From positions 1 to 49,897 of the forward strand of contig NCBJ01000007.1 in the NCBI GenBank assembly GCA_002255585.1: a stretch of DNA of 49,897 nucleotides, read 5' to 3'. Positions within the stretch are counted from its first letter, which is position 1. Every line of letters begins with the position of its first letter. This stretch comes from Parcubacteria group bacterium 21-54-25. GTDB taxonomy: Bacteria > Patescibacteriota > Minisyncoccia > Phycocordibacterales > Phycocordibacteraceae. Shown piece after piece: positions 1-49,897 of the stretch. A program made the translations under genes and the position numbers. The notes below the pieces were generated by a model that was given only the letters and a program-made list of their open reading frames with translations, was not told the DNA's origin and did no database searches.

Positions 1-2
1 AC

Positions 3-92
3 CTGCGGATGTACAATGAGACGCGTCACCACTTCGGACTGAACCTATCGACCCCGCTTAAAGTACTTGGGTGTTTCCAAGGTGTTGATTAG
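3..92 (+). CDS. 3' end of a DDE (integrase-core type) transposase gene, truncated by the window edge
   Basis: In frame from nt 3: LRMYNETRHHFGLNLSTPLKVLGCFQGVD*. This has the 'YN..R.H..L...TP' tail typical of rve-type transposases. Stop TAG at 90-92. Confidence 0.45.
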   Translation: MRMYNETRHHFGLNLSTPLKVLGCFQGVD

Positions 93-174
93 AAAACGGT
101 ACCGGCCCGCATCAGAAATCTCTTAAAACGGGTACAGTACCGACAGGCATCTGGCTCCGAAAAATAAAAAACGT

Positions 175-513
175 ATGCAACACCAGATGAAATTATCAAC
201 TGAACCTTTCAACCAGATTGCTTCTGGTGCGAAAGTCATTGAGTCGCGCCTCTGTGATGAGAAGCGTCAGCAGATTGCACTCGGTGACGAGATAGAATTT
301 AGCGAGAATGACCATCCAGAAAACAAGGTGAACACAAAGGTCATCGGACTCCTTTGGTATAAATCATTCAAAGACCTTTTTGCAGACCACGATCCTTCAC
401 TTTTCGGTGGTGAGAGTCGAGAGTTTCTCCTCAGTCAGATAAAGCAATTCTATTCTGATGAGGATGAACAGAAATACGGCGTCGTCGGTATCCGTATCGC
501 GCTAGTTGACTAA
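175..513 (+). CDS. ASCH (PUA-like) domain protein
   Basis: 112-aa ORF. The pattern 'MKLSTEPFNQIASGAKVIESRL.DEKRQQI..GD.IEF' and its size are typical of ASCH-domain proteins. It lies between two transposase-related segments. Confidence 0.6.
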   Translation: MQHQMKLSTEPFNQIASGAKVIESRLCDEKRQQIALGDEIEFSENDHPENKVNTKVIGLLWYKSFKDLFADHDPSLFGGESREFLLSQIKQFYSDEDEQKYGVVGIRIALVD

Positions 514-651
514 GTAACACTATTTCTATAATGTAAAGACCGTACCAATATCGGTACGGTAAGCCTTGTCGCGCACGGATTAACCATCTGGTCCGGACCC
601 CAAAATTTGCACACCATCCTTGTATGATTAACCGCACTAACATACAAGCAT

Positions 652-906
652 ATGAAGAAACACCGCATCGCTCAGGACGTAAAGGAGCAGATTATCAACC
701 GCATCAAGAACGACGGTATCTCGGTCGTTGAAGCCGCTAAAGACCACGGTATCTCCGAGAACACTATCTATGGTTGGATTGCGAAGTCAACCGAAGGGCA
801 ACCGACACTGTCTGAAATCATCAAACTGAAGCGAGAGAACACCCAGCTCATGCAGCTTGTTGGCGAGATCACGCTCAAGCTGTCTGAGGCCCAAAAAAAG
901 AAGTGA
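652..906 (+). CDS. IS3-family transposase OrfA (HTH)
   Basis: 84 aa with an HTH ('ISVVEAAKDHGISENTIYGWI') and a leucine-zipper-like C-terminus. It ends in an A7G run. Confidence 0.85.
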   Translation: MKKHRIAQDVKEQIINRIKNDGISVVEAAKDHGISENTIYGWIAKSTEGQPTLSEIIKLKRENTQLMQLVGEITLKLSEAQKKK

Positions 907-1723
907 GAGAAGGCAACACCACCAAAGCTCTCCAGCACGAGAGCTCGGCATCTCGCTGCGCACTCTGTACTATCACCCACTCAAACCCGACAAAGACTGG
1001 CAGGTCAAGTGCCAGATCGAAGAAGTCCTCAGAGAGCATCCGTCATACGGCTCTCGGCGGCTTGCCATACACCTCACGATGAACCGCAAGAGGGTGAAGC
1101 GAGTGATGAGCCTGTTCGGCATCAAGGCATATCGCCGGAGAGGCAAGAAATGGCACAGAACAACGAATATCAAGGTGATGTATCCGAATCTCCTGATGAC
1201 GATGTGCCCCATGTATGAGAATCACATCTGGTGTGCCGACTTCACGTACATCCCGTTTCAAGGGAGATTCGTGTATGTCGCCACCGTCATCGACCTGTAT
1301 ACACGGAAGATTGTCGGAATGTCGGTATACACCACTCATGCCGTACAGCTCGTGCTCTCGGCATTCATGAACGCCCTGCACAGCCACCCTCGACCGTTCA
1401 TCTTCCACAGCGACAACGGCAGTGAATACAACGCTGAGATATATATCGAGGCATTAGAGACCGTCGGCACGATGATCTCTCGCTCAGCTCCCGGCTGTCC
1501 CTGGGAGAACGGCTACCAGGAGTCCTTCTACAATCAGTTCAAGATCGACTTCGGCGATCCGTCGAGATTCGCAACTCTCGGCGAGCTTGTTCTCGCCATC
1601 TATCAGACGATCTGGCAGTACAACCACGCGAGAATCCACTCCGCATTAAAAATGTCGCCTATGCAGTTTGCACTTCAGAGTGCCGCCGCATACAATTCAG
1701 GGAACAAGGATCGTGTGCAATGA
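857..1723 (+). CDS. IS3-family transposase OrfB (DDE/rve catalytic domain), probably made as an OrfAB fusion
   Basis: 'IWCADFTYIPFQGRFVYVATVIDLYTRKIVG ... FHSDNGSEY ... PWENGYQESFY ... YNHARIHSAL'. It overlaps orfA by 50 nt. Its frame is +1 relative to orfA. Confidence 0.85.
   Translation: MLARSRSSCLRPKKRSERRQHHQSSPARELGISLRTLYYHPLKPDKDWQVKCQIEEVLREHPSYGSRRLAIHLTMNRKRVKRVMSLFGIKAYRRRGKKWHRTTNIKVMYPNLLMTMCPMYENHIWCADFTYIPFQGRFVYVATVIDLYTRKIVGMSVYTTHAVQLVLSAFMNALHSHPRPFIFHSDNGSEYNAEIYIEALETVGTMISRSAPGCPWENGYQESFYNQFKIDFGDPSRFATLGELVLAIYQTIWQYNHARIHSALKMSPMQFALQSAAAYNSGNKDRVQ
894..900 (+). other. Slippery A-AAA-AAG heptamer (part of an A7G run) in the orfA/orfB overlap
   Basis: In the orfA frame the sequence reads caA AAA AAG. 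This is the classical IS3 frameshift motif, but see the finding on the frame relationship. Confidence 0.6.
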
Positions 1724-1819
1724 AAGGGGTCCAGTCCATAGCACAAAGATCCTGCAATACCAGTATGCAAAAAGGATGTCGCGTAACTCTTCCTGAATTC
1801 TATGTGCGACAAAGTCGGA

Positions 1820-2902
1820 TCACTGTATAACCTTCCCTTGTGAGTACAGATGATACCGGTCTTTCGCATCTGCCCCATTTGTCCCCTGTTGGGAATCGGC
1901 TGCGGTAATATGTATCGTGAAGCTGGCTGCGTCAGCTCCTGGTATAACGTTTTGGAGGTAATATACGTGATACCGATCTTTTGAGTAGCCATTCCACTCG
2001 TCGTTCGGACATCGAGCGCAACTGTCAGTATTATAGTAGAGAGGAGAGAAGGTCGTTTTGTCGACTCCACGCATCGGGTGTTGGTCAAAATAGACGGTGT
2101 TTTTATCTTCGGCGAAAAAATCTACTTCTCCTCCATTGATAGAATACGGAGGAAACGATGCCGAATATATAATGGAAAACGATGAGGGGTCTGCGCCCGT
2201 GATGACGGTGGTAGTTGCGAAATCGGTGGTGTACACGTGCGTACCGTCCTTTGCATAACTATCAGAACCTATTGAATCGGGAATCAAGGCAAATCGACGC
2301 GGATCGGCCCCTGGGATCACAATACCGTTCATGTACGCCGCACGGCTATCAGTTGCAAAGGCGGTGGCAAAGCCCATAGCGTCGAGAAGTACGGAGAAGG
2401 TTGCAGGGTCTGCATTGGGTACTTGATCCCCAAAGTAATAGGCATGCTTTCTATCAACCGCGTATCCGCTCGGTTCGCCGTCAGCCTTTTCGTAGATAAT
2501 CCTAAAAGAGCTCGGATCAGCACCGGGCAGTACGTTCGTCTGAAGGTATACATGTGCATTGTCGCTTTCGTACCACTTCGTGTGGTGTTGAGGAGAATAA
2601 TACAAGATCTTGAAGCTGCGAGGGTCAGCTCCAGGGATGGCGAAAGACCCGTCGTAAACCACACTTCCGGCTATATGAAATTGGCCGTCACTGGTTAGAT
2701 TACGGCTCTCGGGAGAGGAGGAAGCAATTACGGAGGTGCTGGTGGAAAGATTGGTCGGCGCCGGAAGAGTTGTATTCGGGACTGATGCCGCGTGATTCAC
2801 CAGGGGGTGCGTGGACGAATGCTGGAGCAACACCGCCACTCCTCCTACAACGAGCGCGAGCGCAACAGCAAGTGCAATGAGCCAACTTCTCTGGGCGAGC
2901 AT
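1820..2902 (-). CDS. DKNYY-repeat family protein with an N-terminal membrane anchor
   Basis: Repeated 'D.(K/R)..YY/VY' units (AKDRYHLY, SKDRYHVYY, EDKNTVYF, AKDGTHVYT, VDRKHAYYF, SDNAHVYL), each followed by 'PGADP..F'. The TM segment is 'WLIALAVALALVVGGVAVLL'. I prefer the ATG at 2902; the ORF remains open up to 3055. Confidence 0.7.
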   Translation of the reverse strand: MLAQRSWLIALAVALALVVGGVAVLLQHSSTHPLVNHAASVPNTTLPAPTNLSTSTSVIASSSPESRNLTSDGQFHIAGSVVYDGSFAIPGADPRSFKILYYSPQHHTKWYESDNAHVYLQTNVLPGADPSSFRIIYEKADGEPSGYAVDRKHAYYFGDQVPNADPATFSVLLDAMGFATAFATDSRAAYMNGIVIPGADPRRFALIPDSIGSDSYAKDGTHVYTTDFATTTVITGADPSSFSIIYSASFPPYSINGGEVDFFAEDKNTVYFDQHPMRGVDKTTFSPLYYNTDSCARCPNDEWNGYSKDRYHVYYLQNVIPGADAASFTIHITAADSQQGTNGADAKDRYHLYSQGKVIQ

Positions 2903-3097
2903 AGAATTTAGGGTTGACGTATACCAAGCGTACCATTTTCTGGGGTGTCGAACCAGAGAACGCAGCCCCAATCGATAGTGACGACCAGTCACGCACATAA
3001 ATAAAACGACAATCTCTTCAAGGCCCCACTGCGCGGGGCCTCTTCTTACTACCACCCCGTCTCGAGATGGTATAATATAGTCTATACGTATCTATCT

Positions 3098-3616
3098 ATG
3101 AGCTTTAGATTTAGGCCTAACCCAAGCGATTGGTTATTGTCGGATAAAATTCTGAACGAAGCAGATCGTGAAATAGTGGCGAACGCGAAAGTACACTCTG
3201 AGTTTGATGTTCCCTATGTTGCGGGCTACTCTGTCGATGGGGAAAGATTTTATATTGATCGGAATTTGCCAAAAAGTTTCCAACATGAGGGCCGACCTTT
3301 TGTAGTCAGAACTACTCTGATATTGCACGAAGTCGTTGAGAAAGCTCTCGAAAAAGAAGCCGCAGGTATTCCGTACCAACTAGCTCACCAAATCGCCCTT
3401 CGGGCAGAACGTGCCGCCGCGGAGGCAGCGAACATTTCATGGGATGTTTATAACAATTGGTTCGATACACAAATTAAGGAAATCGGCAGTCGTGATAGAT
3501 ATGACAACTGTCCGCCCGATCTCGATCTACAACCGTATCTTGATGAGCGTGACTGGTCTACGCTCGAGAAGATGTACGCGAACGGCAAGCCATTGTGGAA
3601 CGGGAAGAAATCCTAA
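3098..3616 (+). CDS. Hypothetical protein (172 aa)
   Basis: Clean ORF with no overlapping competitor. I recognise no motif. Confidence 0.55.
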   Translation: MSFRFRPNPSDWLLSDKILNEADREIVANAKVHSEFDVPYVAGYSVDGERFYIDRNLPKSFQHEGRPFVVRTTLILHEVVEKALEKEAAGIPYQLAHQIALRAERAAAEAANISWDVYNNWFDTQIKEIGSRDRYDNCPPDLDLQPYLDERDWSTLEKMYANGKPLWNGKKS

Positions 3617-3660
3617 GTAGTGCCGTTTAACATCGACCTTTCGTGCGCTATTATATACCC

Positions 3661-4632
3661 ATGCACAAACAGGCTGCCATACTATTTTTCACACTCGCCC
3701 TTTTGTTGCCATCGGTATCCTTTGCCGCGGCACCCTCCGCTCCGCAGACCAGCGTAATTGCCGCGCTACGCGCTACGTTGCACTCGCTACTAGCTGAATT
3801 AGCGAGTTTGCAACGGCAACTGGCTGCCTCGGTGGCGGCAAGTGCCTCTGATCCGCCCCCAGCGTCGCCAGCAGCACCGCCGCTCCACGCGCGGCCAACG
3901 GACAGTCTATATGTGACGGGAGGCCTTGGGTACGACATCTCTTTCAACACAAAAGCGTATCCATCCATTCCGTTTGATTTTGCAGTTATTGGGGTAAGTG
4001 GGGGGAAAGCATTCGTAGACAACGCGCGTCTTGCTTCTGAGTTTTCGTGGTCGCATTTTGCCTCCAGGGTGCGGCCGACTATATATATGAACATTAACGC
4101 GCCATATGGCAGTACCGTGGCGGGACACATCGGGAGTCCGCGCACCTGCCCGGGAGTCACCGACTCAAGTCAAGCTGTGGCCGCAGCAAATGGCGAACCC
4201 TCTGCGTGTGAGGGCTACAATTACGGCTACAACGCGGCAAAACATGCCTACGCATATGCACAAGCAAACAACGTGACCGCGCCGCTGTGGTGGCTCGATG
4301 TCGAAGAGGCCAACAGCTGGTCGGCAACCACGACGGTAAACGATGCGACGATACAAGGCGCGATTGATTACCTCAATGCGCAAGACGTGCGTGTGGGCAT
4401 TTATTCGGTGCCATACATGTGGCGCCAGATCGCCGGTACGGACTTTGCGCCGACGCAAACGCTCAATACGCGCGCCGAGTCAACTCCAACATGGTTTCCA
4501 ATCGGCATCACGCGCGAGGTGACGGCGCTCAACGCGTGTCTCACGTCAGACAGTTTCATTACCGGTAGCCCCGTTTGGATTATTCAATACGAATCGAGCT
4601 CGACCGCTGTCGATCAAAACATTTCCTGCTAA
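3661..4632 (+). CDS. Secreted protein with a coiled-coil/Pro-rich linker and a glycoside-hydrolase-like (GH25 / Rv2525c-like) C-terminal domain
   Basis: Signal peptide 'MHKQAAILFFTLALLLPSVSFAAA'. 'YDISFNTKAYPSIPFDFAVIGVSGG' and 'LWWLDVEEANSWS' resemble the lysozyme-like TIM-barrel family. The family assignment is from memory only. Confidence 0.5.
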   Translation: MHKQAAILFFTLALLLPSVSFAAAPSAPQTSVIAALRATLHSLLAELASLQRQLAASVAASASDPPPASPAAPPLHARPTDSLYVTGGLGYDISFNTKAYPSIPFDFAVIGVSGGKAFVDNARLASEFSWSHFASRVRPTIYMNINAPYGSTVAGHIGSPRTCPGVTDSSQAVAAANGEPSACEGYNYGYNAAKHAYAYAQANNVTAPLWWLDVEEANSWSATTTVNDATIQGAIDYLNAQDVRVGIYSVPYMWRQIAGTDFAPTQTLNTRAESTPTWFPIGITREVTALNACLTSDSFITGSPVWIIQYESSSTAVDQNISC

Positions 4633-4719
4633 AAATGGCGTGTGTCACACGCTTTTGACTCTATCAGCGGGGGTACTCCAGTCTGACGCAAGAATTGCAC
4701 AGTTTGCTATACTGTACGC

Positions 4720-4959
4720 ATGAGAACGCCCGATCTGGATAAAGAAAGAAGCGAAAAGAGACTTACCGCCAGCGAATTTCTCGCGGTGTATAACGAAGGT
4801 TTGCCGCCGACATTCCCACGCGCATCGCTTTTGCTCCTCGAGACGTATCAAAAACAGTACGCGAACCAATTCAAGGAGGGCGGCTGGTGGTCACTCGATC
4901 TGCACCGCAAGAAGGTTATGGACTGGTTGCCCGCGCACCTCAAACTTCTCGAAGCGTAG
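4720..4959 (+). CDS. Hypothetical small protein (79 aa)
   Basis: ORF only; no motif recognised. Confidence 0.35.
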   Translation: MRTPDLDKERSEKRLTASEFLAVYNEGLPPTFPRASLLLLETYQKQYANQFKEGGWWSLDLHRKKVMDWLPAHLKLLEA

Positions 4960-5087
4960 GTGGTGGACAATTAGTGCGCGTTGTGCTACTGTTCTAGCGT
5001 CAACCAGCGCTGAGCCAGAGAAGTAAGGCTCGAGCTTCTATTCCAGCCCACTGTCTTGATACTTTAATCACATTTCTCTCAATCGTT

Positions 5088-5288
5088 ATGCAAGAAGGAA
5101 CAATTGCGCGTCTTACCGACAGAGGATTCGGCTTCATCAAAGTCGAAGGCCAGGAGAAAGATCTCTTTTTCCACTCCAATGAGCTCGTCGGCATCTCGTT
5201 CGAAGAGCTTCGGGAAGGGGACAAGGTGACTTTCGAAATCGCCGAGAGCCCGAAAGGCCCGAACGCGGTCAAGGTAAGCAAAATCTAA
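5088..5288 (+). CDS. Cold-shock domain protein (CspA family)
   Basis: 66 aa. 'GTIARLTDRGFGFIKVEGQEKDLFFHSNEL' contains the RNP1/RNP2-like motifs. Confidence 0.9.
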   Translation: MQEGTIARLTDRGFGFIKVEGQEKDLFFHSNELVGISFEELREGDKVTFEIAESPKGPNAVKVSKI

Positions 5289-5331
5289 CGCGATGGGGAC
5301 GGTGTCGTCAGGAAGATTATGAGTCCTGTGC

Positions 5332-5382
5332 CACCCCCACGCAAAAACCGCGGCAATACGCCGCGGTTTTTGCGTGGGGGTG
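5332..5382. terminator. Very strong hairpin (perfect 22-bp stem), probably a bidirectional intrinsic terminator
   Basis: CACCCCCACGCAAAAACCGCGG-caatacg-CCGCGGTTTTTGCGTGGGGGTG, directly downstream of the csp gene. Confidence 0.8.
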
Positions 5383-5423
5383 ATAGACTAGACTTATATT
5401 CAAATTAGTAGTACAGTTTTCCC

Positions 5424-6509
5424 ATGAACATCCCTAATCGCCCAGAATACCTTAAAACCCAAGTGGAAGTCGAAAAACTTCGTACACTTCACTCGGAACT
5501 TGTCGAGGTCGATGCATTCGAGCGTCAGATTAAAGAACTCTTTTTTATAGATAACCACGCCTTTATTGGTATGCCGAAAGAGGAGGTCTATGCAACCACT
5601 GATTTTGAAAACTATGTGGCTACGAAGAAAGACGCATTTATTCATGTCTACTTCCCTTGGCTCAACACGATCGTGAGGACCGTCGATGCTGGCGACTACT
5701 ATCGGCTTAAAACTAATCGTAACCAGGATCTCATCACCGCAGCAGAGCAGAAAAAGTTGCATGATTACAAGGTCGCTGTACTTGGCATGAGTGTCGGTTC
5801 TAATATTGCCTTCGTGCTGGCACAAGCCGGCATCTCCAGCCGCATCATTCTCGCAGACTTCGACGAGCTTGATACGACGAACTTAAACCGCATTCTTGCG
5901 GGTGTCCACCAAGTCGGACTGAATAAGACGATCGTTGCCGCGCGCCACATCTACGAAGACGATCCATTCGCCGAGGTCACGCTCCTTCCTGAGGGCGTCA
6001 ACGAGGCGAATCTCGAGGAGCTTATCAAGGCGGGCGAGGTTGATTGTATTATCGAAGAGATCGATGATATTCCTTTCAAGATTCACGCGCGCCTGCTTGC
6101 GATGAAGTACAAAATCCCCGTTGTGATGGTAACTGACAACGGCGACGGCGTCGTACTGCATGTCGAGCGCTACGACCTTGGGCACGATAAGATCTGGGGT
6201 AAGCCACACGCGTATTATGAACAGAAGCTTGCGGACGGTCCAATGACGAAGGAGAAGGCGGGCAGCATCATCATGAACGATATCGTTGGCGGCGTGCACC
6301 GCGTCGATCCGAACATGATTAAGAGCGTCAAGCGCGTCCTCGCAAGAGAACTCGTTTCCTGGAGTCAACTCGGGTCGGCAGCTATCTTAGGCGCTGTCGT
6401 CGCAACCTATACAGTTAAAGAAATTGCGCTTGGTAAGGGTACAAAGCGAGACATCCGTGCGTGGATATCGCCGGAGAGCGTCGAGCACGGGAATCACACG
6501 GTATCCTAA
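5424..6509 (+). CDS. ThiF/MoeB/E1-like adenylyltransferase-family protein with an N-terminal extension of about 115 aa
   Basis: Rossmann/E1 motif 'KVAVLGMSVGSNIAFVLAQAGISSRIILADFDELDTTNLNRI'. The stop codon lies 2 nt before the next ATG. Confidence 0.75.
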   Translation: MNIPNRPEYLKTQVEVEKLRTLHSELVEVDAFERQIKELFFIDNHAFIGMPKEEVYATTDFENYVATKKDAFIHVYFPWLNTIVRTVDAGDYYRLKTNRNQDLITAAEQKKLHDYKVAVLGMSVGSNIAFVLAQAGISSRIILADFDELDTTNLNRILAGVHQVGLNKTIVAARHIYEDDPFAEVTLLPEGVNEANLEELIKAGEVDCIIEEIDDIPFKIHARLLAMKYKIPVVMVTDNGDGVVLHVERYDLGHDKIWGKPHAYYEQKLADGPMTKEKAGSIIMNDIVGGVHRVDPNMIKSVKRVLARELVSWSQLGSAAILGAVVATYTVKEIALGKGTKRDIRAWISPESVEHGNHTVS

Positions 6510-6511
6510 CT

Positions 6512-7609
6512 ATGTTAGGTCTCGACAGGGTGGCCGATATTACTCGGCTCGAACGTTTGAAGGAGTTTGATAATCACGAGCTTGTTTCGCTCGCATGTGA
6601 TGATTCCAATCATCTTACGGCTGTCATCGCGATCCACCGTGCTCATCCTGATGTCCCCTCGTTCGGCGCGACGCGTTTTTGGCACTACGCCTCGTCCATT
6701 GACGGAGTTAAAGACGCACTCCGTCTCTCGCGGCTCATGTCATACAAAGCGGCGCTTGCCGGACTGAATTGCGGCGGCGCGAAGGGGGTGATTATTTCGC
6801 GCGGAGATCCATATACCTTAAAAAAGGCTGTGCGCGATCGCTTACTGCGAGCATATGCTACACGCGTGAACCTGCTTGGTGGACGATTTGTCACGGGTAT
6901 AGATGTCGGTATTCGCCAAGAAGATCTCGGCACCATGTCTAATGCCTCGCGTCATATCGTTGGTTTTAACGGCAATTCAACAGAATTTACTGCGCTCGGT
7001 GTTTTTGAGAGCATACGAGCCGCACTACAGGAAGTATTTGGTGACGGCGATTTTTCTGGTCGCTCTGTTGCTATCCAGGGACTTGGTAAGGTCGGGAGCG
7101 GCGTGCTTGCGCTTTTATACGAACCAGTTGGTGCAACAGGGAAAATCTATGTTGCCGATATTGATCCGTCTCGCGTGGAAAGTACTTGCACTGCGTATCC
7201 ACGGGTTATTCCCGTCATGCCTGAAGAAATTGATGCGCAACAAGTTGACGTATTTGTTCCCTGCGCACTTTCAGGTGCCATCAATACAAAAAATGCAAAA
7301 CGTCTACAGGCGAAAATCGTAGCAGGAGGGGCTAATAATCAGCTTGAAAATGAAGCGGTCGGGGCAATACTTCACGAACGCAAGATCCTTTATGTACCTG
7401 ACTACGTCGCAAACGCAGGTGGACTCATTGCCGTCTTTGATGAATATAAGCACCCCTCCTACGACCGCGCACGGGTCGAGAAGGCGGTGTTGCACATCCC
7501 AGAAACACTACGAAAAATATTTGCCGAGAGCCGTGCAGAGAATACGACACCAAATAAAGTTGCGAACAGCATGGCTGAGCAGGTTTTTAATAATTACCAT
7601 GACTCCTGA
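6512..7609 (+). CDS. Glu/Leu/Phe/Val dehydrogenase family protein (leucine-dehydrogenase-like)
   Basis: Catalytic-Lys motif 'AGLNCGGAKGVI' and NAD-binding motif 'VAIQGLGKVGSG'. I prefer the ATG at 6512 over the upstream start in the ORF track, which overlaps the thiF-like gene. Confidence 0.8.
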   Translation: MLGLDRVADITRLERLKEFDNHELVSLACDDSNHLTAVIAIHRAHPDVPSFGATRFWHYASSIDGVKDALRLSRLMSYKAALAGLNCGGAKGVIISRGDPYTLKKAVRDRLLRAYATRVNLLGGRFVTGIDVGIRQEDLGTMSNASRHIVGFNGNSTEFTALGVFESIRAALQEVFGDGDFSGRSVAIQGLGKVGSGVLALLYEPVGATGKIYVADIDPSRVESTCTAYPRVIPVMPEEIDAQQVDVFVPCALSGAINTKNAKRLQAKIVAGGANNQLENEAVGAILHERKILYVPDYVANAGGLIAVFDEYKHPSYDRARVEKAVLHIPETLRKIFAESRAENTTPNKVANSMAEQVFNNYHDS

Positions 7610-9125
7610 TCATTACCCATTCCCTCCTCCGTTTGATAACGCGTCTGACGCCGAGGAAGCACTTAAGCACCGCGATCCGGCGGAATGGGAACGTCGTGGG
7701 GCCGCCGCCGCCCTCGATCTTTTCCGTAGAGCAAGCGAGCGTGTACCTGCGTACAAAGATTTTTTGAAAAAGCACTCGGTCAATCCAGATTCCATACGAA
7801 CTATTGCAGATTTCTCGCAACTTCCAACACTCGACAAGAACAATTACCTGCGCGCGTATCCGATCGATGCGCTCTCGTGGAACGGGGAGCTCATGGACGA
7901 ATACCAGGTATATGCCTCAACCTCCGGTTCTACGGGCGAGCCGTTCTATTTCCCGCGGACAAGGAAACAGACCGAGCAATACGCACTCCTCGCGGAGCTC
8001 TATCTGCGTTCGCAGTATAAGATTCAGGAGCGGAAAACGTTGTACGTAGATTGTTTTGCGATGGGCGCGTGGATTGGCGGCCTTTTTACTTATCAGGCGG
8101 TGGAGCGTCTTGCTGAGCGAGGGAAATATTCGCTCCACATTATTACGCCTGGTCTCGCTAAAGATGAGGCGCTGAAAGCCATCCGTAAACTCGGCCCACT
8201 GTACGACCAGGTCATTATCGGTGGATACCCTCCTTATGTTAAAGACCTGGTCGACCAGGGCACAGCCGACGGCTTAGATTGGGAAAAGTACAAAATCAAA
8301 TTCGTCTTCTCTGCCGAAGGATTTAGCGAAAAGTTTCGCGACTATGTCAGCGCGGCAGTCAGTCAAGAGAATACTCTGCGCGGATCACTCAATCACTACG
8401 GCACGGTCGACCAAGGGACACACGGGTACGAAACACCACTTGCAGCGCTGATTCGGCGCACCGCGCTAGACGACAAGCGATTTTTCAAGGAATTTTTTGG
8501 CCAGGCAAACCGTCTACCAACTCTCGCGCAATACATTCCAGAACAATTTTATTTTGAAAACGTACAAGGTGGGCTCATTTGTTCGGCAGACGCGGGGCTC
8601 CCCCTCGTGCGCTATGACCTTAAAGATCAGGGAGGTCTATGGAGTTTTAATGACGCGACAACAGCGATTGAGCGCGTAGTGCCAAACTATACACAGGTAC
8701 TCAAGGACAGGGGTATCGACGATACTGTTTTTAAACTTCCATTCGTATATCTCTACGAGCGTGCTGACTTTGTTGTTGTTCTTTATGGTGCGAATATTTA
8801 CCCAGAACACATTCGGCGTGCGCTCGAAGGGAAAACGTGCGCCACATTTGCTACTGGAAAATGTGCGATACGCATCATTGAAAATCGTATACGCGAGCCA
8901 CGGCTCGAAGTGAACATAGAGCTCAAACGTGGTGTCACCCCAGCTGCTGCAGACGCAAAAACCGCAGAAAAAGAAATCATAAAGACCCTGCTCGCTAATA
9001 ATTCAGAATATTGTTCAAATTACACGCGCCTATCACACAGAATGAAACCGCGCGTCAAGCTCTGGCTTTTTGGCGATCCGAAAAATTTCTCCGGTCGCGG
9101 TAAGCAGAAGTGGATAGTTAAATAA
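7599..9125 (+). CDS. PaaK/CapK-type (phenylacetate-CoA-ligase-like) adenylate-forming enzyme
   Basis: 'VYASTSGSTGEPFYFPRT' adenylation loop. The ATG at 7599 overlaps the dehydrogenase stop by 11 nt. The ORF-track start at 7344 lies inside the upstream gene. Confidence 0.7.
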   Translation: MTPDHYPFPPPFDNASDAEEALKHRDPAEWERRGAAAALDLFRRASERVPAYKDFLKKHSVNPDSIRTIADFSQLPTLDKNNYLRAYPIDALSWNGELMDEYQVYASTSGSTGEPFYFPRTRKQTEQYALLAELYLRSQYKIQERKTLYVDCFAMGAWIGGLFTYQAVERLAERGKYSLHIITPGLAKDEALKAIRKLGPLYDQVIIGGYPPYVKDLVDQGTADGLDWEKYKIKFVFSAEGFSEKFRDYVSAAVSQENTLRGSLNHYGTVDQGTHGYETPLAALIRRTALDDKRFFKEFFGQANRLPTLAQYIPEQFYFENVQGGLICSADAGLPLVRYDLKDQGGLWSFNDATTAIERVVPNYTQVLKDRGIDDTVFKLPFVYLYERADFVVVLYGANIYPEHIRRALEGKTCATFATGKCAIRIIENRIREPRLEVNIELKRGVTPAAADAKTAEKEIIKTLLANNSEYCSNYTRLSHRMKPRVKLWLFGDPKNFSGRGKQKWIVK

Positions 9126-9142
9126 ACACACAATCGCTCGTT

Positions 9143-9237
9143 CTTGAGTTCAACAAGTAATTGCACCACTCCGCTAAAATAGCGGGATATGGCACACAAG
9201 CAGTTGAGCGTGGAAGAGCGTGAGGAAATACAGCAAG
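9143..9237 (+). mobile_element. Truncated IS30-like element: terminal IR plus the first 16 codons of the transposase
   Basis: These 95 nt are identical, read by eye, to the reverse complement of 44952-45046 in the intact copy. The fragment encodes MAHKQLSVEEREEIQQ. Confidence 0.85.
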
Positions 9238-9267
9238 TATCGTGTGCAATGAAAGAGGTCCAATCCA
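9238..9267 (+). mobile_element. Solo right end (IRR) of the IS3-like element, fused to the IS30 fragment
   Basis: GTGTGCAATGAAAGAGGTCCAATCCA matches IRR 1713-1738 (GTGTGCAATGAAAGGGGTCCAGTCCA) at 24 of 26 positions. Confidence 0.7.
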
Positions 9268-9317
9268 CAACGATAGTTGTTATCATGGAGATTATACTTC
9301 CGAAAATGTCACGGGTG

Positions 9318-9323
9318 TATAAT
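9318..9323 (+). promoter_or_regulatory. Candidate -10 box (TATAAT) upstream of the nitroreductase gene
   Basis: A perfect TATAAT preceded by TG, 18 nt upstream of the ATG at 9342. No good -35 is present. Confidence 0.3.
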
Positions 9324-9341
9324 CTATTCATTATTTATCCC

Positions 9342-10406
9342 ATGTCTATTTCGCGCGAGGTTTTACTTGAAATACTGCGAGATGCTTGCCGAGCACCGTC
9401 GGGAGACAATACGCAGCCATGGCGCTTTTTGGTGAAAAGAAATATTATTTATGTAATCAATACACCGGAGAAAGACACATCACTTTTTAATTGGCAACAA
9501 CGGACGAATTATATTGCTCTCGGTGCTTGCATTGAAAATTTGTGTGTGTCCGCCCTAGGCAAGCGGTTGCGCGCAAAAGTGGCACTCTTTCCAGAACACG
9601 CGGATCGTTTGATAGTAGCAGCGGTTACATTAACGCCTGAACGCTCGATGGGCAGCGGCCTTGTACCATACCTCGCGAAGCGTGCGAGCAACCGTAAAAA
9701 GTATTTGGAGAAAGAAGTCGAACCAGAGAAACTCTCCACGCTCGCGTCTTGTGTACATGATGATAAGAGTCGTCTCACTTTCATAACTGAACGGCCAAGT
9801 CTGGAAAGAGTTGCGCGTATCGTATCGGTGGGAGAGAGGCTTGCTCTCGAGAACAAATCAATACACGATTTCCTTTTCGCGCACATAACATGGAGCAAAG
9901 AAGAAGATTCCAAGAAGCACGGTTTTTTCATAGATACTTTTGAATTTGCACCGCCACAGAGAGTAGCTTTTCGGCTCTTCCGGCACTGGAATATTCTGAA
10001 ACTGTTTCTTTCGCTTGGTGTGTCGAAGGCGATCGTGAAAGATATAGAGAAAGTTCACGCAACCGCGGCAGCTTTTGGGGCTATTATCATTTCGAATGAA
10101 ACTCCGGAGGCGTTTCTTCAGGCTGGCATGGTACTCGAACGTCTTTGGCTCACCGCGACGAAGGCAGGGCTTTCGCTCCAACCAACAACGACTGTGCATT
10201 TTCTTGGCGCGCGTGTTTCTGCAGGTGATTCCGGAGGACTTTCTAGTGAACACCAGTCACTTCTGAAACAGAACTACGTCGCGCTTTCCCGTGAGTTTGG
10301 ATTGAATAGCTCGGAACGGTTCGGCTTTGTATTTCGTCTCGGTTACGCAGATCCGCCAAGCGCTATGACCACACGCTTTGAGCCGAAGGTATTATTCGAA
10401 GAGTAA
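9342..10406 (+). CDS. Two-lobed nitroreductase-fold FMN oxidoreductase (Acg-family-like)
   Basis: 'LRDACRAPSGDNTQPWRF', 'LGACIENL', 'RASNRKKY' and a second lobe 'GMVLERLWLTATKAGLSLQPTT' parallel the Acg/Rv2032 layout as I remember it. The ORF-track start at 9189 is an IS chimera. Confidence 0.75.
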   Translation: MSISREVLLEILRDACRAPSGDNTQPWRFLVKRNIIYVINTPEKDTSLFNWQQRTNYIALGACIENLCVSALGKRLRAKVALFPEHADRLIVAAVTLTPERSMGSGLVPYLAKRASNRKKYLEKEVEPEKLSTLASCVHDDKSRLTFITERPSLERVARIVSVGERLALENKSIHDFLFAHITWSKEEDSKKHGFFIDTFEFAPPQRVAFRLFRHWNILKLFLSLGVSKAIVKDIEKVHATAAAFGAIIISNETPEAFLQAGMVLERLWLTATKAGLSLQPTTTVHFLGARVSAGDSGGLSSEHQSLLKQNYVALSREFGLNSSERFGFVFRLGYADPPSAMTTRFEPKVLFEE

Positions 10407-10443
10407 AATATTTATCGGAGTGTTCTTCGGTTAGAATGGAGAA

Positions 10444-12057
10444 ATGGGAGCATTGACCAATCTCGATCTCTTTATTGTTGGTGTCGTAGTTGCCGCGACG
10501 CTGGTTCTTGGAGCGTCGGTTTATTTCAGCGATCGACAGAGCATCTCAAATAAGATGTTCCTCGGCTTTTCGTTGGTAACTGCGTCCTGGGGAGTAATTA
10601 ATTATCTCAGCTATCAATTTTCAAACCCGACGCTTACTATCTGGCTCTTACGCGGGATTTTATTTTTTGCGGTGTTTCAATCCCTGTTCTTGTATGAATT
10701 TTTTTCCGCGTTTCCCAGCAAAACCCGTACGTTTAGCTCACGCCATAAGTTTTTGTTACTTCCGTTGGTTGGTGTAGCAGCGCTTCTCACTCTTACCCCA
10801 TATGTTTTTATTGGAATAATTGGCACCGTTGAGCCTGGACAAGTCGCGGTTGTCCAGAAAGGCCCTGGGCTCATAATTTTTGCCATTATAGCAATTGGCT
10901 TGGTATCTCGAGCCTTATATATGCTGCTTCAGGCGTTTAGAGATTCGCGTGGCTCTGCTCGTCGCGCAATCGCAATAATTTTTTCTGGTACAGCGATAAC
11001 TTTTGTTCTTATTATTACGTTTAATTTCGTTATAGCCACTATTTTTACTAATCCGCGCTTCGTGCCCTTAGGGGCGCTCTTTGTTTTCCCGTTCGTAGCA
11101 TTTACTTCGTACGCTATCCTGCGCGAACATCTTTTCAATATAAAGGTCGCGACAACGGCTTCGCTTGTCTTTCTTCTTTCGGTTGCCTCTTTCGGAGAAA
11201 TAATCTTTTCAGACACTCTTCCACTCGTACTGTTTCGCACGAGCGTCTTCGTGCTCGTGCTTGTCTTCGGTATTAATCTTATTCGCGGCGTTCTGCGCGA
11301 GGTGGAACAACGCGAAAAAATCGAAAAACTTGCGAAAGAACTAGAAGAGACAAATCACCGGCAAGAAACGCTCATTCACTTCATTGGGCATGAGGTGAAA
11401 AGTTTCTTGACAAAGGATGTCGGCGCACTCTCTGTGCTCGCCGAAGGCGATTTTGGCGCTTTGTCGACGACGGGAGAGTCTTTTGTAGAAGATGCTTTGG
11501 CGCAAGCGCGCGAAGGCGTGCGCTCGGTGACGAGTATCCTGCAAGCAGCAAACCTCAAAAGAGGCACGGTTGCCTATCATAGGGCACCATTTGATCTCAT
11601 GACGGTTGTCAAGACGAGTTTCGCTGCGGCTCAAGGAGCTGCGAAAGAGAAGGGGCTTGTCTTTACACTTTCTATCGATCAGCGTGTCGAACCCTATACC
11701 ATCACAGGTGACGCAGACCAGCTCCGCGAGCACGTATTTCGTAACCTCATCGAAAATGCTATTGCATACACCCTCAAAGGAAGTGTTGCTGTTGCGCTTG
11801 GAAAAAATGATGCGGGCGCGATTGTTTTTGCGGTTAAAGATACCGGCGTGGGCATCACCGATGAAGACAAGCGGCGGCTTTTTACTGAGGGCGGGCATGG
11901 CAAGGATTCGCTCAAGGTAAATGCCCATTCTACTGGTTATGGCCTGTACATTGCAAAACAAATTGTCGATGCGCATGGTGGCACCGTTCGTGCCGAGAGC
12001 GAGGGGGCGGGGAAGGGCTCGACGTTTGTGGTGACACTGCCGTCATCGCGAGTGTGA
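10444..12057 (+). CDS. Sensor histidine kinase with a polytopic (about 7-8 TM) N-terminal domain
   Basis: HisKA 'FIGHEVKSFL' and HATPase_c 'DTGVGI...GYGLYIAKQIVDAHGG'. No response regulator gene lies nearby. Confidence 0.85.
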   Translation: MGALTNLDLFIVGVVVAATLVLGASVYFSDRQSISNKMFLGFSLVTASWGVINYLSYQFSNPTLTIWLLRGILFFAVFQSLFLYEFFSAFPSKTRTFSSRHKFLLLPLVGVAALLTLTPYVFIGIIGTVEPGQVAVVQKGPGLIIFAIIAIGLVSRALYMLLQAFRDSRGSARRAIAIIFSGTAITFVLIITFNFVIATIFTNPRFVPLGALFVFPFVAFTSYAILREHLFNIKVATTASLVFLLSVASFGEIIFSDTLPLVLFRTSVFVLVLVFGINLIRGVLREVEQREKIEKLAKELEETNHRQETLIHFIGHEVKSFLTKDVGALSVLAEGDFGALSTTGESFVEDALAQAREGVRSVTSILQAANLKRGTVAYHRAPFDLMTVVKTSFAAAQGAAKEKGLVFTLSIDQRVEPYTITGDADQLREHVFRNLIENAIAYTLKGSVAVALGKNDAGAIVFAVKDTGVGITDEDKRRLFTEGGHGKDSLKVNAHSTGYGLYIAKQIVDAHGGTVRAESEGAGKGSTFVVTLPSSRV

Positions 12058-12116
12058 CAGGCGTGCTTAGGGGCGCCGTTGAATGAGCACGCCGTTCGTA
12101 GTATCGTCTTGGTATT

Positions 12117-12193
12117 GCCGGTGTAGCTCAGGCAGTTAGAGCATGGGACTCATAAACCCAAGGTCGCAGGTGCAAGTCCTGCCGCCGGCACCA
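12117..12193 (+). tRNA. tRNA-Met (CAU), CCA encoded (a tRNA-Ile2 lysidine type cannot be excluded)
   Basis: The cloverleaf folds by hand. Acceptor GCCGGTG/CGCCGGC, anticodon loop CTCATAA, T-loop TGCAAGT (unusual G at position 55). Confidence 0.88.
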
Positions 12194-12248
12194 GTTTGAA
12201 AAAAAGCAGCATCTCGAGTACTCTAAGTCGGTCGCGCAAGCGGCTTCT

Positions 12249-12322
12249 GCGGTCGTAGCTCAACTGGTTAGAGCATCCGCCTGTCACGCGGAAGGTTGAG
12301 GGTTCAAGTCCCTTCGACCGCG
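12249..12322 (+). tRNA. tRNA-Asp (GUC)
   Basis: Acceptor GCGGTCG/CGACCGC, anticodon loop CTGTCAC, T-loop TTCAAGT. Confidence 0.9.
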
Positions 12323-12481
12323 CAGTAAGAAATATACAGTTCGTTTGGGCGAGTAAAATGAGAGGTTGAACTAAAATAGCTACGGTCGTGTGCTATGATG
12401 CGAAAATAAGATGTATAATCCGCACAGTTTTCACGAGCACAGCAAGGAAAAAAACGTAGTCCGCGCGGCGTTATTGATGCG

Positions 12482-12724
12482 GTGATGACAGGCATTGGTG
12501 CCATCGCTTCTGTTTCAAGCATTCCGCAAGTCATACAAATTTGGCAAACACATGTTGTTGCCGGTATTTCACTCACTACCGAGGTGGTTGCGTTCATAGC
12601 TGTGGTGTGCTGGTTTTTCTATGGATTGTATATTCGCAATAAGCCCCTCTGGATAACAAGCGGTCTTTCCTTGCTTGTGCTCGGCACCGTCGTGGCGCAA
12701 ATCATTTACTATTCTTGGTTTTGA
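12482..12724 (+). CDS. SemiSWEET-type (PQ-loop/MtN3) small transporter
   Basis: 80 aa with 3 predicted TM segments and the PQ motif 'SSIPQVIQIWQT'. Confidence 0.7.
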   Translation: MMTGIGAIASVSSIPQVIQIWQTHVVAGISLTTEVVAFIAVVCWFFYGLYIRNKPLWITSGLSLLVLGTVVAQIIYYSWF

Positions 12725-12805
12725 GGACTCTGACGCAAAAATAATGGAGCGGAACGAATGTGCGTAGTTCATGTTCGCCTTACAGCCGTCACCACGCGCA
12801 TTCAT

Positions 12806-12834
12806 TTGACAAATGGTGTGGTATTGGGTTCAAT
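12806..12834 (+). promoter_or_regulatory. Sigma70-like promoter for the 12880 gene
   Basis: TTGACA (12806-12811), 17-nt spacer, TTCAAT (12829-12834). A GAAGGAGG Shine-Dalgarno sequence follows before the ATG at 12880. Confidence 0.5.
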
Positions 12835-12879
12835 CTATTTTAGATTGTATTGTTACCCCAGCGCAGAAGGAGGGTGGCC

Positions 12880-13401
12880 ATGGACAAAATCATCAGTAGA
12901 CGATTTACCGATACCTCGATACTACCGCCGCCTGTATCCGGTGCGATCACGAGGTATCTGGGCGCACTGTCTCTCCGTGTCGTACCGGACATCCGTCTCG
13001 GCGAGTCGAATGCGGCGCAATATATGAAAAAGACAAGTATGTACGCGAGTGATGCCGCGAAGCACATGATGCATAACTCGGCGTTTACGTGTGTACCATC
13101 AGTACGCACCGCGTCACTACTCATCCTTCCCCGCGGCCTTGTGTTGCAGGAGGCGAAAACTTTGTTCAAACGGCTCACCTTTCTTCAATACTGTCCTTGT
13201 GAGGTGGGGCCAGCTGTACGGCTGCAATACCTGCAACCGTACGGCGAGCGCCTAGTCATCTGGCATCAGCCAATCGCCGACCAGTTATTTGTTGTCGAGA
13301 ACACAAGTCGCGGCGCGTGGATTTTGGGGAGCACCTTCGTGACCGCTTCCTTTCCGCCAAGCGCGCGCATTGTCGTTGCGCTTGCGACAGAAGGATATTA
13401 A
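12880..13401 (+). CDS. Hypothetical protein (173 aa)
   Basis: Good Shine-Dalgarno sequence (AAGGAGG), and a promoter and terminator bracket the ORF. No motif recognised. Confidence 0.6.
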   Translation: MDKIISRRFTDTSILPPPVSGAITRYLGALSLRVVPDIRLGESNAAQYMKKTSMYASDAAKHMMHNSAFTCVPSVRTASLLILPRGLVLQEAKTLFKRLTFLQYCPCEVGPAVRLQYLQPYGERLVIWHQPIADQLFVVENTSRGAWILGSTFVTASFPPSARIVVALATEGY

Positions 13402-13427
13402 GACGCTGCGTGTACGCGTCCTTCCAG

Positions 13428-13451
13428 GGCCCTCTTCAGAGGGCCTTTTTT
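13428..13451 (+). terminator. Intrinsic terminator
   Basis: GGCCCTC-ttca-GAGGGCC followed by TTTTTT. Confidence 0.65.
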
Positions 13452-13516
13452 ATACAGCACATCGTACGCGTGTGGTGTGCTGTGGTACACTACACACACG
13501 GCACTACCGGCATACT

Positions 13517-14281
13517 ATGAGCATCCTTTCTCGGTTTCAGACCATCGAAGACAGCGACAAGCAGCGTGCCGTGCACACGCTCGTCGAGCGGGCAACGCCC
13601 GATTTCGATTTCTTTTTCATGATCACGCTCTCGGTGTTTATGGCATCGTTTGGGTTGCTGCTTGGGAGTGAGACCATTGTCATTGGCAGCATGCTCATCG
13701 CCCCGCTCTTGTACCCGGTGCTTGGTGTCGCGCTTGGGCTGTCTATGTCCGACCCACCACTGTTACGGCAGTCATTGTGGACGGTCGTGAAAGCACTCCT
13801 TATCGCACTTAGTGCGTCTGCGCTTGCAGCGCTTTTTTTTATCGCAACGCACAGTGGCCGCTCCATTCCGCTTACTCCCACAATCATTGCGCAAACTGCA
13901 CCATCGTTATTTTGGTTACTTGTGGGGATTGTCGCTGGTATCGCCGTAACGTATGCACTCGTTCGGCCGAAACTTTCTGAAGCGTTGCCGGGCGTAGCTA
14001 TTTCAGTTGCGCTTATTCCACCCCTCGCCGCGGCAGGCATCGGCATCATTTCTCTCAATCTCTCGGTTGCACTTGGATCGCTCGCGACCTTTTTTGTAAA
14101 TGTGCTTGGTATTGTCGCTGCAGGTATGATGACTTTTTCGCTCATGGATGTGTATCGCCTGCGTACAACTGCTGAACGAACGCTTGCGCACGAGGCCGTA
14201 CGCGTCGCGCAGGAAACCGAGAAGGCAAAGGCCGTGGAGGAAGACGTAAAAGAGAATACGGGCGCTCAAAACTCCGCATAA
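13517..14281 (+). CDS. DUF389-family integral membrane protein
   Basis: 'FFFMITLSVFMASFGLLLGSETIVIGSMLIAPLLYPVLGVALGL' is the hallmark DUF389 segment. I prefer the ATG at 13517. Confidence 0.75.
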   Translation: MSILSRFQTIEDSDKQRAVHTLVERATPDFDFFFMITLSVFMASFGLLLGSETIVIGSMLIAPLLYPVLGVALGLSMSDPPLLRQSLWTVVKALLIALSASALAALFFIATHSGRSIPLTPTIIAQTAPSLFWLLVGIVAGIAVTYALVRPKLSEALPGVAISVALIPPLAAAGIGIISLNLSVALGSLATFFVNVLGIVAAGMMTFSLMDVYRLRTTAERTLAHEAVRVAQETEKAKAVEEDVKENTGAQNSA

Positions 14282-14413
14282 CCTTACGTATGCACACGGC
14301 GTGTTTTTTGTGTTCTGGACGACCCAGGGCGCGTTATACTATTTAGAGAGAGATCCCAGGCGGTCTCTCCACGGCCGTGGTCGAAATTAGTACACTCTAA
14401 TTTCTCAACTCTT

Positions 14414-14563
14414 ATGTGGCAAGATTGGGTAAACGGTATTCTTGGCCTCTGGGTCATCATCATGGCGTTAACCAGCTATACCACCAGCACGACAGTGGTG
14501 GTGGTGACCGGCGGGGTAATTGCCATCGTTGGTTTCTGGGGGGCTCTTCAAAAGAGCGCGTAA
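14414..14563 (+). CDS. Small 2-TM membrane protein (49 aa, SPW-repeat-like), below the ORF-track size cutoff
   Basis: MWQDWVNGILGLWVIIMALTSYTTSTTVVVVTGGVIAIVGFWGALQKSA*. Palindromes follow it. No Shine-Dalgarno sequence is visible. Confidence 0.4.
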   Translation: MWQDWVNGILGLWVIIMALTSYTTSTTVVVVTGGVIAIVGFWGALQKSA

Positions 14564-14593
14564 CGAGCTTACGCGTAAGCTCATTACACCCAT

Positions 14594-14635
14594 AAAAACA
14601 AAACCCTTTCCTGGGAAGGAAGGGGTTTTGTTTTT
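14594..14635. terminator. Bidirectional terminator between the small ORF and the Nramp-like gene
   Basis: AAAAACAAAACCC...GGGTTTTGTTTTT long hairpin with A/T runs on both sides. Confidence 0.6.
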
Positions 14636-14669
14636 ATGGTATTGGTGTAGGATTTCCTTACTAATAAAA

Positions 14670-16079
14670 CTAATAAAAGAGCGTCAGGATGGCGGCGACA
14701 CCGGAAATGAACATGACGACAGTTGTAACCCAACCGACCACAGTAAGACTGCGGGTGTTTTTGTGTCTGCCCATAATGTGCTTATTGTTGCTGATACGTA
14801 TAATGAAAAAAAGCACGATCGGTGCGATGACACCATTTGCCACCGCGGCATAGATGAGGCCGCGAATCGGGTCAAGGTGCATGAAGTCGGCGATAACGCC
14901 AACAACCATAGACACAATGATGACGCCGTAAAAAGCATAGGCCTGCTTAAGTTTACGATAGAGACCATAACGCCACCCAAAACTCTCAGCGATGGCATAG
15001 GCCGTCGATCCTGCGAGCACCGGAATGGCAAGAAGACCGGTACCGATGATACCGAGAGCAAATAGAAGATAGGCCAGCTCCCCGGAAAAAGGTTTTAACG
15101 CTGCCGCGGCGTCGGCGGCCGTTGCGATGTTCGTAACGCCATGCAGATATAGGGTGCCGGCGGTTGCCGCAAAGATGAAAAACGCAATGAGGTTCGAGAA
15201 GAACATGCCCGACCACACATCAACACGCATATCGCGAATCTCGCCATCGTTAACATTGCGTTGACGCAGCTTGACGGTCGTTTCGCCGTGGAGCACGCGC
15301 TCCTCCACTTCTTGCGACGTTTGCCAGAAGAAAAGGTACGGTGATATGGTCGTGCCGAGAATGGCCGCCAGGAGAAATATTTGATTTCTCGTGAACGAGA
15401 AAGAAGGGATAACGGTGTGGTAGAGCACGTCAGACCAATTCAGGTGCACCGCAAACGCGGTGACAACATACGACAAAAGCGCAAGCGTGAGATATTTAAG
15501 ATATTTTGCATAGCGCGCGTAGCTAGTGAAGATTTGCAGCACAAGACTCACCAGCGCAAACAGTACGACAAGCATTTCAGGATTTGCCGTCGGGGCAAGG
15601 AGTCGTACGCCCGCGGCCATCGCGCCCAAGTCGGCTGCAATATTGAGTGTATTTGCGATGAAGAGGAGACTGGTGACGGTGTAGAGCGTTGAAGGGGCAT
15701 AATGGCGCCGAATATTTGCCGCCAATCCGCGACCAGAAACTAACCCTATACGAGCGCACATTTCCTGGACGACCGCCATAAAAGGGAAGGTAAACAGCGT
15801 AAGCCAGGTAAGCTGGAAGCCGTATTGCGCACCGGCTTGTGAATAGGTGGCAATACCAGAGGGGTCGTTGTCCGCCGCGCCGGTCGTGAGACCGGGCCCC
15901 AGCTTACCCCAATACTCGCCGGCGCGGCGGACTGGACGATTATTCGTCAGGGCGCGCTTGCCACGTGTTATCGCGCCCACGCTTTTTTCTAACACTTCTG
16001 CAGGAGTGGCAAAAAGACGCTCGATACCTTTCTTTCGTCGTGTGGGCATGGTGGCGTGAGTTATTACAGTATACGACAT
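14670..16079 (-). CDS. SLC11/Nramp-family transporter with non-canonical metal-site motifs
   Basis: 'GPGLTTGAADNDPSGIATYSQAGAQYGFQLTWL' carries DPSG where canonical proteins have DPGN. 'LGTTISPY' replaces 'GATVMPH'. About 11 TM segments. Confidence 0.85.
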   Translation of the reverse strand: MSYTVITHATMPTRRKKGIERLFATPAEVLEKSVGAITRGKRALTNNRPVRRAGEYWGKLGPGLTTGAADNDPSGIATYSQAGAQYGFQLTWLTLFTFPFMAVVQEMCARIGLVSGRGLAANIRRHYAPSTLYTVTSLLFIANTLNIAADLGAMAAGVRLLAPTANPEMLVVLFALVSLVLQIFTSYARYAKYLKYLTLALLSYVVTAFAVHLNWSDVLYHTVIPSFSFTRNQIFLLAAILGTTISPYLFFWQTSQEVEERVLHGETTVKLRQRNVNDGEIRDMRVDVWSGMFFSNLIAFFIFAATAGTLYLHGVTNIATAADAAAALKPFSGELAYLLFALGIIGTGLLAIPVLAGSTAYAIAESFGWRYGLYRKLKQAYAFYGVIIVSMVVGVIADFMHLDPIRGLIYAAVANGVIAPIVLFFIIRISNNKHIMGRHKNTRSLTVVGWVTTVVMFISGVAAILTLFY

Positions 16080-16125
16080 GTGTGCTCGGCTTGTGGCCGC
16101 GCGTAAACGATTTCAATGCGAGCGC

Positions 16126-16169
16126 AACTTGAGTTCAACTTGAGTTCAACTTGAGTTCAACTTGAGTTC
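16126..16169. repeat. Perfect tandem repeat, 4 x 11 bp (AACTTGAGTTC)
   Basis: Read directly from the sequence. The unit equals the outermost nucleotides of the IS30-like terminal IR. Confidence 0.95.
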
Positions 16170-16183
16170 AACAAGTAATTGCA
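16161..16183. mobile_element. Solo 23-nt tip of the IS30-like terminal inverted repeat
   Basis: CTTGAGTTCAACAAGTAATTGCA is identical to 9143-9165 and to the reverse complement of 45024-45046. Confidence 0.75.
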
Positions 16184-16216
16184 TTTCGGCTTGTTTTGTG
16201 GTGTACTGATTGTATT

Positions 16217-17701
16217 ATGGCACGTACAAATCGTCCCCCAATTATCGCCGTCATGGGTCATATTGATCATGGGAAGTCGTCTTTGCTTGACTACATTCGC
16301 AAAAGCAATACCGTAGCAGGAGAGTCCGGTGGCATCACACAACACGTGTCTGCCTACGAGGTTGAACACGTTTACGAAGGCGCGCCACGGCGCATCACCT
16401 TTCTTGACACTCCCGGGCATGAAGCTTTTCACGCGCTTCGGGCACGTGGCGCTTCCGTTGCCGACGTAGCCATTTTGGTGGTCGCCGCCGATGAAGGCGT
16501 AAAACCGCAGACACTTGATGCACTTGCCGCCATAAATGAAGCAGGTATCCCGTATGTTGTGGCGCTCACAAAGATCGACAAGCGCGAAGCAGATGTCGAG
16601 CGCGCAAAGACATCGCTGTTGGAGAACGAGGTATATCTTGAGGGGCTTGGTGGCGCAGTACCGTATGCGCCCATTTCTTCGAAAAGTGGCGAAGGCGTGC
16701 CCGCACTCCTTGACCTCGTGCTGTTAGCTGCTGATCTCGCCGAGCTTTCGGCGGATGCACACGCGCTTGCGGCTGGTTTTGTGTTGGAGTCGACGCAAGA
16801 CCCAAGGCGCGGGCTTTCGGCAACGCTTATTGTCAAAGAAGGTACACTCACAACAGGTGTATATGTAGTAGCAGGTGAAGCCTATGCGCCGGTGCGCTTC
16901 ATGGAGAATTTTCTTGGTGTGCGCGTGATGGAAGCAGGCCCCTCCTCGCCAGTGCACGTTGCTGGCTTTTCCGCACTGCCTCCAGCGGGGACACCCTTCG
17001 TGGTGGTGACATCACGTAAAGAAGCACAGGCACGTCATCACGAGAAATCTGTTTTGTCGCCAAAACATACAACCACTGGGCAGGCAGTCGCGCAGGATGT
17101 TGCAGTTATGCCGCTTGTTATAAAGGCCGATGTCACGGGCAGTCTTGAGGCAATTGCTCATGAACTCACAAAGATTGCCCACGAGCACGCGCAATTGCAT
17201 ATCGTAGCCACTGGCGTGGGCGCAGTGACGGAAAACGATGTCAAAATGGCGCATGCTGCCTCCGGCGTTGTGGTGGCGTTCCATGTGTCCGTTGAGGCAT
17301 CTGCGCGCGATCTAGCGATGCGCATGAGTGTCCCCGTTGAAACTTTCACTATCATTTACGACCTTAGCGAACGTATCAACGCACTGCTTTTGGAGCGCGC
17401 ACCACACGTAACCAAAGAAGAAGCGCTCGGGGAAGCGAAGATACTCAGAACCTTTAGTGCGACCGCGCGTAAGCGCGTTGCTGGCGCGCGACTGGTATCT
17501 GGCTCCATGGCGGTGGGAGCACTGGTGCGAATTATGCGTCGTGATATTGAGCTTGGACGTGGCAAGATTACGAACCTGCAACAGGCGCGTGCGGACGTAC
17601 GAGAAATCCGCACGGAAGGTGAGTTTGGGCTTGAGATCGAGACCAAAGCAGACGTGGCAGGAGGCGACACCATCACTGCATATACGATTGTTGAAGCATG
17701 A
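16217..17701 (+). CDS. infB: Translation initiation factor IF-2 (short form lacking the long N-terminal region)
   Basis: G-domain 'VMGHIDHGKSSLLD', 'DTPGHEAF', 'TKID', and the C-terminal IF-2 domains. Confidence 0.9.
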   Translation: MARTNRPPIIAVMGHIDHGKSSLLDYIRKSNTVAGESGGITQHVSAYEVEHVYEGAPRRITFLDTPGHEAFHALRARGASVADVAILVVAADEGVKPQTLDALAAINEAGIPYVVALTKIDKREADVERAKTSLLENEVYLEGLGGAVPYAPISSKSGEGVPALLDLVLLAADLAELSADAHALAAGFVLESTQDPRRGLSATLIVKEGTLTTGVYVVAGEAYAPVRFMENFLGVRVMEAGPSSPVHVAGFSALPPAGTPFVVVTSRKEAQARHHEKSVLSPKHTTTGQAVAQDVAVMPLVIKADVTGSLEAIAHELTKIAHEHAQLHIVATGVGAVTENDVKMAHAASGVVVAFHVSVEASARDLAMRMSVPVETFTIIYDLSERINALLLERAPHVTKEEALGEAKILRTFSATARKRVAGARLVSGSMAVGALVRIMRRDIELGRGKITNLQQARADVREIRTEGEFGLEIETKADVAGGDTITAYTIVEA

Positions 17702-18024
17702 GCGGACATCGCGACCAAGCAGAAGAAGCGCTCTTGATGCGTCTTGCCGCGCGGTACATCGCGCGTGAAGCAAATAGAGATTCACTCATCACGCCGACGC
17801 GCGCCACACTTGCACCCGGCCGAACGAAAGCGACGGTCTATGTAAGTGTGTTTCCTGACACCGCGGTCGAGAGCGCGCTCTCGTTCCTCCGGCGTCGGCA
17901 GCATGATTTTTTTGAGTTTTTGAAAAAAGAATCACGTCTCTCACCAATTCCCGGCGTACGATTCGAATTTGACCTCGGCGAGAAAAACCGCCAGCACTTG
18001 GACGACATTTCACGAAAGCTGTGA
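17698..18024 (+). CDS. rbfA: Ribosome-binding factor A
   Basis: 108 aa, overlapping the infB stop by 4 nt (classical infB-rbfA synteny). 'ITPTRATLAPGRTKATVYVSVF' fits the RbfA KH-like core. Confidence 0.75.
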   Translation: MSGHRDQAEEALLMRLAARYIAREANRDSLITPTRATLAPGRTKATVYVSVFPDTAVESALSFLRRRQHDFFEFLKKESRLSPIPGVRFEFDLGEKNRQHLDDISRKL

Positions 18025-18041
18025 GGCCCGAGCGGGAATCG
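18021..18041. repeat. Direct repeat, distal copy of the tRNA-Cys 3' end (21 nt)
   Basis: GTGAGGCCCGAGCGGGAATCG is identical to 18187-18207. It contains the rbfA stop codon. Confidence 0.95.
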
Positions 18042-18186
18042 GTCACGAGTCACTAAGTAAAACACTTCACCGATGCTTGCATTTTGCTAAGTGCTCGCGA
18101 CCCCGCCTCGCGACACTCGCACTGCTCGTGTATCGCTGCGGCCTGCGATTCCCGACGAAGCATGCGCAGGCATGCTTCTCTCGCGC
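18042..18186 (-). mobile_element. Miniature insertion E1 (145 nt) between the two copies of the tRNA-Cys 3' end
   Basis: It shares GTCACGAGTCACTA and AAGTGCTCGCGACCCCGCCTCGC with element E2, which lies in inverted orientation. It contains an inverted copy of the tRNA T-loop and T-stem (TGCGATTCCCG, 18144-18154) and a 9-bp hairpin (18157-18178). Confidence 0.6.
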
Positions 18187-18207
18187 GTGAGGCCCGAGCG
18201 GGAATCG
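18187..18207. repeat. Direct repeat, tRNA-proximal copy (the 3' end of tRNA-Cys itself)
   Basis: Identical to 18021-18041. Confidence 0.95.
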
Positions 18208-18261
18208 CACCCGCGCATCGCGGTTTTGCAGACCGCTGCGTTTCTACTTCGCCATCGGGCC
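18190..18261 (-). tRNA. tRNA-Cys (GCA)
   Basis: Reverse complement: GGCCCGA-TG-GCGA...-GCGGT-CTGCAAA-ACCGC-GATGC-GCGGG-TGCGATT-CCCGC-TCGGGCC-T. It has a 3-bp D-stem and a T-loop with G55. Confidence 0.85.
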
Positions 18262-18335
18262 TTGTGCATAGAGAGTAACAGACATACACTATTTCCTCCA
18301 CAGGACGTGTTATATGGTATCGTTTAACCTGAACT

Positions 18336-18424
18336 GCCCGGGTGGCGGAATGGTAGACGCACAGGGCTTAAAACCCTGAGGGGGCCTAAAGATCCCCGTG
18401 CCGGTTCGAGTCCGGCCCCGGGTA
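18336..18424 (+). tRNA. tRNA-Leu (UAA)
   Basis: Acceptor GCCCGGG/CCCGGGT, anticodon loop CTTAAAA, long variable arm, T-loop TTCGAGT. Confidence 0.9.
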
Positions 18425-18492
18425 CTTTGAATAATAAGGAATATTTTCTTATCTACCGCGGCCGATTGCTACCCACAAAAAAGGACATCCTA

Positions 18493-18521
18493 TTGAAGCT
18501 CCTTTCATTTTCCGCTAGTAT
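18493..18521 (+). promoter_or_regulatory. Sigma70-like promoter upstream of tRNA-Lys
   Basis: TTGAAG (18493-18498), 17-nt spacer, TAGTAT (18516-18521). The tRNA starts 10 nt downstream. Confidence 0.45.
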
Positions 18522-18530
18522 GCAAATTAT

Positions 18531-18603
18531 CCGCCTATAGCTCAATTGGTAGAGCAGTTGCCTCTTAAGCAATTGGTTCCAGGTTCGAGTCCTGGTGGGC
18601 GGA
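18531..18603 (+). tRNA. tRNA-Lys (CUU)
   Basis: Acceptor CCGCCTA/TGGGCGG, anticodon loop CTCTTAA, T-loop TTCGAGT. Confidence 0.88.
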
Positions 18604-18673
18604 CTGGGAGTATAGAAAAAGAGGGAAATGTCATACGGGACGTTCTGCGCAGGAGGCGTATACTTTCCCTTGG

Positions 18674-18758
18674 GGGCGAGTGGCGGAATTGGTATACGCG
18701 CATGGCTTAGGACCATGTTCCGAAAGGATTGAGGGTTCGAGTCCCTCCTCGCCCACCA
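18674..18758 (+). tRNA. tRNA-Leu (UAG), CCA encoded
   Basis: Acceptor GGGCGAG/CTCGCCC, anticodon loop CTTAGGA, long variable arm, T-loop TTCGAGT. Confidence 0.9.
18738..18757. repeat. Direct repeat, tRNA-proximal copy (3' end of tRNA-Leu(UAG))
   Basis: CGAGTCCCTCCTCGCCCACC compared with the distal copy CGAGTCCCTCTTTGCCCACC: 18 of 20 identical, and both changes keep G-U pairing with the acceptor 5' strand. Confidence 0.9.
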
Positions 18759-18931
18759 AGAACCGAGCCGCGCGCGAATGCGCGCGGCGACTATCCTTTG
18801 TGCGGCGGGAAGGGCCTCGAAGGCCGGAGCCGGTATACAAGACGAGCGAAGCGAGTGCTTGTCGGCGAGGCGGGGTCGCGAGCACTTGGCACAATACGTG
18901 CCGCGAAGTACTGTGCGTAGTGACTCGTGAC
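18758..18931 (+). mobile_element. Miniature insertion E2 (174 nt) between the two copies of the tRNA-Leu(UAG) 3' end
   Basis: The distal 85 nt or so are homologous to E1 (a 23-nt and a 14-nt block are identical). It has a 9-bp hairpin (18767-18788) and a degenerate inverted copy of the tRNA 3' end (18799-18819). Confidence 0.6.
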
Positions 18932-18951
18932 CGAGTCCCTCTTTGCCCACC
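18932..18951. repeat. Direct repeat, distal copy of the tRNA-Leu(UAG) 3' end
   Basis: See 18738-18757. It ends 7 nt before the ATG of the cysteine desulfurase gene. Confidence 0.9.
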
Positions 18952-18958
18952 TTAATCT

Positions 18959-20137
18959 ATGCAAAAATTACGAAAACGAGTCTATCTGGATTGGGCTGCG
19001 GCAGCGCCAGTGGCTCCACGCGCGCGTCGCGCTTTTACGCGCGCGCTTGCAATCTACGGCAATCCTTCAGGTGCGCATGCTGAGGGCCGTGCTGCGCGCA
19101 TGGTTCTCGAAGATGCACGGCGCACGATCGCTCGTCTTACTGAAGTAAAAGCTGACGATATCATTTTTACTTCCGGCGCAACCGAGGCGAATGCACTGGC
19201 TCTGTTGGGGCACATACACGCACTCCGAGAGAACGGGCGCGCTGAGTCGCGCACACACCTTCTCTATCTCCCCACCGCACACCGTTCGGTTATCGAGACG
19301 GTATTTGCGCTTATGCGCCAGGGCGTTGCCGCCGAGCCACTTCCCCTTGCGTCGGATGGTCGCGTTGATACCGAAACACTGGTTCGCATGCTGCGGCCGG
19401 AGACCGCGCTTATTTCAATGGACGCTGTGTGTGGCGAGACGGGGACAATCTGGAACACGCGAGAGGTGCGACGCGTATTAGAACATATGGGCGAGAAAGG
19501 GCCTCGTCCGCTCTTGCATGTGGACGCGAGTCAGGCACCGCTTGCCACTCGTATCACCCGTTCACATTGGGGTGCGGATTTGCTTGTGCTTGATGCGCAA
19601 AAAGCAGGCGGCGTGCGCGGCATAGGTGCGCTTATTGCTCACCGTACGATACCGCTTGTGCCGCTTACGCGTGGCGGGGGGCATGAGCGCGGTGTGCGTC
19701 CTGGCACAGAACCAGTGGCGCTTGCCGCGTCATTTGCCGCGGCATTGGAGGTGGCGACAGCGGGTCGAGAACGTTTTGTCGCACACGCTGCGCACACGCG
19801 CCACGCACTGCTTGCCGCCCTTGCTCCCATACCGGCGCTCATGCCAAATGGCGGGAAGGAAACCGTACCACACATCGTGAACATTTCACTTGTTGGGCGC
19901 GACACCGATTATCTAGTCGCACTGCTCGACGAAGCAGGATTTGCAGTGTCCACGAGGAGTGCCTGCGAGACAGATGCGGCTGGTTCGCACGTCGTGCTTG
20001 CGCTTACCAACGACGTCGCTCGCGCCGCCTCGACGCTGCGAATATCGTGGGGACCAGAGACGAAAGAGGTTGATTGTAGACGCTTCGCACATGCACTTGC
20101 GCAGGGAGTTGCGTTTCTTGACGGTGACGCCGTATAG
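18959..20137 (+). CDS. Cysteine desulfurase (NifS/IscS-like class V aminotransferase)
   Basis: 'VYLDWAAAAP', 'FTSGATEANALAL', 'LHVDASQA', and the active-site region 'STRSACE'. Confidence 0.85.
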   Translation: MQKLRKRVYLDWAAAAPVAPRARRAFTRALAIYGNPSGAHAEGRAARMVLEDARRTIARLTEVKADDIIFTSGATEANALALLGHIHALRENGRAESRTHLLYLPTAHRSVIETVFALMRQGVAAEPLPLASDGRVDTETLVRMLRPETALISMDAVCGETGTIWNTREVRRVLEHMGEKGPRPLLHVDASQAPLATRITRSHWGADLLVLDAQKAGGVRGIGALIAHRTIPLVPLTRGGGHERGVRPGTEPVALAASFAAALEVATAGRERFVAHAAHTRHALLAALAPIPALMPNGGKETVPHIVNISLVGRDTDYLVALLDEAGFAVSTRSACETDAAGSHVVLALTNDVARAASTLRISWGPETKEVDCRRFAHALAQGVAFLDGDAV

Positions 20138-20196
20138 TTGTATTATATGTATTCACAACTGTCGCACATTTTGCCGCACACGGTATACTTATCAAC

Positions 20197-21000
20197 ATGA
20201 ACATCGAGGAACTCACTAAATCGCAATTACTACTGCTTACCATTTTGGTAACCTTTGTTACGTCAATCGCCACGGGTATTTTGACGGTATCGCTCTTGGA
20301 CCAGGCACCGCCGGTGGTCACGCAGACGGTAAATCAAATTGTCGAGCGAACAATAAAGACGGTGGCCCCCAGCTTGCCGGTCACGGTCGTTAAAACGACC
20401 GCCCCAGCGCCGCCCTCAAGTGAAGACCTTGTAACCGGAGCGCTTGCTGCACAGAATGCGCGTACGGTACTCATCTATAAGACGGACCAGAGCACCTCTA
20501 CAGCGGCGACGGCTATAGGGACGTATTTGCCATCCGCGCGCGCGGTGGCAACGGCCGCTGCTGATATACTTCCGAAACAGGCAATCATCGAGTTCCCAGA
20601 CGGTTTGACTAAGCCAGTCACGCTTACCCGAGAGAACAAATCGCTAGCTATTTATGGCTTTTCGGACAGCGCGACACTGCCGCAAGTAGCCGATCCTAAA
20701 CTCGTTTCAGCACAGGATTTGAAGCTCGGGGAAACGGTATTGGCTATTCGTGGGGATGGAAGTGCAACGACCGGTATCGTAGCGCAGGTAACTACTAACG
20801 GGGTGTACACCACACTTCCATCCGTTGGCGCCGGCGTCGGGGCAGTTGACTTGTCAGGCGATTTGGTTGGCATCGCCACGGGCAATGCCCAAGGATTGTT
20901 CATCTCCGCAGATGTTCTACACGCGCTGCTTATCGCAACATCAACAACTGCAACCACCACCGCAACCAATACGCCAATTGTCAGTGCTTCGGCACCGTAA
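20197..21000 (+). CDS. Membrane-anchored protein with a trypsin-like (S1C/HtrA-like) fold that appears to lack the catalytic His and Ser
   Basis: N-terminal TM segment 'LLLLTILVTFVTSIATGILTVSLL'. 'GAGVGAVDLSGDLVGIATG' occupies the position of 'GNSGGPL....G.vvGI'. 'AVATAAADIL' occupies the position of 'vvTNaHVv'. Confidence 0.45.
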   Translation: MNIEELTKSQLLLLTILVTFVTSIATGILTVSLLDQAPPVVTQTVNQIVERTIKTVAPSLPVTVVKTTAPAPPSSEDLVTGALAAQNARTVLIYKTDQSTSTAATAIGTYLPSARAVATAAADILPKQAIIEFPDGLTKPVTLTRENKSLAIYGFSDSATLPQVADPKLVSAQDLKLGETVLAIRGDGSATTGIVAQVTTNGVYTTLPSVGAGVGAVDLSGDLVGIATGNAQGLFISADVLHALLIATSTTATTTATNTPIVSASAP

Positions 21001-21013
21001 CGACACACCACTT

Positions 21014-23695
21014 ATGCCACCATTCCAAAATTTCACCTCCAAAGCAAAAGAAGCCGTGCGCAAGGCGCACGAACTTGCGATTGAGCGTGGCCAAAACCAC
21101 GTCAGTCCGCTCCACCTGCTCGCGGCACTCGTACTTCAGGAAGAAAGCCTCGTTTTCTCCGTACTTGATCGCATGGATGTTGATACCATCCATCTTTCCG
21201 ATACGGTTCTTGAGACACTCGAAGCTCCCGAATCGTCCTCGGTCCTTGCGCCGTCCTATCAAATTTACCTCACGCCAGAACTGGCACAGTCGCTTGAAGC
21301 GTCGGGGAAAATCGCAGCACGCATGAACGATCCTTTCGTCGGCACCGAGCATCTTTTCTTGGCTGTGTTGGAACACCCTGGTCCCGCGACCGACATTCTC
21401 GCGCGTTTCCGTATCGACAAAGACACCGTTGAGTCAGTGCTCAAAGAGCTTAAAAATACCAAAGACGGTTCAGTTGCCGAGCCAAAGCGTTTTCGTGCGC
21501 TCGCAAAATTCACGAGAAATCTCACCGCGTTGGCTGCCGATAACAAACTTGACCCAGTAATTGGACGTGATGCGGAGATTAGCCGTGTCATACAAATCCT
21601 TTCTCGCCGCACCAAGAACAACCCCGTTTTGATTGGGGAAGCCGGCGTCGGTAAAACAGCTATCGCTGAAGGTCTTGCGGCGCGGATGGCGGTGCACGAC
21701 GTGCCAGAATCGTTACGCGGCAAAGAACTTCTTTCTCTGGATCTCGGGATGATGATTGCCGGCACCAAGTACCGTGGTGAATTCGAGGAACGTCTGAAGA
21801 CCGTCATGAAAGAAGTAGAACGTGCACAAGGGAAGGTCATTCTTTTTATTGACGAACTGCATACGCTCGTGGGTGCTGGCGCGGCCGAGGGCGCGGTTGA
21901 CGCGGCAAACATGCTAAAGCCCGCGTTAGCGCGCGGTGAGATGCGTGTCATTGGCGCCACGACACTCAAGGAATATCAAAAACATATTGAGAAAGACACG
22001 GCGCTCACACGACGTTTCCAGCCGATTTACGTCCAAGAACCTTCGGTTGAAGATGCGATTGCTATTTTGCGTGGGCTACGCGAAAAGTATGAACTGTATC
22101 ACGGCGTACGCATTACGGATGGTGCACTAGTATCCGCCGTGGAGCTTTCGTCACGATACCTTTCGGATCGTTTTCTACCCGACAAAGCCATCGATCTTAT
22201 CGATGAAGCGGCATCCGGCTTGCGCATCGCGCTTGAAAACAAACCGCCACTTCTTGAAGAAACCGATCGCAAAATCCGGCGGCTTGAGATAGAGCGCCAA
22301 GCGCTACAAAAAGATGAGGAAGGTGAGCATGGGAAGGAAATTAAGGGTCGCATCAAAGCAATCGATACCGAAGTTGCCGATTTACGTGAGAAAACCAAGG
22401 AAATAGAACTGAAGTGGAGAAATGAAAAAGAAGTACTCGAAGGTATTCGCAAAGCAAAAACAGAACTCGAATCACTCAAAGTGCAAGCGGAAAACGCAGA
22501 GGCCGCGGCGGATCTTGGCACTACTGCGGAAATTCGCTATGGGAAAATGCCGGCACTCCAGAAAGATCTCGAACAAAAGTTGAAACGACTAAAGACCTTG
22601 CAAAAGTCCCGGCGCATTCTGAACGAAGAGGTGACCGAGCAAAATATTGCCGCCGTTGTCGCTCGATGGACTGGCATTCCTGTGGCGCGCATGCTCGAGG
22701 AGGAGGCCGCAAAACTTGCGCGCATGGAAGACGCGATCACACACGCAATTGTGGGACAAAACGAAGCAGTAAAAAAAGTAGCGAACGCGGTGAAACGCTC
22801 GCGCGTTGGCATTAGTGACCCGAATCGACCGATTGGCTCCTTCCTCTTTTTGGGCCCTACCGGCGTTGGGAAAACCGAGCTCTCAAGACGGCTCGCGGAG
22901 TTCATGTTTAATGATACCGATGCTTTGGTGCGCATTGACATGAGTGAATTCATGGAAAAGCACTCAGTTGCCAAACTGGTTGGCGCACCACCCGGGTATG
23001 TTGGGTATGAGGAGTCCGGTACGCTTACTGAGCGTATTCGCCACCGCCCCTACGCGGTCGTGCTCTTCGATGAAATTGAGAAGGCACATCCGGAAGTGTT
23101 CAACATTTTGCTTCAAGTACTCGATAGCGGCCATCTGACTGACGGCAAGGGGCGCAAAGTCAACTTCAAAAATACGATTATTATTTTGACGAGTAACCTC
23201 GGCGCCGAACTCATTGATCGCATGGCGCACATTGGTTTCGGTAACGCTGACGCTACTGACGCAGTGCGGTATGAGCAGGTCAAGGAAAAGGTCTTTGGGA
23301 CACTTAAGGACCACTTTCGTCCCGAATTTCTCAATCGCCTCGATGACATCATCATTTTTGACGTCTTAAGCAAAGAGGCGTTGGCCGAGATTGTTGAGAA
23401 ACAGGTTGCAGAAGTGGTTGCACGGCTCAATGCAAAACGCATTACACTTGCCATTGCTCCTGAGGTGCGCGCATGGCTTGCCGAAACAGGCTACAGTCCA
23501 CAGTATGGTGCGCGGCCTCTCAAACGCGTCATCCAAGACCAAATCTTGACACCGATTGCCTCGCTCATGGTAGCGCAGGGCGTCATGGAAGGAGGCACCG
23601 TCTCGATCTCGCTTAAGAACGGAAAACCAGTCTTTGACGTAAAGAAAACTACCCCGCGGAGCCGTGCGCGCACGCCGCGCGCCGTGGCGGCATAG
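21014..23695 (+). CDS. clpB: ATP-dependent chaperone ClpB
   Basis: Clp_N repeats, two AAA+ modules ('GEAGVGKTAIAEGLA', 'GPTGVGKTELSRRLA') and the coiled-coil middle domain. I prefer the ATG at 21014. Confidence 0.92.
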   Translation: MPPFQNFTSKAKEAVRKAHELAIERGQNHVSPLHLLAALVLQEESLVFSVLDRMDVDTIHLSDTVLETLEAPESSSVLAPSYQIYLTPELAQSLEASGKIAARMNDPFVGTEHLFLAVLEHPGPATDILARFRIDKDTVESVLKELKNTKDGSVAEPKRFRALAKFTRNLTALAADNKLDPVIGRDAEISRVIQILSRRTKNNPVLIGEAGVGKTAIAEGLAARMAVHDVPESLRGKELLSLDLGMMIAGTKYRGEFEERLKTVMKEVERAQGKVILFIDELHTLVGAGAAEGAVDAANMLKPALARGEMRVIGATTLKEYQKHIEKDTALTRRFQPIYVQEPSVEDAIAILRGLREKYELYHGVRITDGALVSAVELSSRYLSDRFLPDKAIDLIDEAASGLRIALENKPPLLEETDRKIRRLEIERQALQKDEEGEHGKEIKGRIKAIDTEVADLREKTKEIELKWRNEKEVLEGIRKAKTELESLKVQAENAEAAADLGTTAEIRYGKMPALQKDLEQKLKRLKTLQKSRRILNEEVTEQNIAAVVARWTGIPVARMLEEEAAKLARMEDAITHAIVGQNEAVKKVANAVKRSRVGISDPNRPIGSFLFLGPTGVGKTELSRRLAEFMFNDTDALVRIDMSEFMEKHSVAKLVGAPPGYVGYEESGTLTERIRHRPYAVVLFDEIEKAHPEVFNILLQVLDSGHLTDGKGRKVNFKNTIIILTSNLGAELIDRMAHIGFGNADATDAVRYEQVKEKVFGTLKDHFRPEFLNRLDDIIIFDVLSKEALAEIVEKQVAEVVARLNAKRITLAIAPEVRAWLAETGYSPQYGARPLKRVIQDQILTPIASLMVAQGVMEGGTVSISLKNGKPVFDVKKTTPRSRARTPRAVAA

Positions 23696-23698
23696 GCA

Positions 23699-23727
23699 TT
23701 GCACGAGGGTCTTATTTCTGGTAGATT
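23699..23727 (+). promoter_or_regulatory. Promoter of rpmG copy 1; a leaderless transcript is likely
   Basis: TTGCAC (23699-23704), 17-nt spacer, TAGATT (23722-23727). The ATG follows 6 nt later and there is no Shine-Dalgarno sequence. Confidence 0.5.
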
Positions 23728-23733
23728 CTCCCT

Positions 23734-23889
23734 ATGTCGCAAAATCACCTCATCAAGCTTCGCTCGACGAAGTCAAGCTACACGTACCACACACGCAAAA
23801 ACCGCAAAAAAGTCGAGCGCAAGATTGAGTTCAAAAAATACGACCCCACCACTCGCACGCACGAAATATTTAAGGAGGTCAAAAAATAA
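23734..23889 (+). CDS. rpmG: 50S ribosomal protein L33 (Cys-less type), below the ORF-track size cutoff
   Basis: [51 protein letters not shown]. This fits the L33 pattern 'Y.T.KN.....+le.+KY.P....H..f+E.K'. Confidence 0.85.
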   Translation: MSQNHLIKLRSTKSSYTYHTRKNRKKVERKIEFKKYDPTTRTHEIFKEVKK

Positions 23890-23897
23890 AGGGAAAC

Positions 23898-23934
23898 ACA
23901 ACACACCCCGCGCTCTTGGCGCGGGGTGTGTTGT
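23898..23934. terminator. Hairpin terminator (16-bp stem) between rpmG copy 1 and the convergent ATPase fragment
   Basis: ACAACACACCCCGCGC-tcttg-GCGCGGGGTGTGTTGT. Confidence 0.7.
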
Positions 23935-23941
23935 ACTGCCG

Positions 23942-24360
23942 TTATGCCGCCTGTGGGGTTTGTGTTCGTTCGCCGAGAAGCGCAAGGTCTATCCGCCGAA
24001 GTGCCAGAGCGTTCACGACGACAACGACCGTTGATAGGCTCATAAGAAGTGCACCAACTTCCGGCCGCAAGAAAAATCCCCACGCGGCAAAGATACCGGC
24101 AGCTGCGGGAATGGCGACAACGTTATACCCGAGTGCCCACCACAGGTTTTGAAGCATCTTACGGTAGACTGCGCGAGAAAGCACGATAAGCCGCGCGACG
24201 TCATCTGGCGCACTTCGTGTCAACACCACATCACCAGCGCTAACCGCCACGTCTGTGCCTGCACCGATGGCAATACCGACATCGGCCTGAGCAAGGGCTG
24301 GTGCATCGTTCACACCATCGCCGACCATAAGAACGACGTGCCCTGCATCTTGCGAGGCTA
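23942..24360 (-). pseudogene. C-terminal fragment (about 135 aa) of a heavy-metal (CopA-like) P-type ATPase
   Basis: '[31 protein letters not shown]...' (hinge motif) plus the last two TM helices. Everything N-terminal to it, including the DKTGT motif, is missing and is replaced by the rpmG copy 2 promoter. Confidence 0.8.
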
Positions 24361-24380
24361 CTTTCTGATAGATTCTCTCT

Positions 24381-24536
24381 ATGTCACGAGGTCATTTCAT
24401 TAAACTCCGCTCGACGAAGTCGAGCTACACGTATCACACGCGCAAAAACCGCAAAAAAGTTGAGCGCAAGATTGAGTTTAAAAAACACAATCCCACCACT
24501 TGCACACACGAAGCGTTTACGGAAACGAAGAAATAA
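24381..24536 (+). CDS. rpmG: 50S ribosomal protein L33, second paralogue
   Basis: [51 protein letters not shown]. The central DNA is about nine-tenths identical to copy 1 by eye. The same TAGATT box (24369-24374) lies 6 nt before the ATG. Confidence 0.8.
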
Positions 24537-24543
24537 ATATACG

Positions 24544-24569
24544 CAAAACGCTCCGTACGGGGCGTTTTG
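24544..24569 (+). terminator. Intrinsic terminator after rpmG copy 2
   Basis: CAAAACGCTCC-gtac-GGGGCGTTTTG. Confidence 0.55.
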
Positions 24570-24599
24570 TCTTGCGCGTGCACGTGCTATGGTTTTCAT

Positions 24600-25220
24600 A
24601 TGAAAAACCTTTCACGAAGAGCATGCTTTCTCAGTATCGTTGTGGTTTTGTTGATAGGGGGCGGAGCATACTTGTATATCCACAATACGTACGCGAACCA
24701 GGCTGTGGTGAAAGACCTTGCTACCCAAACCGCCTCGACCACGCGGGTAGCCGCCACAGAGAATTCCAATATGACCGGCTGGAAGACATATACCAATACC
24801 ACGTATGGATTTAGTTTTAAATATCCACCGGACGCTTCAGTCTCTCGTCTGTCGGAGGGACCATGGCACCGGATTCTCGTGATGTCTTTGCCGCAAAAAG
24901 AGTTGTATGTGGTCATTAATATCATTACGAATAGCAACGGCCAGTGTCGAACATCTTCACCCGATTCTGTACCGGATCCCTCTGTGGCAGCGCATGCCAT
25001 CACGCTGGGGCATCTTACGTACTCCGCATGGAATGCATCGACAGTCTACTCAACACCGCGAGGTCCACAACCGGTAGAGGCATATTGTGTTGTCAACGAG
25101 AAAAAGAATGTGATGTACGATTTGTCCGTCTACGGCGCCGAATTTTCACCAGCCACGTCTGATGTGAACATTAGTGAAGTTGAGAGACAGTTTCTGTCTT
25201 CGTTTACGTTCGCGAACTAG
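24600..25220 (+). CDS. Membrane-anchored or secreted hypothetical protein
   Basis: Signal anchor 'ACFLSIVVVLLIGGGAYLYI'. 'GWKTYTNTTYGFSFKYPPD' is a motif common in small secreted CPR proteins. Confidence 0.65.
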   Translation: MKNLSRRACFLSIVVVLLIGGGAYLYIHNTYANQAVVKDLATQTASTTRVAATENSNMTGWKTYTNTTYGFSFKYPPDASVSRLSEGPWHRILVMSLPQKELYVVINIITNSNGQCRTSSPDSVPDPSVAAHAITLGHLTYSAWNASTVYSTPRGPQPVEAYCVVNEKKNVMYDLSVYGAEFSPATSDVNISEVERQFLSSFTFAN

Positions 25221-25875
25221 CTAGGCGCATCTCTACGGTGGATACATACGGCGGATTACAACAACCAGCGAGCCTACATTCTCTGGAGTGGAATACCATC
25301 ACGAAGACGGTTACTCTGTGGAAAAGGTGTTTACTGTATGACTGAATTAGCTTGCAACCTTTGGTGCGACTAGAGTGAGAATCCACTCACGACATGTTGA
25401 TAGGTTGCGTTGACAATGTTTTATGTGCTTAGCTCTAGACCTTTGGCTGAAGAATCAGCGTTCATTACGGCAGAAAGCGGTCTGACACGGCAATTTTCTG
25501 CTGTGGCAAATGATATGCGGCATCCTTGCCTTGGGTGAGAGGAACTATCTATCTAAAGGGCAACTAAGCCCAAAGGAGCACACCATGTCTCTTGGCGTGT
25601 CGTCACCGGCGTGAGTGCTGGACGATATAGTGTCACCTGGTCTCACGCTTTGTGGCATAGATGTATGTTTACGTGCGTGAGAAATCAGGGCTCAGGACTG
25701 ATCCAGCATGGCAGGGGGGTGCCGTTTTATTGAGATTCCAGGAATTTTGGTATCCGCAGGGCGCATAAGTGCATAAGGCCACATACAATACAATACGTTG
25801 TCGGCTTACAGAAGTAGGAGTATTCTCTAGCGGGAATATCCTCTGGCCCAGGTCCATTCTATTCAGGAGGGCGCC

Positions 25876-26133
25876 ATGTTCAAGACGATACGTAAGTGTT
25901 GGCGTGCATTTTCATATGTATTTGCACGCCAGTCGCAATCGAAGGAAGCGCAGATCAAATGGCACAGGCGACAGCTTATGCGGATTGACAGCAGTTTCCT
26001 GCATCAACAAGCAAGTCTCGAATTGGCGCGTCGCCGGAACATCTTTTACGAGAACGGTGGTTCGCCGATCGATCCGAGCTGCCCCGACATATTCGATGTC
26101 CTAAAGGACTTCGGTCACAAGAACAGTTTTTAA
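25876..26133 (+). CDS. Hypothetical small basic protein (85 aa)
   Basis: An AGGAGG Shine-Dalgarno sequence lies 6 nt upstream of the ATG, and a hairpin follows downstream. No motif recognised. Confidence 0.4.
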   Translation: MFKTIRKCWRAFSYVFARQSQSKEAQIKWHRRQLMRIDSSFLHQQASLELARRRNIFYENGGSPIDPSCPDIFDVLKDFGHKNSF

Positions 26134-26354
26134 AGAGTAGTTCCCACCTGCCACGTCGCAAGACCTCTGGCAGGTTTCTATAAAACGGCTCATTCTAGAG
26201 CATTGTAGATTTTTGAGATATGTAAAAATCGTTTTCGTCACCTTTGGAATTGCCTTGCCCGTTTCCATTGCAGGCATCGGCTTTTCTGGCGCGATAACTA
26301 TGCGTTCAACATGCTCAACGTTGTTGCAGTAACGCTGGATCAGCTGATAGAGGA

Positions 26355-26398
26355 TACTTTCTGATAAATTCTCTCTGTCGCAAGATCATCCCATCAAG
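26355..26398 (+). pseudogene. Third, truncated copy of the rpmG promoter and 5' end
   Basis: ATACTTTCTGATAAATTCTCTCTGTCGCAAGATCATCCCATCAAG compared with copy 1, CTTATTTCTGGTAGATTCTCCCTATGTCGCAAAATCACCTCATCAAG. The ATG has become CTG, and the copy ends at the methyltransferase stop codon. Confidence 0.6.
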
Positions 26399-26968
26399 TC
26401 AGGCGTCCTTTTTAAAAATAAAATGCAAATAAGATCGCGGGCCTGGTGTAATGCTCTCGAAATATTGAAGCACAAATCCATGTCGGTGCATTATTTCCTC
26501 AACCTCCTCTTTTTGATAGTAGCTAAACCAACGTGGGAACACCCCTGACACGCCTTTCATATTTTCTCTATACGACTCGGCGCTGCCTTCGATGAGTCCG
26601 AGGCCGACTATGCCGTCGGGTCTGAGTATGCGTCGCATTTCAGCGATCGGTGTCGCCAGTGTGTTTTTTGGAACATGCAAAAGTGATGTGTACGCCCACG
26701 TGGCATCAAACGAACCGTTTGCAAAAGGTAGAGCACTGAAATCGCCGATCAAAGAGTCAAGCCCACGCGCAGCTGAGCACCTGACCATCTCGCTCGCAGC
26801 ATCAATACAAACGACCTGTTTCCCGGCTGCTTGCAGGAGTAGGCCATCGCGCCCTGGACCACTGCCAATATCAAGCACTCGCATTCCACTTGACGCAATA
26901 AACATATCGAGAAAAGAGCGCGGGAACGTGTTCCAAAACCCAGCAGTCTCTTCATCATACGCCTGCAC
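26399..26968 (-). CDS. Class I SAM-dependent methyltransferase
   Basis: Motif I 'RVLDIGSGPGRDGLLL'. GTG start. Confidence 0.8.
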   Translation of the reverse strand: MQAYDEETAGFWNTFPRSFLDMFIASSGMRVLDIGSGPGRDGLLLQAAGKQVVCIDAASEMVRCSAARGLDSLIGDFSALPFANGSFDATWAYTSLLHVPKNTLATPIAEMRRILRPDGIVGLGLIEGSAESYRENMKGVSGVFPRWFSYYQKEEVEEIMHRHGFVLQYFESITPGPRSYLHFIFKKDA

Positions 26969-27005
26969 CGCTTGGTTATATGAGTCGACGGTTTTTTATC
27001 CACGG

Positions 27006-27076
27006 CGGGTCCACCAGGACTCGAACCTGGATTACTGGTTTTGGAGACCAGCGTTCTACCATTGAACTATAGACCC
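27006..27076 (-). tRNA. tRNA-Trp (CCA)
   Basis: Reverse complement: GGGTCTA-TA-GTTC...-CTGGT-CTCCAAA-ACCAG-...-CCAGG-TTCGAGT-CCTGG-TGGACCC-G. Confidence 0.9.
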
Positions 27077-27120
27077 CGTAGGCACAACGATACCAGACGC
27101 GTGGTTGTGAGCAAGCACGC

Positions 27121-27147
27121 TTGACGCTGCTTGTGGTGCGGTACAAT
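27121..27147 (+). promoter_or_regulatory. Promoter of the pilin-SLT gene; a leaderless transcript is likely
   Basis: TTGACG (27121-27126), 15-nt spacer, TACAAT (27142-27147). The ATG follows 6 nt later. Confidence 0.45.
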
Positions 27148-27153
27148 GCACAT

Positions 27154-28215
27154 ATGTCTTTTTCCTTGCGGCGGGCACACGCGACGCTCCTCGCTGGTGT
27201 TTTGTTCTTCGTACTACCGGTAACGGTATTTGCGGCGGGTTTGGGTACGCCGCTTGTGCCGCAGACCGACATAAATGGAAGCGCACTCACTTGTCCGCTT
27301 GGATACGGAGCATTTTTTCTCCTTATACAAAACGTTTTAGTTGACGCCGTTATTCTTGCCAGCATCTTTGCGGTGTTGCTCATTGCGTATGCGGGGTTTT
27401 TGTTCGTCATCAACCCTGCTTCTCCTGATGGCGTAAGCAAAGGGAAGACCGTGCTCACTAACACCGTCATAGGCTTTATCGTTGTTCTTGTGGCATGGCT
27501 TCTTGTGAGCGAGCTTATTTCTGTGTTCACCACGGGGAGCATGACGTCTGTCACTTCACTTTTGAACCCGAGCGCGAAGAGTCTCTGTTTGCCGATTGGA
27601 GCTCCTACGGTATCGAGTGTGCAACCATCGTCTGTAGGAGTAGTAGAGCAAGTTCCTACAGTCGGTCCTTCAGGTAACGCCGTGATGGTTTCGTTCTCCA
27701 CAACGCAGCCTGATGTGGCGCTGCAGGTCGGATATGTCGCGGCGAGTACGTACAGTGCTGAGATCGGTAGCGCTTGCAGTGGTAGCAGTGTTCCGAATTG
27801 CATTACCGTCGTGACGGCCATAATTGCGCAAGAATCAAACGGGAACCCTGCGGCTACCTGTAACGCAGCCGGCGCGTGCGGCATTATGCAGCTCACGCAG
27901 GCAAACGGCGGTACAAGCTGCGCGGTAGCCGATACTAACTGTATCCAATCACAGATTAATACAGGCGTGACGCTTTTTCAGAAGGGGTACAACGTGTTCT
28001 CTAATATTCCCAATGCACTCGCAGCGTACAATAGCGGCATCACAACGCAGGCTGGGCAAAGCGTAAGCGGTAGGAACTCTGCGATGGTTGCAAGTGCAGA
28101 CTGTCCAGGATATTACGCGTGGCAGTGCACGAAGAATCCGGGTGGCCTAGCGCAGACACAGGGATACGTCGCAAACATCTGTCGTCGCATCGCGATGAAC
28201 AATGGTGCCTGCTAA
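27154..28215 (+). CDS. Fusion protein: N-terminal T4SS-type (TrbC/VirB2-like) pilin domain and C-terminal lytic transglycosylase (SLT) domain
   Basis: Signal peptide followed by 'LVPQ...LTCPLGYGAFFLLIQNVL...LLIAYAGFLFVINPASP...TVIGFIVVLVAWLLV' (pilin-like, two TM helices). The SLT motifs are 'AIIAQESNGNP', 'ACGIMQL' and 'AYNSG'. Confidence 0.7.
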   Translation: MSFSLRRAHATLLAGVLFFVLPVTVFAAGLGTPLVPQTDINGSALTCPLGYGAFFLLIQNVLVDAVILASIFAVLLIAYAGFLFVINPASPDGVSKGKTVLTNTVIGFIVVLVAWLLVSELISVFTTGSMTSVTSLLNPSAKSLCLPIGAPTVSSVQPSSVGVVEQVPTVGPSGNAVMVSFSTTQPDVALQVGYVAASTYSAEIGSACSGSSVPNCITVVTAIIAQESNGNPAATCNAAGACGIMQLTQANGGTSCAVADTNCIQSQINTGVTLFQKGYNVFSNIPNALAAYNSGITTQAGQSVSGRNSAMVASADCPGYYAWQCTKNPGGLAQTQGYVANICRRIAMNNGAC

Positions 28216-29069
28216 TAACAAGAATGCCCTAACTTACGCAACCAGGCTTTTTGGTGACGGGCATAGTGCCAAAGTTTGGCGGAAAGGGTGGGGAGTAGTG
28301 ACTCCTCTGAGCGTTCGCCGCGCAGATATTCGCCCACGACTCGGTACTCAAGGCCGAGCTCGTTTAATCGCGCGTCTCCCACGCGCGCGCGTACGTGCTG
28401 CACCTCGTCTATAAGTCCGCGTTCGAACGCTTGCTTGAGGCGCGTGTCAATGCGTGCACGCAACTCCTCTTTGGGCAGGTCAATAACAATCCATTCCGGT
28501 TCATACTGATTTGTTTGTTCGACGTGACGGGGGGGTACAGCGCCAAGCGCGTCGATGATTTCCAATGCTCGAATGAGTCGCCGTCGATTGTGCGGATCAA
28601 GTTCAGCGGCACGACGTGCGTCCGCGTGGACGACACGCGCGTAGAGCTCCTCATCCGAGTACTGCTCTAGCGTGTCACGTAATTCTTGATTTGTCGCCAC
28701 GCCGGTGGGCAATCCATGCAAGAGCGCATCGAAATAAAAATGGGTCCCGCCGGCGAGAATTGGTACCTTTCCTTGCGCGCAGATTTCCTCGATACAGTGC
28801 ACCGCATCCGTAACGAAGTCGCCGGCGCTGTAGCGCTCCTCCGGGTTGCGGATGTCGATGAGATGGTGCGGGATGCCACCCATCTCCTCGCGGGTAACTT
28901 TTTCGGTGCCAATATCGAGACCACGATAGACCTGTCGAGAATCTACGGAGATGATTTCACCTCCGCGCGCGGTAGCTTCCGCCACAGCGCGCGCTGTCTT
29001 GCCTGAGGCCGTTGGTCCTGCAATACAGAGAATCGAAATCTTTGCATCCATCGCTCGCGATGCTATCAT
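28212..29069 (-). CDS. miaA: tRNA dimethylallyltransferase
   Basis: 'IAGPTASGKT', 'IISVDSRQVYRGLDIGTEKVT', 'IPHHLID'. An alternative start lies at 29051. Confidence 0.88.
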   Translation of the reverse strand: MIASRAMDAKISILCIAGPTASGKTARAVAEATARGGEIISVDSRQVYRGLDIGTEKVTREEMGGIPHHLIDIRNPEERYSAGDFVTDAVHCIEEICAQGKVPILAGGTHFYFDALLHGLPTGVATNQELRDTLEQYSDEELYARVVHADARRAAELDPHNRRRLIRALEIIDALGAVPPRHVEQTNQYEPEWIVIDLPKEELRARIDTRLKQAFERGLIDEVQHVRARVGDARLNELGLEYRVVGEYLRGERSEESLLPTLSAKLWHYARHQKAWLRKLGHSCY

Positions 29070-29105
29070 GCAATCAATAACTTATCGAATATAACAACAT
29101 GGCGT

Positions 29106-29771
29106 ATGAAAGATAAAATGCAAAAAAGCAACTACTGTGAATACTGCGGCAATTTCCATGACACCGCACACGAGCACCTTTCGCTCGTGCGTATCGGCGA
29201 AGCCATTCCCGATCACGAGTTTGAAGTCTTCCAAAAAGGCGAAGTACGCACAATGAAATTCTCCGATGTGCGCGGCAAATGGATGGTCATCGTGTTCTAT
29301 CCAGCAGACTTTACATTTGTGTGCCCGACCGAGCTTGAAGAGTTTGCGAAGCTCTATCCGAAGTTCAAAGACCTTAATGCCGAGGTAGTGTCGTTTTCAA
29401 CCGATACGGTCTTTGCGCATAAGGCGTGGCACGACGCTTCTGAAGGTATTCATACAATTGAATACCCGATGGGTGCCGACCCGTCGGGTAAAATTGCGTA
29501 TGCCTTCGGCACGCTCGTTGAGGGCGACGGGAAGGCGTTTACGCCCGACGAGGGCCTCTCGTTGCGCGGCACATTCATCATTGACCCGCAGGGTGTGCTT
29601 CGCAGTATGGAAATAAATGACAATAGTGTCGGCCGCTCCAGCCGTGAGACCTATCGCAAGCTCCAGGCGATTCAATATGTCGAAACACACGACGGCAAGG
29701 TGTGTCCCGCCTCCTGGGAGCCGGGCGATGACGACCTTACGCCGGGCATGGATTTGGTCGGGAAGCTCTAG
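29106..29771 (+). CDS. Typical 2-Cys peroxiredoxin (AhpC/Prx1) with an N-terminal Cys/His-rich extension of about 25 aa
   Basis: 'FYPADFTFVCPTEL' (peroxidatic Cys) and 'KVCPASW' (resolving Cys). The extension is 'SNYCEYCGNFHDTAHEH'. Confidence 0.88.
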   Translation: MKDKMQKSNYCEYCGNFHDTAHEHLSLVRIGEAIPDHEFEVFQKGEVRTMKFSDVRGKWMVIVFYPADFTFVCPTELEEFAKLYPKFKDLNAEVVSFSTDTVFAHKAWHDASEGIHTIEYPMGADPSGKIAYAFGTLVEGDGKAFTPDEGLSLRGTFIIDPQGVLRSMEINDNSVGRSSRETYRKLQAIQYVETHDGKVCPASWEPGDDDLTPGMDLVGKL

Positions 29772-29800
29772 GCACTCGCACAGACCAGGGTGTGTCTTGG

Positions 29801-29839
29801 AAACAAACCATAGCTGACTTCCAGCCGCGGTTTGTTTTT
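29801..29839 (+). terminator. Possible terminator after the peroxiredoxin gene
   Basis: AAACAAACC...GGTTTGTTT followed by a T run. The loop is long (19 nt). Confidence 0.4.
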
Positions 29840-29893
29840 CGTACGCGGTTGCGGTAGTATCCATTGCGGCATAGAAAACATGAGAGGTGCGAC

Positions 29894-30082
29894 ATGCAGC
29901 AACCGCAGCAGCTCATACATCCACAGTCCGGGGAAACAGTATTCGGCAAACCCCTGGAGAGCGGCGACGAGGTGCAGAAGGGGGATTTGTACCCATCCAC
30001 CAATGGAAAATGGGAGCCGTTCCCCATCCCAGACGGGATCTCTTTGCGAGATGGTTCCGTACTCGTTGTGCGTCCAGCGTAA
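29894..30082 (+). CDS. Hypothetical small protein (62 aa)
   Basis: A GAGAGG Shine-Dalgarno-like sequence lies 7 nt upstream of the ATG, and a terminator hairpin follows downstream. Confidence 0.4.
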   Translation: MQQPQQLIHPQSGETVFGKPLESGDEVQKGDLYPSTNGKWEPFPIPDGISLRDGSVLVVRPA

Positions 30083-30087
30083 GCCGT

Positions 30088-30114
30088 CATAGCCGCCGTC
30101 TATCGGCGGCTATG
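30088..30114. terminator. Hairpin (11-bp stem) between the small ORF and the convergent tRNA-Leu(CAA)
   Basis: CATAGCCGCCG-tctat-CGGCGGCTATG. Confidence 0.55.
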
Positions 30115-30125
30115 CCTTATGTATG

Positions 30126-30209
30126 TGCCGCAGGCGGGAATCGAACCCGCACGCTGTTGCCAGCAAGGGATTTTGAGTCCCTCGTGTCTACCAATTCCAC
30201 CACCGCGGC
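30126..30209 (-). tRNA. tRNA-Leu (CAA)
   Basis: Reverse complement: GCCGCGG...AGGGA-CTCAAAA-TCCCT, long variable arm, GCGGG-TTCGATT-CCCGC-CTGCGGC-A. Confidence 0.9.
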
Positions 30210-30295
30210 ATGTACTCGGTGAGCTTTCATATCCTATGCGTTTTGCGCACACTTCGCAATCGCAGGGCACGTGAGCCGTGGTACAATCGGGACAA

Positions 30296-31315
30296 ATGCA
30301 GGAGCCGACAAAATATGATTCTGTCTTTTGGATTGAGACGGAGAAAATTCATCCGAACCCCTATCAGCCACGGCGTGATTTCGATGAGAGCCGCTTGAAA
30401 GCGCTTGCCGAGTCCATCCGCCAGTATGGCGTATTGCAGCCTTTAGTTGTGACGCGTCTCGAGCACATAAAGCCCGATGGCGGCATTTCCTCGGAGTACG
30501 AACTGATTGCTGGTGAGCGTCGTTTGCGCGCCTCTAAGTTGGTGGGGCTTTCGCAAATACCGGCCGTCATTCGCGGTCAAGAAGATGGTCGCGTAAAGCT
30601 TGAGCTTGCCATTATTGAAAACTTGCAGCGCGAAGATCTGAACGCTATTGACCGCGCTAAGGCGCTCGCACAGCTGTCCGATGAGTTCGGTATCTCGCAT
30701 GCAGAAATTGGCGCAAAAGTGGGCAGGAGTCGCGAGTACGTTTCAAATAGTATTCGTCTTTTACAACTACCTGAGGCGGTACAGCAGGCGGTTGTCGGGA
30801 GAGAAATCTCCGAAGGTCACGCACGGGCGCTCCTAATGCTCGCCGGTCGCCCTGAAGAACAAGACACACTCTTTCGCGATATCGTGCTTCGTAAAACATC
30901 AGTGCGCGTAACCGAGCAACTTGCGCGTCGCATCGCAACCGACAAAATTCGCAAAAAGAACAAGACTCCGGAAATGGTACAGCTTGAAAAATCGCTCACG
31001 GAGACGCTTGGTACACGCGTTGTTATCGAGAACCGGCCGCACGGGGGGCGCCTGCTCATTGAGTTTTTCTCGCCGGAAGATCTCACACATATTGCGGCGC
31101 TATTCGCTGCGCGACAACAGGCTGCCGCATTTTCACAAGAATTGCCCACACGTGTTCCCGACACGGTCATCACAGAGACAGCTGCCGTACCTGATGCGTC
31201 GCACGACACGCTCGCCGATCGCCCCGCCTCAGTCGATGCGCATGTCTCACCGGAGAATGCCTCCACTGCGTCCGAACCGGATGACCTGTATTCGATTCGT
31301 AACTTCACTCTGTAA
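30296..31315 (+). CDS. parB: ParB/Spo0J-family partition protein
   Basis: 'IHPNPYQPRRDFDE..L..LA.SI...G.LQPLVV' and 'LIAGERRLRASK', plus an HTH. No parA gene is adjacent. TACAAT lies 8 nt upstream of the ATG at 30296. Confidence 0.85.
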   Translation: MQEPTKYDSVFWIETEKIHPNPYQPRRDFDESRLKALAESIRQYGVLQPLVVTRLEHIKPDGGISSEYELIAGERRLRASKLVGLSQIPAVIRGQEDGRVKLELAIIENLQREDLNAIDRAKALAQLSDEFGISHAEIGAKVGRSREYVSNSIRLLQLPEAVQQAVVGREISEGHARALLMLAGRPEEQDTLFRDIVLRKTSVRVTEQLARRIATDKIRKKNKTPEMVQLEKSLTETLGTRVVIENRPHGGRLLIEFFSPEDLTHIAALFAARQQAAAFSQELPTRVPDTVITETAAVPDASHDTLADRPASVDAHVSPENASTASEPDDLYSIRNFTL

Positions 31316-31378
31316 CGAGCGCGTGGCGAGAGTGCCCGAGTGCTGTCGCCAGAGCGCGTGAAGCTTTTTCCCTGTTAG

Positions 31379-33013
31379 CTATCGTCGTGTTCTCCTTGGG
31401 CGCGCGCGTGTTGCCGTCGGCGTGTTCGGGCGTGTTTTCTCAGTGGGCACGGCGGCATCTATTTCCATCAGTGCGGTGCGAATGTGTCGTCGCGCAAGCG
31501 TCGTGCGAGCATATTCGAGCCATTTCGTGGTTGGATGCACCGTCTTGCGTGTGAGAATCTCTACGATGTCTCCGTTTGCAAGCGGGGAATCAAATGACGC
31601 GAGTTTGCCGTTGACCTTTGCCCCCTGCATGTGGTTTCCGATATCGCTATGTATTGCGTACGCAAAATCAATCGGCGTGGAGCGTATGGGAAGATCAACG
31701 ACATCACCCATTGGAGTGAACACAAACACGCGATGCGAAAAGAAATCTTCCTTAAGACCGGTAATAAATTCGTCCGCTCCGGTAATCGACGTATGCGCTT
31801 CCGCAAGTTCTGAGAGCCAGGGAGGCATAAATGCAGAATTAGATTTTTCCGTATGCGCTATCTTTGGCGATGTTTCCACCACTGCATCGCGTTTCGATAA
31901 ATGCAAGAGCGAGGGGATTAAGCCGCGAATCCATGCGAGCGAAAAACGTTCGAATGAGGCCTTGGGGGCGTTTTTCCCAAGCGTTTTGTACGTCATGTGT
32001 GAGGCAATGCCGAATTGTGCGTGGCGGTGCATTTCCTCGGTGCGTACTTGCATTTCCACGGTGCCCGCATCACCCGTAACAACGGTTGTGTGGAGCGATT
32101 GATATCCATTTGGTTTGGGAAAGGCAATATAATCTTTAAAGTTTCCTGGGAGTGGTTTCCATAATGCGTGAATAGCACCGAGCACCGGGTAGCAGTCTTC
32201 CAGTTTTGGCACGATAACGCGCAGGGCCGCAATATCATGAATTTGGGTTATGTCGTCGTGTTTGCGTTTAAGTTTTTGATGCAGGCTCCACAATCCTTTC
32301 ATACGAATTTCAGTATGGAAACCAGTGAGCCCTCGTCTGACGAGCTCGCGCTGGAGCGTCTTCTTAGCATGCGCAAGTCCTTCTTCAGTTTCTTTGCCCA
32401 TGAGTTTCCGCACTTCGGCGGTGTGTCGGTAGGCGTCAGGGTCAATATAGGGAAACGCAAGATCCTCGAGCTCACGTTTGAGGCGTCCCATACCAAGTCG
32501 ATCTGCAATGGGCGCGAAAATCTCCATGGTCTCAAGCGCGATGCGTCGCTGTTTGTGTTTCGGCACATACTCGAGCGTCGTCATGTTATGGTAGCGATCG
32601 ACAAGTTTAATAATGAGTACACGAATATCTGCCGATGTCGCAACCAGGAGCCGGCGCAGCGATTCCGCGTGTCGCTCGGCCCCGCGATATTTGTGTCGAC
32701 CAAGTTTCGTCACGCCACGCACCAAGAACAGCACCTCGTCGCCAAACACCTGCGCAACGGCTTCGTCAGTGGTGTCGGTGTCCTCAATGGCGTCATGCAG
32801 AAGACCTGCCGCGACCGTTTGCGCATCGAGGTGCATCGACGCAAGCTGTTTCGCCACTGCCGCAGGGTGCAAAAAATACGGTTCGCCAGAATATCGCTGG
32901 TGCCCTTCGTGTGCTTTTTTTGCGAAGTCGTACGCCGTGCGGATGAGTGTTTCGTCTTCGGGTGAGGGCGAAACCATTTCTCCAATAATGTCCTTAACGG
33001 TCGTCATGCGCAC
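31379..33013 (-). CDS. Bifunctional (p)ppGpp synthetase/hydrolase (RelA/SpoT homologue, short form)
   Basis: HD domain 'HEGHQRYSGEPYFLHP...HDAIEDT', a synthetase core, and TGS 'VFVFTPMGDVVDLPIRSTPIDFAY'. It has an Arg/Pro-rich tail and no ACT domain. Confidence 0.88.
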   Translation of the reverse strand: MRMTTVKDIIGEMVSPSPEDETLIRTAYDFAKKAHEGHQRYSGEPYFLHPAAVAKQLASMHLDAQTVAAGLLHDAIEDTDTTDEAVAQVFGDEVLFLVRGVTKLGRHKYRGAERHAESLRRLLVATSADIRVLIIKLVDRYHNMTTLEYVPKHKQRRIALETMEIFAPIADRLGMGRLKRELEDLAFPYIDPDAYRHTAEVRKLMGKETEEGLAHAKKTLQRELVRRGLTGFHTEIRMKGLWSLHQKLKRKHDDITQIHDIAALRVIVPKLEDCYPVLGAIHALWKPLPGNFKDYIAFPKPNGYQSLHTTVVTGDAGTVEMQVRTEEMHRHAQFGIASHMTYKTLGKNAPKASFERFSLAWIRGLIPSLLHLSKRDAVVETSPKIAHTEKSNSAFMPPWLSELAEAHTSITGADEFITGLKEDFFSHRVFVFTPMGDVVDLPIRSTPIDFAYAIHSDIGNHMQGAKVNGKLASFDSPLANGDIVEILTRKTVHPTTKWLEYARTTLARRHIRTALMEIDAAVPTEKTRPNTPTATRARPRRTRR

Positions 33014-33083
33014 AGTCTACGGGTATTGCCGAGTGCGTGCAAATGATGGTAGTCGGTGCGCATAGTGCCACGCGACGTATGAT

Positions 33084-35504
33084 TTATGCTAAAAATGTAG
33101 CGGCTTCGGTCGGCGTTAGGGTGTCAGCATTTGTGCTCTCTGGGAGGTAGACGCGGCGCAATCCTTTCTTCAAGAAGAGTCCCTGTTTTGATTTGTAGAG
33201 TGTCAGCATACGGCCGGTCATGGGGTGGTGGCCAATATCGCGCACCAGCGTGGCGCCTTTTGGTGGTGGTTTGGGAATGGCGAGAAGCGCAATCGAGCGG
33301 TCTAGCGTGATTGTATACGGGTCGTCAGCGCCTTTAAGTGATCGAAATTCGCCGTTGTGCGCAATGTAGGGGCCGAAGCGCCCGGTGTTTGCTGTGACGG
33401 GCAAGCCGCTTTCCGGATGTGTGCCGAGTTCGCGCGGAAGTGAGAGATACTTGAGCGCATCCTCAAGCGTGACCGTGGTTGGATCTTTTCCGGGCGGGAT
33501 GCTCGCTCGCTTCGCCTCGATTTTCTTTTTTTTCGGCTTCCGCGCCGTCTTTTTTGTAGTTTTCTTCGCGATTTTCTTTTTTGATTTCTCTATCACGGGC
33601 TTTGGGAGAGGATCTTTTTCTGGAAGCGGCATCTCGACATAGGGGCCGTAGCGTCCGGTGCGTACAAAAATAGGCTGGCCGCTTTCGGGGTCGGTTCCAA
33701 TGGGTTCATCCGGTTTAATTTCTGAACCGTCTTCCTGGCGTGCGCCGATACAGTCCGGGTAGCGCTTGCAACTCAAAAATACGCCACCGCGCCCGAGCTT
33801 GTACTCCATTAACCCGCCGCATACCGGACAAGGGAATTCGGAGGGACCCTCCCCGAGCGAGGTAGCTTTCGGGAGCGAGTCTTTCGCCTCGATGGCTTTT
33901 TTAAATGGTTGATAAAACGTTTCAAGCGTTTCTTGGTAGCTACGCTCGCCGCGCGATATTTCATCGAGCTCGTCTTCCATTTCTGCGGTGAATGAATCAC
34001 TGATGTAAGAAGAAAAGTGCTCTTCGAGCCAACCCGAGACGACCATTCCCGTTGCAGTGGGTACGAGCGAGCGCTGTGCTTTTTCCACGTATCCGCGATC
34101 TTGGATAGTTTTCATAATGCTGGCATAGGTCGACGGTCGGCCGATGCCGCGCTTCTCAAGTTCTTTGATAAGACCTGCTTCGGTATAGCGTCTTGGCGGC
34201 TCGGTTTGTTTCTCGGTCTCGGCGAGTGAGAGAAGCGTGAGAACGTCGCCCTCAGTGAGCTTTGGTAATTCGACGTCTTCGCCGCGTGCCGCAGTATCGA
34301 GAGCAAGCCAGCCGGGGAAAAGCACGCGTGAACCCGTAGTCGTAAATGTTGGGATATCCGTGTTGGCTTGTGTGGTGACGCTCGTGCGTTCAATGCGCGC
34401 TGCCGCCATTTGTGAGGTAAGTGCCCGTGTGCGAATGAGTTCGTATAGACGATGTTCGTCAGGTGTTGCGCCCGCCTGCGTGCGTGTGGGCTCGGTTGGG
34501 CGTACTGCCTCGTGCGCCTCCTGAGCATTTTTGCTGGCGGTCTTGTACGTGCGTACGCGTAGAAAATCTTTACCAAAATCGTGCTCGACGACCTGCGCCA
34601 TTTTTGCGATAGCTTCCTTGGCGAGATTGACCGAATCGGTACGCATATAGGTGATATGGCCCGCTTCGTAGAGTTTTTGCGCAGCGCGCATGGTGCGCGA
34701 CGGCGAGAATCCAAGACGCGTTGATGCGGTTTGCTGGAGTGTCGAGGTTGTAAAGGGCGGGCGTGGTGTACGTTCTTCGGCGCGTACCGCGATAGCGCTG
34801 ACCACCCAGGTAGCCTTCTTTCCGTCGCGCACAATGCGCGCTGCCTCGTCTGCTGTTTTTGGTTCTTCTGTGCAGTGCGCTGGAAACTCTCCGCCCTGCG
34901 CCTTGAACAAAGCATCGATAATGAAATACGTCTCTGGTACAAACGCTTTGATTTCTCGTTCTCGCTCTGCGAGGATACGCAGCGCCGGTGACTGCACTCG
35001 CCCAGCCGAAAGTCCATAGCGTACTTTTTTCCAAATGAGGCCCGAGAGGTCGTAGCCGACGATGCGGTCGAGCACACGCCGCGCCTCTTGGGCGTGGCGC
35101 AAGTGCTGGTCAATGCTGCGTGGATGGGCAAGCGCTTCTTCCACAGCGTGTTTGGTTATTTCATGAAAGACAACACGTTTTGGTTTCTTGAGTCCCGTCG
35201 TCTCGGCGATGTGCCACGCAATCGCTTCGCCCTCGCGGTCGGGATCAGTCGCAAGAAAGATGTCGCTCGCCTTCGCAGCCGCTTTCTTGATGCGCTCGAT
35301 GATTTCACGTTTTTCGGCAGGCACGACGTATGTTGGCGTAAAGCCATGCGCCACGTCGACGGCGTCCTTGTTGCTTTTGGGTAGATCACGCACATGTCCC
35401 ACGGATGCGAGCACCTCGTATTCTTTACCGAGGTACGCACCGATAGTGCGCGCTTTGGTCGGCGATTCAACGATGAGTAGTTTTTTGGCCACGTCCACAC
35501 TCAT
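33084..35504 (-). CDS. topA: DNA topoisomerase I
   Basis: TOPRIM 'LLIVESPTKA', 'DPDREGEAIAWH', catalytic 'ITYMRTDS', a C-terminal Zn ribbon 'CPVCGG...CKRYPDC' and a Lys-rich tract. Confidence 0.92.
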   Translation of the reverse strand: MSVDVAKKLLIVESPTKARTIGAYLGKEYEVLASVGHVRDLPKSNKDAVDVAHGFTPTYVVPAEKREIIERIKKAAAKASDIFLATDPDREGEAIAWHIAETTGLKKPKRVVFHEITKHAVEEALAHPRSIDQHLRHAQEARRVLDRIVGYDLSGLIWKKVRYGLSAGRVQSPALRILAEREREIKAFVPETYFIIDALFKAQGGEFPAHCTEEPKTADEAARIVRDGKKATWVVSAIAVRAEERTPRPPFTTSTLQQTASTRLGFSPSRTMRAAQKLYEAGHITYMRTDSVNLAKEAIAKMAQVVEHDFGKDFLRVRTYKTASKNAQEAHEAVRPTEPTRTQAGATPDEHRLYELIRTRALTSQMAAARIERTSVTTQANTDIPTFTTTGSRVLFPGWLALDTAARGEDVELPKLTEGDVLTLLSLAETEKQTEPPRRYTEAGLIKELEKRGIGRPSTYASIMKTIQDRGYVEKAQRSLVPTATGMVVSGWLEEHFSSYISDSFTAEMEDELDEISRGERSYQETLETFYQPFKKAIEAKDSLPKATSLGEGPSEFPCPVCGGLMEYKLGRGGVFLSCKRYPDCIGARQEDGSEIKPDEPIGTDPESGQPIFVRTGRYGPYVEMPLPEKDPLPKPVIEKSKKKIAKKTTKKTARKPKKKKIEAKRASIPPGKDPTTVTLEDALKYLSLPRELGTHPESGLPVTANTGRFGPYIAHNGEFRSLKGADDPYTITLDRSIALLAIPKPPPKGATLVRDIGHHPMTGRMLTLYKSKQGLFLKKGLRRVYLPESTNADTLTPTEAATFLA

Positions 35505-35689
35505 ACCGCGAAACCTCACCTGCGGTCAAGTCGGTCGCGCACCTGCGATGGGGGTACTGTGTGTAAACGGGCATACATTCACTCACGTTATGCGCAGATA
35601 GGTCGGTGGGTATAGTAAAGGTACTACGGAGCGATACGTACGATAGTGCGGTTTGCGGCGGAGCGGAGATATGCGGCAGGTACTGTCGA

Positions 35690-36553
35690 TCACACGCGTC
35701 GCCATGCGCCGAACTCTTCCTTCAGAAGCCCGCGTAGCTCAAGTGATACCAGTGCCGAAAGTGCTTCGTGCGCTGGGAGTTTTGCATTTCGGACCAGTTC
35801 ATCGCGTGGGAGTGGATTTTCAAGAAGTGCATAGACGGCCTGTTCCGCGTTTGAGAGGTCTTGCGGCTCCGGGCGCGTTTCTTTTAGTGTTTCGTCCGAC
35901 GCAATACGGAGCGCTTCCAGCAGATGCTGTGGCTCGGTTACCATAGTCGCGCCAAGCCGCAGGAAAATATGTGCCCCAAATCCGTGTGGGTCGCCGATGC
36001 GGTGGGGAACGCACAGCAGCTCGCGATTGTACTCACCTGCAAGTCGTGCGGTGATGAGCGTGCCCGAGCGCTCGCCGGCCTCGACAACAAGAACGGCGTC
36101 AGCGAGTCCGACCATGAGACGGTTTCTTGAAGGGAAGTCGTACGGGTGCGCCGCGTACGTGGGCTCGTGCTCCGAAAGGAGTGCGCCGCCACTGGCAAGA
36201 ATGTCGCGGGCAAGTGGCAGGTTTGTGCGCGGACCAATGACTGTGTCGTCGAGTCCCGAGCCCGGGATAGCAACCGTGTGGAGTCCGGCAGAGAGCGCGG
36301 CGCGGTGTGCTGCGGCGTCGGTGCCAAGCGCTAGCCCCGAGACAACGGACACCGGGTAGCCAGAGAGGCCACCAATAAGCATGGCGACCGCCTCGCGCCC
36401 GTAGCTCGTGAGTGCACGCGAACCTACGACCGCTAAGTACTTGGTATCCGTCGCTGGCCAGCTCCCGCGCATCCAGAGCCGCTTTGGTGGCTGGGGGATT
36501 TCGCGCAGCTGCAGGGGCAGGCTCCTTGTTTGCAACTCGCGTACTTCCATCAC
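35690..36553 (-). CDS. dprA: DNA-processing protein DprA (Smf)
   Basis: 'VVGSRALTSYGREA', 'VSGLALGTDAAAHRAAL', 'VVEAGERSGTLITA'. The dprA-topA synteny is typical. Confidence 0.85.
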   Translation of the reverse strand: MMEVRELQTRSLPLQLREIPQPPKRLWMRGSWPATDTKYLAVVGSRALTSYGREAVAMLIGGLSGYPVSVVSGLALGTDAAAHRAALSAGLHTVAIPGSGLDDTVIGPRTNLPLARDILASGGALLSEHEPTYAAHPYDFPSRNRLMVGLADAVLVVEAGERSGTLITARLAGEYNRELLCVPHRIGDPHGFGAHIFLRLGATMVTEPQHLLEALRIASDETLKETRPEPQDLSNAEQAVYALLENPLPRDELVRNAKLPAHEALSALVSLELRGLLKEEFGAWRRV

Positions 36554-36623
36554 TCCTTATAATACTCCATCTAATTGAGTACAAAATGACCCGCCGTGTG
36601 GCGGGTCATGGACAGGGATGGCG

Positions 36624-36890
36624 TTACTTATCCATCATCCCGGCAAACTGTCTGAACTCTGGATCCGCGATCATCTGTGTCGCCCATTTACTACCTCCGA
36701 TGGACGCAAGCAGACGATGCGCCATTGACTCTTTAGACACCAAGCCAGCATCATCATCAAATGATTGAAGGCCCAATGCGCCACTGACTTTACGTGCGAG
36801 GCGGTATTTCAACTGCTGGTCAGCGGTAAGGGCGTCATACCACTGTTTGTGACGTTCCGTTGCCGCGGCAATTTCCTTTTGGTCCATCAT
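36624..36890 (-). CDS. Hypothetical small protein (88 aa)
   Basis: ATGATG start preceded by a GAGGAG Shine-Dalgarno sequence. This is the only part of ORF 36624..37526 that does not lie antisense to serS. Confidence 0.5.
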   Translation of the reverse strand: MMDQKEIAAATERHKQWYDALTADQQLKYRLARKVSGALGLQSFDDDAGLVSKESMAHRLLASIGGSKWATQMIADPEFRQFAGMMDK

Positions 36891-36983
36891 CGTGCTCCTC
36901 TGCTTGTCTCCAAATGGTTCCGTCGAGAGCGTAGCACACGCTCGCTTCCCGAACCAGCCAGAATGCCGTAAAATAATCAGTAT

Positions 36984-38252
36984 ATGCTCGATATCAAATT
37001 TATTCGGGAAAATGCAGACCTGGTGAAGGCTGGTGCCGTAAAAAAGAACTTGCCGGTCGACATAGACCGGCTGCTTGCCGTTGATGACGCGCGCAAGCAA
37101 GTACGCCAGGCGCTCGACGAAAAACGCGCCGAGCAAAATCGTATGAGCAACACCATTGCGCTTGCTAAGGGCGAGGAGCGCCAGAAATATATTGAGGGCA
37201 TGCGCCACCTCAAGGATGGCATGATCGAGCTGGAGGAACGGTACAAGAGCGTCATGGGGGAATGGCAGGCGCTTATGCTCACGGTACCAAATATTCCAGA
37301 CATCTCCGTGCCAGAAGGACAAAGTGACGCCGATAACAAAGAAGTAAAGCGGTGGGGAGAACCGACCGCTTTTCCATTTCGTCCGAGGGATCATGTCGAA
37401 CTGATGACCACGCTCGATATGGTGGATCTCGAGCGTGGTGCGAAGATTGCCGGTTTTCGTGGCTACTTCCTTAAAAACGATGGGGTACGACTTGCAAACG
37501 CCGTGTGGCAACTTGCACTCGAGCATTTCAGTGGAAAAGGATTTACGCCTATGATGGTGCCCTCCCTCGTACGTCAGCAGATGCTGTTTGGGACTGGCTA
37601 TTTGCCTGACGGCGAAGACGATCTCTACAAAACGCAGGACAGCGACTATCTTTCCGGAACGGCCGAGGTAGCGACAATGGGCTACTACATGGACGAAGTG
37701 CTTGAGCGCAGCACGCTACCGGTGAAGTTCCTCTCCTTCGCGCCCTCTTTCCGCCGCGAAGCAGGTGCGCACGGCAAAGATGTGCGCGGCCTCATACGGG
37801 TACATGAGTTTTTTAAGTGGGAACAAGTCGTGCTGTGTCGAGCAGAGCATGACGAGTCAGTGCGCCTACATGAATGGCTGAATCGAAATACTGAAGAGTT
37901 TATCGAGCGCCTCGCTATTCCGTATCACACGGTGGTGAATTGTGCTGGCGACCTTGGTCTCGGGCAGGTGAAAAAATACGACATCGAGCTATGGGTACCC
38001 GCCGAAGAAACCTATCGTGAGATTAGCTCAGCATCGTATTTCCATGATTTTCAAGCACGACGTTTAAATATTCGTTACCGTGATGAGGACGGCACATTAC
38101 GTTTTGTGCACTCACTTAACGCGACCGCCATTCCGACACCACGCATTCTTGTCTCTATTGTGGAAAATTATCAACAAGCGGACGGGACAGTCCGCGTGCC
38201 CGATGCACTCGTTCCATACATGGGCAAAAAGGTGATTGGGCATGACGCCTAA
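36984..38252 (+). CDS. serS: Seryl-tRNA synthetase
   Basis: N-terminal coiled-coil arm 'MLDIKFIRENADLV' and class II motifs ('FRRE', 'GTAEVA', 'TAIPTPRILV'). Confidence 0.92.
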   Translation: MLDIKFIRENADLVKAGAVKKNLPVDIDRLLAVDDARKQVRQALDEKRAEQNRMSNTIALAKGEERQKYIEGMRHLKDGMIELEERYKSVMGEWQALMLTVPNIPDISVPEGQSDADNKEVKRWGEPTAFPFRPRDHVELMTTLDMVDLERGAKIAGFRGYFLKNDGVRLANAVWQLALEHFSGKGFTPMMVPSLVRQQMLFGTGYLPDGEDDLYKTQDSDYLSGTAEVATMGYYMDEVLERSTLPVKFLSFAPSFRREAGAHGKDVRGLIRVHEFFKWEQVVLCRAEHDESVRLHEWLNRNTEEFIERLAIPYHTVVNCAGDLGLGQVKKYDIELWVPAEETYREISSASYFHDFQARRLNIRYRDEDGTLRFVHSLNATAIPTPRILVSIVENYQQADGTVRVPDALVPYMGKKVIGHDA

Positions 38253-39204
38253 GCGCCACGATGTTGTACGGCGGCCGCGCACGGTTGTCCAACACAGTGC
38301 TACTCAGCGTAGTGTCGGCGGGCGACTTGGCATGCGCCGGCGCAGGGCACGCCTGCGACTTTTCAGCGTGCTCTTGGCACTCGGTATTTTCCTCGGCATA
38401 CTTGTGGTTATTGGTTTGTGGCAGCCATCGGTACGTATTGAACATATCGCAATTACTTCGGGTGACACCGGACTCGTACCGTCGGTGCAGCAGGCATTGA
38501 CAGGCACCTATGCGGGTATTGTTCCCCGCAATTCTATTTTCTTTTTCTCCGCGGCCAGTGTGCGTGATGCGGTGCTTGCTGCTGACCCAACCATAGCCGC
38601 CGTTTCGGTAACACGCACCGGCCTCAATGCAATTGCGGTTACGCCAGACTCGCGTACACCGCTTGCTCGTTGGTGTGGCGTAGCGCAGACGGAGATGCCG
38701 ACTGACACGCTGCTGCAGGACATTGCGCCCAGCACAACCGGCTCCTGCTACCTTTTTGACAGCACGGGGTTTCTGTATGCGTCGACGCCTGCACCGAGCA
38801 TTGCGAGCACCTCGGTAACTTTTGCGAGTACCACTGCATCCGTGCAAAACGAAGCGCCACTCGTTCCGTTTCCTATCTACGCACCGCTTATCGCCTCATC
38901 CTCACCACCGCTCTTGCAAACGATTGCGAACGCAAACAAGCTCCCGGCACTGTTTGACTTCGCACGTCAACTACGCACTTTTGGCACACAGGTCGTCGCC
39001 GCGGTCATTCGCGGCGACGAGGTGGATCTTTTTCTCACGAGCGGTACGCGTATCACCTATGTGCTCGGCAATGAGCAGGGCGCGTACGCACTTCTTGCAG
39101 CCGTCAAAGATAAAATCACGCTTTCCGACGGCTCGCTGATTTATGTGGATTTACGCTTTCCAGATAAGGTATATTTCTTAGCAAGAAATGGCACCCTAAA
39201 ATGA
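38242..39204 (+). CDS. FtsQ-like (POTRA domain) cell-division protein
   Basis: Basic N-terminus, one TM segment ('LFSVLLALGIFLGILVVIGLW'), then 'VRIEHIAITS....' POTRA-like segments. The ATG overlaps the serS end by 11 nt. Confidence 0.55.
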   Translation: MTPKRHDVVRRPRTVVQHSATQRSVGGRLGMRRRRARLRLFSVLLALGIFLGILVVIGLWQPSVRIEHIAITSGDTGLVPSVQQALTGTYAGIVPRNSIFFFSAASVRDAVLAADPTIAAVSVTRTGLNAIAVTPDSRTPLARWCGVAQTEMPTDTLLQDIAPSTTGSCYLFDSTGFLYASTPAPSIASTSVTFASTTASVQNEAPLVPFPIYAPLIASSSPPLLQTIANANKLPALFDFARQLRTFGTQVVAAVIRGDEVDLFLTSGTRITYVLGNEQGAYALLAAVKDKITLSDGSLIYVDLRFPDKVYFLARNGTLK

Positions 39205-39236
39205 CCGACGACGCGGCACACTGCATCTGTGAGGAC

Positions 39237-39264
39237 TTGATTTACTGGACGACAGCATTAGTGT
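39237..39264 (+). promoter_or_regulatory. Promoter of the dus gene; a leaderless transcript is likely
   Basis: TTGATT (39237-39242), 16-nt spacer, TAGTGT (39259-39264). The ATG follows 6 nt later. Confidence 0.45.
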
Positions 39265-39270
39265 AGCGCT

Positions 39271-40281
39271 ATGGAGTCATTTTGGAACCAGAGCACGCGG
39301 CCGCGCATGGTGCTCGCGCCTATGGCCGACGTGACCGACGCGGCCTACCGTCGACTCATCGCGCAGGTGGGCAAGCCCGACGTGATGTGGACCGAATTTG
39401 TGTCGGCAGACGGGCTGTATCACACACGCGAGATACAGCGACTACCTGACGCCGAGAATCCGCTCATGCGCGATCTTGCGTACACGGATGGGGAACGACC
39501 AATTGTCGCGCAGTTTTTTGGCAGTAAACCAGAAATGATTGCGTATGCTGCCGGCCCTGCTGTCACACTCGGTTTTGACGGCGTCGATATAAATATGGGT
39601 TGTCCTGATCGCTCAATCGAGAAGCAGGGTGCGGGCGCCGCGCTTATAAAAGACCCTGTGCGTGCAGCAGAGCTCATTGCCGCTGCTAAGGACGGTGCTC
39701 TGCGCGCAGGGCGACCGCTGCCGGTTTCTGTTAAGACCCGTATTGGTTACAACAAGGAGATACTCGATGAGTGGATTCCCGTGCTACTTGCTGCCCGGCC
39801 CGCCGCTATCACGGTACACTTGCGTACGAGGAAAGAGATGTCGCTTGTGCCGGCTCATTGGGAGCTTATGCGTCGCGTGGTTGCACTTCGCGACGCCGCA
39901 GGCCAAGACACGCTCGTGCTCGGAAATGGCGATGTGCGCGATTTGGAGGATGCCAAACGAAAGGCAGTAGAAACGGGCGCCGACGGCATTATGCTCGGAC
40001 GTGCCATTTTTGGGAATCCATGGCTTTTTACCGGCCGTACGCATGACGATACATCACCCGCTGAACGGCTCGCCGCGCTCATAACGCTCGCGCGCTATTT
40101 TGAGGAGCTCACTCCGCCCAAGCATTTCCAGATACTTAAGAAACACATTAAGGCGTTTGTGAGTGATTTTAACGGTGCTGCAGAATTACGTGCCGCGTTG
40201 ATGGCCACCACCCGAGCGACTGAGCTCGCCGCTCGGGTGGTGGAGTACGAGGCGCGCACCCACACCGCCACGCGTCGGTAA
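39271..40281 (+). CDS. tRNA-dihydrouridine synthase
   Basis: 'VLAPMADVTDAAYR', 'GVDINMGCP', 'VSVKTRIG'. Confidence 0.85.
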   Translation: MESFWNQSTRPRMVLAPMADVTDAAYRRLIAQVGKPDVMWTEFVSADGLYHTREIQRLPDAENPLMRDLAYTDGERPIVAQFFGSKPEMIAYAAGPAVTLGFDGVDINMGCPDRSIEKQGAGAALIKDPVRAAELIAAAKDGALRAGRPLPVSVKTRIGYNKEILDEWIPVLLAARPAAITVHLRTRKEMSLVPAHWELMRRVVALRDAAGQDTLVLGNGDVRDLEDAKRKAVETGADGIMLGRAIFGNPWLFTGRTHDDTSPAERLAALITLARYFEELTPPKHFQILKKHIKAFVSDFNGAAELRAALMATTRATELAARVVEYEARTHTATRR

Positions 40282-40303
40282 GAATTGATGGTAGGGTACG
40301 TCT

Positions 40304-40831
40304 ATGATTCAAGGCGACAACGCTATGCAGCAAGAACGTTTTCTCAAGGCATACGACCAGTTTGCCGACGGGGTGTTTCGCTATGGTATCGTGAAGCTCT
40401 CAAACCGTGACGCAGCACTCGATCTCACACAAGATACTTTCATGCGCTATTGGAACCATCTGCGTCGAGGCGGCGCAGTCGAACACGAACAGGCATTCAT
40501 TTTTACGATTGCCCGCCGGCTTGTAATTGATCGCTATCGCGCCAAACGCACCACCTCGCTTGACCAGTTGCGTGAAAATAATGGATTTGAGCCCGTCGAC
40601 GGGCACACGACTTCACCCGAAGAAGCTGCAGATGCGCATCGTGCGATGGCGCTGGTGAATCGTCTCCCACAAGAATATCGCGATGTGCTAACCTTGCGGT
40701 ATATTGAGGGGCTTGGTCCAAGAGATATTGCCTCCGTTACGAATCTTTCCGCAAACGTTGTCTCGGTGCGTCTGCATCGTGGCATCGCCAAGCTGCGTGC
40801 ACTTATGCATACCCATCACGACAATGACTAA
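40304..40831 (+). CDS. ECF-type RNA polymerase sigma factor
   Basis: Region 2 'DLTQDTFMRYW' and region 4 'DVLTLRYIEGLGPRDIASVTNLSANVVSVRLHRGIAKLR'. Confidence 0.8.
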   Translation: MIQGDNAMQQERFLKAYDQFADGVFRYGIVKLSNRDAALDLTQDTFMRYWNHLRRGGAVEHEQAFIFTIARRLVIDRYRAKRTTSLDQLRENNGFEPVDGHTTSPEEAADAHRAMALVNRLPQEYRDVLTLRYIEGLGPRDIASVTNLSANVVSVRLHRGIAKLRALMHTHHDND

Positions 40832-42110
40832 ACTCGATTACAACCTGTTTACGCTTTTTAAGCATGCCAAGCACATGCGCCTTTCGAGTGCCGAGCGTAT
40901 GCGTATGCGCTCCACACTTCTTACCTACGCAACTGCGCGACCGGTAAGAACGAGCCGTCTCAGTCGTCTGTTATGGACGGGTGGGCGTATCCCATCCCCT
41001 TATTCATTTGAACTATCACGACCTATGACGATATTTGCAGGATTACTTATCGCCGTGCTCCTTGGCGGCGGCACTTCCTACGCAGCACAAGGCGCGCTGC
41101 CGGGGAACATTCTGTATCCGATAAAGATACATGTCGATGAGCCCATTCAAGAAGCGTTTGCCTTCTCACCACAAAGTAAAGCAGCGGTGCAGGCGAGCAT
41201 CGCCACAACACGGCTTGACGAAGCACAGCAGCTAGCTGCCCAAGGCACCTTGAGCACCTCGACCGCTGCAGTGCTCGCGGCAAACTTCACAAGTCACGCC
41301 GACCAAGCCGCGCAAGCGACGGCCAGTATTGAAAACACAGACCCGGCCGCAGCCGCCGAGGTCAATGCCTCGCTTACCGCACGCATTACTGCAAACAAAA
41401 ATATTCTCGAAGATCTTGCACGTACTACCGCTACAGACGCGCGGGCGGTAGACGGCATCATCGTCGCACTGACCGCACAACTCAAAACGCACGGAGATGC
41501 TGGGGTACAAGCAAGCACACAAGCGACAGCAAGCGTCTCAAAGCAGGTGCTTATCGATCTGCAGATGCGCGCGCAAAATCAACTTGCCCTTGCTACGAGT
41601 TCTGCAATCTCGGCATTTCCCCTTGCTTCCTCGGCAGCCTCTTCATCACCTGTGGTAAATTTTTCCACGCAGGCCGAAGCGGCGGCGACGCTTGCTCAAA
41701 ATCGCTATGATGCTGCGATCACAGCACTCTCTACTGGCGATTCCGCCCTCGCATATGCAGATTTTGCCGATTCGCTCAACGCATCGACACAAGCACAAGC
41801 CTATGCCGATGCGGCAATACGCTTTGGAAAAGAAGCCGTCGTATCGCACCAGGACGGGCAAGGATCTTTCTCTGACCATACGGTCGCCTCGTCTACCGTA
41901 TTTGCAACGAGCACGTCTCAACGTGCTGCAACAACCACGAACGTTCAAGACGCGCAGTCAGTGCGTATCAGTACGCACGAAAAATCGCATACCGCGAGTG
42001 AGTCGGAGGGCGTGCATGCCTCGGCGAACATCAAAACAACGATACAGGGTGCGTCCAGCCTCGGACGGGTGCAACTACAAGGAAGTGGCGACGCGCATAT
42101 TGGTCTTTAG
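40824..42110 (+). CDS. DUF5667-domain membrane protein (putative anti-sigma partner)
   Basis: The ATG overlaps the sigma-factor stop (ATGACTAA). One TM segment, then 'ALPGNILYPIKIHVDE' (DUF5667 hallmark) and an Ala/Thr-rich helical repeat region. Confidence 0.65.
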   Translation: MTKLDYNLFTLFKHAKHMRLSSAERMRMRSTLLTYATARPVRTSRLSRLLWTGGRIPSPYSFELSRPMTIFAGLLIAVLLGGGTSYAAQGALPGNILYPIKIHVDEPIQEAFAFSPQSKAAVQASIATTRLDEAQQLAAQGTLSTSTAAVLAANFTSHADQAAQATASIENTDPAAAAEVNASLTARITANKNILEDLARTTATDARAVDGIIVALTAQLKTHGDAGVQASTQATASVSKQVLIDLQMRAQNQLALATSSAISAFPLASSAASSSPVVNFSTQAEAAATLAQNRYDAAITALSTGDSALAYADFADSLNASTQAQAYADAAIRFGKEAVVSHQDGQGSFSDHTVASSTVFATSTSQRAATTTNVQDAQSVRISTHEKSHTASESEGVHASANIKTTIQGASSLGRVQLQGSGDAHIGL

Positions 42111-42200
42111 AGTCCGACACACCGCAACCGTGTAAGGGTAGGTCTCCGCGCACCTTTTGGGTGTGGGGAGGCGTGGTATAGTGCCGGTACTGTAATTCTT

Positions 42201-43244
42201 ATGGCGCATCAATCACTCTATCGCACATACCGCCCGCGAACTTTTAACGAAGTCGAAGAGCAGCCACAAGTAACCCAGCCGCTCATTGAGCAAGTAAAAG
42301 AAGGCAAGATTGGTCACGCCTACCTTTTTGCCGGTAGTCGCGGTTTGGGAAAAACCAGTGTGGCGCGCATCTTTGCGCGCGCAGTGGGCTGTACGGAGAA
42401 AGACCTCTATGAGATCGACGCAGCTTCGCATAATAGTGTCGAGGACATACGCACGCTCACTGAGGGTGTCTACACCTTGCCATTCGAATCACCGTACAAG
42501 GTGTACATCCTCGACGAAGTGCATATGCTTTCAAAAGCCGCGTGGAATGCTTTTCTCAAGACACTCGAGGAACCACCCGCACATGCCATATTTATTCTCG
42601 CAACTACCGAGCTTGAGAAGGTGCCCGAGACGGTGCGGTCGCGCTGCCAGGTGTTTGAGTTTAAGAAACCGTCGCGTGCGGCACTTGCACAACTAGTCGC
42701 ACGCGTTGCCAAAAAAGAGAAGTACAAGCTTGATCCAGATGCGGCAGAGCTCGTCGCCCTGCTTGCTGATGGTTCGTATCGCGACGCGCTCTCGGTGCTT
42801 GAGCGTGTGTTGGCAAGCGCCAGCGGTACGACACTTTCTCGCGCAGTTGTTGAGACGGTCACCGGCGCTCCCAAGCGCGAGCTCGTGCATGGACTTATCG
42901 CCGCGCTCGCCGAGGGCTCGCGCGGTGCCGCTCTTGTCGCTATCGAACGCACGGCAAAAAGCGGCGCGGACATGCAGCTTTTTCTGATGCTAGTTATAGA
43001 ATCGTTGCGTGCTACGCTTCTCCTGCGCTACGCGCCCGACCTCCACAAAGCGCTCGCTGCGGAACTCGGCAAAGACGAATACGAAACGCTCTCCCGCTAT
43101 GCAAAAAGTGAGACCAAGCCCGGCGTGACGCACGCAACGCTCCTTGCATTTTTAAATGCCGTTGAGCGTATCCGCTTCTCCCCTGTGCCTTCTGTGCCGC
43201 TTGAGCTGGCGGTGTTCGAGCTCATGGGGAGCGAAGATGCGTAG
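42201..43244 (+). CDS. dnaX: DNA polymerase III gamma/tau subunit (short form)
   Basis: 'YRPRTFNEV', 'HAYLFAGSRGLGKTS', 'ILDEVHMLS', 'TTELEKVPETVRSRC'. Confidence 0.85.
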   Translation: MAHQSLYRTYRPRTFNEVEEQPQVTQPLIEQVKEGKIGHAYLFAGSRGLGKTSVARIFARAVGCTEKDLYEIDAASHNSVEDIRTLTEGVYTLPFESPYKVYILDEVHMLSKAAWNAFLKTLEEPPAHAIFILATTELEKVPETVRSRCQVFEFKKPSRAALAQLVARVAKKEKYKLDPDAAELVALLADGSYRDALSVLERVLASASGTTLSRAVVETVTGAPKRELVHGLIAALAEGSRGAALVAIERTAKSGADMQLFLMLVIESLRATLLLRYAPDLHKALAAELGKDEYETLSRYAKSETKPGVTHATLLAFLNAVERIRFSPVPSVPLELAVFELMGSEDA

Positions 43245-43893
43245 TATGGCAGAAAAGCGGGTATACCTCGTACGACATGGCGAGACCGCCAGCAACCGCT
43301 CTTTGCGGCACCAGGCCAGAAGTACGCCGCTTGACGCGCGCGGTGTGCGACAAGCCGCACTCACCGCGCACGCGCTTGCCGCGCTACCTATCGACAGCAT
43401 CATCACCAGTGGTGCCACCCGCACGCAGCAAACCGCACTGCCGCTTTTAGAAGCCGTCCACTGCCCGGTAGTCAACAATCCCTTCTTTGAGGAGCTGCGC
43501 CGCCCTTCAGTGGCCGTTGGCAAGAAGTATCTCGATCCGCGCGCGCTCTGGGCGGTAGTGCGGGTATACTTGCATGCTATTGGTGTGCGGGCAAAACATT
43601 CTGACGAAGAGACGGTATCGGAGTTTCGACAGCGGGCAGCAGACGCGATTGCACTTTTGGCATCTGATCCAGCAAAGCACCTTGTTGTGTTTTCGCATCG
43701 CCTGTTCATAAGCGGCGCACTTGCGATTATCTCTGGCAGTGCCGAAGGCAGCACCACTGCATTTTTGCGCGCGGCGTTTCGTTTCGGGCGTATTCCAAAC
43801 GGCAGTATTACCGAGCTTTCTTATAACTCGGCGCGCGCCACACCTTGGCACATCGAGCGTTTCGCTGACACACGGCACTTGAGTGACGCATAA
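43237..43893 (+). CDS. Histidine phosphatase family protein (phosphoglycerate-mutase-like)
   Basis: 'VYLVRHGETASN' (RHG motif) and 'VVFSH'. The start overlaps the dnaX stop. Confidence 0.75.
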   Translation: MRSMAEKRVYLVRHGETASNRSLRHQARSTPLDARGVRQAALTAHALAALPIDSIITSGATRTQQTALPLLEAVHCPVVNNPFFEELRRPSVAVGKKYLDPRALWAVVRVYLHAIGVRAKHSDEETVSEFRQRAADAIALLASDPAKHLVVFSHRLFISGALAIISGSAEGSTTAFLRAAFRFGRIPNGSITELSYNSARATPWHIERFADTRHLSDA

Positions 43894-43935
43894 GCATCTA
43901 GCGGAACATGAGATTTTTGGTATCGTTACCAATAT

Positions 43936-44006
43936 TGCGGGATCGTCTAATGGTAGGACCGCGGCCTTTGGAGCCGTTAATCTTGGTTCGAATCCAAGTC
44001 CCGCAG
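43936..44006 (+). tRNA. tRNA-Gln (UUG)
   Basis: U1:A72 acceptor TGCGGGA/TCCCGCA, anticodon loop CTTTGGA, T-loop TTCGAAT. Confidence 0.9.
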
Positions 44007-45046
44007 CCTGAATTCAACTCTCAATTGCACCACCCCAGACTTCTAATGGACTCAGGAAGCCGTGCCGCTTCCGGGGTCTCGTGTTCAAAGCATACTCCAC
44101 CCGGGCAATCGCTGCATCCGATACGTCCCTAAAGTCGGTGCCCTTGGGGAAATACTGCCGCAACAGGCCGTTCGCATTTTCATTGCTGCCACGCTCGCAT
44201 GAACAATACGGATGAGCGAAGAAGCAGTTGATGCCGAGCGCTTCTTCTATCTCCTCCCATCGCTGATTCTCGCTTCCGTTGTCGGTGGTCAGCGTGTGCA
44301 CCGGAAGGCCGGCAAGCCGTCCGATCACGGCAGTGCTTGTCGCCCCACTCGTCTTGTCGGCAACCCTGGTGACGAGGAAGAGTCCACTCTTCCTCTCAAG
44401 CAAGGTGTTCACCCCTGGCGCATGGTCACCTGATTCGACCGTGTCGCCCTCCCAGTCGCCGATGCGCGACCGGGTGTCGACGATCGTCGGACGAGTCTCG
44501 ATGGATGGCCCTTTTGGCTTGAAAATACGCTGTCCCTTGCGAGAACCATGAGGCTGCCGCTTCTTCTGCTTGCGGCGCAGGTACGGACGCAGGTCTTCTT
44601 TCCCCGGCTTCACCCAGCCATTGCCGCCCCGGTGCACTTGCGCGTATATGAATTGATATATCGCCTCATGTGAGATGGTGCCAATCGCTTCGAGCTTCAT
44701 GCGTCCGGCAATCTGTTCGGGAGACCAGTTTTGTTTGAGGTGGTCGATGACATACTGACGAATCGTTTCATTCCTCAATCGCTCCGTACGGCCCCGACTC
44801 TTTCGTTTTTCCTGGGCCCGTTCTTCGGCGAGTCGTGGCGTATATTGCCGTCGATATGCAGGACGATTCTTGTTGATTTCTCGGACGATTGACGAGTGCG
44901 AGCGTCCGAGACGCTTCGCAATCGACCGCACTGATTCCTTTCTCCACAATCCTTGCTGTATTTCCTCACGCTCTTCCACGCTCAACTGCTTGTGTGCCAT
45001 ATCCCGCTATTTTAGCGGAGTGGTGCAATTACTTGTTGAACTCAAG
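44007..45046 (-). mobile_element. Intact IS30-family insertion sequence (about 1040 bp), directly abutting tRNA-Gln
   Basis: IRs: TGAATTCAACTCTCAATTGCACCAC (44009-) and the reverse complement of the right end, TGAGTTCAACAAGTAATTGCACCAC, matching at 20 of 25 positions. It carries a single transposase ORF. Confidence 0.88.
44014..45000 (-). CDS. IS30-family transposase
   Basis: 328 aa with an N-terminal HTH ('LSVEEREEIQQGLWRKESVRSIAKRLGRSHSSIVREI'), a DDE core ('GDWEGDTV', 'LTTDNGSEN') and 'LNTRPRKRHGF'. Confidence 0.9.
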   Translation of the reverse strand: MAHKQLSVEEREEIQQGLWRKESVRSIAKRLGRSHSSIVREINKNRPAYRRQYTPRLAEERAQEKRKSRGRTERLRNETIRQYVIDHLKQNWSPEQIAGRMKLEAIGTISHEAIYQFIYAQVHRGGNGWVKPGKEDLRPYLRRKQKKRQPHGSRKGQRIFKPKGPSIETRPTIVDTRSRIGDWEGDTVESGDHAPGVNTLLERKSGLFLVTRVADKTSGATSTAVIGRLAGLPVHTLTTDNGSENQRWEEIEEALGINCFFAHPYCSCERGSNENANGLLRQYFPKGTDFRDVSDAAIARVEYALNTRPRKRHGFLSPLEVWGGAIES

Positions 45047-45070
45047 GATGCCTTGACGACACATCCTTAC

Positions 45071-45472
45071 TCATTTAGGAAGTGAGTACTCGAAATCATA
45101 GAAATGCTCTCCCTCAACGATGTTGATAGTCATTGTGCCTTCAAGCCCCACCAACTCTCCTGCCCCACACCCTGGCACGGCGGTTATTGTCAGTTGCTGA
45201 GAGGTTTTGGTCCGCGTTCCGTTGTGCATGAGGACGAAGGATCCGCTGCGGCCGTGCAAGGTCCCGTTTACGCGCTCGATTGCGACGTACGCGCCGGAGC
45301 CATCGTCAGAGGTTGCCGAAAGCATGTCTACGGTACTCGCTGCTTCCAAATCGCCCCGGAACTTCTTTTCGACAGAGTATTTTCCGAAGATGATGCCCCC
45401 GACCTTATCCTCTCCCTCGGGTGTCAGCTTTACCTCAAACGTCCCTTGTGCGGTTAATTGATGATTTTTCAT
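45071..45472 (-). CDS. DUF3224-family protein
   Basis: 133 aa. 'GTFEVKL.P........G......K.F.GDLEA.S...ML.......GAYVAIERV.G.L.GR.G.F.L.H.G' matches my memory of DUF3224. Confidence 0.6.
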   Translation of the reverse strand: MKNHQLTAQGTFEVKLTPEGEDKVGGIIFGKYSVEKKFRGDLEAASTVDMLSATSDDGSGAYVAIERVNGTLHGRSGSFVLMHNGTRTKTSQQLTITAVPGCGAGELVGLEGTMTINIVEGEHFYDFEYSLPK

Positions 45473-45516
45473 AAATTTAATTTACCGGTTTGTATCAATC
45501 TTGACGGCCCATTCAC

Positions 45517-46080
45517 CTACTCCATCAATTGAGCGCCCCAAGAAGCGTATGGAACATCTTTGAGGAACTGCGAGAACTCGAAGCGATGGCCCTCGATATC
45601 TTCAGCCGTGTACTGACGCAAACCCCACGGTTTGTCTTCCGGTTCTGCAAGAATACGAGCGGCGGCGGCGAGAGCTTGCTTGTAGTGCTCATTCACATCC
45701 TCCACAAATACGATGATCGTTCCCGACACTCCTCCGAGTTGCCTGGGGCTTTTGTAGTCGTTTCCTGCGCGCGATAACTCAATGAATGCGTCTTTGATAC
45801 GCATTTCTGCGTGTAGCACGACGCAATCTTTGTTGGTCCAGCGCAGGTGTTCCTTAAATCCAAAAGCTGTGGAAAGCCAGGCGATAGCCCCGCCCACGTC
45901 TTCGTACCGCAGAGAAGGCATGACGCCGGGGAATCCGCGCGCAGGGTCGTATGAAATGAAACGAGGGTCCATATTTTTGTTCTCTGTGCCCATACCGGGG
46001 TAGTATATCATCCGTGCAGCGAGGCCCACCCGGACACGTGGTAGGCTCCTGTGAGCGGCGGTCATAACCAAAGGTCCCAC
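45517..46080 (-). CDS. VOC (glyoxalase/bleomycin-resistance) family protein
   Basis: 'VMPSLRYEDVGGAIAWLSTAFGF', 'HAEMRI.DAFIEL' and 'PWGLRQYTAEDIEGHRFEF'. The true start is probably downstream of 46080 (candidates at 46011, 45993 and 45972). Confidence 0.75.
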   Translation of the reverse strand: MGPLVMTAAHRSLPRVRVGLAARMIYYPGMGTENKNMDPRFISYDPARGFPGVMPSLRYEDVGGAIAWLSTAFGFKEHLRWTNKDCVVLHAEMRIKDAFIELSRAGNDYKSPRQLGGVSGTIIVFVEDVNEHYKQALAAAARILAEPEDKPWGLRQYTAEDIEGHRFEFSQFLKDVPYASWGAQLME

Positions 46081-46120
46081 TCGATACAGCGCTCGCGGGT
46101 AGAAACTTCTTTAGCTATAT

Positions 46121-46950
46121 CTACGACTTCTTTCTGCCACGCCTCATGGTCCATAAGTCGGCTGGTATCGCAAAGCCAACCTTCGCCTTTGCGGCCGAAT
46201 CATCCCCCCCGAGCAGTTTGTCGCGCTGCACCTCAGACTCCTCCCAGAGTCTATTTATCCTCTCCGGTGCCCACGCGACGTTAATGGATGCAAGATGAAC
46301 TCGTTTTGGTCTTGGCGGTCCGGATGGGTGTTGTTTAGGCCGCACTGCTTTTGTTCGTATTTCAAGGACAGTAAATGGGGCACGCCGCGTAATCGGGAGA
46401 AACGAGAATGGACCAAAGCCCAGGACCTCTGCTATCACCCCGTCTTCTACCTGTACCGAGACGCTAATGTACACCCTTGCTGGACATCAGAGGGATTGGT
46501 GCGAGCCACAACAGTCCATCCGACCAAACCATGCAACGAGTGGCAAAGCTCCACGAGTGAATCAGGTGTAGCAATTTCAGGGAATATAACTGTTAAAGCC
46601 TGTACGCCCGTAGCATCGACAGCTCGTTTCGTGTCTATCGAGATTTTGGTGAGTTCGCTTGATGATGGAGTAATGCGTTTCCCACTGATCACGCTTGTTC
46701 TAATACCGATCTCGCTCGGATGTTTGGCAAAAATCTGGGCAAACCGACATCCTAGTTGGCCCCTTGCCTGCCAATCCCTATAGATCGCCTCAACATGATT
46801 AGGTGAGTTCAGGACTGATTCAGCGTCGCTAGCGTGCCCAGCACGAACCAGACAGGAAATGTAATCGTCGCGCGTTGGAAAAGAAACCTTTCTTCCTGCG
46901 ACACTAACATTCAGGCTTTTGGTTAAACCCTTGAAGATTTTCGATCTCAC
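46121..46950 (-). pseudogene. YqcI/YcgG-family-like gene split by a frameshift (ORFs 46447..46950 and 46121..46474)
   Basis: The two ORFs overlap by 28 nt in different frames and read through as one protein. 'LGCRFAQ' resembles the family's 'FPC.FA' motif, and 'VLGFGPFSFLPITRRAPFTVLEI' resembles its C-terminal core. The family assignment is from memory. Confidence 0.45.
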
Positions 46951-47030
46951 GTGGTTCCCTGAAATATATTTTCTTTTTCTCCATCGATGGATTCACGTCT
47001 CCCCACGGGCGCGAAGGCGAAATACCTAGA

Positions 47031-47723
47031 TCAGGTGCCGAAACGTACCGCATGAGCAACTTGCAAAAGCGGACTTTGAGAGTCTCGTTTTGTGCGTCTG
47101 CCGTACATCGTCCGATGAAATTCCGCCGGCTCGTCGGCAAGTGTCTCAAACACGGCCCATGCCCGGTCTCCTATCAATTTCAACGTAGGCTTCCCAGCAA
47201 GACCAGGGTAATCCGTAACCGCGCGTTTAACGCCTTTGGCGCGCTTCTTATGAAGGTCCGTTAGCCTTGCTTTAACCGGCTGTTCATCGTGATCGCAAAT
47301 GGCAGCAAGAAGCATCAATTCTGACGGGTCTCCATAACAACATGCATAAACACTTCGTACAAAACGAATGTCTAGATTGTGCGGTGATGCGGGTAGCTGG
47401 GAAACAGGGTGATGATCGATCACGACAAATTGCCGATCTGGTTCCGCCGCAACTCGCGCTGCCAACGCGTGGTATGAACTGATGGGATTTCGAGCATTAA
47501 ACATAATGTCGACAACGACAACTAGATCGGCGTCTCCCAGTTCGCAGATCCCAAAATGTTGTTCCCAAAATCGATAACTGCCCGTCGCGGTTGGGTCTAC
47601 TACCACATCGATAATTTCGATTCCTTCCTTATCAAGATTCTCCATTGTTTGTACGGCCGCTAGATGGCCATCGCCATCCGCATGAGCAAATACAATCGCT
47701 TTGCGTTGCATAGTGGTTCCCAT
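47031..47723 (-). CDS. Stand-alone DHH-domain phosphoesterase-like protein with no DHHA1 domain
   Basis: 'IVFAHADGDGHLAA' (motif I), 'VVVVDIMFN' (motif II) and 'VVIDHHP' (motif III). No GGGH motif is present. 230 aa. Confidence 0.6.
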   Translation of the reverse strand: MGTTMQRKAIVFAHADGDGHLAAVQTMENLDKEGIEIIDVVVDPTATGSYRFWEQHFGICELGDADLVVVVDIMFNARNPISSYHALAARVAAEPDRQFVVIDHHPVSQLPASPHNLDIRFVRSVYACCYGDPSELMLLAAICDHDEQPVKARLTDLHKKRAKGVKRAVTDYPGLAGKPTLKLIGDRAWAVFETLADEPAEFHRTMYGRRTKRDSQSPLLQVAHAVRFGT

Positions 47724-47938
47724 ATGTATTTAAAGTAAAAATGTTATAGTTGCCACCAGTATATGGCCTACGTAACAGACGTCAATCGCCGCCTTGCTTC
47801 TCAATGGAGGGCTGGGGCTCAAAGGTGTTGCTGCGAAACATGGGGTTGGCTAACTCATGGTTGATGGATTGTCTTGGCTCGTCCGCCCTTATCCCCACCG
47901 TCAATATGCGCGGTCTTAAATTTGTGCAATCGTAACCG

Positions 47939-48277
47939 TTACCGCTTCGGAATCCAGCCGGGCGGCATCCCGCCAGAGCACGTCTGATCTGGGCAGTTAC
48001 GTTCATTTAATTCCTTCAGTATGGTCTTGATGTCCTCCACAGCCTGCGTGTTCAGCGCTATACCCAACTGATACTGAATCACGTCTTGTAGCTCCGTCAG
48101 TGAGCAATGGTCATTGCCTCGGCTCCGCAATATCTCTAGGCCAGCATCCACACTTTTCTTCAAATCTATCATTTCGAATTCTCGGACCTGTAGATCTAGC
48201 TTTCTAGCCAGGACGGAGAAACCGGCGTACTGCGGTCGTTTTTGATCGGTGATCCTCGGCTGCGTCAAAGCAGACAC
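47939..48277 (-). CDS. Hypothetical protein (112 aa)
   Basis: ORF only; no motif recognised. Confidence 0.4.
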   Translation of the reverse strand: MSALTQPRITDQKRPQYAGFSVLARKLDLQVREFEMIDLKKSVDAGLEILRSRGNDHCSLTELQDVIQYQLGIALNTQAVEDIKTILKELNERNCPDQTCSGGMPPGWIPKR

Positions 48278-48544
48278 CAGTCAGTAAATCGGCGGGTAGG
48301 TCGGATTCACACTACTGCGCACGAAACCAGGATGTCAAGTTGGCGTAAGCCATTCAGAGTATTATGGCTTTTGATGGGCTGTCTATGCCGCACTCCGGAT
48401 GTGGCAGTCTCCCGCAGGTACCGTGCGACCGCAAGTCTTGCGTGTTAAGACGTCATTTAGCATTGGATGGTCTGAGGGACAATTGTTCCGGTTGGCGTAA
48501 TAGCCGACACGGCGAAGGGCCCGGGCGTCCGGTGACACGGGAGA

Positions 48545-48625
48545 TTGGAGCGAAACGCGAAGGTAGGCGCCGGTCGTTTTGTGGTGCTAAGGAGGGCGGA
48601 TTTCACCTACGTCGCCACCTGGGCA
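48545..48625 (+). pseudogene. Fragment of a third rve-type transposase gene, left flank of the IS3-like copy 2
   Basis: The frame reads '...RFVVLRRADFTYVATWA', resembling the 'W..D.TY......G' first-Asp region of DDE transposases. It stops exactly at the IS boundary. Confidence 0.3.
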
Positions 48626-48658
48626 TGGCAAGTACCCCAAATTTTGTACACTCTCGGG

Positions 48659-49459
48659 CTAGGATTTCTGCCATTTCTCGCAGTGCTTCTCGTAGAAAGT
48701 ACGGGGTGGCATTTTGAGACTGCTGTGTATGCGCCTAGTGTTGTAGTAGTGGATGTACCGGCCGATTGCCTCGGTCAGTGCGTCGATAGTTTTGTGCCGT
48801 GACGCCTTGCCGAACTCGAGCTTGAAGGTGTTGAAGAACGACTCCTGGTGACCATTTCTCCATGGACTTGCCTTGGGGGAGTGGGAAGGGAGGATCTTTC
48901 GTGAGACGAGCCATTCGAGCACGGCATGAGCAGTGTATTCACTGCCCTGGTCGGAGTGGAATATAGATGGAACCTCTCGTTTGCGCACGGCTTCCTCAAG
49001 AACGGCAAGAATGAGCGCGGTGGTGTGGTGAAAGCCAAGCTGCCAAGCAAGCACTTCTCTGGTGTAGCGATCCACCACCGTTGCCAGGTAGAGCTTTCGT
49101 CCACCCCAGGGAAGCTCCGTGAAGTCCCCCACCCAGATGGCAGAGGGTGCAATGGGGGTGATATGCGCCGTGCGGTTGGGTACTCCTGAGACGGAGCGCT
49201 TCCGTCCATATTTCGAGGGCTTTCTGCGCACCTTAGGTTCAATGCCGTAAAGATGCATGACGCGTAGGATGCGTTTCTTGTTCACCTTCAGGTGCAGTGC
49301 GATACGTCGGTGTCCGTAGGCAGGGTGTTCTTCGAGTGCGGCAACGATCAGGTCACGCAGTTCCCGATCTTTCTCCGGAAGCCGTGCGTGATAGTAGAGG
49401 GAGGAACGGGAGATACCTAGGATGCGAGCAAGGGCGGCTTTCGTGAGTTCCTGCTCCAC
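48659..49459 (-). CDS. IS3-family transposase OrfB (rve)
   Basis: 'IWVGDFTELPWGGRKLYLATVVDRYTREVLAW', 'FHSDQGSEY', 'PWRNGHQESFF' and 'YNTRRIHSSL'. Confidence 0.85.
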   Translation of the reverse strand: MEQELTKAALARILGISRSSLYYHARLPEKDRELRDLIVAALEEHPAYGHRRIALHLKVNKKRILRVMHLYGIEPKVRRKPSKYGRKRSVSGVPNRTAHITPIAPSAIWVGDFTELPWGGRKLYLATVVDRYTREVLAWQLGFHHTTALILAVLEEAVRKREVPSIFHSDQGSEYTAHAVLEWLVSRKILPSHSPKASPWRNGHQESFFNTFKLEFGKASRHKTIDALTEAIGRYIHYYNTRRIHSSLKMPPRTFYEKHCEKWQKS

Positions 49460-49466
49460 AAGCAGG

Positions 49467-49733
49467 TTACGTGCCAGGAAAGGAGCTCTTCCTCTTCGTC
49501 TTCTGGTGGAGAATCATTTCTCCGATGATTGCCTTCAATTCCTGGTTCTCCTGACGAAGGCGCTGCACCTCCGTGCTTGAGGTGTGTCCGTTCTTTGATT
49601 GCTTCCGAAGCCACTTCTTGATCGTATACTCGGCAATAAGGAAGGTCTTTGCTGCGTCCGGGATGCTCATTCCCTCATCCTTGATCGCAGAGATGATCTT
49701 CGCCCGCTGCTCGGGTGTAATGTACTGGGCCAT
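49467..49733 (-). CDS. IS3-family transposase OrfA (HTH)
   Basis: 'ISAIKDEGMSIPDAAKTFLIAEYTIKKWL' followed by a leucine-zipper-like segment. Confidence 0.8.
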   Translation of the reverse strand: MAQYITPEQRAKIISAIKDEGMSIPDAAKTFLIAEYTIKKWLRKQSKNGHTSSTEVQRLRQENQELKAIIGEMILHQKTKRKSSFPGT

Positions 49734-49798
49734 ATGTCTGTTGGTTAGGCGGGCTCTAATGCTGGCCCGCTAGTGTACAGAATAATGGGTACACTCCA

Positions 49799-49897
49799 AT
49801 TGGCTACGTCACGCCCGCTCAGCGCCACGCGGGAGAAGACCACGCTATTCTCCAGGCCCGTCATGCGCTCTACCGCCAGGCACGGGAGTGCAATCCG
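49799..49897 (+). pseudogene. C-terminal fragment of an rve-type transposase, right flank of the IS3-like copy 2; it runs off the window
   Basis: 'IGYVTPAQRHAGEDHAILQARHALYRQARECNP' fits the '..VTP.QRH.G....IL..R...Y..A....P' tail seen in one IS3 subgroup. Confidence 0.5.

What the first reader, a model, noticed from the sequence alone, without database searches (positions are those of the whole stretch)
5424..10406. Operon of an E1-like (ThiF) enzyme, an amino-acid dehydrogenase and a PaaK-type adenylating enzyme, followed by an Acg-type nitroreductase: candidate uncharacterised activation-and-redox cassette
Seen in the sequence:
- The thiF-like stop (6507-6509) lies 2 nt before the dehydrogenase ATG (6512).
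- The dehydrogenase stop (7607-7609) overlaps the ligase ATG (7599) by 11 nt, so the three genes are almost certainly one translationally coupled operon.
- The nitroreductase (ATG 9342) follows after a gap of about 215 bp. That gap is largely occupied by an IS30/IS3 scar, so the nitroreductase was plausibly the fourth operon gene before IS damage.
- Motifs: 'VAVLGMSVGSNIAFVLAQAG...LADFDELDTTNLNR' (E1/ThiF Rossmann fold), preceded by an N-terminal region of about 115 aa that I cannot assign; 'LNCGGAKGVI' and 'IQGLGKVGSG' (Glu/Leu/Phe/Val dehydrogenase); 'STSGSTGEPFYFP' (PaaK/CapK-type adenylation loop); and 'CRAPSGDNTQPWRF' plus a second lobe (Acg-like nitroreductase).

Established knowledge:
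- E1-like enzymes adenylate carboxylates, either ThiS/MoaD C-termini or peptide substrates in the microcin C and TOMM pathways.
- Nitroreductase-fold flavoenzymes act as dehydrogenases in azoline pathways.
- I recall ThiF-nitroreductase fusion proteins in actinobacteria (the Rv1355c/MoeY architecture). I could not verify this here.

Inference: no ThiS/MoaD-like carrier, YcaO or obvious precursor peptide lies nearby. Two independent adenylating enzymes, an NAD-dependent amino-acid/2-oxo-acid interconversion and a flavoenzyme do not add up to a pathway I know. The cassette is unexpected in an otherwise minimal-looking genome.
Basis: partly seen in the sequence, partly recalled or inferred. Interest (0 to 1): 0.72.

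Follow-up and report, generated by a model that had tools for sequence, protein, structure and literature searches.

The report
Patescibacterial oxazolone-type operon with sensor kinase
The four genes are real and belong together: they look like a previously undescribed version of the recently discovered bacterial "oxazolone" small-molecule pathway, conserved across the ultra-small Patescibacteria and nearly always followed by a membrane sensor kinase, which hints that the product could be a signal.

Summary
Observation confirmed. All four ORFs, both gene junctions (2-nt gap; 11-nt overlap), the quoted motifs and the IS30/IS3 scar between ligase and nitroreductase are in the sequence.

The ThiF-like protein and the Acg-type nitroreductase are the two halves of a split Rv1355c-family protein. 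This is the characterised oxazolone synthetase (OxzB; TyzB+TyzC; TrzS = Rv1355c). It cyclises N-acyl aromatic amino acids with ATP and desaturates them with FMN/O2.

What is new is the front end and the context:
- No N-acyl-amino-acid synthase is present. An ELFV dehydrogenase with a PheDH/TrpDH-like pocket and a divergent PaaK-fold adenylating ligase take its place.
- In 48 flank-complete Patescibacteria species loci the ligase has ThiF next to it in 48, a 7TM histidine kinase in 43, the nitroreductase in 39 and the dehydrogenase in 33.
- Where the dehydrogenase is missing, a class I aminotransferase replaces it (41 vs 18 loci, never both).
- Fused proteins exist: DH-ligase, ligase-ThiF, ThiF-ligase, DH-ligase-ThiF and ThiF-nitroreductase.

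Best reading: a CoA-independent route, amino acid/2-oxo acid, then N-acyl amino acid, then unsaturated oxazolone, co-inherited with a two-component sensor. This is a new variant of a known kind. The substrates and the kinase's ligand are inferred, not shown.

The parts
5331..5382 (+). Long perfect hairpin with an internal T-run after the cold-shock gene (5088-5288). It probably terminates that gene and marks the upstream boundary of the operon.
   Evidence: Sequence read. The consensus scanner did not list it, so this boundary was judged by eye.
5424..6509 (+). Gene A: ThiF/E1-like ATP-dependent cyclase, the N-terminal half of a split Rv1355c-type oxazolone synthetase (361 aa).
   Evidence: Family placement:
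- Pfam ThiF 78 bits.
- NCBIfam Rv1355c family 212 bits over model positions 28-325, against 69 bits or less for ThiF, MoeB and TcdA.
- The alignment with a Rhodococcus Rv1355c-family protein shares the N-terminal domain, the G[LM]SVGS loop, LADFDxLDxxNLNR and EExD.

Conservation and structure:
- D214, R156, N153/N155 and K219 are invariant in 79 homologues.
- The model has pLDDT 89.9 and an E1 fold.
6512..7609 (+). Gene B: NAD(P)-dependent amino-acid dehydrogenase of the Leu/Phe/Trp branch (365 aa).
   Evidence: - Both ELFV Pfam domains are found.
- The best solved relatives are Trp dehydrogenase 5B37 (222 bits) and Leu dehydrogenase 3VPX (219 bits).
- The catalytic residues K79, K91 and D131 are invariant.
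- The pocket has G129 (invariant) and L305 (39/50), the PheDH-type G/L pair.
7599..9125 (+). Gene C: divergent PaaK-fold adenylate-forming ligase (508 aa).
   Evidence: - No Pfam hit. TIGR02155 scores 54 bits against a cut-off of 646.
- A profile search of PDB finds only PaaK (E 1e-10).
- Foldseek top matches are PaaK1, BT_0428, HCL and ClxA.
- All adenylation core motifs are invariant, including K502.
9143..9267 (+). Composite IS scar in the C-D intergenic region. An IS30 left end plus 16 codons (9143-9237) is joined to an IS3 3' end fragment (9234-9267).
   Evidence: blastn of the gap against the window, sequences and Pfam on the intact copies. There is no such gap in relative L001.
9342..10406 (+). 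Gene D: Acg-type two-lobed nitroreductase-fold flavin-dependent oxidase, the C-terminal half of the split oxazolone synthetase (354 aa).
   Evidence: - NCBIfam Rv1355c family 193 bits over positions 373-712. PRK14851 187 bits. Acg family 146 bits.
- It is collinear with the C-terminal halves of fused proteins.
- APS, N23, QPW, R114 and G262 are invariant.
10444..12057 (+). Gene E: HisKA_7TM sensor histidine kinase (537 aa), the conserved last gene of the module.
   Evidence: - Pfam HisKA_7TM plus HATPase_c.
- H316 and the N, G1 and G2 boxes are invariant in 41 cluster-linked kinases.
- It is present next to the cluster in 43/48 ligase-seeded and 30/34 ThiF-seeded Patescibacteria loci, and in 0/8 non-Patescibacteria loci.

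Best explanation
The region is a five-gene operon from a Patescibacteria (Paceibacteria-like) genome. It encodes a lineage-specific version of the oxazolone (azlactone) pathway plus a sensor kinase.

Proposed order of action, which follows the order of domains in natural fusion proteins (B-C-A, A-D):
1. B interconverts a bulky or aromatic amino acid and its 2-oxo acid. In other genomes a class I aminotransferase does this instead.
2. C adenylates a carboxylic acid and joins it to the amino group of an amino acid without CoA, giving an N-acyl amino acid. I favour the 2-oxo acid made by B, or its decarboxylated arylacetate, as the acid. [quoted passage not shown]
3. A adenylates the carboxylate of that N-acyl amino acid, and the amide oxygen closes the 5(4H)-oxazolone ring.
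4. D, with FMN, desaturates C-alpha-C-beta to give the conjugated oxazolone or N-acyl dehydroamino acid.
5. E, a 7TM histidine kinase co-inherited with the enzymes, either senses the product or a related lipophilic cue, or controls the operon.

Shown here:
- the family assignments
- intact catalytic motifs
- synteny
- fusions
- the dehydrogenase/aminotransferase displacement

Inferred:
- the substrates
- amide formation by C
- the direction of step 1
- the role of the kinase
For: A plus D is a split oxazolone synthetase:
- A matches the N-terminal half and D the C-terminal half of the Rv1355c family model. Scores are 212 and 193 bits, far above any other ThiF or nitroreductase family.
- A and D are collinear with a Rhodococcus Rv1355c-family protein and with 8 Patescibacteria ThiF-nitroreductase fused ORFs.
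- Rv1355c is TrzS, an ATP-dependent cyclase plus O2-dependent desaturase of N-acyl-Trp (PMC12856293). Split TyzB/TyzC (PMC10404671) and fused OxzB (bioRxiv 10.1101/2020.06.11.147165) do the same on Tyr and Phe.
- The Asp equivalent to the TrzS D217 / ThiF adenylation motif is invariant here as D214.

One pathway:
- Ligase-seeded scan of one genome per species, 48 loci with enough flank: ThiF 48, kinase 43, nitroreductase 39, dehydrogenase 33.
- ThiF-seeded scan, 34 Patescibacteria loci: ligase in 27, kinase in 30.
- Fusion proteins: ligase-ThiF (P0268, L036), ThiF-ligase (P0381), DH-ligase (P0279) and DH-ligase-ThiF (P0349).

The amino acid / 2-oxo acid step is required:
- The dehydrogenase is present in 41 loci. 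A class I/II aminotransferase is present instead in 18 loci. Both are present in none and neither in 5.

Aromatic or bulky substrate:
- B has the Gly/Leu pocket pair of Phe/Trp dehydrogenases and GATR as in Trp dehydrogenase 5B37.
- This fits the aromatic amino acids of all known oxazolones.

C as the acylating enzyme:
- C has a PaaK fold with complete adenylation motifs.
- No acyltransferase lies in or next to the cluster in the window or among conserved neighbours.
- PaaK-like enzymes that make amides or esters without CoA are known: NatL2 (PMC7204872) and ClxA (PMC9400959, PMC12519233). ClxA appears among the structural matches.
- In 6 Saccharibacteria loci the same RR...ThiF-kinase frame carries, instead of the ligase and the DH/aminotransferase, a 275-aa protein family. 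That family also sits next to ThiF in Actinomycetes, Nocardioides and Acidobacteria. This is the position the acyltransferase occupies in described clusters.
Against: - No chemistry was tested.
- C could be a true CoA ligase.
- The 275-aa family could not be shown to be an acyltransferase. It has no Pfam, NCBIfam or PDB match.
- Neither A nor D reaches the Rv1355c equivalog cut-off (476 bits), even when summed.
- A is only about 30% and D about 18% identical to the Rhodococcus Rv1355c-family protein. A different N-acyl or carbamoyl substrate is therefore possible.
- D is absent from about a fifth of loci and B/T from a few.
- The described desaturases need O2, whereas many Patescibacteria live in anoxic habitats.
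- Some fusion proteins come from metagenome gene calls and could be assembly or frameshift artefacts.
- No response regulator lies in this window. Kinase adjacency does not say what the kinase senses.
Confidence: 0.6

Rival explanations
1. The core is the same (A+D is an oxazolone synthetase), but C is an ordinary acyl-CoA ligase. It only feeds an acyl-CoA to an N-acyl amino acid synthase encoded elsewhere in the genome. B merely supplies the amino acid.
For: - C has the PaaK (CoA ligase) fold, and its nearest solved relatives are CoA ligases.
- All characterised oxazolone pathways use acyl-CoA plus an acyltransferase (PMC10404671, PMC12856293).
Against: - No acyltransferase is conserved near any of the roughly 130 loci.
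- The ligase and the candidate acyltransferase-position family Y are mutually exclusive.
- Ligase-ThiF and DH-ligase-ThiF fusions imply direct hand-over.
- From general knowledge, not tested here: Patescibacteria usually lack CoA and fatty-acid metabolism.
Confidence: 0.12
2. The module is a salvage or degradation system for aromatic amino acids or exogenous N-acyl amino acids. The kinase senses the substrate. No dedicated end product is made.
For: - Amino-acid dehydrogenases and PaaK-type ligases are classically catabolic.
- The kinase could be a nutrient sensor.
- An alpha/beta hydrolase joins the cluster in 15 loci.
Against: - The ThiF/flavin-oxidase pair has only biosynthetic precedents.
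- No downstream catabolic genes (paaABCDE, thiolases and the like) are conserved nearby.
- C scores 54 bits against the 646-bit cut-off of the PaaK equivalog.
Confidence: 0.12
3. The E1-like enzyme acts on a macromolecule: a peptide (RiPP, TOMM or microcin C-like), a protein C-terminus or a tRNA (ct6A-like). The flavoenzyme acts as an azoline-type dehydrogenase.
For: - Foldseek and sequence hits to MccB, PaaA, AclA and TcdA.
- A has an extra N-terminal domain, as MccB and PaaA do.
Against: - The Rv1355c-family score (212 bits) dwarfs TcdA (46), MoeB and ThiF.
- There is no YcaO and no ThiS/MoaD.
- Intergenic gaps inside the operon are 2, -11 and 37 nt plus an IS scar. That leaves no room for a precursor gene.
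- No small conserved neighbour was found, although ORFs under 70 aa were not screened across loci.
Confidence: 0.07
4. Four unrelated housekeeping genes lie side by side by chance: thiamin/molybdopterin ThiF, leucine dehydrogenase, phenylacetate ligase and a detoxifying nitroreductase.
For: Generic database names such as 'molybdopterin/thiamine biosynthesis adenylyltransferase' and 'phenylacetate-CoA ligase'.
Against: - Synteny across at least five Patescibacteria lineages.
- Overlapping or near-abutting junctions between successive genes.
- Multiple fusions.
- Every housekeeping equivalog cut-off is missed by a wide margin.
Confidence: 0.02

Closest known systems
TrzAS (Rv1356c/Rv1355c) of Mycobacterium tuberculosis, M. 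smegmatis and Rhodococcus: N-acyl tryptazolone synthesis (PMC12856293)
   Same: - The ThiF-like cyclase and the Acg-like flavin oxidase give the best family match for both A and D.
- They share the N-terminal extension, the nucleotide loop G[LM]SVGS, the NLNR motif, the catalytic Asp and the RAPSxxNxQPW motif.
   Different: - Here the two halves are separate genes with two other genes between them.
- There is no TrzA-type acyltransferase. A PaaK-like ligase plus a dehydrogenase stand in its place.
- A histidine kinase follows, rather than c-di-GMP genes.
- To the Rhodococcus Rv1355c-family protein, A is about 30% and D about 18% identical.
TyzACB (Rv2336-2338c) of M. tuberculosis: N-acyl tyrazolone synthesis (PMC10404671)
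   Same: The architecture is split, with a separate ThiF-like cyclase (TyzB) and a separate flavin oxidase (TyzC) acting on an N-acyl aromatic amino acid.
   Different: TyzA (FeeM / AHL-synthase fold, acyl-CoA dependent) makes the N-acyl amino acid. No ligase, dehydrogenase or kinase is linked.
OxzAB of Pseudoalteromonas rubra and other Proteobacteria: the first oxazolone synthetase (bioRxiv 10.1101/2020.06.11.147165)
   Same: - The ThiF-nitroreductase pairing.
- A small-molecule substrate.
- A proposed stress or signal role for the product.
   Different: The di-domain is fused and preceded by the N-acyltransferase OxzA. The acyl groups come from the fatty acyl-CoA pool.
PaaK phenylacetate-CoA ligase, and the PaaK-like CoA-independent ligases NatL2 and ClxA of benzoxazole pathways (PMC7204872, PMC9400959, PMC12519233)
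   Same: The fold and the adenylation motifs of C. NatL2 and ClxA show that this fold can form ester or amide bonds directly from the acyl-adenylate.
   Different: - C is about 80 aa longer.
- It shares only 16-17% identity with the solved structures.
- It scores far below the PaaK cut-off.
- It has no paa or benzoxazole gene context.
ScyB tryptophan dehydrogenase of scytonemin biosynthesis and NpTrpDH (PDB 5B37); Leu and Phe dehydrogenases
   Same: B is a full-length member of this branch, with the catalytic residues and an aromatic-type pocket. ScyB is a precedent for such an enzyme feeding an arylpyruvate into secondary metabolism.
   Different: B scores 269 bits against the 600-bit cut-off of the ScyB equivalog. 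There is no ScyA-type partner. Substrate unknown.
TcdA (CsdL): tRNA t6A to cyclic t6A dehydratase
   Same: It is the closest solved sequence relative of A. It also closes an oxazolone ring by ATP-dependent activation of a carboxylate (PMC12596934).
   Different: It acts on tRNA, lacks the N-terminal domain and a flavin partner, and matches A only weakly (35-46 bits).

Membership tests
Oxazolone synthetase system (OxzB / TyzB+TyzC / TrzS = Rv1355c family) | ThiF/E1-like cyclase module with the family's N-terminal extension and intact ATP-binding / adenylation residues | tested here: met
   - Rv1355c model positions 28-325, 212 bits.
- Shared motifs with the Rhodococcus Rv1355c-family protein.
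- D214, R156, N153, N155 and K219 are invariant.
- E1 fold at pLDDT 89.9.
Oxazolone synthetase system (OxzB / TyzB+TyzC / TrzS = Rv1355c family) | Acg-like two-lobed nitroreductase-fold flavin oxidase, fused or adjacent to the cyclase | tested here: met
   - D matches Rv1355c model positions 373-712 at 193 bits.
- D lies in the same operon.
- It is fused to ThiF in 8 related loci.
- It is present in 39/48 loci.
Oxazolone synthetase system (OxzB / TyzB+TyzC / TrzS = Rv1355c family) | Adjacent N-acyl amino acid synthase (OxzA/TyzA/TrzA, FeeM/AHL-synthase fold) that supplies the substrate | tested here: not met
   No such gene is in the window cluster or among the conserved neighbours of 79 loci. 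A PaaK-like ligase plus a DH or aminotransferase occupy that role.
Oxazolone synthetase system (OxzB / TyzB+TyzC / TrzS = Rv1355c family) | Score above the curated NCBIfam equivalog cut-off (NF005901, 476 bits) | tested here: not met
   A scores 212 bits and D 193 bits, 405 in total. The pair is a relative, not an equivalog.
Oxazolone synthetase system (OxzB / TyzB+TyzC / TrzS = Rv1355c family) | ATP-dependent cyclisation and O2/FMN-dependent desaturation of an N-acyl aromatic amino acid | not testable with these tools
   This needs enzyme assays or heterologous expression.
PaaK phenylacetate-CoA ligase | Equivalog-level sequence match and paa catabolic gene context | tested here: not met
   TIGR02155 scores 54 bits against a cut-off of 646. 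No paa genes are nearby.
PaaK-fold adenylate-forming enzymes (ANL superfamily, short form) | PaaK fold, P-loop, and the A5/A7/A8 motifs and A10 lysine | tested here: met
   - Foldseek to 2Y27 with E 4e-23 and TM 0.56-0.66.
- Invariant TSGSTGxP, YGTxD, RYDLKDxGG, ERxD and K502.
ELFV amino-acid dehydrogenases, Leu/Phe/Val/Trp branch | Both ELFV domains, the catalytic Lys/Lys/Asp and the nucleotide-binding GxGxxG | tested here: met
   Pfam scores are above gathering thresholds. K79, K91 and D131 are invariant. 222 bits to 5B37.
ScyB tryptophan dehydrogenase (equivalog) | Score above the NF035922 cut-off (600 bits) and a scytonemin gene context | tested here: not met
   269 bits. No scy genes.
ThiF/MoeB sulfur-carrier-activating E1 | ThiS/MoaD-type partner ending in Gly-Gly, and an equivalog-level score | tested here: not met
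   No such ORF is nearby. ThiF and MoeB models score 34-69 bits against cut-offs of 152-633.
TOMM / microcin C-type peptide maturation | Precursor peptide gene and, for TOMM, a YcaO cyclodehydratase | tested here: not met
   No YcaO. There is no intergenic room for a precursor gene inside the operon.
Two-component sensor histidine kinase (HisKA_7TM class) | 7TM N-terminal region, phospho-acceptor His and a HATPase_c domain with N/G1/G2 boxes | tested here: met
   Pfam PF16927 and PF02518. H316, N434/N438, DxGxG and GxG are invariant.
Two-component sensor histidine kinase (HisKA_7TM class) | Cognate response regulator | tested here: inconclusive
   None in the 50-kb window. Stand-alone receiver proteins flank the cluster in 39 of 79 related loci.

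The most novel reading that the evidence does not exclude
Patescibacteria make an oxazolone-type (or N-acyl dehydroamino acid) molecule entirely from amino-acid-derived building blocks by a CoA-independent route. The co-encoded 7TM histidine kinase is its receptor. This would be a self-contained chemical signalling circuit (autoinducer-like, or used in the episymbiont-host dialogue). It would be the first dedicated small-molecule signal system in this radiation and the first receptor assigned to oxazolones, whose physiological role is still an open question in mycobacteria and proteobacteria.
Probability: 0.25. Interest if true: 0.85.

Novelty: new variant of a known kind. Interest (0 to 1): 0.62.

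Why it matters
- Oxazolone biosynthesis was discovered only in 2020-2021. Its physiological role is still unknown, and authors have speculated about signalling (PMC12856293; bioRxiv 10.1101/2020.06.11.147165).
- In the library I searched, no paper mentions oxazolones and Patescibacteria together.
- Patescibacteria are regarded as metabolically minimal. A conserved four-enzyme small-molecule module is therefore notable. The ligase family has about 520 clusters at 50% identity, and the module is found in Paceibacteria, Saccharimonadia, Microgenomatia, Magasanikbacteria and Doudnabacteria.
- The module offers three things:
  1. A candidate CoA-independent N-acyl-amino-acid-forming ligase, which is of biocatalytic interest.
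  2. Natural DH-ligase-cyclase fusion proteins that could be expressed directly to identify the product.
  3. A tightly linked sensor kinase, which makes the 'oxazolones are signals' hypothesis testable.
- It also corrects routine annotation. These genes are currently named 'molybdopterin/thiamine biosynthesis adenylyltransferase' and 'phenylacetate-CoA ligase'.

Tried and rejected
- Promoter/terminator consensus scan of 5000-12400. Counts were no higher than in shuffles, so it gave no operon evidence. The boundary rests on a hairpin seen by eye.
- A response regulator in the window: none found.
- The 275-aa 'Y' family that replaces the ligase in some Saccharibacteria:
  - Pfam gave nothing, even at E 10. 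NCBIfam, a PDB profile search and a 5.8-billion-protein search returned only unnamed hypotheticals.
  - hhalign against the hypothetical protein next to a Rhodococcus Rv1355c gene gave no similarity.
  - Its identity as an acyltransferase therefore stays a guess, based on position and my reading of its motifs. Structure prediction was no longer available.
- Sequence search of D against PDB gave only a weak Acg hit (E 2e-4). I could not map TrzS R540/Q651 because no M. smegmatis sequence was at hand.
- Foldseek on the ThiF model did not assign the N-terminal domain to a known fold.
- PDB and NCBIfam searches of the kinase recognised only its cytoplasmic kinase core and gave no clue to the ligand of the 7TM part.
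- I considered and dropped ThiS/MoaD activation, TOMM/microcin C maturation, tRNA ct6A formation and plain phenylacetate or leucine catabolism. The reasons are in the rival explanations and membership tests.
- I recalled that almazolone might carry an arylacetyl-type substituent, which would fit a PaaK-like donor. The paper at hand does not give that detail, so I make no use of it.

Full report
**1. What is in the sequence**

The ORF list shows four same-strand genes at the stated coordinates:
- A, 5424-6509, 361 aa
- C, 7599-9125, 508 aa
- D, 9342-10406, 354 aa

I read the junctions base by base.
- The stop of A (TAA, 6507-6509) is followed after 2 nt by the ATG of B.
- The ATG of C (7599) lies 11 nt inside the end of B (TGA, 7607-7609).

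Upstream, a cold-shock gene (5088-5288, Pfam CSD) is followed by a long perfect hairpin at 5331-5382. The cluster therefore begins as its own unit. The consensus promoter/terminator scan was uninformative.

The rest of the window is housekeeping: IF-2, ClpB, MiaA, ParB, RelA/SpoT, topoisomerase I, SerRS, DnaX and tRNAs. The nearest relatives of the proteins come from Minisyncoccota/Paceibacterota, Kaiserbacteria and Parcubacteria metagenome-assembled genomes (MAGs). The organism is a member of the Patescibacteria, probably Paceibacteria.

**2. The IS scar**

The 216-bp C-D spacer is unusual. In the closest long relative (L001, a 544-kb contig) D starts 4 nt after C.
- blastn of the spacer against the window shows that 9143-9237 is 100% identical to 45046-44952.
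- That stretch is the left end plus the first 16 codons (MAHKQLSVEEREEIQQ) of an intact IS30-family transposase gene (44014-45000, minus strand; HTH_38; sequence).
- 9234-9267 is 91% identical to the 3' end of an IS3-family rve ORF (857-1723).

The scar is purely intergenic. The C-terminus of C (GKQKW) and the N-terminus of D are intact.

**3. Family assignments**

Pfam:
- ThiF in A, residues 101-235
- both ELFV domains in B
- nothing in C
- Nitroreductase in D
- HisKA_7TM plus HATPase_c in E

NCBIfam is decisive for A and D.
- A matches positions 28-325 of the 722-position 'Rv1355c family' model at 212 bits. ThiF, MoeB and TcdA models score 69 bits or less.
- D matches positions 373-712 of the same model at 193 bits.
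- The two genes are therefore the halves of a split Rv1355c-type protein.

An alignment with a Rhodococcus plasmid 'Rv1355c family protein' and three Patescibacteria fused proteins shows collinearity and these shared elements:
- the N-terminal extension (W-x-Y-F-P-W ... R-N-x-x-I-T-x-E-E-Q)
- the unusual nucleotide loop G-[LM]-S-V-G-S
- LADFDxLDxxNLNR
- EExD
- RAPSxxNxQPW in the flavin half

In the AlphaFold model (pLDDT 89.9) it is a confident alpha/beta domain in front of an E1 fold.

Across about 80 homologues these residues are invariant:
- the ATP-binding and catalytic residues of A: G121, S123, G125, N153, N155, R156, D214, K219
- the flavin-site motifs of D

**4. What that pair does, from the literature**

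- ThiF-nitroreductase di-domain proteins were shown to be oxazolone synthetases. OxzB converts N-acyl-Tyr or N-acyl-Phe, made by the acyltransferase OxzA, into tyrazolones and phenazolones, and needs ATP (bioRxiv 10.1101/2020.06.11.147165).
- In M. tuberculosis the split pair TyzB (ThiF-like) and TyzC (flavin-dependent oxidase of the nitroreductase superfamily, Acg-like) does the same downstream of TyzA (PMC10404671).
- Rv1355c itself is TrzS. Together with TrzA (Rv1356c) it makes N-acyl tryptazolones. A conserved ThiF-motif Asp (D217) is needed for cyclisation (PMC12856293).
- A 2025 review calls this the only ThiF-like enzyme known to act on a small molecule (PMC12596934).

**5. What is different here**

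[quoted passage not shown] The window has none. B and C sit between A and D.

B:
- It is a full-length Leu/Phe/Trp-branch dehydrogenase. The best solved relatives are Trp dehydrogenase 5B37 (222 bits) and Leu dehydrogenase 3VPX (219 bits).
- Its catalytic residues are invariant.
- It has Gly at the LeuDH A113 position (47 of 47 aligned homologues) and Leu at the V291 position (39/50). To my knowledge this is the pair that distinguishes Phe dehydrogenase from Leu dehydrogenase. It also has GATR as in Trp dehydrogenase.
- This points to a bulky or aromatic side chain, in line with the aromatic amino acids of every known oxazolone.

C:
- It is a very divergent PaaK-fold enzyme.
- It has no Pfam hit and scores 54 bits against the 646-bit PaaK cut-off. 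Only PaaK appears in a PDB profile search.
- Its model has pLDDT 86.6. The Foldseek top matches are PaaK1, BT_0428, 2-hydroxyisobutyryl-CoA ligase and ClxA.
- All adenylation motifs, including the terminal Lys (K502), are invariant.

**6. Is the linkage real?**

I seeded a scan of one genome per GTDB species with the ligase and classified neighbours with iterated HMMs.

Of 48 loci with enough flank:

| Neighbour | Loci |
|---|---|
| ThiF-like gene | 48 |
| 7TM kinase | 43 |
| nitroreductase | 39 (6 on the opposite strand) |
| dehydrogenase | 33 |

- Two main gene orders exist. One is A-B-C-D-E, the window type (Paceibacteria, Woesebacteria). The other is (D)-B-C-A-(D)-E (Saccharimonadia, Magasanikbacteria, Doudnabacteria, Roizman- and Gottesmanbacteria).
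- ThiF and nitroreductase form a single ORF in 8 loci. Ligase and ThiF form a single ORF in L036.
- The reverse scan seeded with ThiF gave 34 flank-complete Patescibacteria loci. The ligase is present in 27 and the kinase in 30.
- Of 8 non-Patescibacteria loci (Actinomycetes, Nocardioides, Hoyosella, Acidobacteria and others), none has the ligase or the kinase.
- An exhaustive HMMER search of 1.84 billion representatives found 520 clusters at E ≤ 1e-30. Four of them are multi-domain proteins (Pfam):
  - P0268, ligase-ThiF
  - P0381, ThiF-ligase
  - P0279, dehydrogenase-ligase
  - P0349, dehydrogenase-ligase-ThiF (1242 aa)
- Together with the ThiF-nitroreductase fusions, fusions link the dehydrogenase to the ligase, the ligase to ThiF and ThiF to the nitroreductase. 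The recurrent order is B-C-A-D.

**7. Non-orthologous displacement**

I clustered all other ORFs in the loci. A class I/II aminotransferase (Aminotran_1_2, E 1e-63) lies upstream in 18 loci.

Cross-tabulation for loci with at least 2.5 kb upstream:

| Content | Loci |
|---|---|
| dehydrogenase only | 41 |
| aminotransferase only | 18 |
| neither | 5 |
| both | 0 |

Two unrelated enzymes share one activity, amino acid / 2-oxo acid interconversion, and they alternate. That step therefore belongs to the pathway.

Further accessory genes:
- stand-alone receiver proteins in 39 of 79 loci
- an alpha/beta hydrolase between ThiF and the kinase in 15 loci

**8. A third architecture**

Six flank-complete Saccharibacteria-type loci keep the frame RR-RR ... 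ThiF-kinase but lack the ligase, the dehydrogenase/aminotransferase and the nitroreductase (two shorter loci show the same arrangement). Directly upstream of ThiF they carry a 275-aa protein ('Y'), sometimes with an ABC exporter.
- The same family sits next to ThiF-like genes in Actinomycetes, Nocardioides and Acidobacteria.
- Y and the ligase never co-occur.
- This is where published clusters have their acyltransferase. TyzA is likewise an unannotated 'hypothetical' recognisable only by fold (PMC10404671).
- I could not demonstrate that Y has that fold.
- If Y is the acyltransferase, then DH/aminotransferase plus ligase is its functional replacement. Y-type loci need no DH or aminotransferase. 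The DH/aminotransferase would then serve the ligase, most simply by making its carboxylate substrate.

**9. Proposed mechanism**

Shown here:
- the identities
- intact active sites
- linkage, fusions and displacement

Established by others: A-type enzymes adenylate the carboxylate of an N-acyl amino acid and close the oxazolone ring. D-type enzymes desaturate C-alpha-C-beta with FMN/O2.

Inferred:
- C forms the N-acyl amino acid directly from an acyl-adenylate, without CoA.
  - There is precedent in the PaaK-like NatL2 and ClxA (PMC7204872, PMC9400959, PMC12519233).
  - From general knowledge, it fits organisms that usually lack acyl-CoA pools.
- B, or the aminotransferase, most likely works in the deaminating direction to give the (aryl) 2-oxo acid that C activates.
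  - ScyB is a precedent for this family feeding an arylpyruvate into secondary metabolism.
  - The B-C fusion would capture a thermodynamically unfavoured, labile product.
- I give this donor assignment about even odds against the alternative that B supplies the amino-acid acceptor.
- The kinase has all catalytic boxes and a conserved multi-pass membrane region. It is linked to the module only in Patescibacteria. It may sense the lipophilic product or regulate the operon. Nothing here decides between these.

**10. Caveats**

- No biochemistry was done.
- The A and D scores are below the equivalog cut-off.
- A and D are only about 30% and 18% identical to the actinobacterial (Rhodococcus) Rv1355c-family protein.
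- D is missing in about a fifth of loci.
- The known desaturases need O2.
- Some fusion proteins could be gene-calling artefacts.
- ORFs under 70 aa were not screened across loci.
- The literature check is limited to the held library.

**11. Verdict**

The core chemistry is known (oxazolone synthetase). Three things appear undescribed:
- the CoA-independent front end (dehydrogenase or aminotransferase plus PaaK-like ligase)
- the wide distribution in Patescibacteria
- the tight link to a 7TM histidine kinase

This is a new variant of a known kind, of moderate to high interest.

Noticed in passing
window 44014-45046 (minus strand), 9143-9237 and 16128-16183: An intact IS30-family element has a transposase gene at 44014-45000 and a left end reaching about 45046. 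Its left-end sequence recurs as the 95-bp scar at 9143-9237. It recurs again between the Nramp and IF-2 genes as four tandem 11-bp copies of CTTGAGTTCAA followed by CAAGTAATTGCA.
   Followed up: partly
window 857-1723: An IS3-family (rve integrase core) ORF. A 34-bp copy of its 3' end (91% identical) forms the second half of the scar in the ligase-nitroreductase spacer.
   Followed up: partly
L087 10786-14125, L088 10751-14359 (also L022): Close relatives carry a roughly 3.7-kb insertion at the same ligase-nitroreductase junction. It includes two tandem genes that look like TrmB-type HTH regulators and other ORFs. This junction seems to be a recurrent insertion site.
   Followed up: no
L129, L130, L131, L132, L135, L138, L140, L142 (e.g. 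L135 5913-10202): In a Saccharibacteria-type variant, an unannotated 275-aa protein family (no Pfam, NCBIfam or PDB match) sits directly upstream of the ThiF-like gene and the 7TM kinase. There is no ligase, dehydrogenase or nitroreductase. Two receiver genes lie upstream, and in some loci an ABC transporter. The same family neighbours ThiF-like genes in Actinomycetes, Nocardioides and Acidobacteria (L134, L136, L137, L139).
   Followed up: partly
15 related loci, e.g. L025 10532-11410 and L053 7975-8862: An alpha/beta-fold hydrolase (Abhydrolase_1, about 295 aa) is inserted between the ThiF gene and the kinase, mainly in Magasanikbacteria-type loci. It could open or trim the oxazolone or an ester.
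   Followed up: partly
L083 10698-12917, L135 8019-10202 and similar: In Saccharimonadia the cluster-linked kinase is longer (about 730-750 aa). It has a GAF domain and a recognisable HisKA domain between the 7TM region and the ATPase.
   Followed up: partly
L085 (Rhodococcus qingshengii plasmid) 1808-5956: The actinobacterial Rv1355c-family gene lies beside a GGDEF-domain gene and a divergent 252-aa hypothetical. This echoes the c-di-GMP neighbourhood noted for trzAS in M. tuberculosis.
   Followed up: no
window 18663-19011: ARAGORN reports a permuted tmRNA (tag AAKYCA**) that overlaps a tRNA-Leu gene (18674-18758) and runs into the next ORF. It is probably a false call.
   Followed up: no
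window 1820-3055 (minus strand), 3098-3616, 3643-4632: A DKNYY-family repeat protein and two proteins without any Pfam match lie just upstream of the cluster region. One of the two has a signal-peptide-like N-terminus. None is conserved next to the cluster in relatives.
   Followed up: no

What the first reader, a model, noticed from the sequence alone, without database searches (positions are those of the whole stretch)
18021..18951. Two related miniature insertions, each bracketed by a 20-21-nt duplication of the adjacent tRNA gene's 3' end (from T-loop C56 to just past the discriminator)
Direct repeats, seen in the sequence:
- tRNA-Cys (minus strand): the 21-mer GTGAGGCCCGAGCGGGAATCG occurs at 18187-18207, where it is the tRNA 3' end, and again at 18021-18041, with 145 nt in between.
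- tRNA-Leu(UAG) (plus strand): CGAGTCCCTCCTCGCCCACC at 18738-18757 is repeated as CGAGTCCCTCTTTGCCCACC at 18932-18951, with 174 nt in between.
- In both cases the duplication starts at the same tRNA position, the CGA of the T-loop.

Relationship between the two inserts:
- They are homologous in their distal 85 nt or so and lie in opposite genomic orientation, so each has the same orientation relative to its tRNA.
- They share identical blocks: GTCACGAGTCACTA abutting the distal repeat, and AAGTGCTCGCGACCCCGCCTCGC (18089-18111, which equals the reverse complement of 18865-18887).
- Between the blocks, small hairpins differ in sequence but keep their pairing (ATGC-aa-GCAT versus GGCAC-aatac-GTGCC, enclosed by AGCACTT/AAGTGTT versus AGCACTT/AAGTACT). 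This looks like covariation.

Features common to each insert:
- a 9-bp GC hairpin about 10 nt after the tRNA end (18157-18178; 18767-18788)
- an inverted partial copy of the tRNA 3' end (TGCGATTCCCG at 18144-18154; AGGGCCTCG at 18811-18819)
- a hairpin across the junction between the element and the distal repeat (GACTCG-tgac-CGAGTC in E2, 5 of 6 pairs in E1)

Established knowledge: integrases of phages and ICEs target tRNA 3' halves and regenerate them, which leaves att direct repeats. Elements flanked by att sites but lacking recombinase genes (CIME-like) are known.

Inference: these could be a family of miniature non-autonomous integrative elements mobilised in trans, or a structured RNA module co-transcribed with the tRNAs. 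No integrase gene lies in this window.
Basis: partly seen in the sequence, partly recalled or inferred. Interest (0 to 1): 0.72.

Follow-up and report, generated by a model that had tools for sequence, protein, structure and literature searches.

The report
Miniature structured elements inserted at tRNA ends
The two short inserts next to tRNA-Cys and tRNA-Leu are copies of a widespread, apparently undescribed family of gene-less insertion elements in Paceibacteria that land in the 3' part of tRNA genes, carry a replacement tRNA end, and share a strongly conserved folded core whose role and mobilising enzyme are still unknown.

Summary
Both direct repeats and the homology between the two inserts are there.

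The inserts belong to a large family:
- 66 copies in 46 sources (45 loci plus the window) and 104 more in 80 metagenome loci. All loci whose record names an organism are Patescibacteria/Paceibacteria-type MAGs.
- About 85% of the copies that can be assessed lie just downstream of a same-strand tRNA gene, covering at least 25 tRNA species.

Each copy has the same order of parts: tRNA 3' segment, hairpin, an inverted segment complementary to that tRNA's T-arm, a ~100-nt core, then a second copy of the tRNA 3' segment. That second copy almost always starts at C56.

The core folds into a three-way junction on the tRNA-sense strand, with strong covariation. No Rfam family matches it, and five literature searches found no description.

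Orthologous loci show the E1 site both occupied and cleanly empty, in a patchy pattern. Tandem arrays and decayed remnants also occur.

No recombinase, reverse transcriptase or transposase recurs near the copies.

Best reading: non-autonomous tRNA-targeting mobile elements whose folded strand (RNA or ssDNA) is the functional part. The mobilisation mechanism is not resolved.

The parts
18187..18207 (-). E1 proximal repeat: the functional 3' end of tRNA-Cys (C56 to 3 nt past the discriminator)
   Evidence: D3
18157..18178 (-). E1 hairpin hp0: 9-bp stem with loop CTGC on the tRNA strand. This loop recurs in the family. There is no U-tract.
18144..18154 (-). E1 inverted segment (IR): CGGGAATCGCA on the tRNA strand, complementary to tRNA-Cys positions 54-64. 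It pairs either with the proximal tRNA end or with the distal repeat (helix P1).
   Evidence: (I11)
18041..18143 (-). E1 conserved core (covariance-model hit, 92.6 bits). Parts in + coordinates: GGCCGCAGC 18135-18143; variable hairpin hp1 18112-18134; 23-mer 18089-18111; variable hairpin hp2 18056-18088; TAGTGACTCGTGAC 18042-18055.
18021..18041 (-). E1 distal repeat: the displaced copy of the tRNA-Cys 3' end. It contains the rbfA stop codon TGA at 18022-18024 on the + strand.
18738..18757 (+). E2 proximal repeat: the functional 3' end of tRNA-Leu(UAG)
   Evidence: D5
18767..18788 (+). E2 hairpin hp0 (9-bp GC stem, loop GAAT, no U-tract). The orthologous copy in L063 keeps the stem through compensatory changes.
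18800..18821 (+). E2 inverted segment (IR), a degenerate complement of the tRNA-Leu T-arm and acceptor 3' strand. It is better preserved in the L063 orthologue.
18822..18932 (+). E2 conserved core (covariance-model hit, 74.2 bits). Parts: GGCCGGAGC 18822-18830; hp1 18831-18864; 23-mer 18865-18887; hp2 18888-18917; TAGTGACTCGTGAC 18918-18931.
18932..18951 (+). E2 distal repeat (18/20 identical; both changes are C to T). It ends 7 nt before the start codon of the cysteine-desulfurase-like gene at 18959.
17987..18006 (-). Terminator-like hairpin with a T-run on the tRNA-Cys strand, just beyond the E1 distal repeat. This makes co-transcription of E1 with tRNA-Cys plausible.
   Evidence: consensus match only

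Best explanation
E1 and E2 are two copies of a family of roughly 150-200-nt insertion elements that encode no protein and target the 3' part of tRNA genes in Paceibacteria.

A class-A copy, which both window copies are, sits between tRNA positions 55 and 56. In order, it supplies:
1. a replacement tRNA 3' segment (C56 to the discriminator plus 1-3 nt), which keeps the tRNA intact;
2. a hairpin;
3. an inverted segment complementary to that tRNA's T-arm;
4. a core of about 100 nt.

The second copy of the tRNA 3' segment lies on the far side, which produces the direct repeat. Which of the two copies is the original is inferred, not shown.

The core folds on the tRNA-sense strand into a three-way junction:
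- P1: inverted segment paired with the tRNA 3' segment.
- P2-P3: GCC/GGC plus variable hairpin hp1.
- P4-P6: GGTCGCGAG-CACT paired with AGTG-A-CTCGTGACC, plus variable hairpin hp2.

The joining point GTGAC|C56 lies exactly at that junction.

I infer that this folded strand, as RNA co-transcribed with the tRNA or as single-stranded DNA, is what a trans-acting enzyme recognises. I also infer that identity or complementarity with the tRNA T-arm directs the element to its target.

Shown: the family, the tRNA association, the repeat boundaries, the fold and its strand, presence/absence at orthologous sites, and the absence of a linked enzyme gene.
Inferred: ongoing mobility, the enzyme, RNA versus ssDNA, and the chemistry of insertion.
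For: Family size and host range:
- The exact 23-mer occurs in 44 loci of Patescibacteria MAGs, up to at least 14 copies per genome.
- The 21-mer occurs in 85 metagenome loci.
- Covariance model R1 finds 66 + 104 copies at E<1e-5, and only E1 and E2 in the window.

tRNA association:
- 39 of 50 and 58 of 84 copies have a same-strand tRNA upstream. Most of the others lie at locus edges. 25 tRNA species are represented.

Repeat geometry:
- For repeats of 7 nt or more, 34 of 35 start at C56 directly after GTGAC. Many are 19-21 nt long.

Structure:
- On an unfitted MAFFT alignment, 83.8% of cells pair against 35-41% when partners are slid, with 202 double-change cells against 55-93.
- On the model-fitted alignment, 92.6% pair against 32-38%, and 25 of 33 pairs have changes on both sides.
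- Diverged orthologues show compensatory changes in P2, P4 and P5.

Folded strand:
- All one-sided changes in P4 are G-C to G-U.
- There are 121 G.U cells against 21 A.C cells.
- The sense strand folds 0.7-19.7 kcal/mol (median about 10) better than the antisense in all 48 copies.

Inverted segment is tRNA-specific:
- 12.3/14 complementary to the copy's own tRNA against 8.9/14 to other tRNAs.

Insertion polymorphism:
- In L063/L064 the rbfA stop codon overlaps the tRNA-Cys 3' end with no insert. L061 is also empty.
- L058 is occupied, with a 35-nt repeat.
- IF-2 identities pair window with L063 (76%) and L058 with L061 (78%), so each pair contains one occupied and one empty site.

Other signs of mobility:
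- Tandem arrays and collapsed remnants.
- Many copies lie at contig ends, and some relatives' contigs break right after rbfA.

No known equivalent:
- No Rfam match.
- No phage or plasmid match.
- No description in five literature searches.
Against: - No excised or circular form, no transcript and no mobilising enzyme has been seen.
- Recurrent neighbours are housekeeping genes only.
- Only one of 124 loci holds a homologue of the window's IS transposases.
- The 'empty' E1 sites could be precise deletions between the repeats rather than ancestral states.
- Orthologous E2 copies in genomes only 76% identical in IF-2 keep their 5' half about 95% identical. This points to purifying selection and could mean a host function rather than selfish mobility.
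- Exact conservation of a 23-mer across several candidate orders points the same way.
- How an element acquires the matching tRNA 3' segment and inverted segment for at least 25 different tRNAs is unexplained.
Confidence: 0.72

Rival explanations
1. A host-beneficial structured RNA. The core is a 3'-trailer RNA made with the tRNA, perhaps released by tRNA-processing enzymes, because P1 imitates the acceptor/T minihelix of its own tRNA. It is kept by selection. New copies arise by local duplication and by homologous recombination after DNA uptake, not by a dedicated transposition machinery.
For: - hp0 in E1 and E2 lacks a U-tract, and a terminator-like hairpin follows the E1 distal repeat.
- The sense-strand fold contains G.U pairs.
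- Orthologous E2 copies keep sequence and structure across deep divergence.
- In many copies the inverted segment is split exactly at the acceptor/T-stem boundary by a hairpin, which gives a tRNA-like junction.
- The window encodes DprA, a transformation protein.
Against: - The pattern is patchy at one orthologous site.
- Tandem arrays at one tRNA hold decayed older copies.
- The distal repeat decays (E2 is 18/20; many copies keep only 7-10 nt).
- About 10-15% of copies are not next to a tRNA.
- Copy number ranges from 1 to at least 14 among genomes.
- There is no consistent set of tRNAs that carry it.
Confidence: 0.2
2. An RNA-mediated mobile element. The transcript itself guides or catalyses insertion. 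Possible routes are target-primed reverse transcription by a trans-acting reverse transcriptase (SINE-like), reverse-splicing-like chemistry, or a bridge-RNA-like dual guide. In each case the inverted segment and the 3' tail would pair with the two strands of the tRNA gene at the T-arm.
For: - The fold is strand-specific with conserved junction nucleotides.
- The inverted segment spans the insertion point (positions 54-65) and is tRNA-specific.
- In young copies with perfect 19-20-nt repeats, the inverted segment is an imperfect match that resembles a related tRNA, as expected for an inherited guide.
- Repeat length varies: 5, 19-21, 35 and at least 43 nt.
- 5'-truncated remnants far outnumber 3'-truncated ones.
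Against: - No reverse transcriptase or other partner was found.
- The 5'-truncation bias is explained by collapse of the palindromic 5' part in arrays.
- The inverted segment follows the gene's trailer, not CCA, so it is not a primer-binding site for mature tRNA.
- No known ribozyme family matches.
- G.T pairs and GCGAAGC-type mini-hairpins are equally compatible with folded ssDNA (own knowledge).
Confidence: 0.2
3. Scars of larger integrative elements or prophages: attL and attR brought together by internal deletion. On this view the shared blocks are remains of integrase arm sites.
For: Repeats running from the T-loop to the tRNA 3' end are what tyrosine integrases of the T-loop class leave behind (own knowledge; Williams 2002). 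In L143 and L120, the similarity between the proximal and distal copies continues through the trailer and terminator, as if the element carried a piece of a source tRNA locus.
Against: - All 170 copies are small and of similar build.
- None of the exact-core copies parsed has an ORF inserted in hp1 or hp2.
- No integrase lies near any copy.
- The shared blocks form covarying helices on one strand, which protein-binding arm sites would not do.
- There is no similarity to any phage or plasmid record.
Confidence: 0.04

Closest known systems
tRNA-gene integrative elements of the T-loop sublocation class (tyrosine integrases; Williams 2002, own knowledge), and their recombinase-less derivatives (CIMEs)
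   Same: - Insertion in the 3' part of a tRNA gene.
- The tRNA is kept intact by an element-adjacent copy of its 3' end.
- A direct repeat runs from the T-loop to just past the 3' end.
- Tandem accretion occurs at the same tRNA.
- CIME-like: no recombinase gene of its own.
   Different: - Size is 150-200 nt rather than kilobases.
- No cognate integrase or full-length element was found.
- One family covers at least 25 tRNA species.
- A tRNA-specific inverted segment is present.
- A covarying, strand-specific three-way junction has the joining point at its centre.
Folded single-strand recombination substrates: integron attC sites, the CTXphi attP(+) hairpin, and IS200/IS605 ends with their non-autonomous PATE derivatives
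   Same: - Structure is conserved more than sequence.
- One strand is the active one.
- Hairpins flank the joining point.
- The elements are small and gene-less.
   Different: - No GTTRRRY core and no IntI, Xer-type or TnpA partner was seen.
- IS200/IS605 elements leave no target duplication and do not carry target-derived sequence.
- The core here is a three-way junction with long invariant blocks.
Guide-bearing non-coding RNAs of mobile elements: IS110 bridge RNA, TnpB/IscB omega RNA, and group II intron EBS-IBS pairing
   Same: A conserved scaffold is flanked by short variable segments that match the insertion target. The match spans the insertion point.
   Different: - No adjacent recombinase, nuclease or reverse-transcriptase gene.
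- The matching segments sit in helices that pair with each other, not in open loops.
- The intact target is regenerated next to the element, which a nuclease guide would cut.
SINEs and retrozymes (non-autonomous retroelements of eukaryotes)
   Same: - Short, non-coding, multi-copy and tRNA-related.
- Variable-length target duplications.
- Dependent on an enzyme encoded elsewhere.
   Different: - Bacterial host.
- No poly(A) or reverse-transcriptase partner.
- The tRNA-derived part is the 3' segment of the target gene, not a promoter-bearing tRNA body.
- No hammerhead or other known ribozyme.

Membership tests
tRNA-targeting integrative element (tyrosine integrase, T-loop sublocation) | Insertion within the tRNA gene, with a direct repeat running from the T-loop to the 3' end and an intact tRNA at one junction | tested here: met
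tRNA-targeting integrative element (tyrosine integrase, T-loop sublocation) | Integrase gene inside the element or next to the att site | tested here: not met
   The inserts are 145 and 174 nt and contain no gene. No recombinase recurs among neighbours of 124 loci, and none was found among 40 window ORFs.
tRNA-targeting integrative element (tyrosine integrase, T-loop sublocation) | Excision to a circular form by att x att recombination | not testable with these tools
   Needs reads or PCR across the circle junction and across the empty site.
CIME-like non-autonomous att-flanked element | A cognate autonomous element with the same att sites in the same or related genomes | tested here: inconclusive
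   None was seen in 124 loci (up to about 15 kb each) or in the phage and plasmid collections. Whole genomes could not be scanned.
Classical MITE | Terminal inverted repeats matching an IS, plus a fixed-length target duplication | tested here: not met
   - The ends (C56... and ...GTGAC) are not inverted repeats.
- Repeat length ranges from 2 to at least 43 nt.
- The window's IS3- and IS30-type transposases have a homologue in only 1 of 124 loci.
IS200/IS605-derived PATE or omega-RNA module | Insertion 3' of a fixed tetra- or pentanucleotide without target duplication, with a TnpA/TnpB partner | tested here: not met
   A target-derived repeat is present. No Y1_Tnp or OrfB_IS605 match appeared among the neighbours tested.
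Integron attC site | R''-L''/L'-R' imperfect palindrome with a GTTRRRY core, in arrays next to intI | tested here: not met
   The sequence has no such core. The structure is a three-way junction. No intI was found.
Any curated RNA family (Rfam 15), including tmRNA and self-cleaving ribozymes | Covariance-model match | tested here: not met
   Only tRNAs reach the gathering score. Nothing relevant appears at E up to 10 over 17950-19000. ARAGORN's 'tmRNA*' call at 18663-19011 is unsupported.
Retron ncRNA, group II intron or IS110 bridge RNA | Adjacent reverse-transcriptase or recombinase gene | tested here: not met

The most novel reading that the evidence does not exclude
The element is a protein-less mobile RNA gene. 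Its transcript, made by read-through from the host tRNA, uses its T-arm-complementary segment and its tRNA-like 3' tail to pair with both strands of a tRNA gene. It then directs its own insertion. It would do this either as a guide for a host or distant enzyme (a bacterial SINE-like or bridge-RNA-like system) or by ribozyme chemistry at the three-way junction where the joining point lies.
Probability: 0.2. Interest if true: 0.95.

Novelty: new variant of a known kind. Interest (0 to 1): 0.8.

Why it matters
Paceibacteria and other Patescibacteria have tiny genomes and few recognised mobile elements. Despite that, one MAG in the sample carries at least 14 exact-core copies of this element next to its tRNA genes.

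The family combines three things that have not been described together:
- tRNA-gene targeting with regeneration of the tRNA;
- no coding capacity;
- a deeply conserved, covarying three-way-junction fold with target-matching segments at the joining point.

If the fold acts as RNA, the family is a candidate new class of guide or catalytic RNA and a possible programmable insertion system.

If it acts as folded DNA, it extends the integron and CTXphi type of single-strand recombination to tRNA genes.

There is also a practical side. The copies break metagenomic assemblies at tRNA loci and trigger false tmRNA calls, so a covariance model for the family would improve annotation of these genomes.

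Tried and rejected
- **Viral contigs.** The 16-mer gave 10 hits, all unrelated coding sequence.
- **Partner enzyme by neighbourhood.** I clustered ORFs over 44 and then 124 loci and ran Pfam on the recurrent clusters. Only housekeeping genes came up. A PD-(D/E)XK protein in 5-7 loci lies 0.7-5 kb away and looks like synteny.
- **Window transposases as partners.** Rejected: they have one homologue in 124 loci, and the elements have no terminal inverted repeats.
- **Synteny through the nifS-like gene.** Its closest relative (69% identity) has no tRNA cluster upstream. rbfA worked instead.
- **Inverted segment as a copy of the tRNA 5' half.** Rejected. For tRNA-Ala with G3:U70 the segment has A, so it is the Watson-Crick complement of the 3' strand.
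- **Inverted segment as a primer-binding site for mature tRNA.** Rejected: it follows the gene's trailer, not CCA.
- **Inverted segment templated by the target at insertion.** Rejected for young copies, where it is imperfect while the repeats are perfect.
- **5'-truncated remnants as evidence for reverse transcription.** Weakened. The L035 array shows collapse of the palindromic 5' part instead.
- **P2 register CCGC:GCGG from single-sequence folding.** Rejected in favour of GCC:GGC, because of the compensatory change in L058 and the uncompensated variation at the other positions.
- **Hammerhead, K-turn and retron comparisons.** By eye, the junction strands do not fit.
- **Literature.** Five full-text searches found nothing relevant.
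Full report
**1. The observation**

Both direct repeats are in the sequence as described.
- The 21-mer is exact at 18021-18041 and 18187-18207.
- The 20-mer at 18738-18757 recurs at 18932-18951 with 18/20 identity.
- ARAGORN and Rfam place tRNA-Cys at 18189-18261 (-) and tRNA-Leu(UAG) at 18674-18758 (+). Each repeat therefore runs from T-loop C56 to 2-3 nt past the discriminator.
- The 23-mer and the 14-mer occur only in these two inserts. No chance matches are expected for the 23-mer, even with three mismatches allowed.
- The inserts align with each other in the same orientation relative to their tRNAs.
- The rbfA reading frame (17698-18024) ends with a TGA that lies inside the distal repeat of E1. 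The cysteine-desulfurase-like gene starts 7 nt after the distal repeat of E2.

**2. A large family**

- The exact 23-mer was found in 44 loci of one-genome-per-species contigs. All are Patescibacteria MAGs (Paceibacteria, Yonath-, Lloyd-, Wolfe-, Campbell- and Nomurabacteria, plus some labelled Saccharibacteria). One soil MAG has at least 14 copies.
- A 21-mer found 85 metagenome loci.
- A covariance model built from 43 copies finds 66 copies in 46 sources (45 loci plus the window) and 104 in the metagenome loci at E<1e-5. In the window it finds only E1 and E2.
- Viral contigs, phage records and plasmid records hold nothing related.
- Rfam 15 has no matching family.
- Five full-text literature searches found no description.

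**3. Anatomy**

Read on the tRNA strand, every copy has the same order:

tRNA 3' end; hairpin hp0; inverted segment (IR); (A/G)GCC(G/A)NAGC; variable hairpin hp1; GCGAGGCGGGGTCGCGAGCACTT; variable hairpin hp2; TTAGTGAC(T/C)(C/T)GTGAC; repeat.

There are two classes.
- Class A, which includes both window copies. The repeat starts at C56 in 34 of 35 cases with a repeat of 7 nt or more. It is often 19-21 nt long, ending 1-3 nt past the discriminator.
- Class B, about half of the copies. The repeat is only about 4-8 nt (CACAA-like) and sits at the very end of the tRNA.

Association with tRNAs:
- 39 of 50 genome copies and 58 of 84 metagenome copies have a same-strand tRNA within a few hundred nt upstream. 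Most of the rest are cut off by the locus edge.
- 25 tRNA species are represented.
- About 10-15% of copies have no tRNA next to them.

**4. The fold**

Single-sequence folding gives the same three-way junction in almost all copies. The tRNA-sense strand is always more stable than the antisense strand. The helices are:
- P1: IR paired with the repeat.
- P2: GCC:GGC.
- P3: hp1.
- P4: GGTCGCGAG:CTCGTGACC, with an invariant G.U pair.
- P5: CACT:AGTG.
- P6: hp2.

Covariation:
- On a MAFFT alignment that knows nothing of structure, 83.8% of cells pair, against 35-41% when the partners are slid. There are 202 double-change cells against 55-93.
- On the model-fitted alignment of 66 copies, 92.6% pair against 32-38%. 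Of 33 pairs, 25 have changes on both sides. This alignment leans towards the model, which is why the MAFFT result is given first.
- Diverged members give independent support. L063 has three compensatory pairs in P4/P5. L058 has a C-G to G-C flip in P2 and an A-U to G-C change in P5. The TTAGTAACC subfamily has two more compensatory pairs.

Which strand folds:
- One-sided changes in P4 are all G-C to G-U.
- Overall there are 121 G.U cells against 21 A.C cells.
- The folded strand is therefore the tRNA-sense strand. This does not tell RNA from single-stranded DNA.

Transcription context:
- hp0 of E1 and E2 has no U-tract.
- A terminator-like hairpin lies just beyond the distal repeat of E1.
- Co-transcription with the tRNA is therefore plausible.

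**5. The inverted segment**

- It is specific for the neighbouring tRNA. In class A it is 12.3/14 complementary to positions 54-67 of its own tRNA, against 8.9/14 for other tRNAs. In class B the figures are 7.5/9 against 4.9/9.
- It is the Watson-Crick complement of the 3' strand, not a copy of the tRNA 5' strand (tRNA-Ala G3:U70 case).
- It follows the gene's trailer rather than CCA.
- It covers T54-T55, which the distal repeat lacks.
- It tracks the T55/G55 difference among tRNA-Cys genes.
- In many copies it is split exactly at the acceptor/T-stem boundary by a further hairpin.
- In young copies with perfect 19-20-nt repeats it is often imperfect and resembles a related tRNA. It is therefore inherited from a source copy, not made at insertion. 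Perfect versions may arise later by correction within the hairpin (inference).

**6. Evidence that these are insertions**

rbfA homologues led to loci with the same gene order: Nramp, infB, rbfA, tRNA-Cys, tRNA-Leu, tRNA-Lys, tRNA-Leu, nifS-like.

| Locus | E1 site (tRNA-Cys) | E2 site (tRNA-Leu UAG) |
|---|---|---|
| window | occupied, 21-nt repeat | occupied |
| L063/L064 | empty; rbfA stop codon overlaps the tRNA-Cys 3' end directly | occupied |
| L061 | empty | tRNA not in the locus |
| L058 | occupied, 35-nt repeat, diverged core | no core copy |
| L003 (distant; IF-2 42% identical) | occupied | not examined |

- The empty L063 arrangement is exactly what remains if the 166-bp insertion is removed from the window.
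- IF-2 identities pair window with L063 (76%) and L058 with L061 (78%). Each pair holds one occupied and one empty site. At least two gains, or two precise losses, are needed.
- Tandem arrays occur (L044, L035, L141). In them the older, distal copies have lost their palindromic 5' parts. This also explains why solo 3' ends are common and solo 5' ends are rare.
- Many copies lie at contig ends, and two relatives' contigs stop right after rbfA. Both fit a repeated sequence.

**7. What moves them?**

- The inserts have no gene.
- Neighbours that recur over 124 loci are housekeeping genes: LepA/EF-G-like, Ddl, ABC, RmuC, PolA, PilM, Mur ligase and HtrA.
- The window holds two IS3-type rve transposase genes and an IS30-like IS. 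Their homologues occur in only one of the 124 loci, and the elements have no terminal inverted repeats.
- No tyrosine or serine recombinase, reverse transcriptase or HUH domain was found among 40 window ORFs.
- The partner, if any, is elsewhere in the genome.

**8. Mechanism**

What the anatomy says:
- The joining point GTGAC|C56 sits where P4 meets P1.
- In a free form (a circle or an RNA), the element-borne tRNA segment, hp0 and the IR would form one arm of a closed three-armed structure.
- Some copies carry similarity to the target that continues through the trailer and terminator (L143, L120). This looks as if the element carried a piece of a source tRNA locus (suggestive only).

I therefore favour recombination, or a related joining reaction, between a folded single strand and the tRNA gene. 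Target choice would depend on identity or complementarity with the T-arm, and the tRNA is repaired by the carried 3' segment.

| Route | My weight |
|---|---|
| DNA recombinase acting on ds or folded att sites | about 35% |
| HUH-type ssDNA route | about 15% |
| RNA-mediated route | about 20-25% |
| Spread mainly by homologous recombination of a host-useful RNA | the rest |

None of these is shown.

The strong conservation of orthologous E2 copies means the fold has been under selection long after insertion. That fits an element that stays active, one kept uniform by gene conversion, or one with a host function.

**9. Comparison and verdict**

The closest known things are tRNA-integrating elements of the T-loop class and their recombinase-less derivatives. 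The repeat geometry is the same. The following have no counterpart there:
- the size;
- the lack of any cognate integrase;
- the range of tRNAs;
- the tRNA-specific inverted segment;
- the covarying three-way junction.

Folded-strand recombination sites and guide-bearing RNAs of mobile elements resemble it in logic. Each fails at least one defining feature (see the membership table).

I file it as a new variant of a known kind: a non-autonomous tRNA-targeting insertion element. It has a real chance of being something new in mechanism.

Noticed in passing
window 18663-19011: ARAGORN calls a permuted tmRNA ('tmRNA*', tag AAKYCA**) spanning tRNA-Leu(UAG), E2 and the start of the next gene. Rfam finds no tmRNA there. 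The call is probably triggered by the duplicated tRNA 3' end, so elements of this family may cause false tmRNA annotations.
   Followed up: partly
window 44009-45044: An IS30-like insertion sequence with a 328-aa HTH_38 protein on the minus strand and 28-nt imperfect terminal inverted repeats at 44009-44036 and 45017-45044. It begins 1 nt after the 3' end of tRNA-Gln (43936-44008). This is a second, unrelated mobile element sitting at a tRNA 3' end.
   Followed up: partly
window 857-1720 (+) and 48662-49733 (-): Two IS3-family transposase genes (rve domain; 43% identical to each other) lie near the two ends of the window. The second has an HTH_Tnp_1 orfA at 49470-49733. This contradicts the statement that the window has no integrase-type gene, but they are not linked to the elements.
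   Followed up: yes
window 18199-18205 (tRNA-Cys T-loop); L058, L061: tRNA-Cys has the T-loop TGCGATT, with G instead of the near-universal U at position 55. This holds in the window, L058 and L061, while L063 and L003 have TTCGATT. It occurs with and without the element, so it is not an insertion scar. The element's inverted segment matches whichever base is present.
   Followed up: partly
L063 2824-2830 and window 18021-18024: The rbfA stop codon overlaps the 3' end of the convergent tRNA-Cys gene. After insertion of E1, the stop codon is provided by the distal repeat.
   Followed up: yes
hp1 or hp2 of many copies, e.g. window 18843-18854, L003, L006, L009, L099, L143: A recurrent apical motif, GAGCG(A/T)AGCGA(A/G), sits at the tip of either variable hairpin. 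It is a GCGNAGC mini-hairpin flanked by tandem G.A pairs. d(GCGAAGC) is known as an unusually stable DNA hairpin (own knowledge), which may bear on the RNA-versus-ssDNA question.
   Followed up: no
L008 6116-6199, L011 4869-4952, L029 3723-3806, L014 6658-6710; L034 7870-7980, L035 3852-3965: Two subfamilies of the core stand out. One is a compact form of about 83 nt in which P5-P6 is replaced by CTCC...GGAG plus a short GC hairpin. The other has TTAGTAACC(C/T)GTGAC with compensatory changes in P4/P5.
   Followed up: partly
L059 (ends 67 nt after rbfA), L060 (ends 11 nt after rbfA); many loci: Contigs of relatives stop right where the element would lie, and many metagenomic copies sit within 200 nt of a contig end. 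The family probably fragments assemblies at tRNA loci.
   Followed up: no
L024 4132-4962, L015 35-817, L032 775-1554, L034 3442-4251, L037 7392-8000: A conserved PD-(D/E)XK nuclease-family protein (58-76% identical) lies 0.7-5 kb from elements in 5-7 loci of different genomes. This is probably synteny around tRNA genes, but it was not excluded as a partner.
   Followed up: partly
L007 7300-7480; L033 640-890; L043 7480-7760: These copies have no tRNA gene upstream. L007 follows a protein-coding gene and still has an inverted segment that pairs with the sequence before its hairpin. L043 heads a tandem array whose tRNA body is missing.
   Followed up: partly
window 35693-36553: A DprA gene (DNA-processing protein for natural transformation) is present. 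It is relevant if the elements spread between genomes through DNA uptake and recombination.
   Followed up: no
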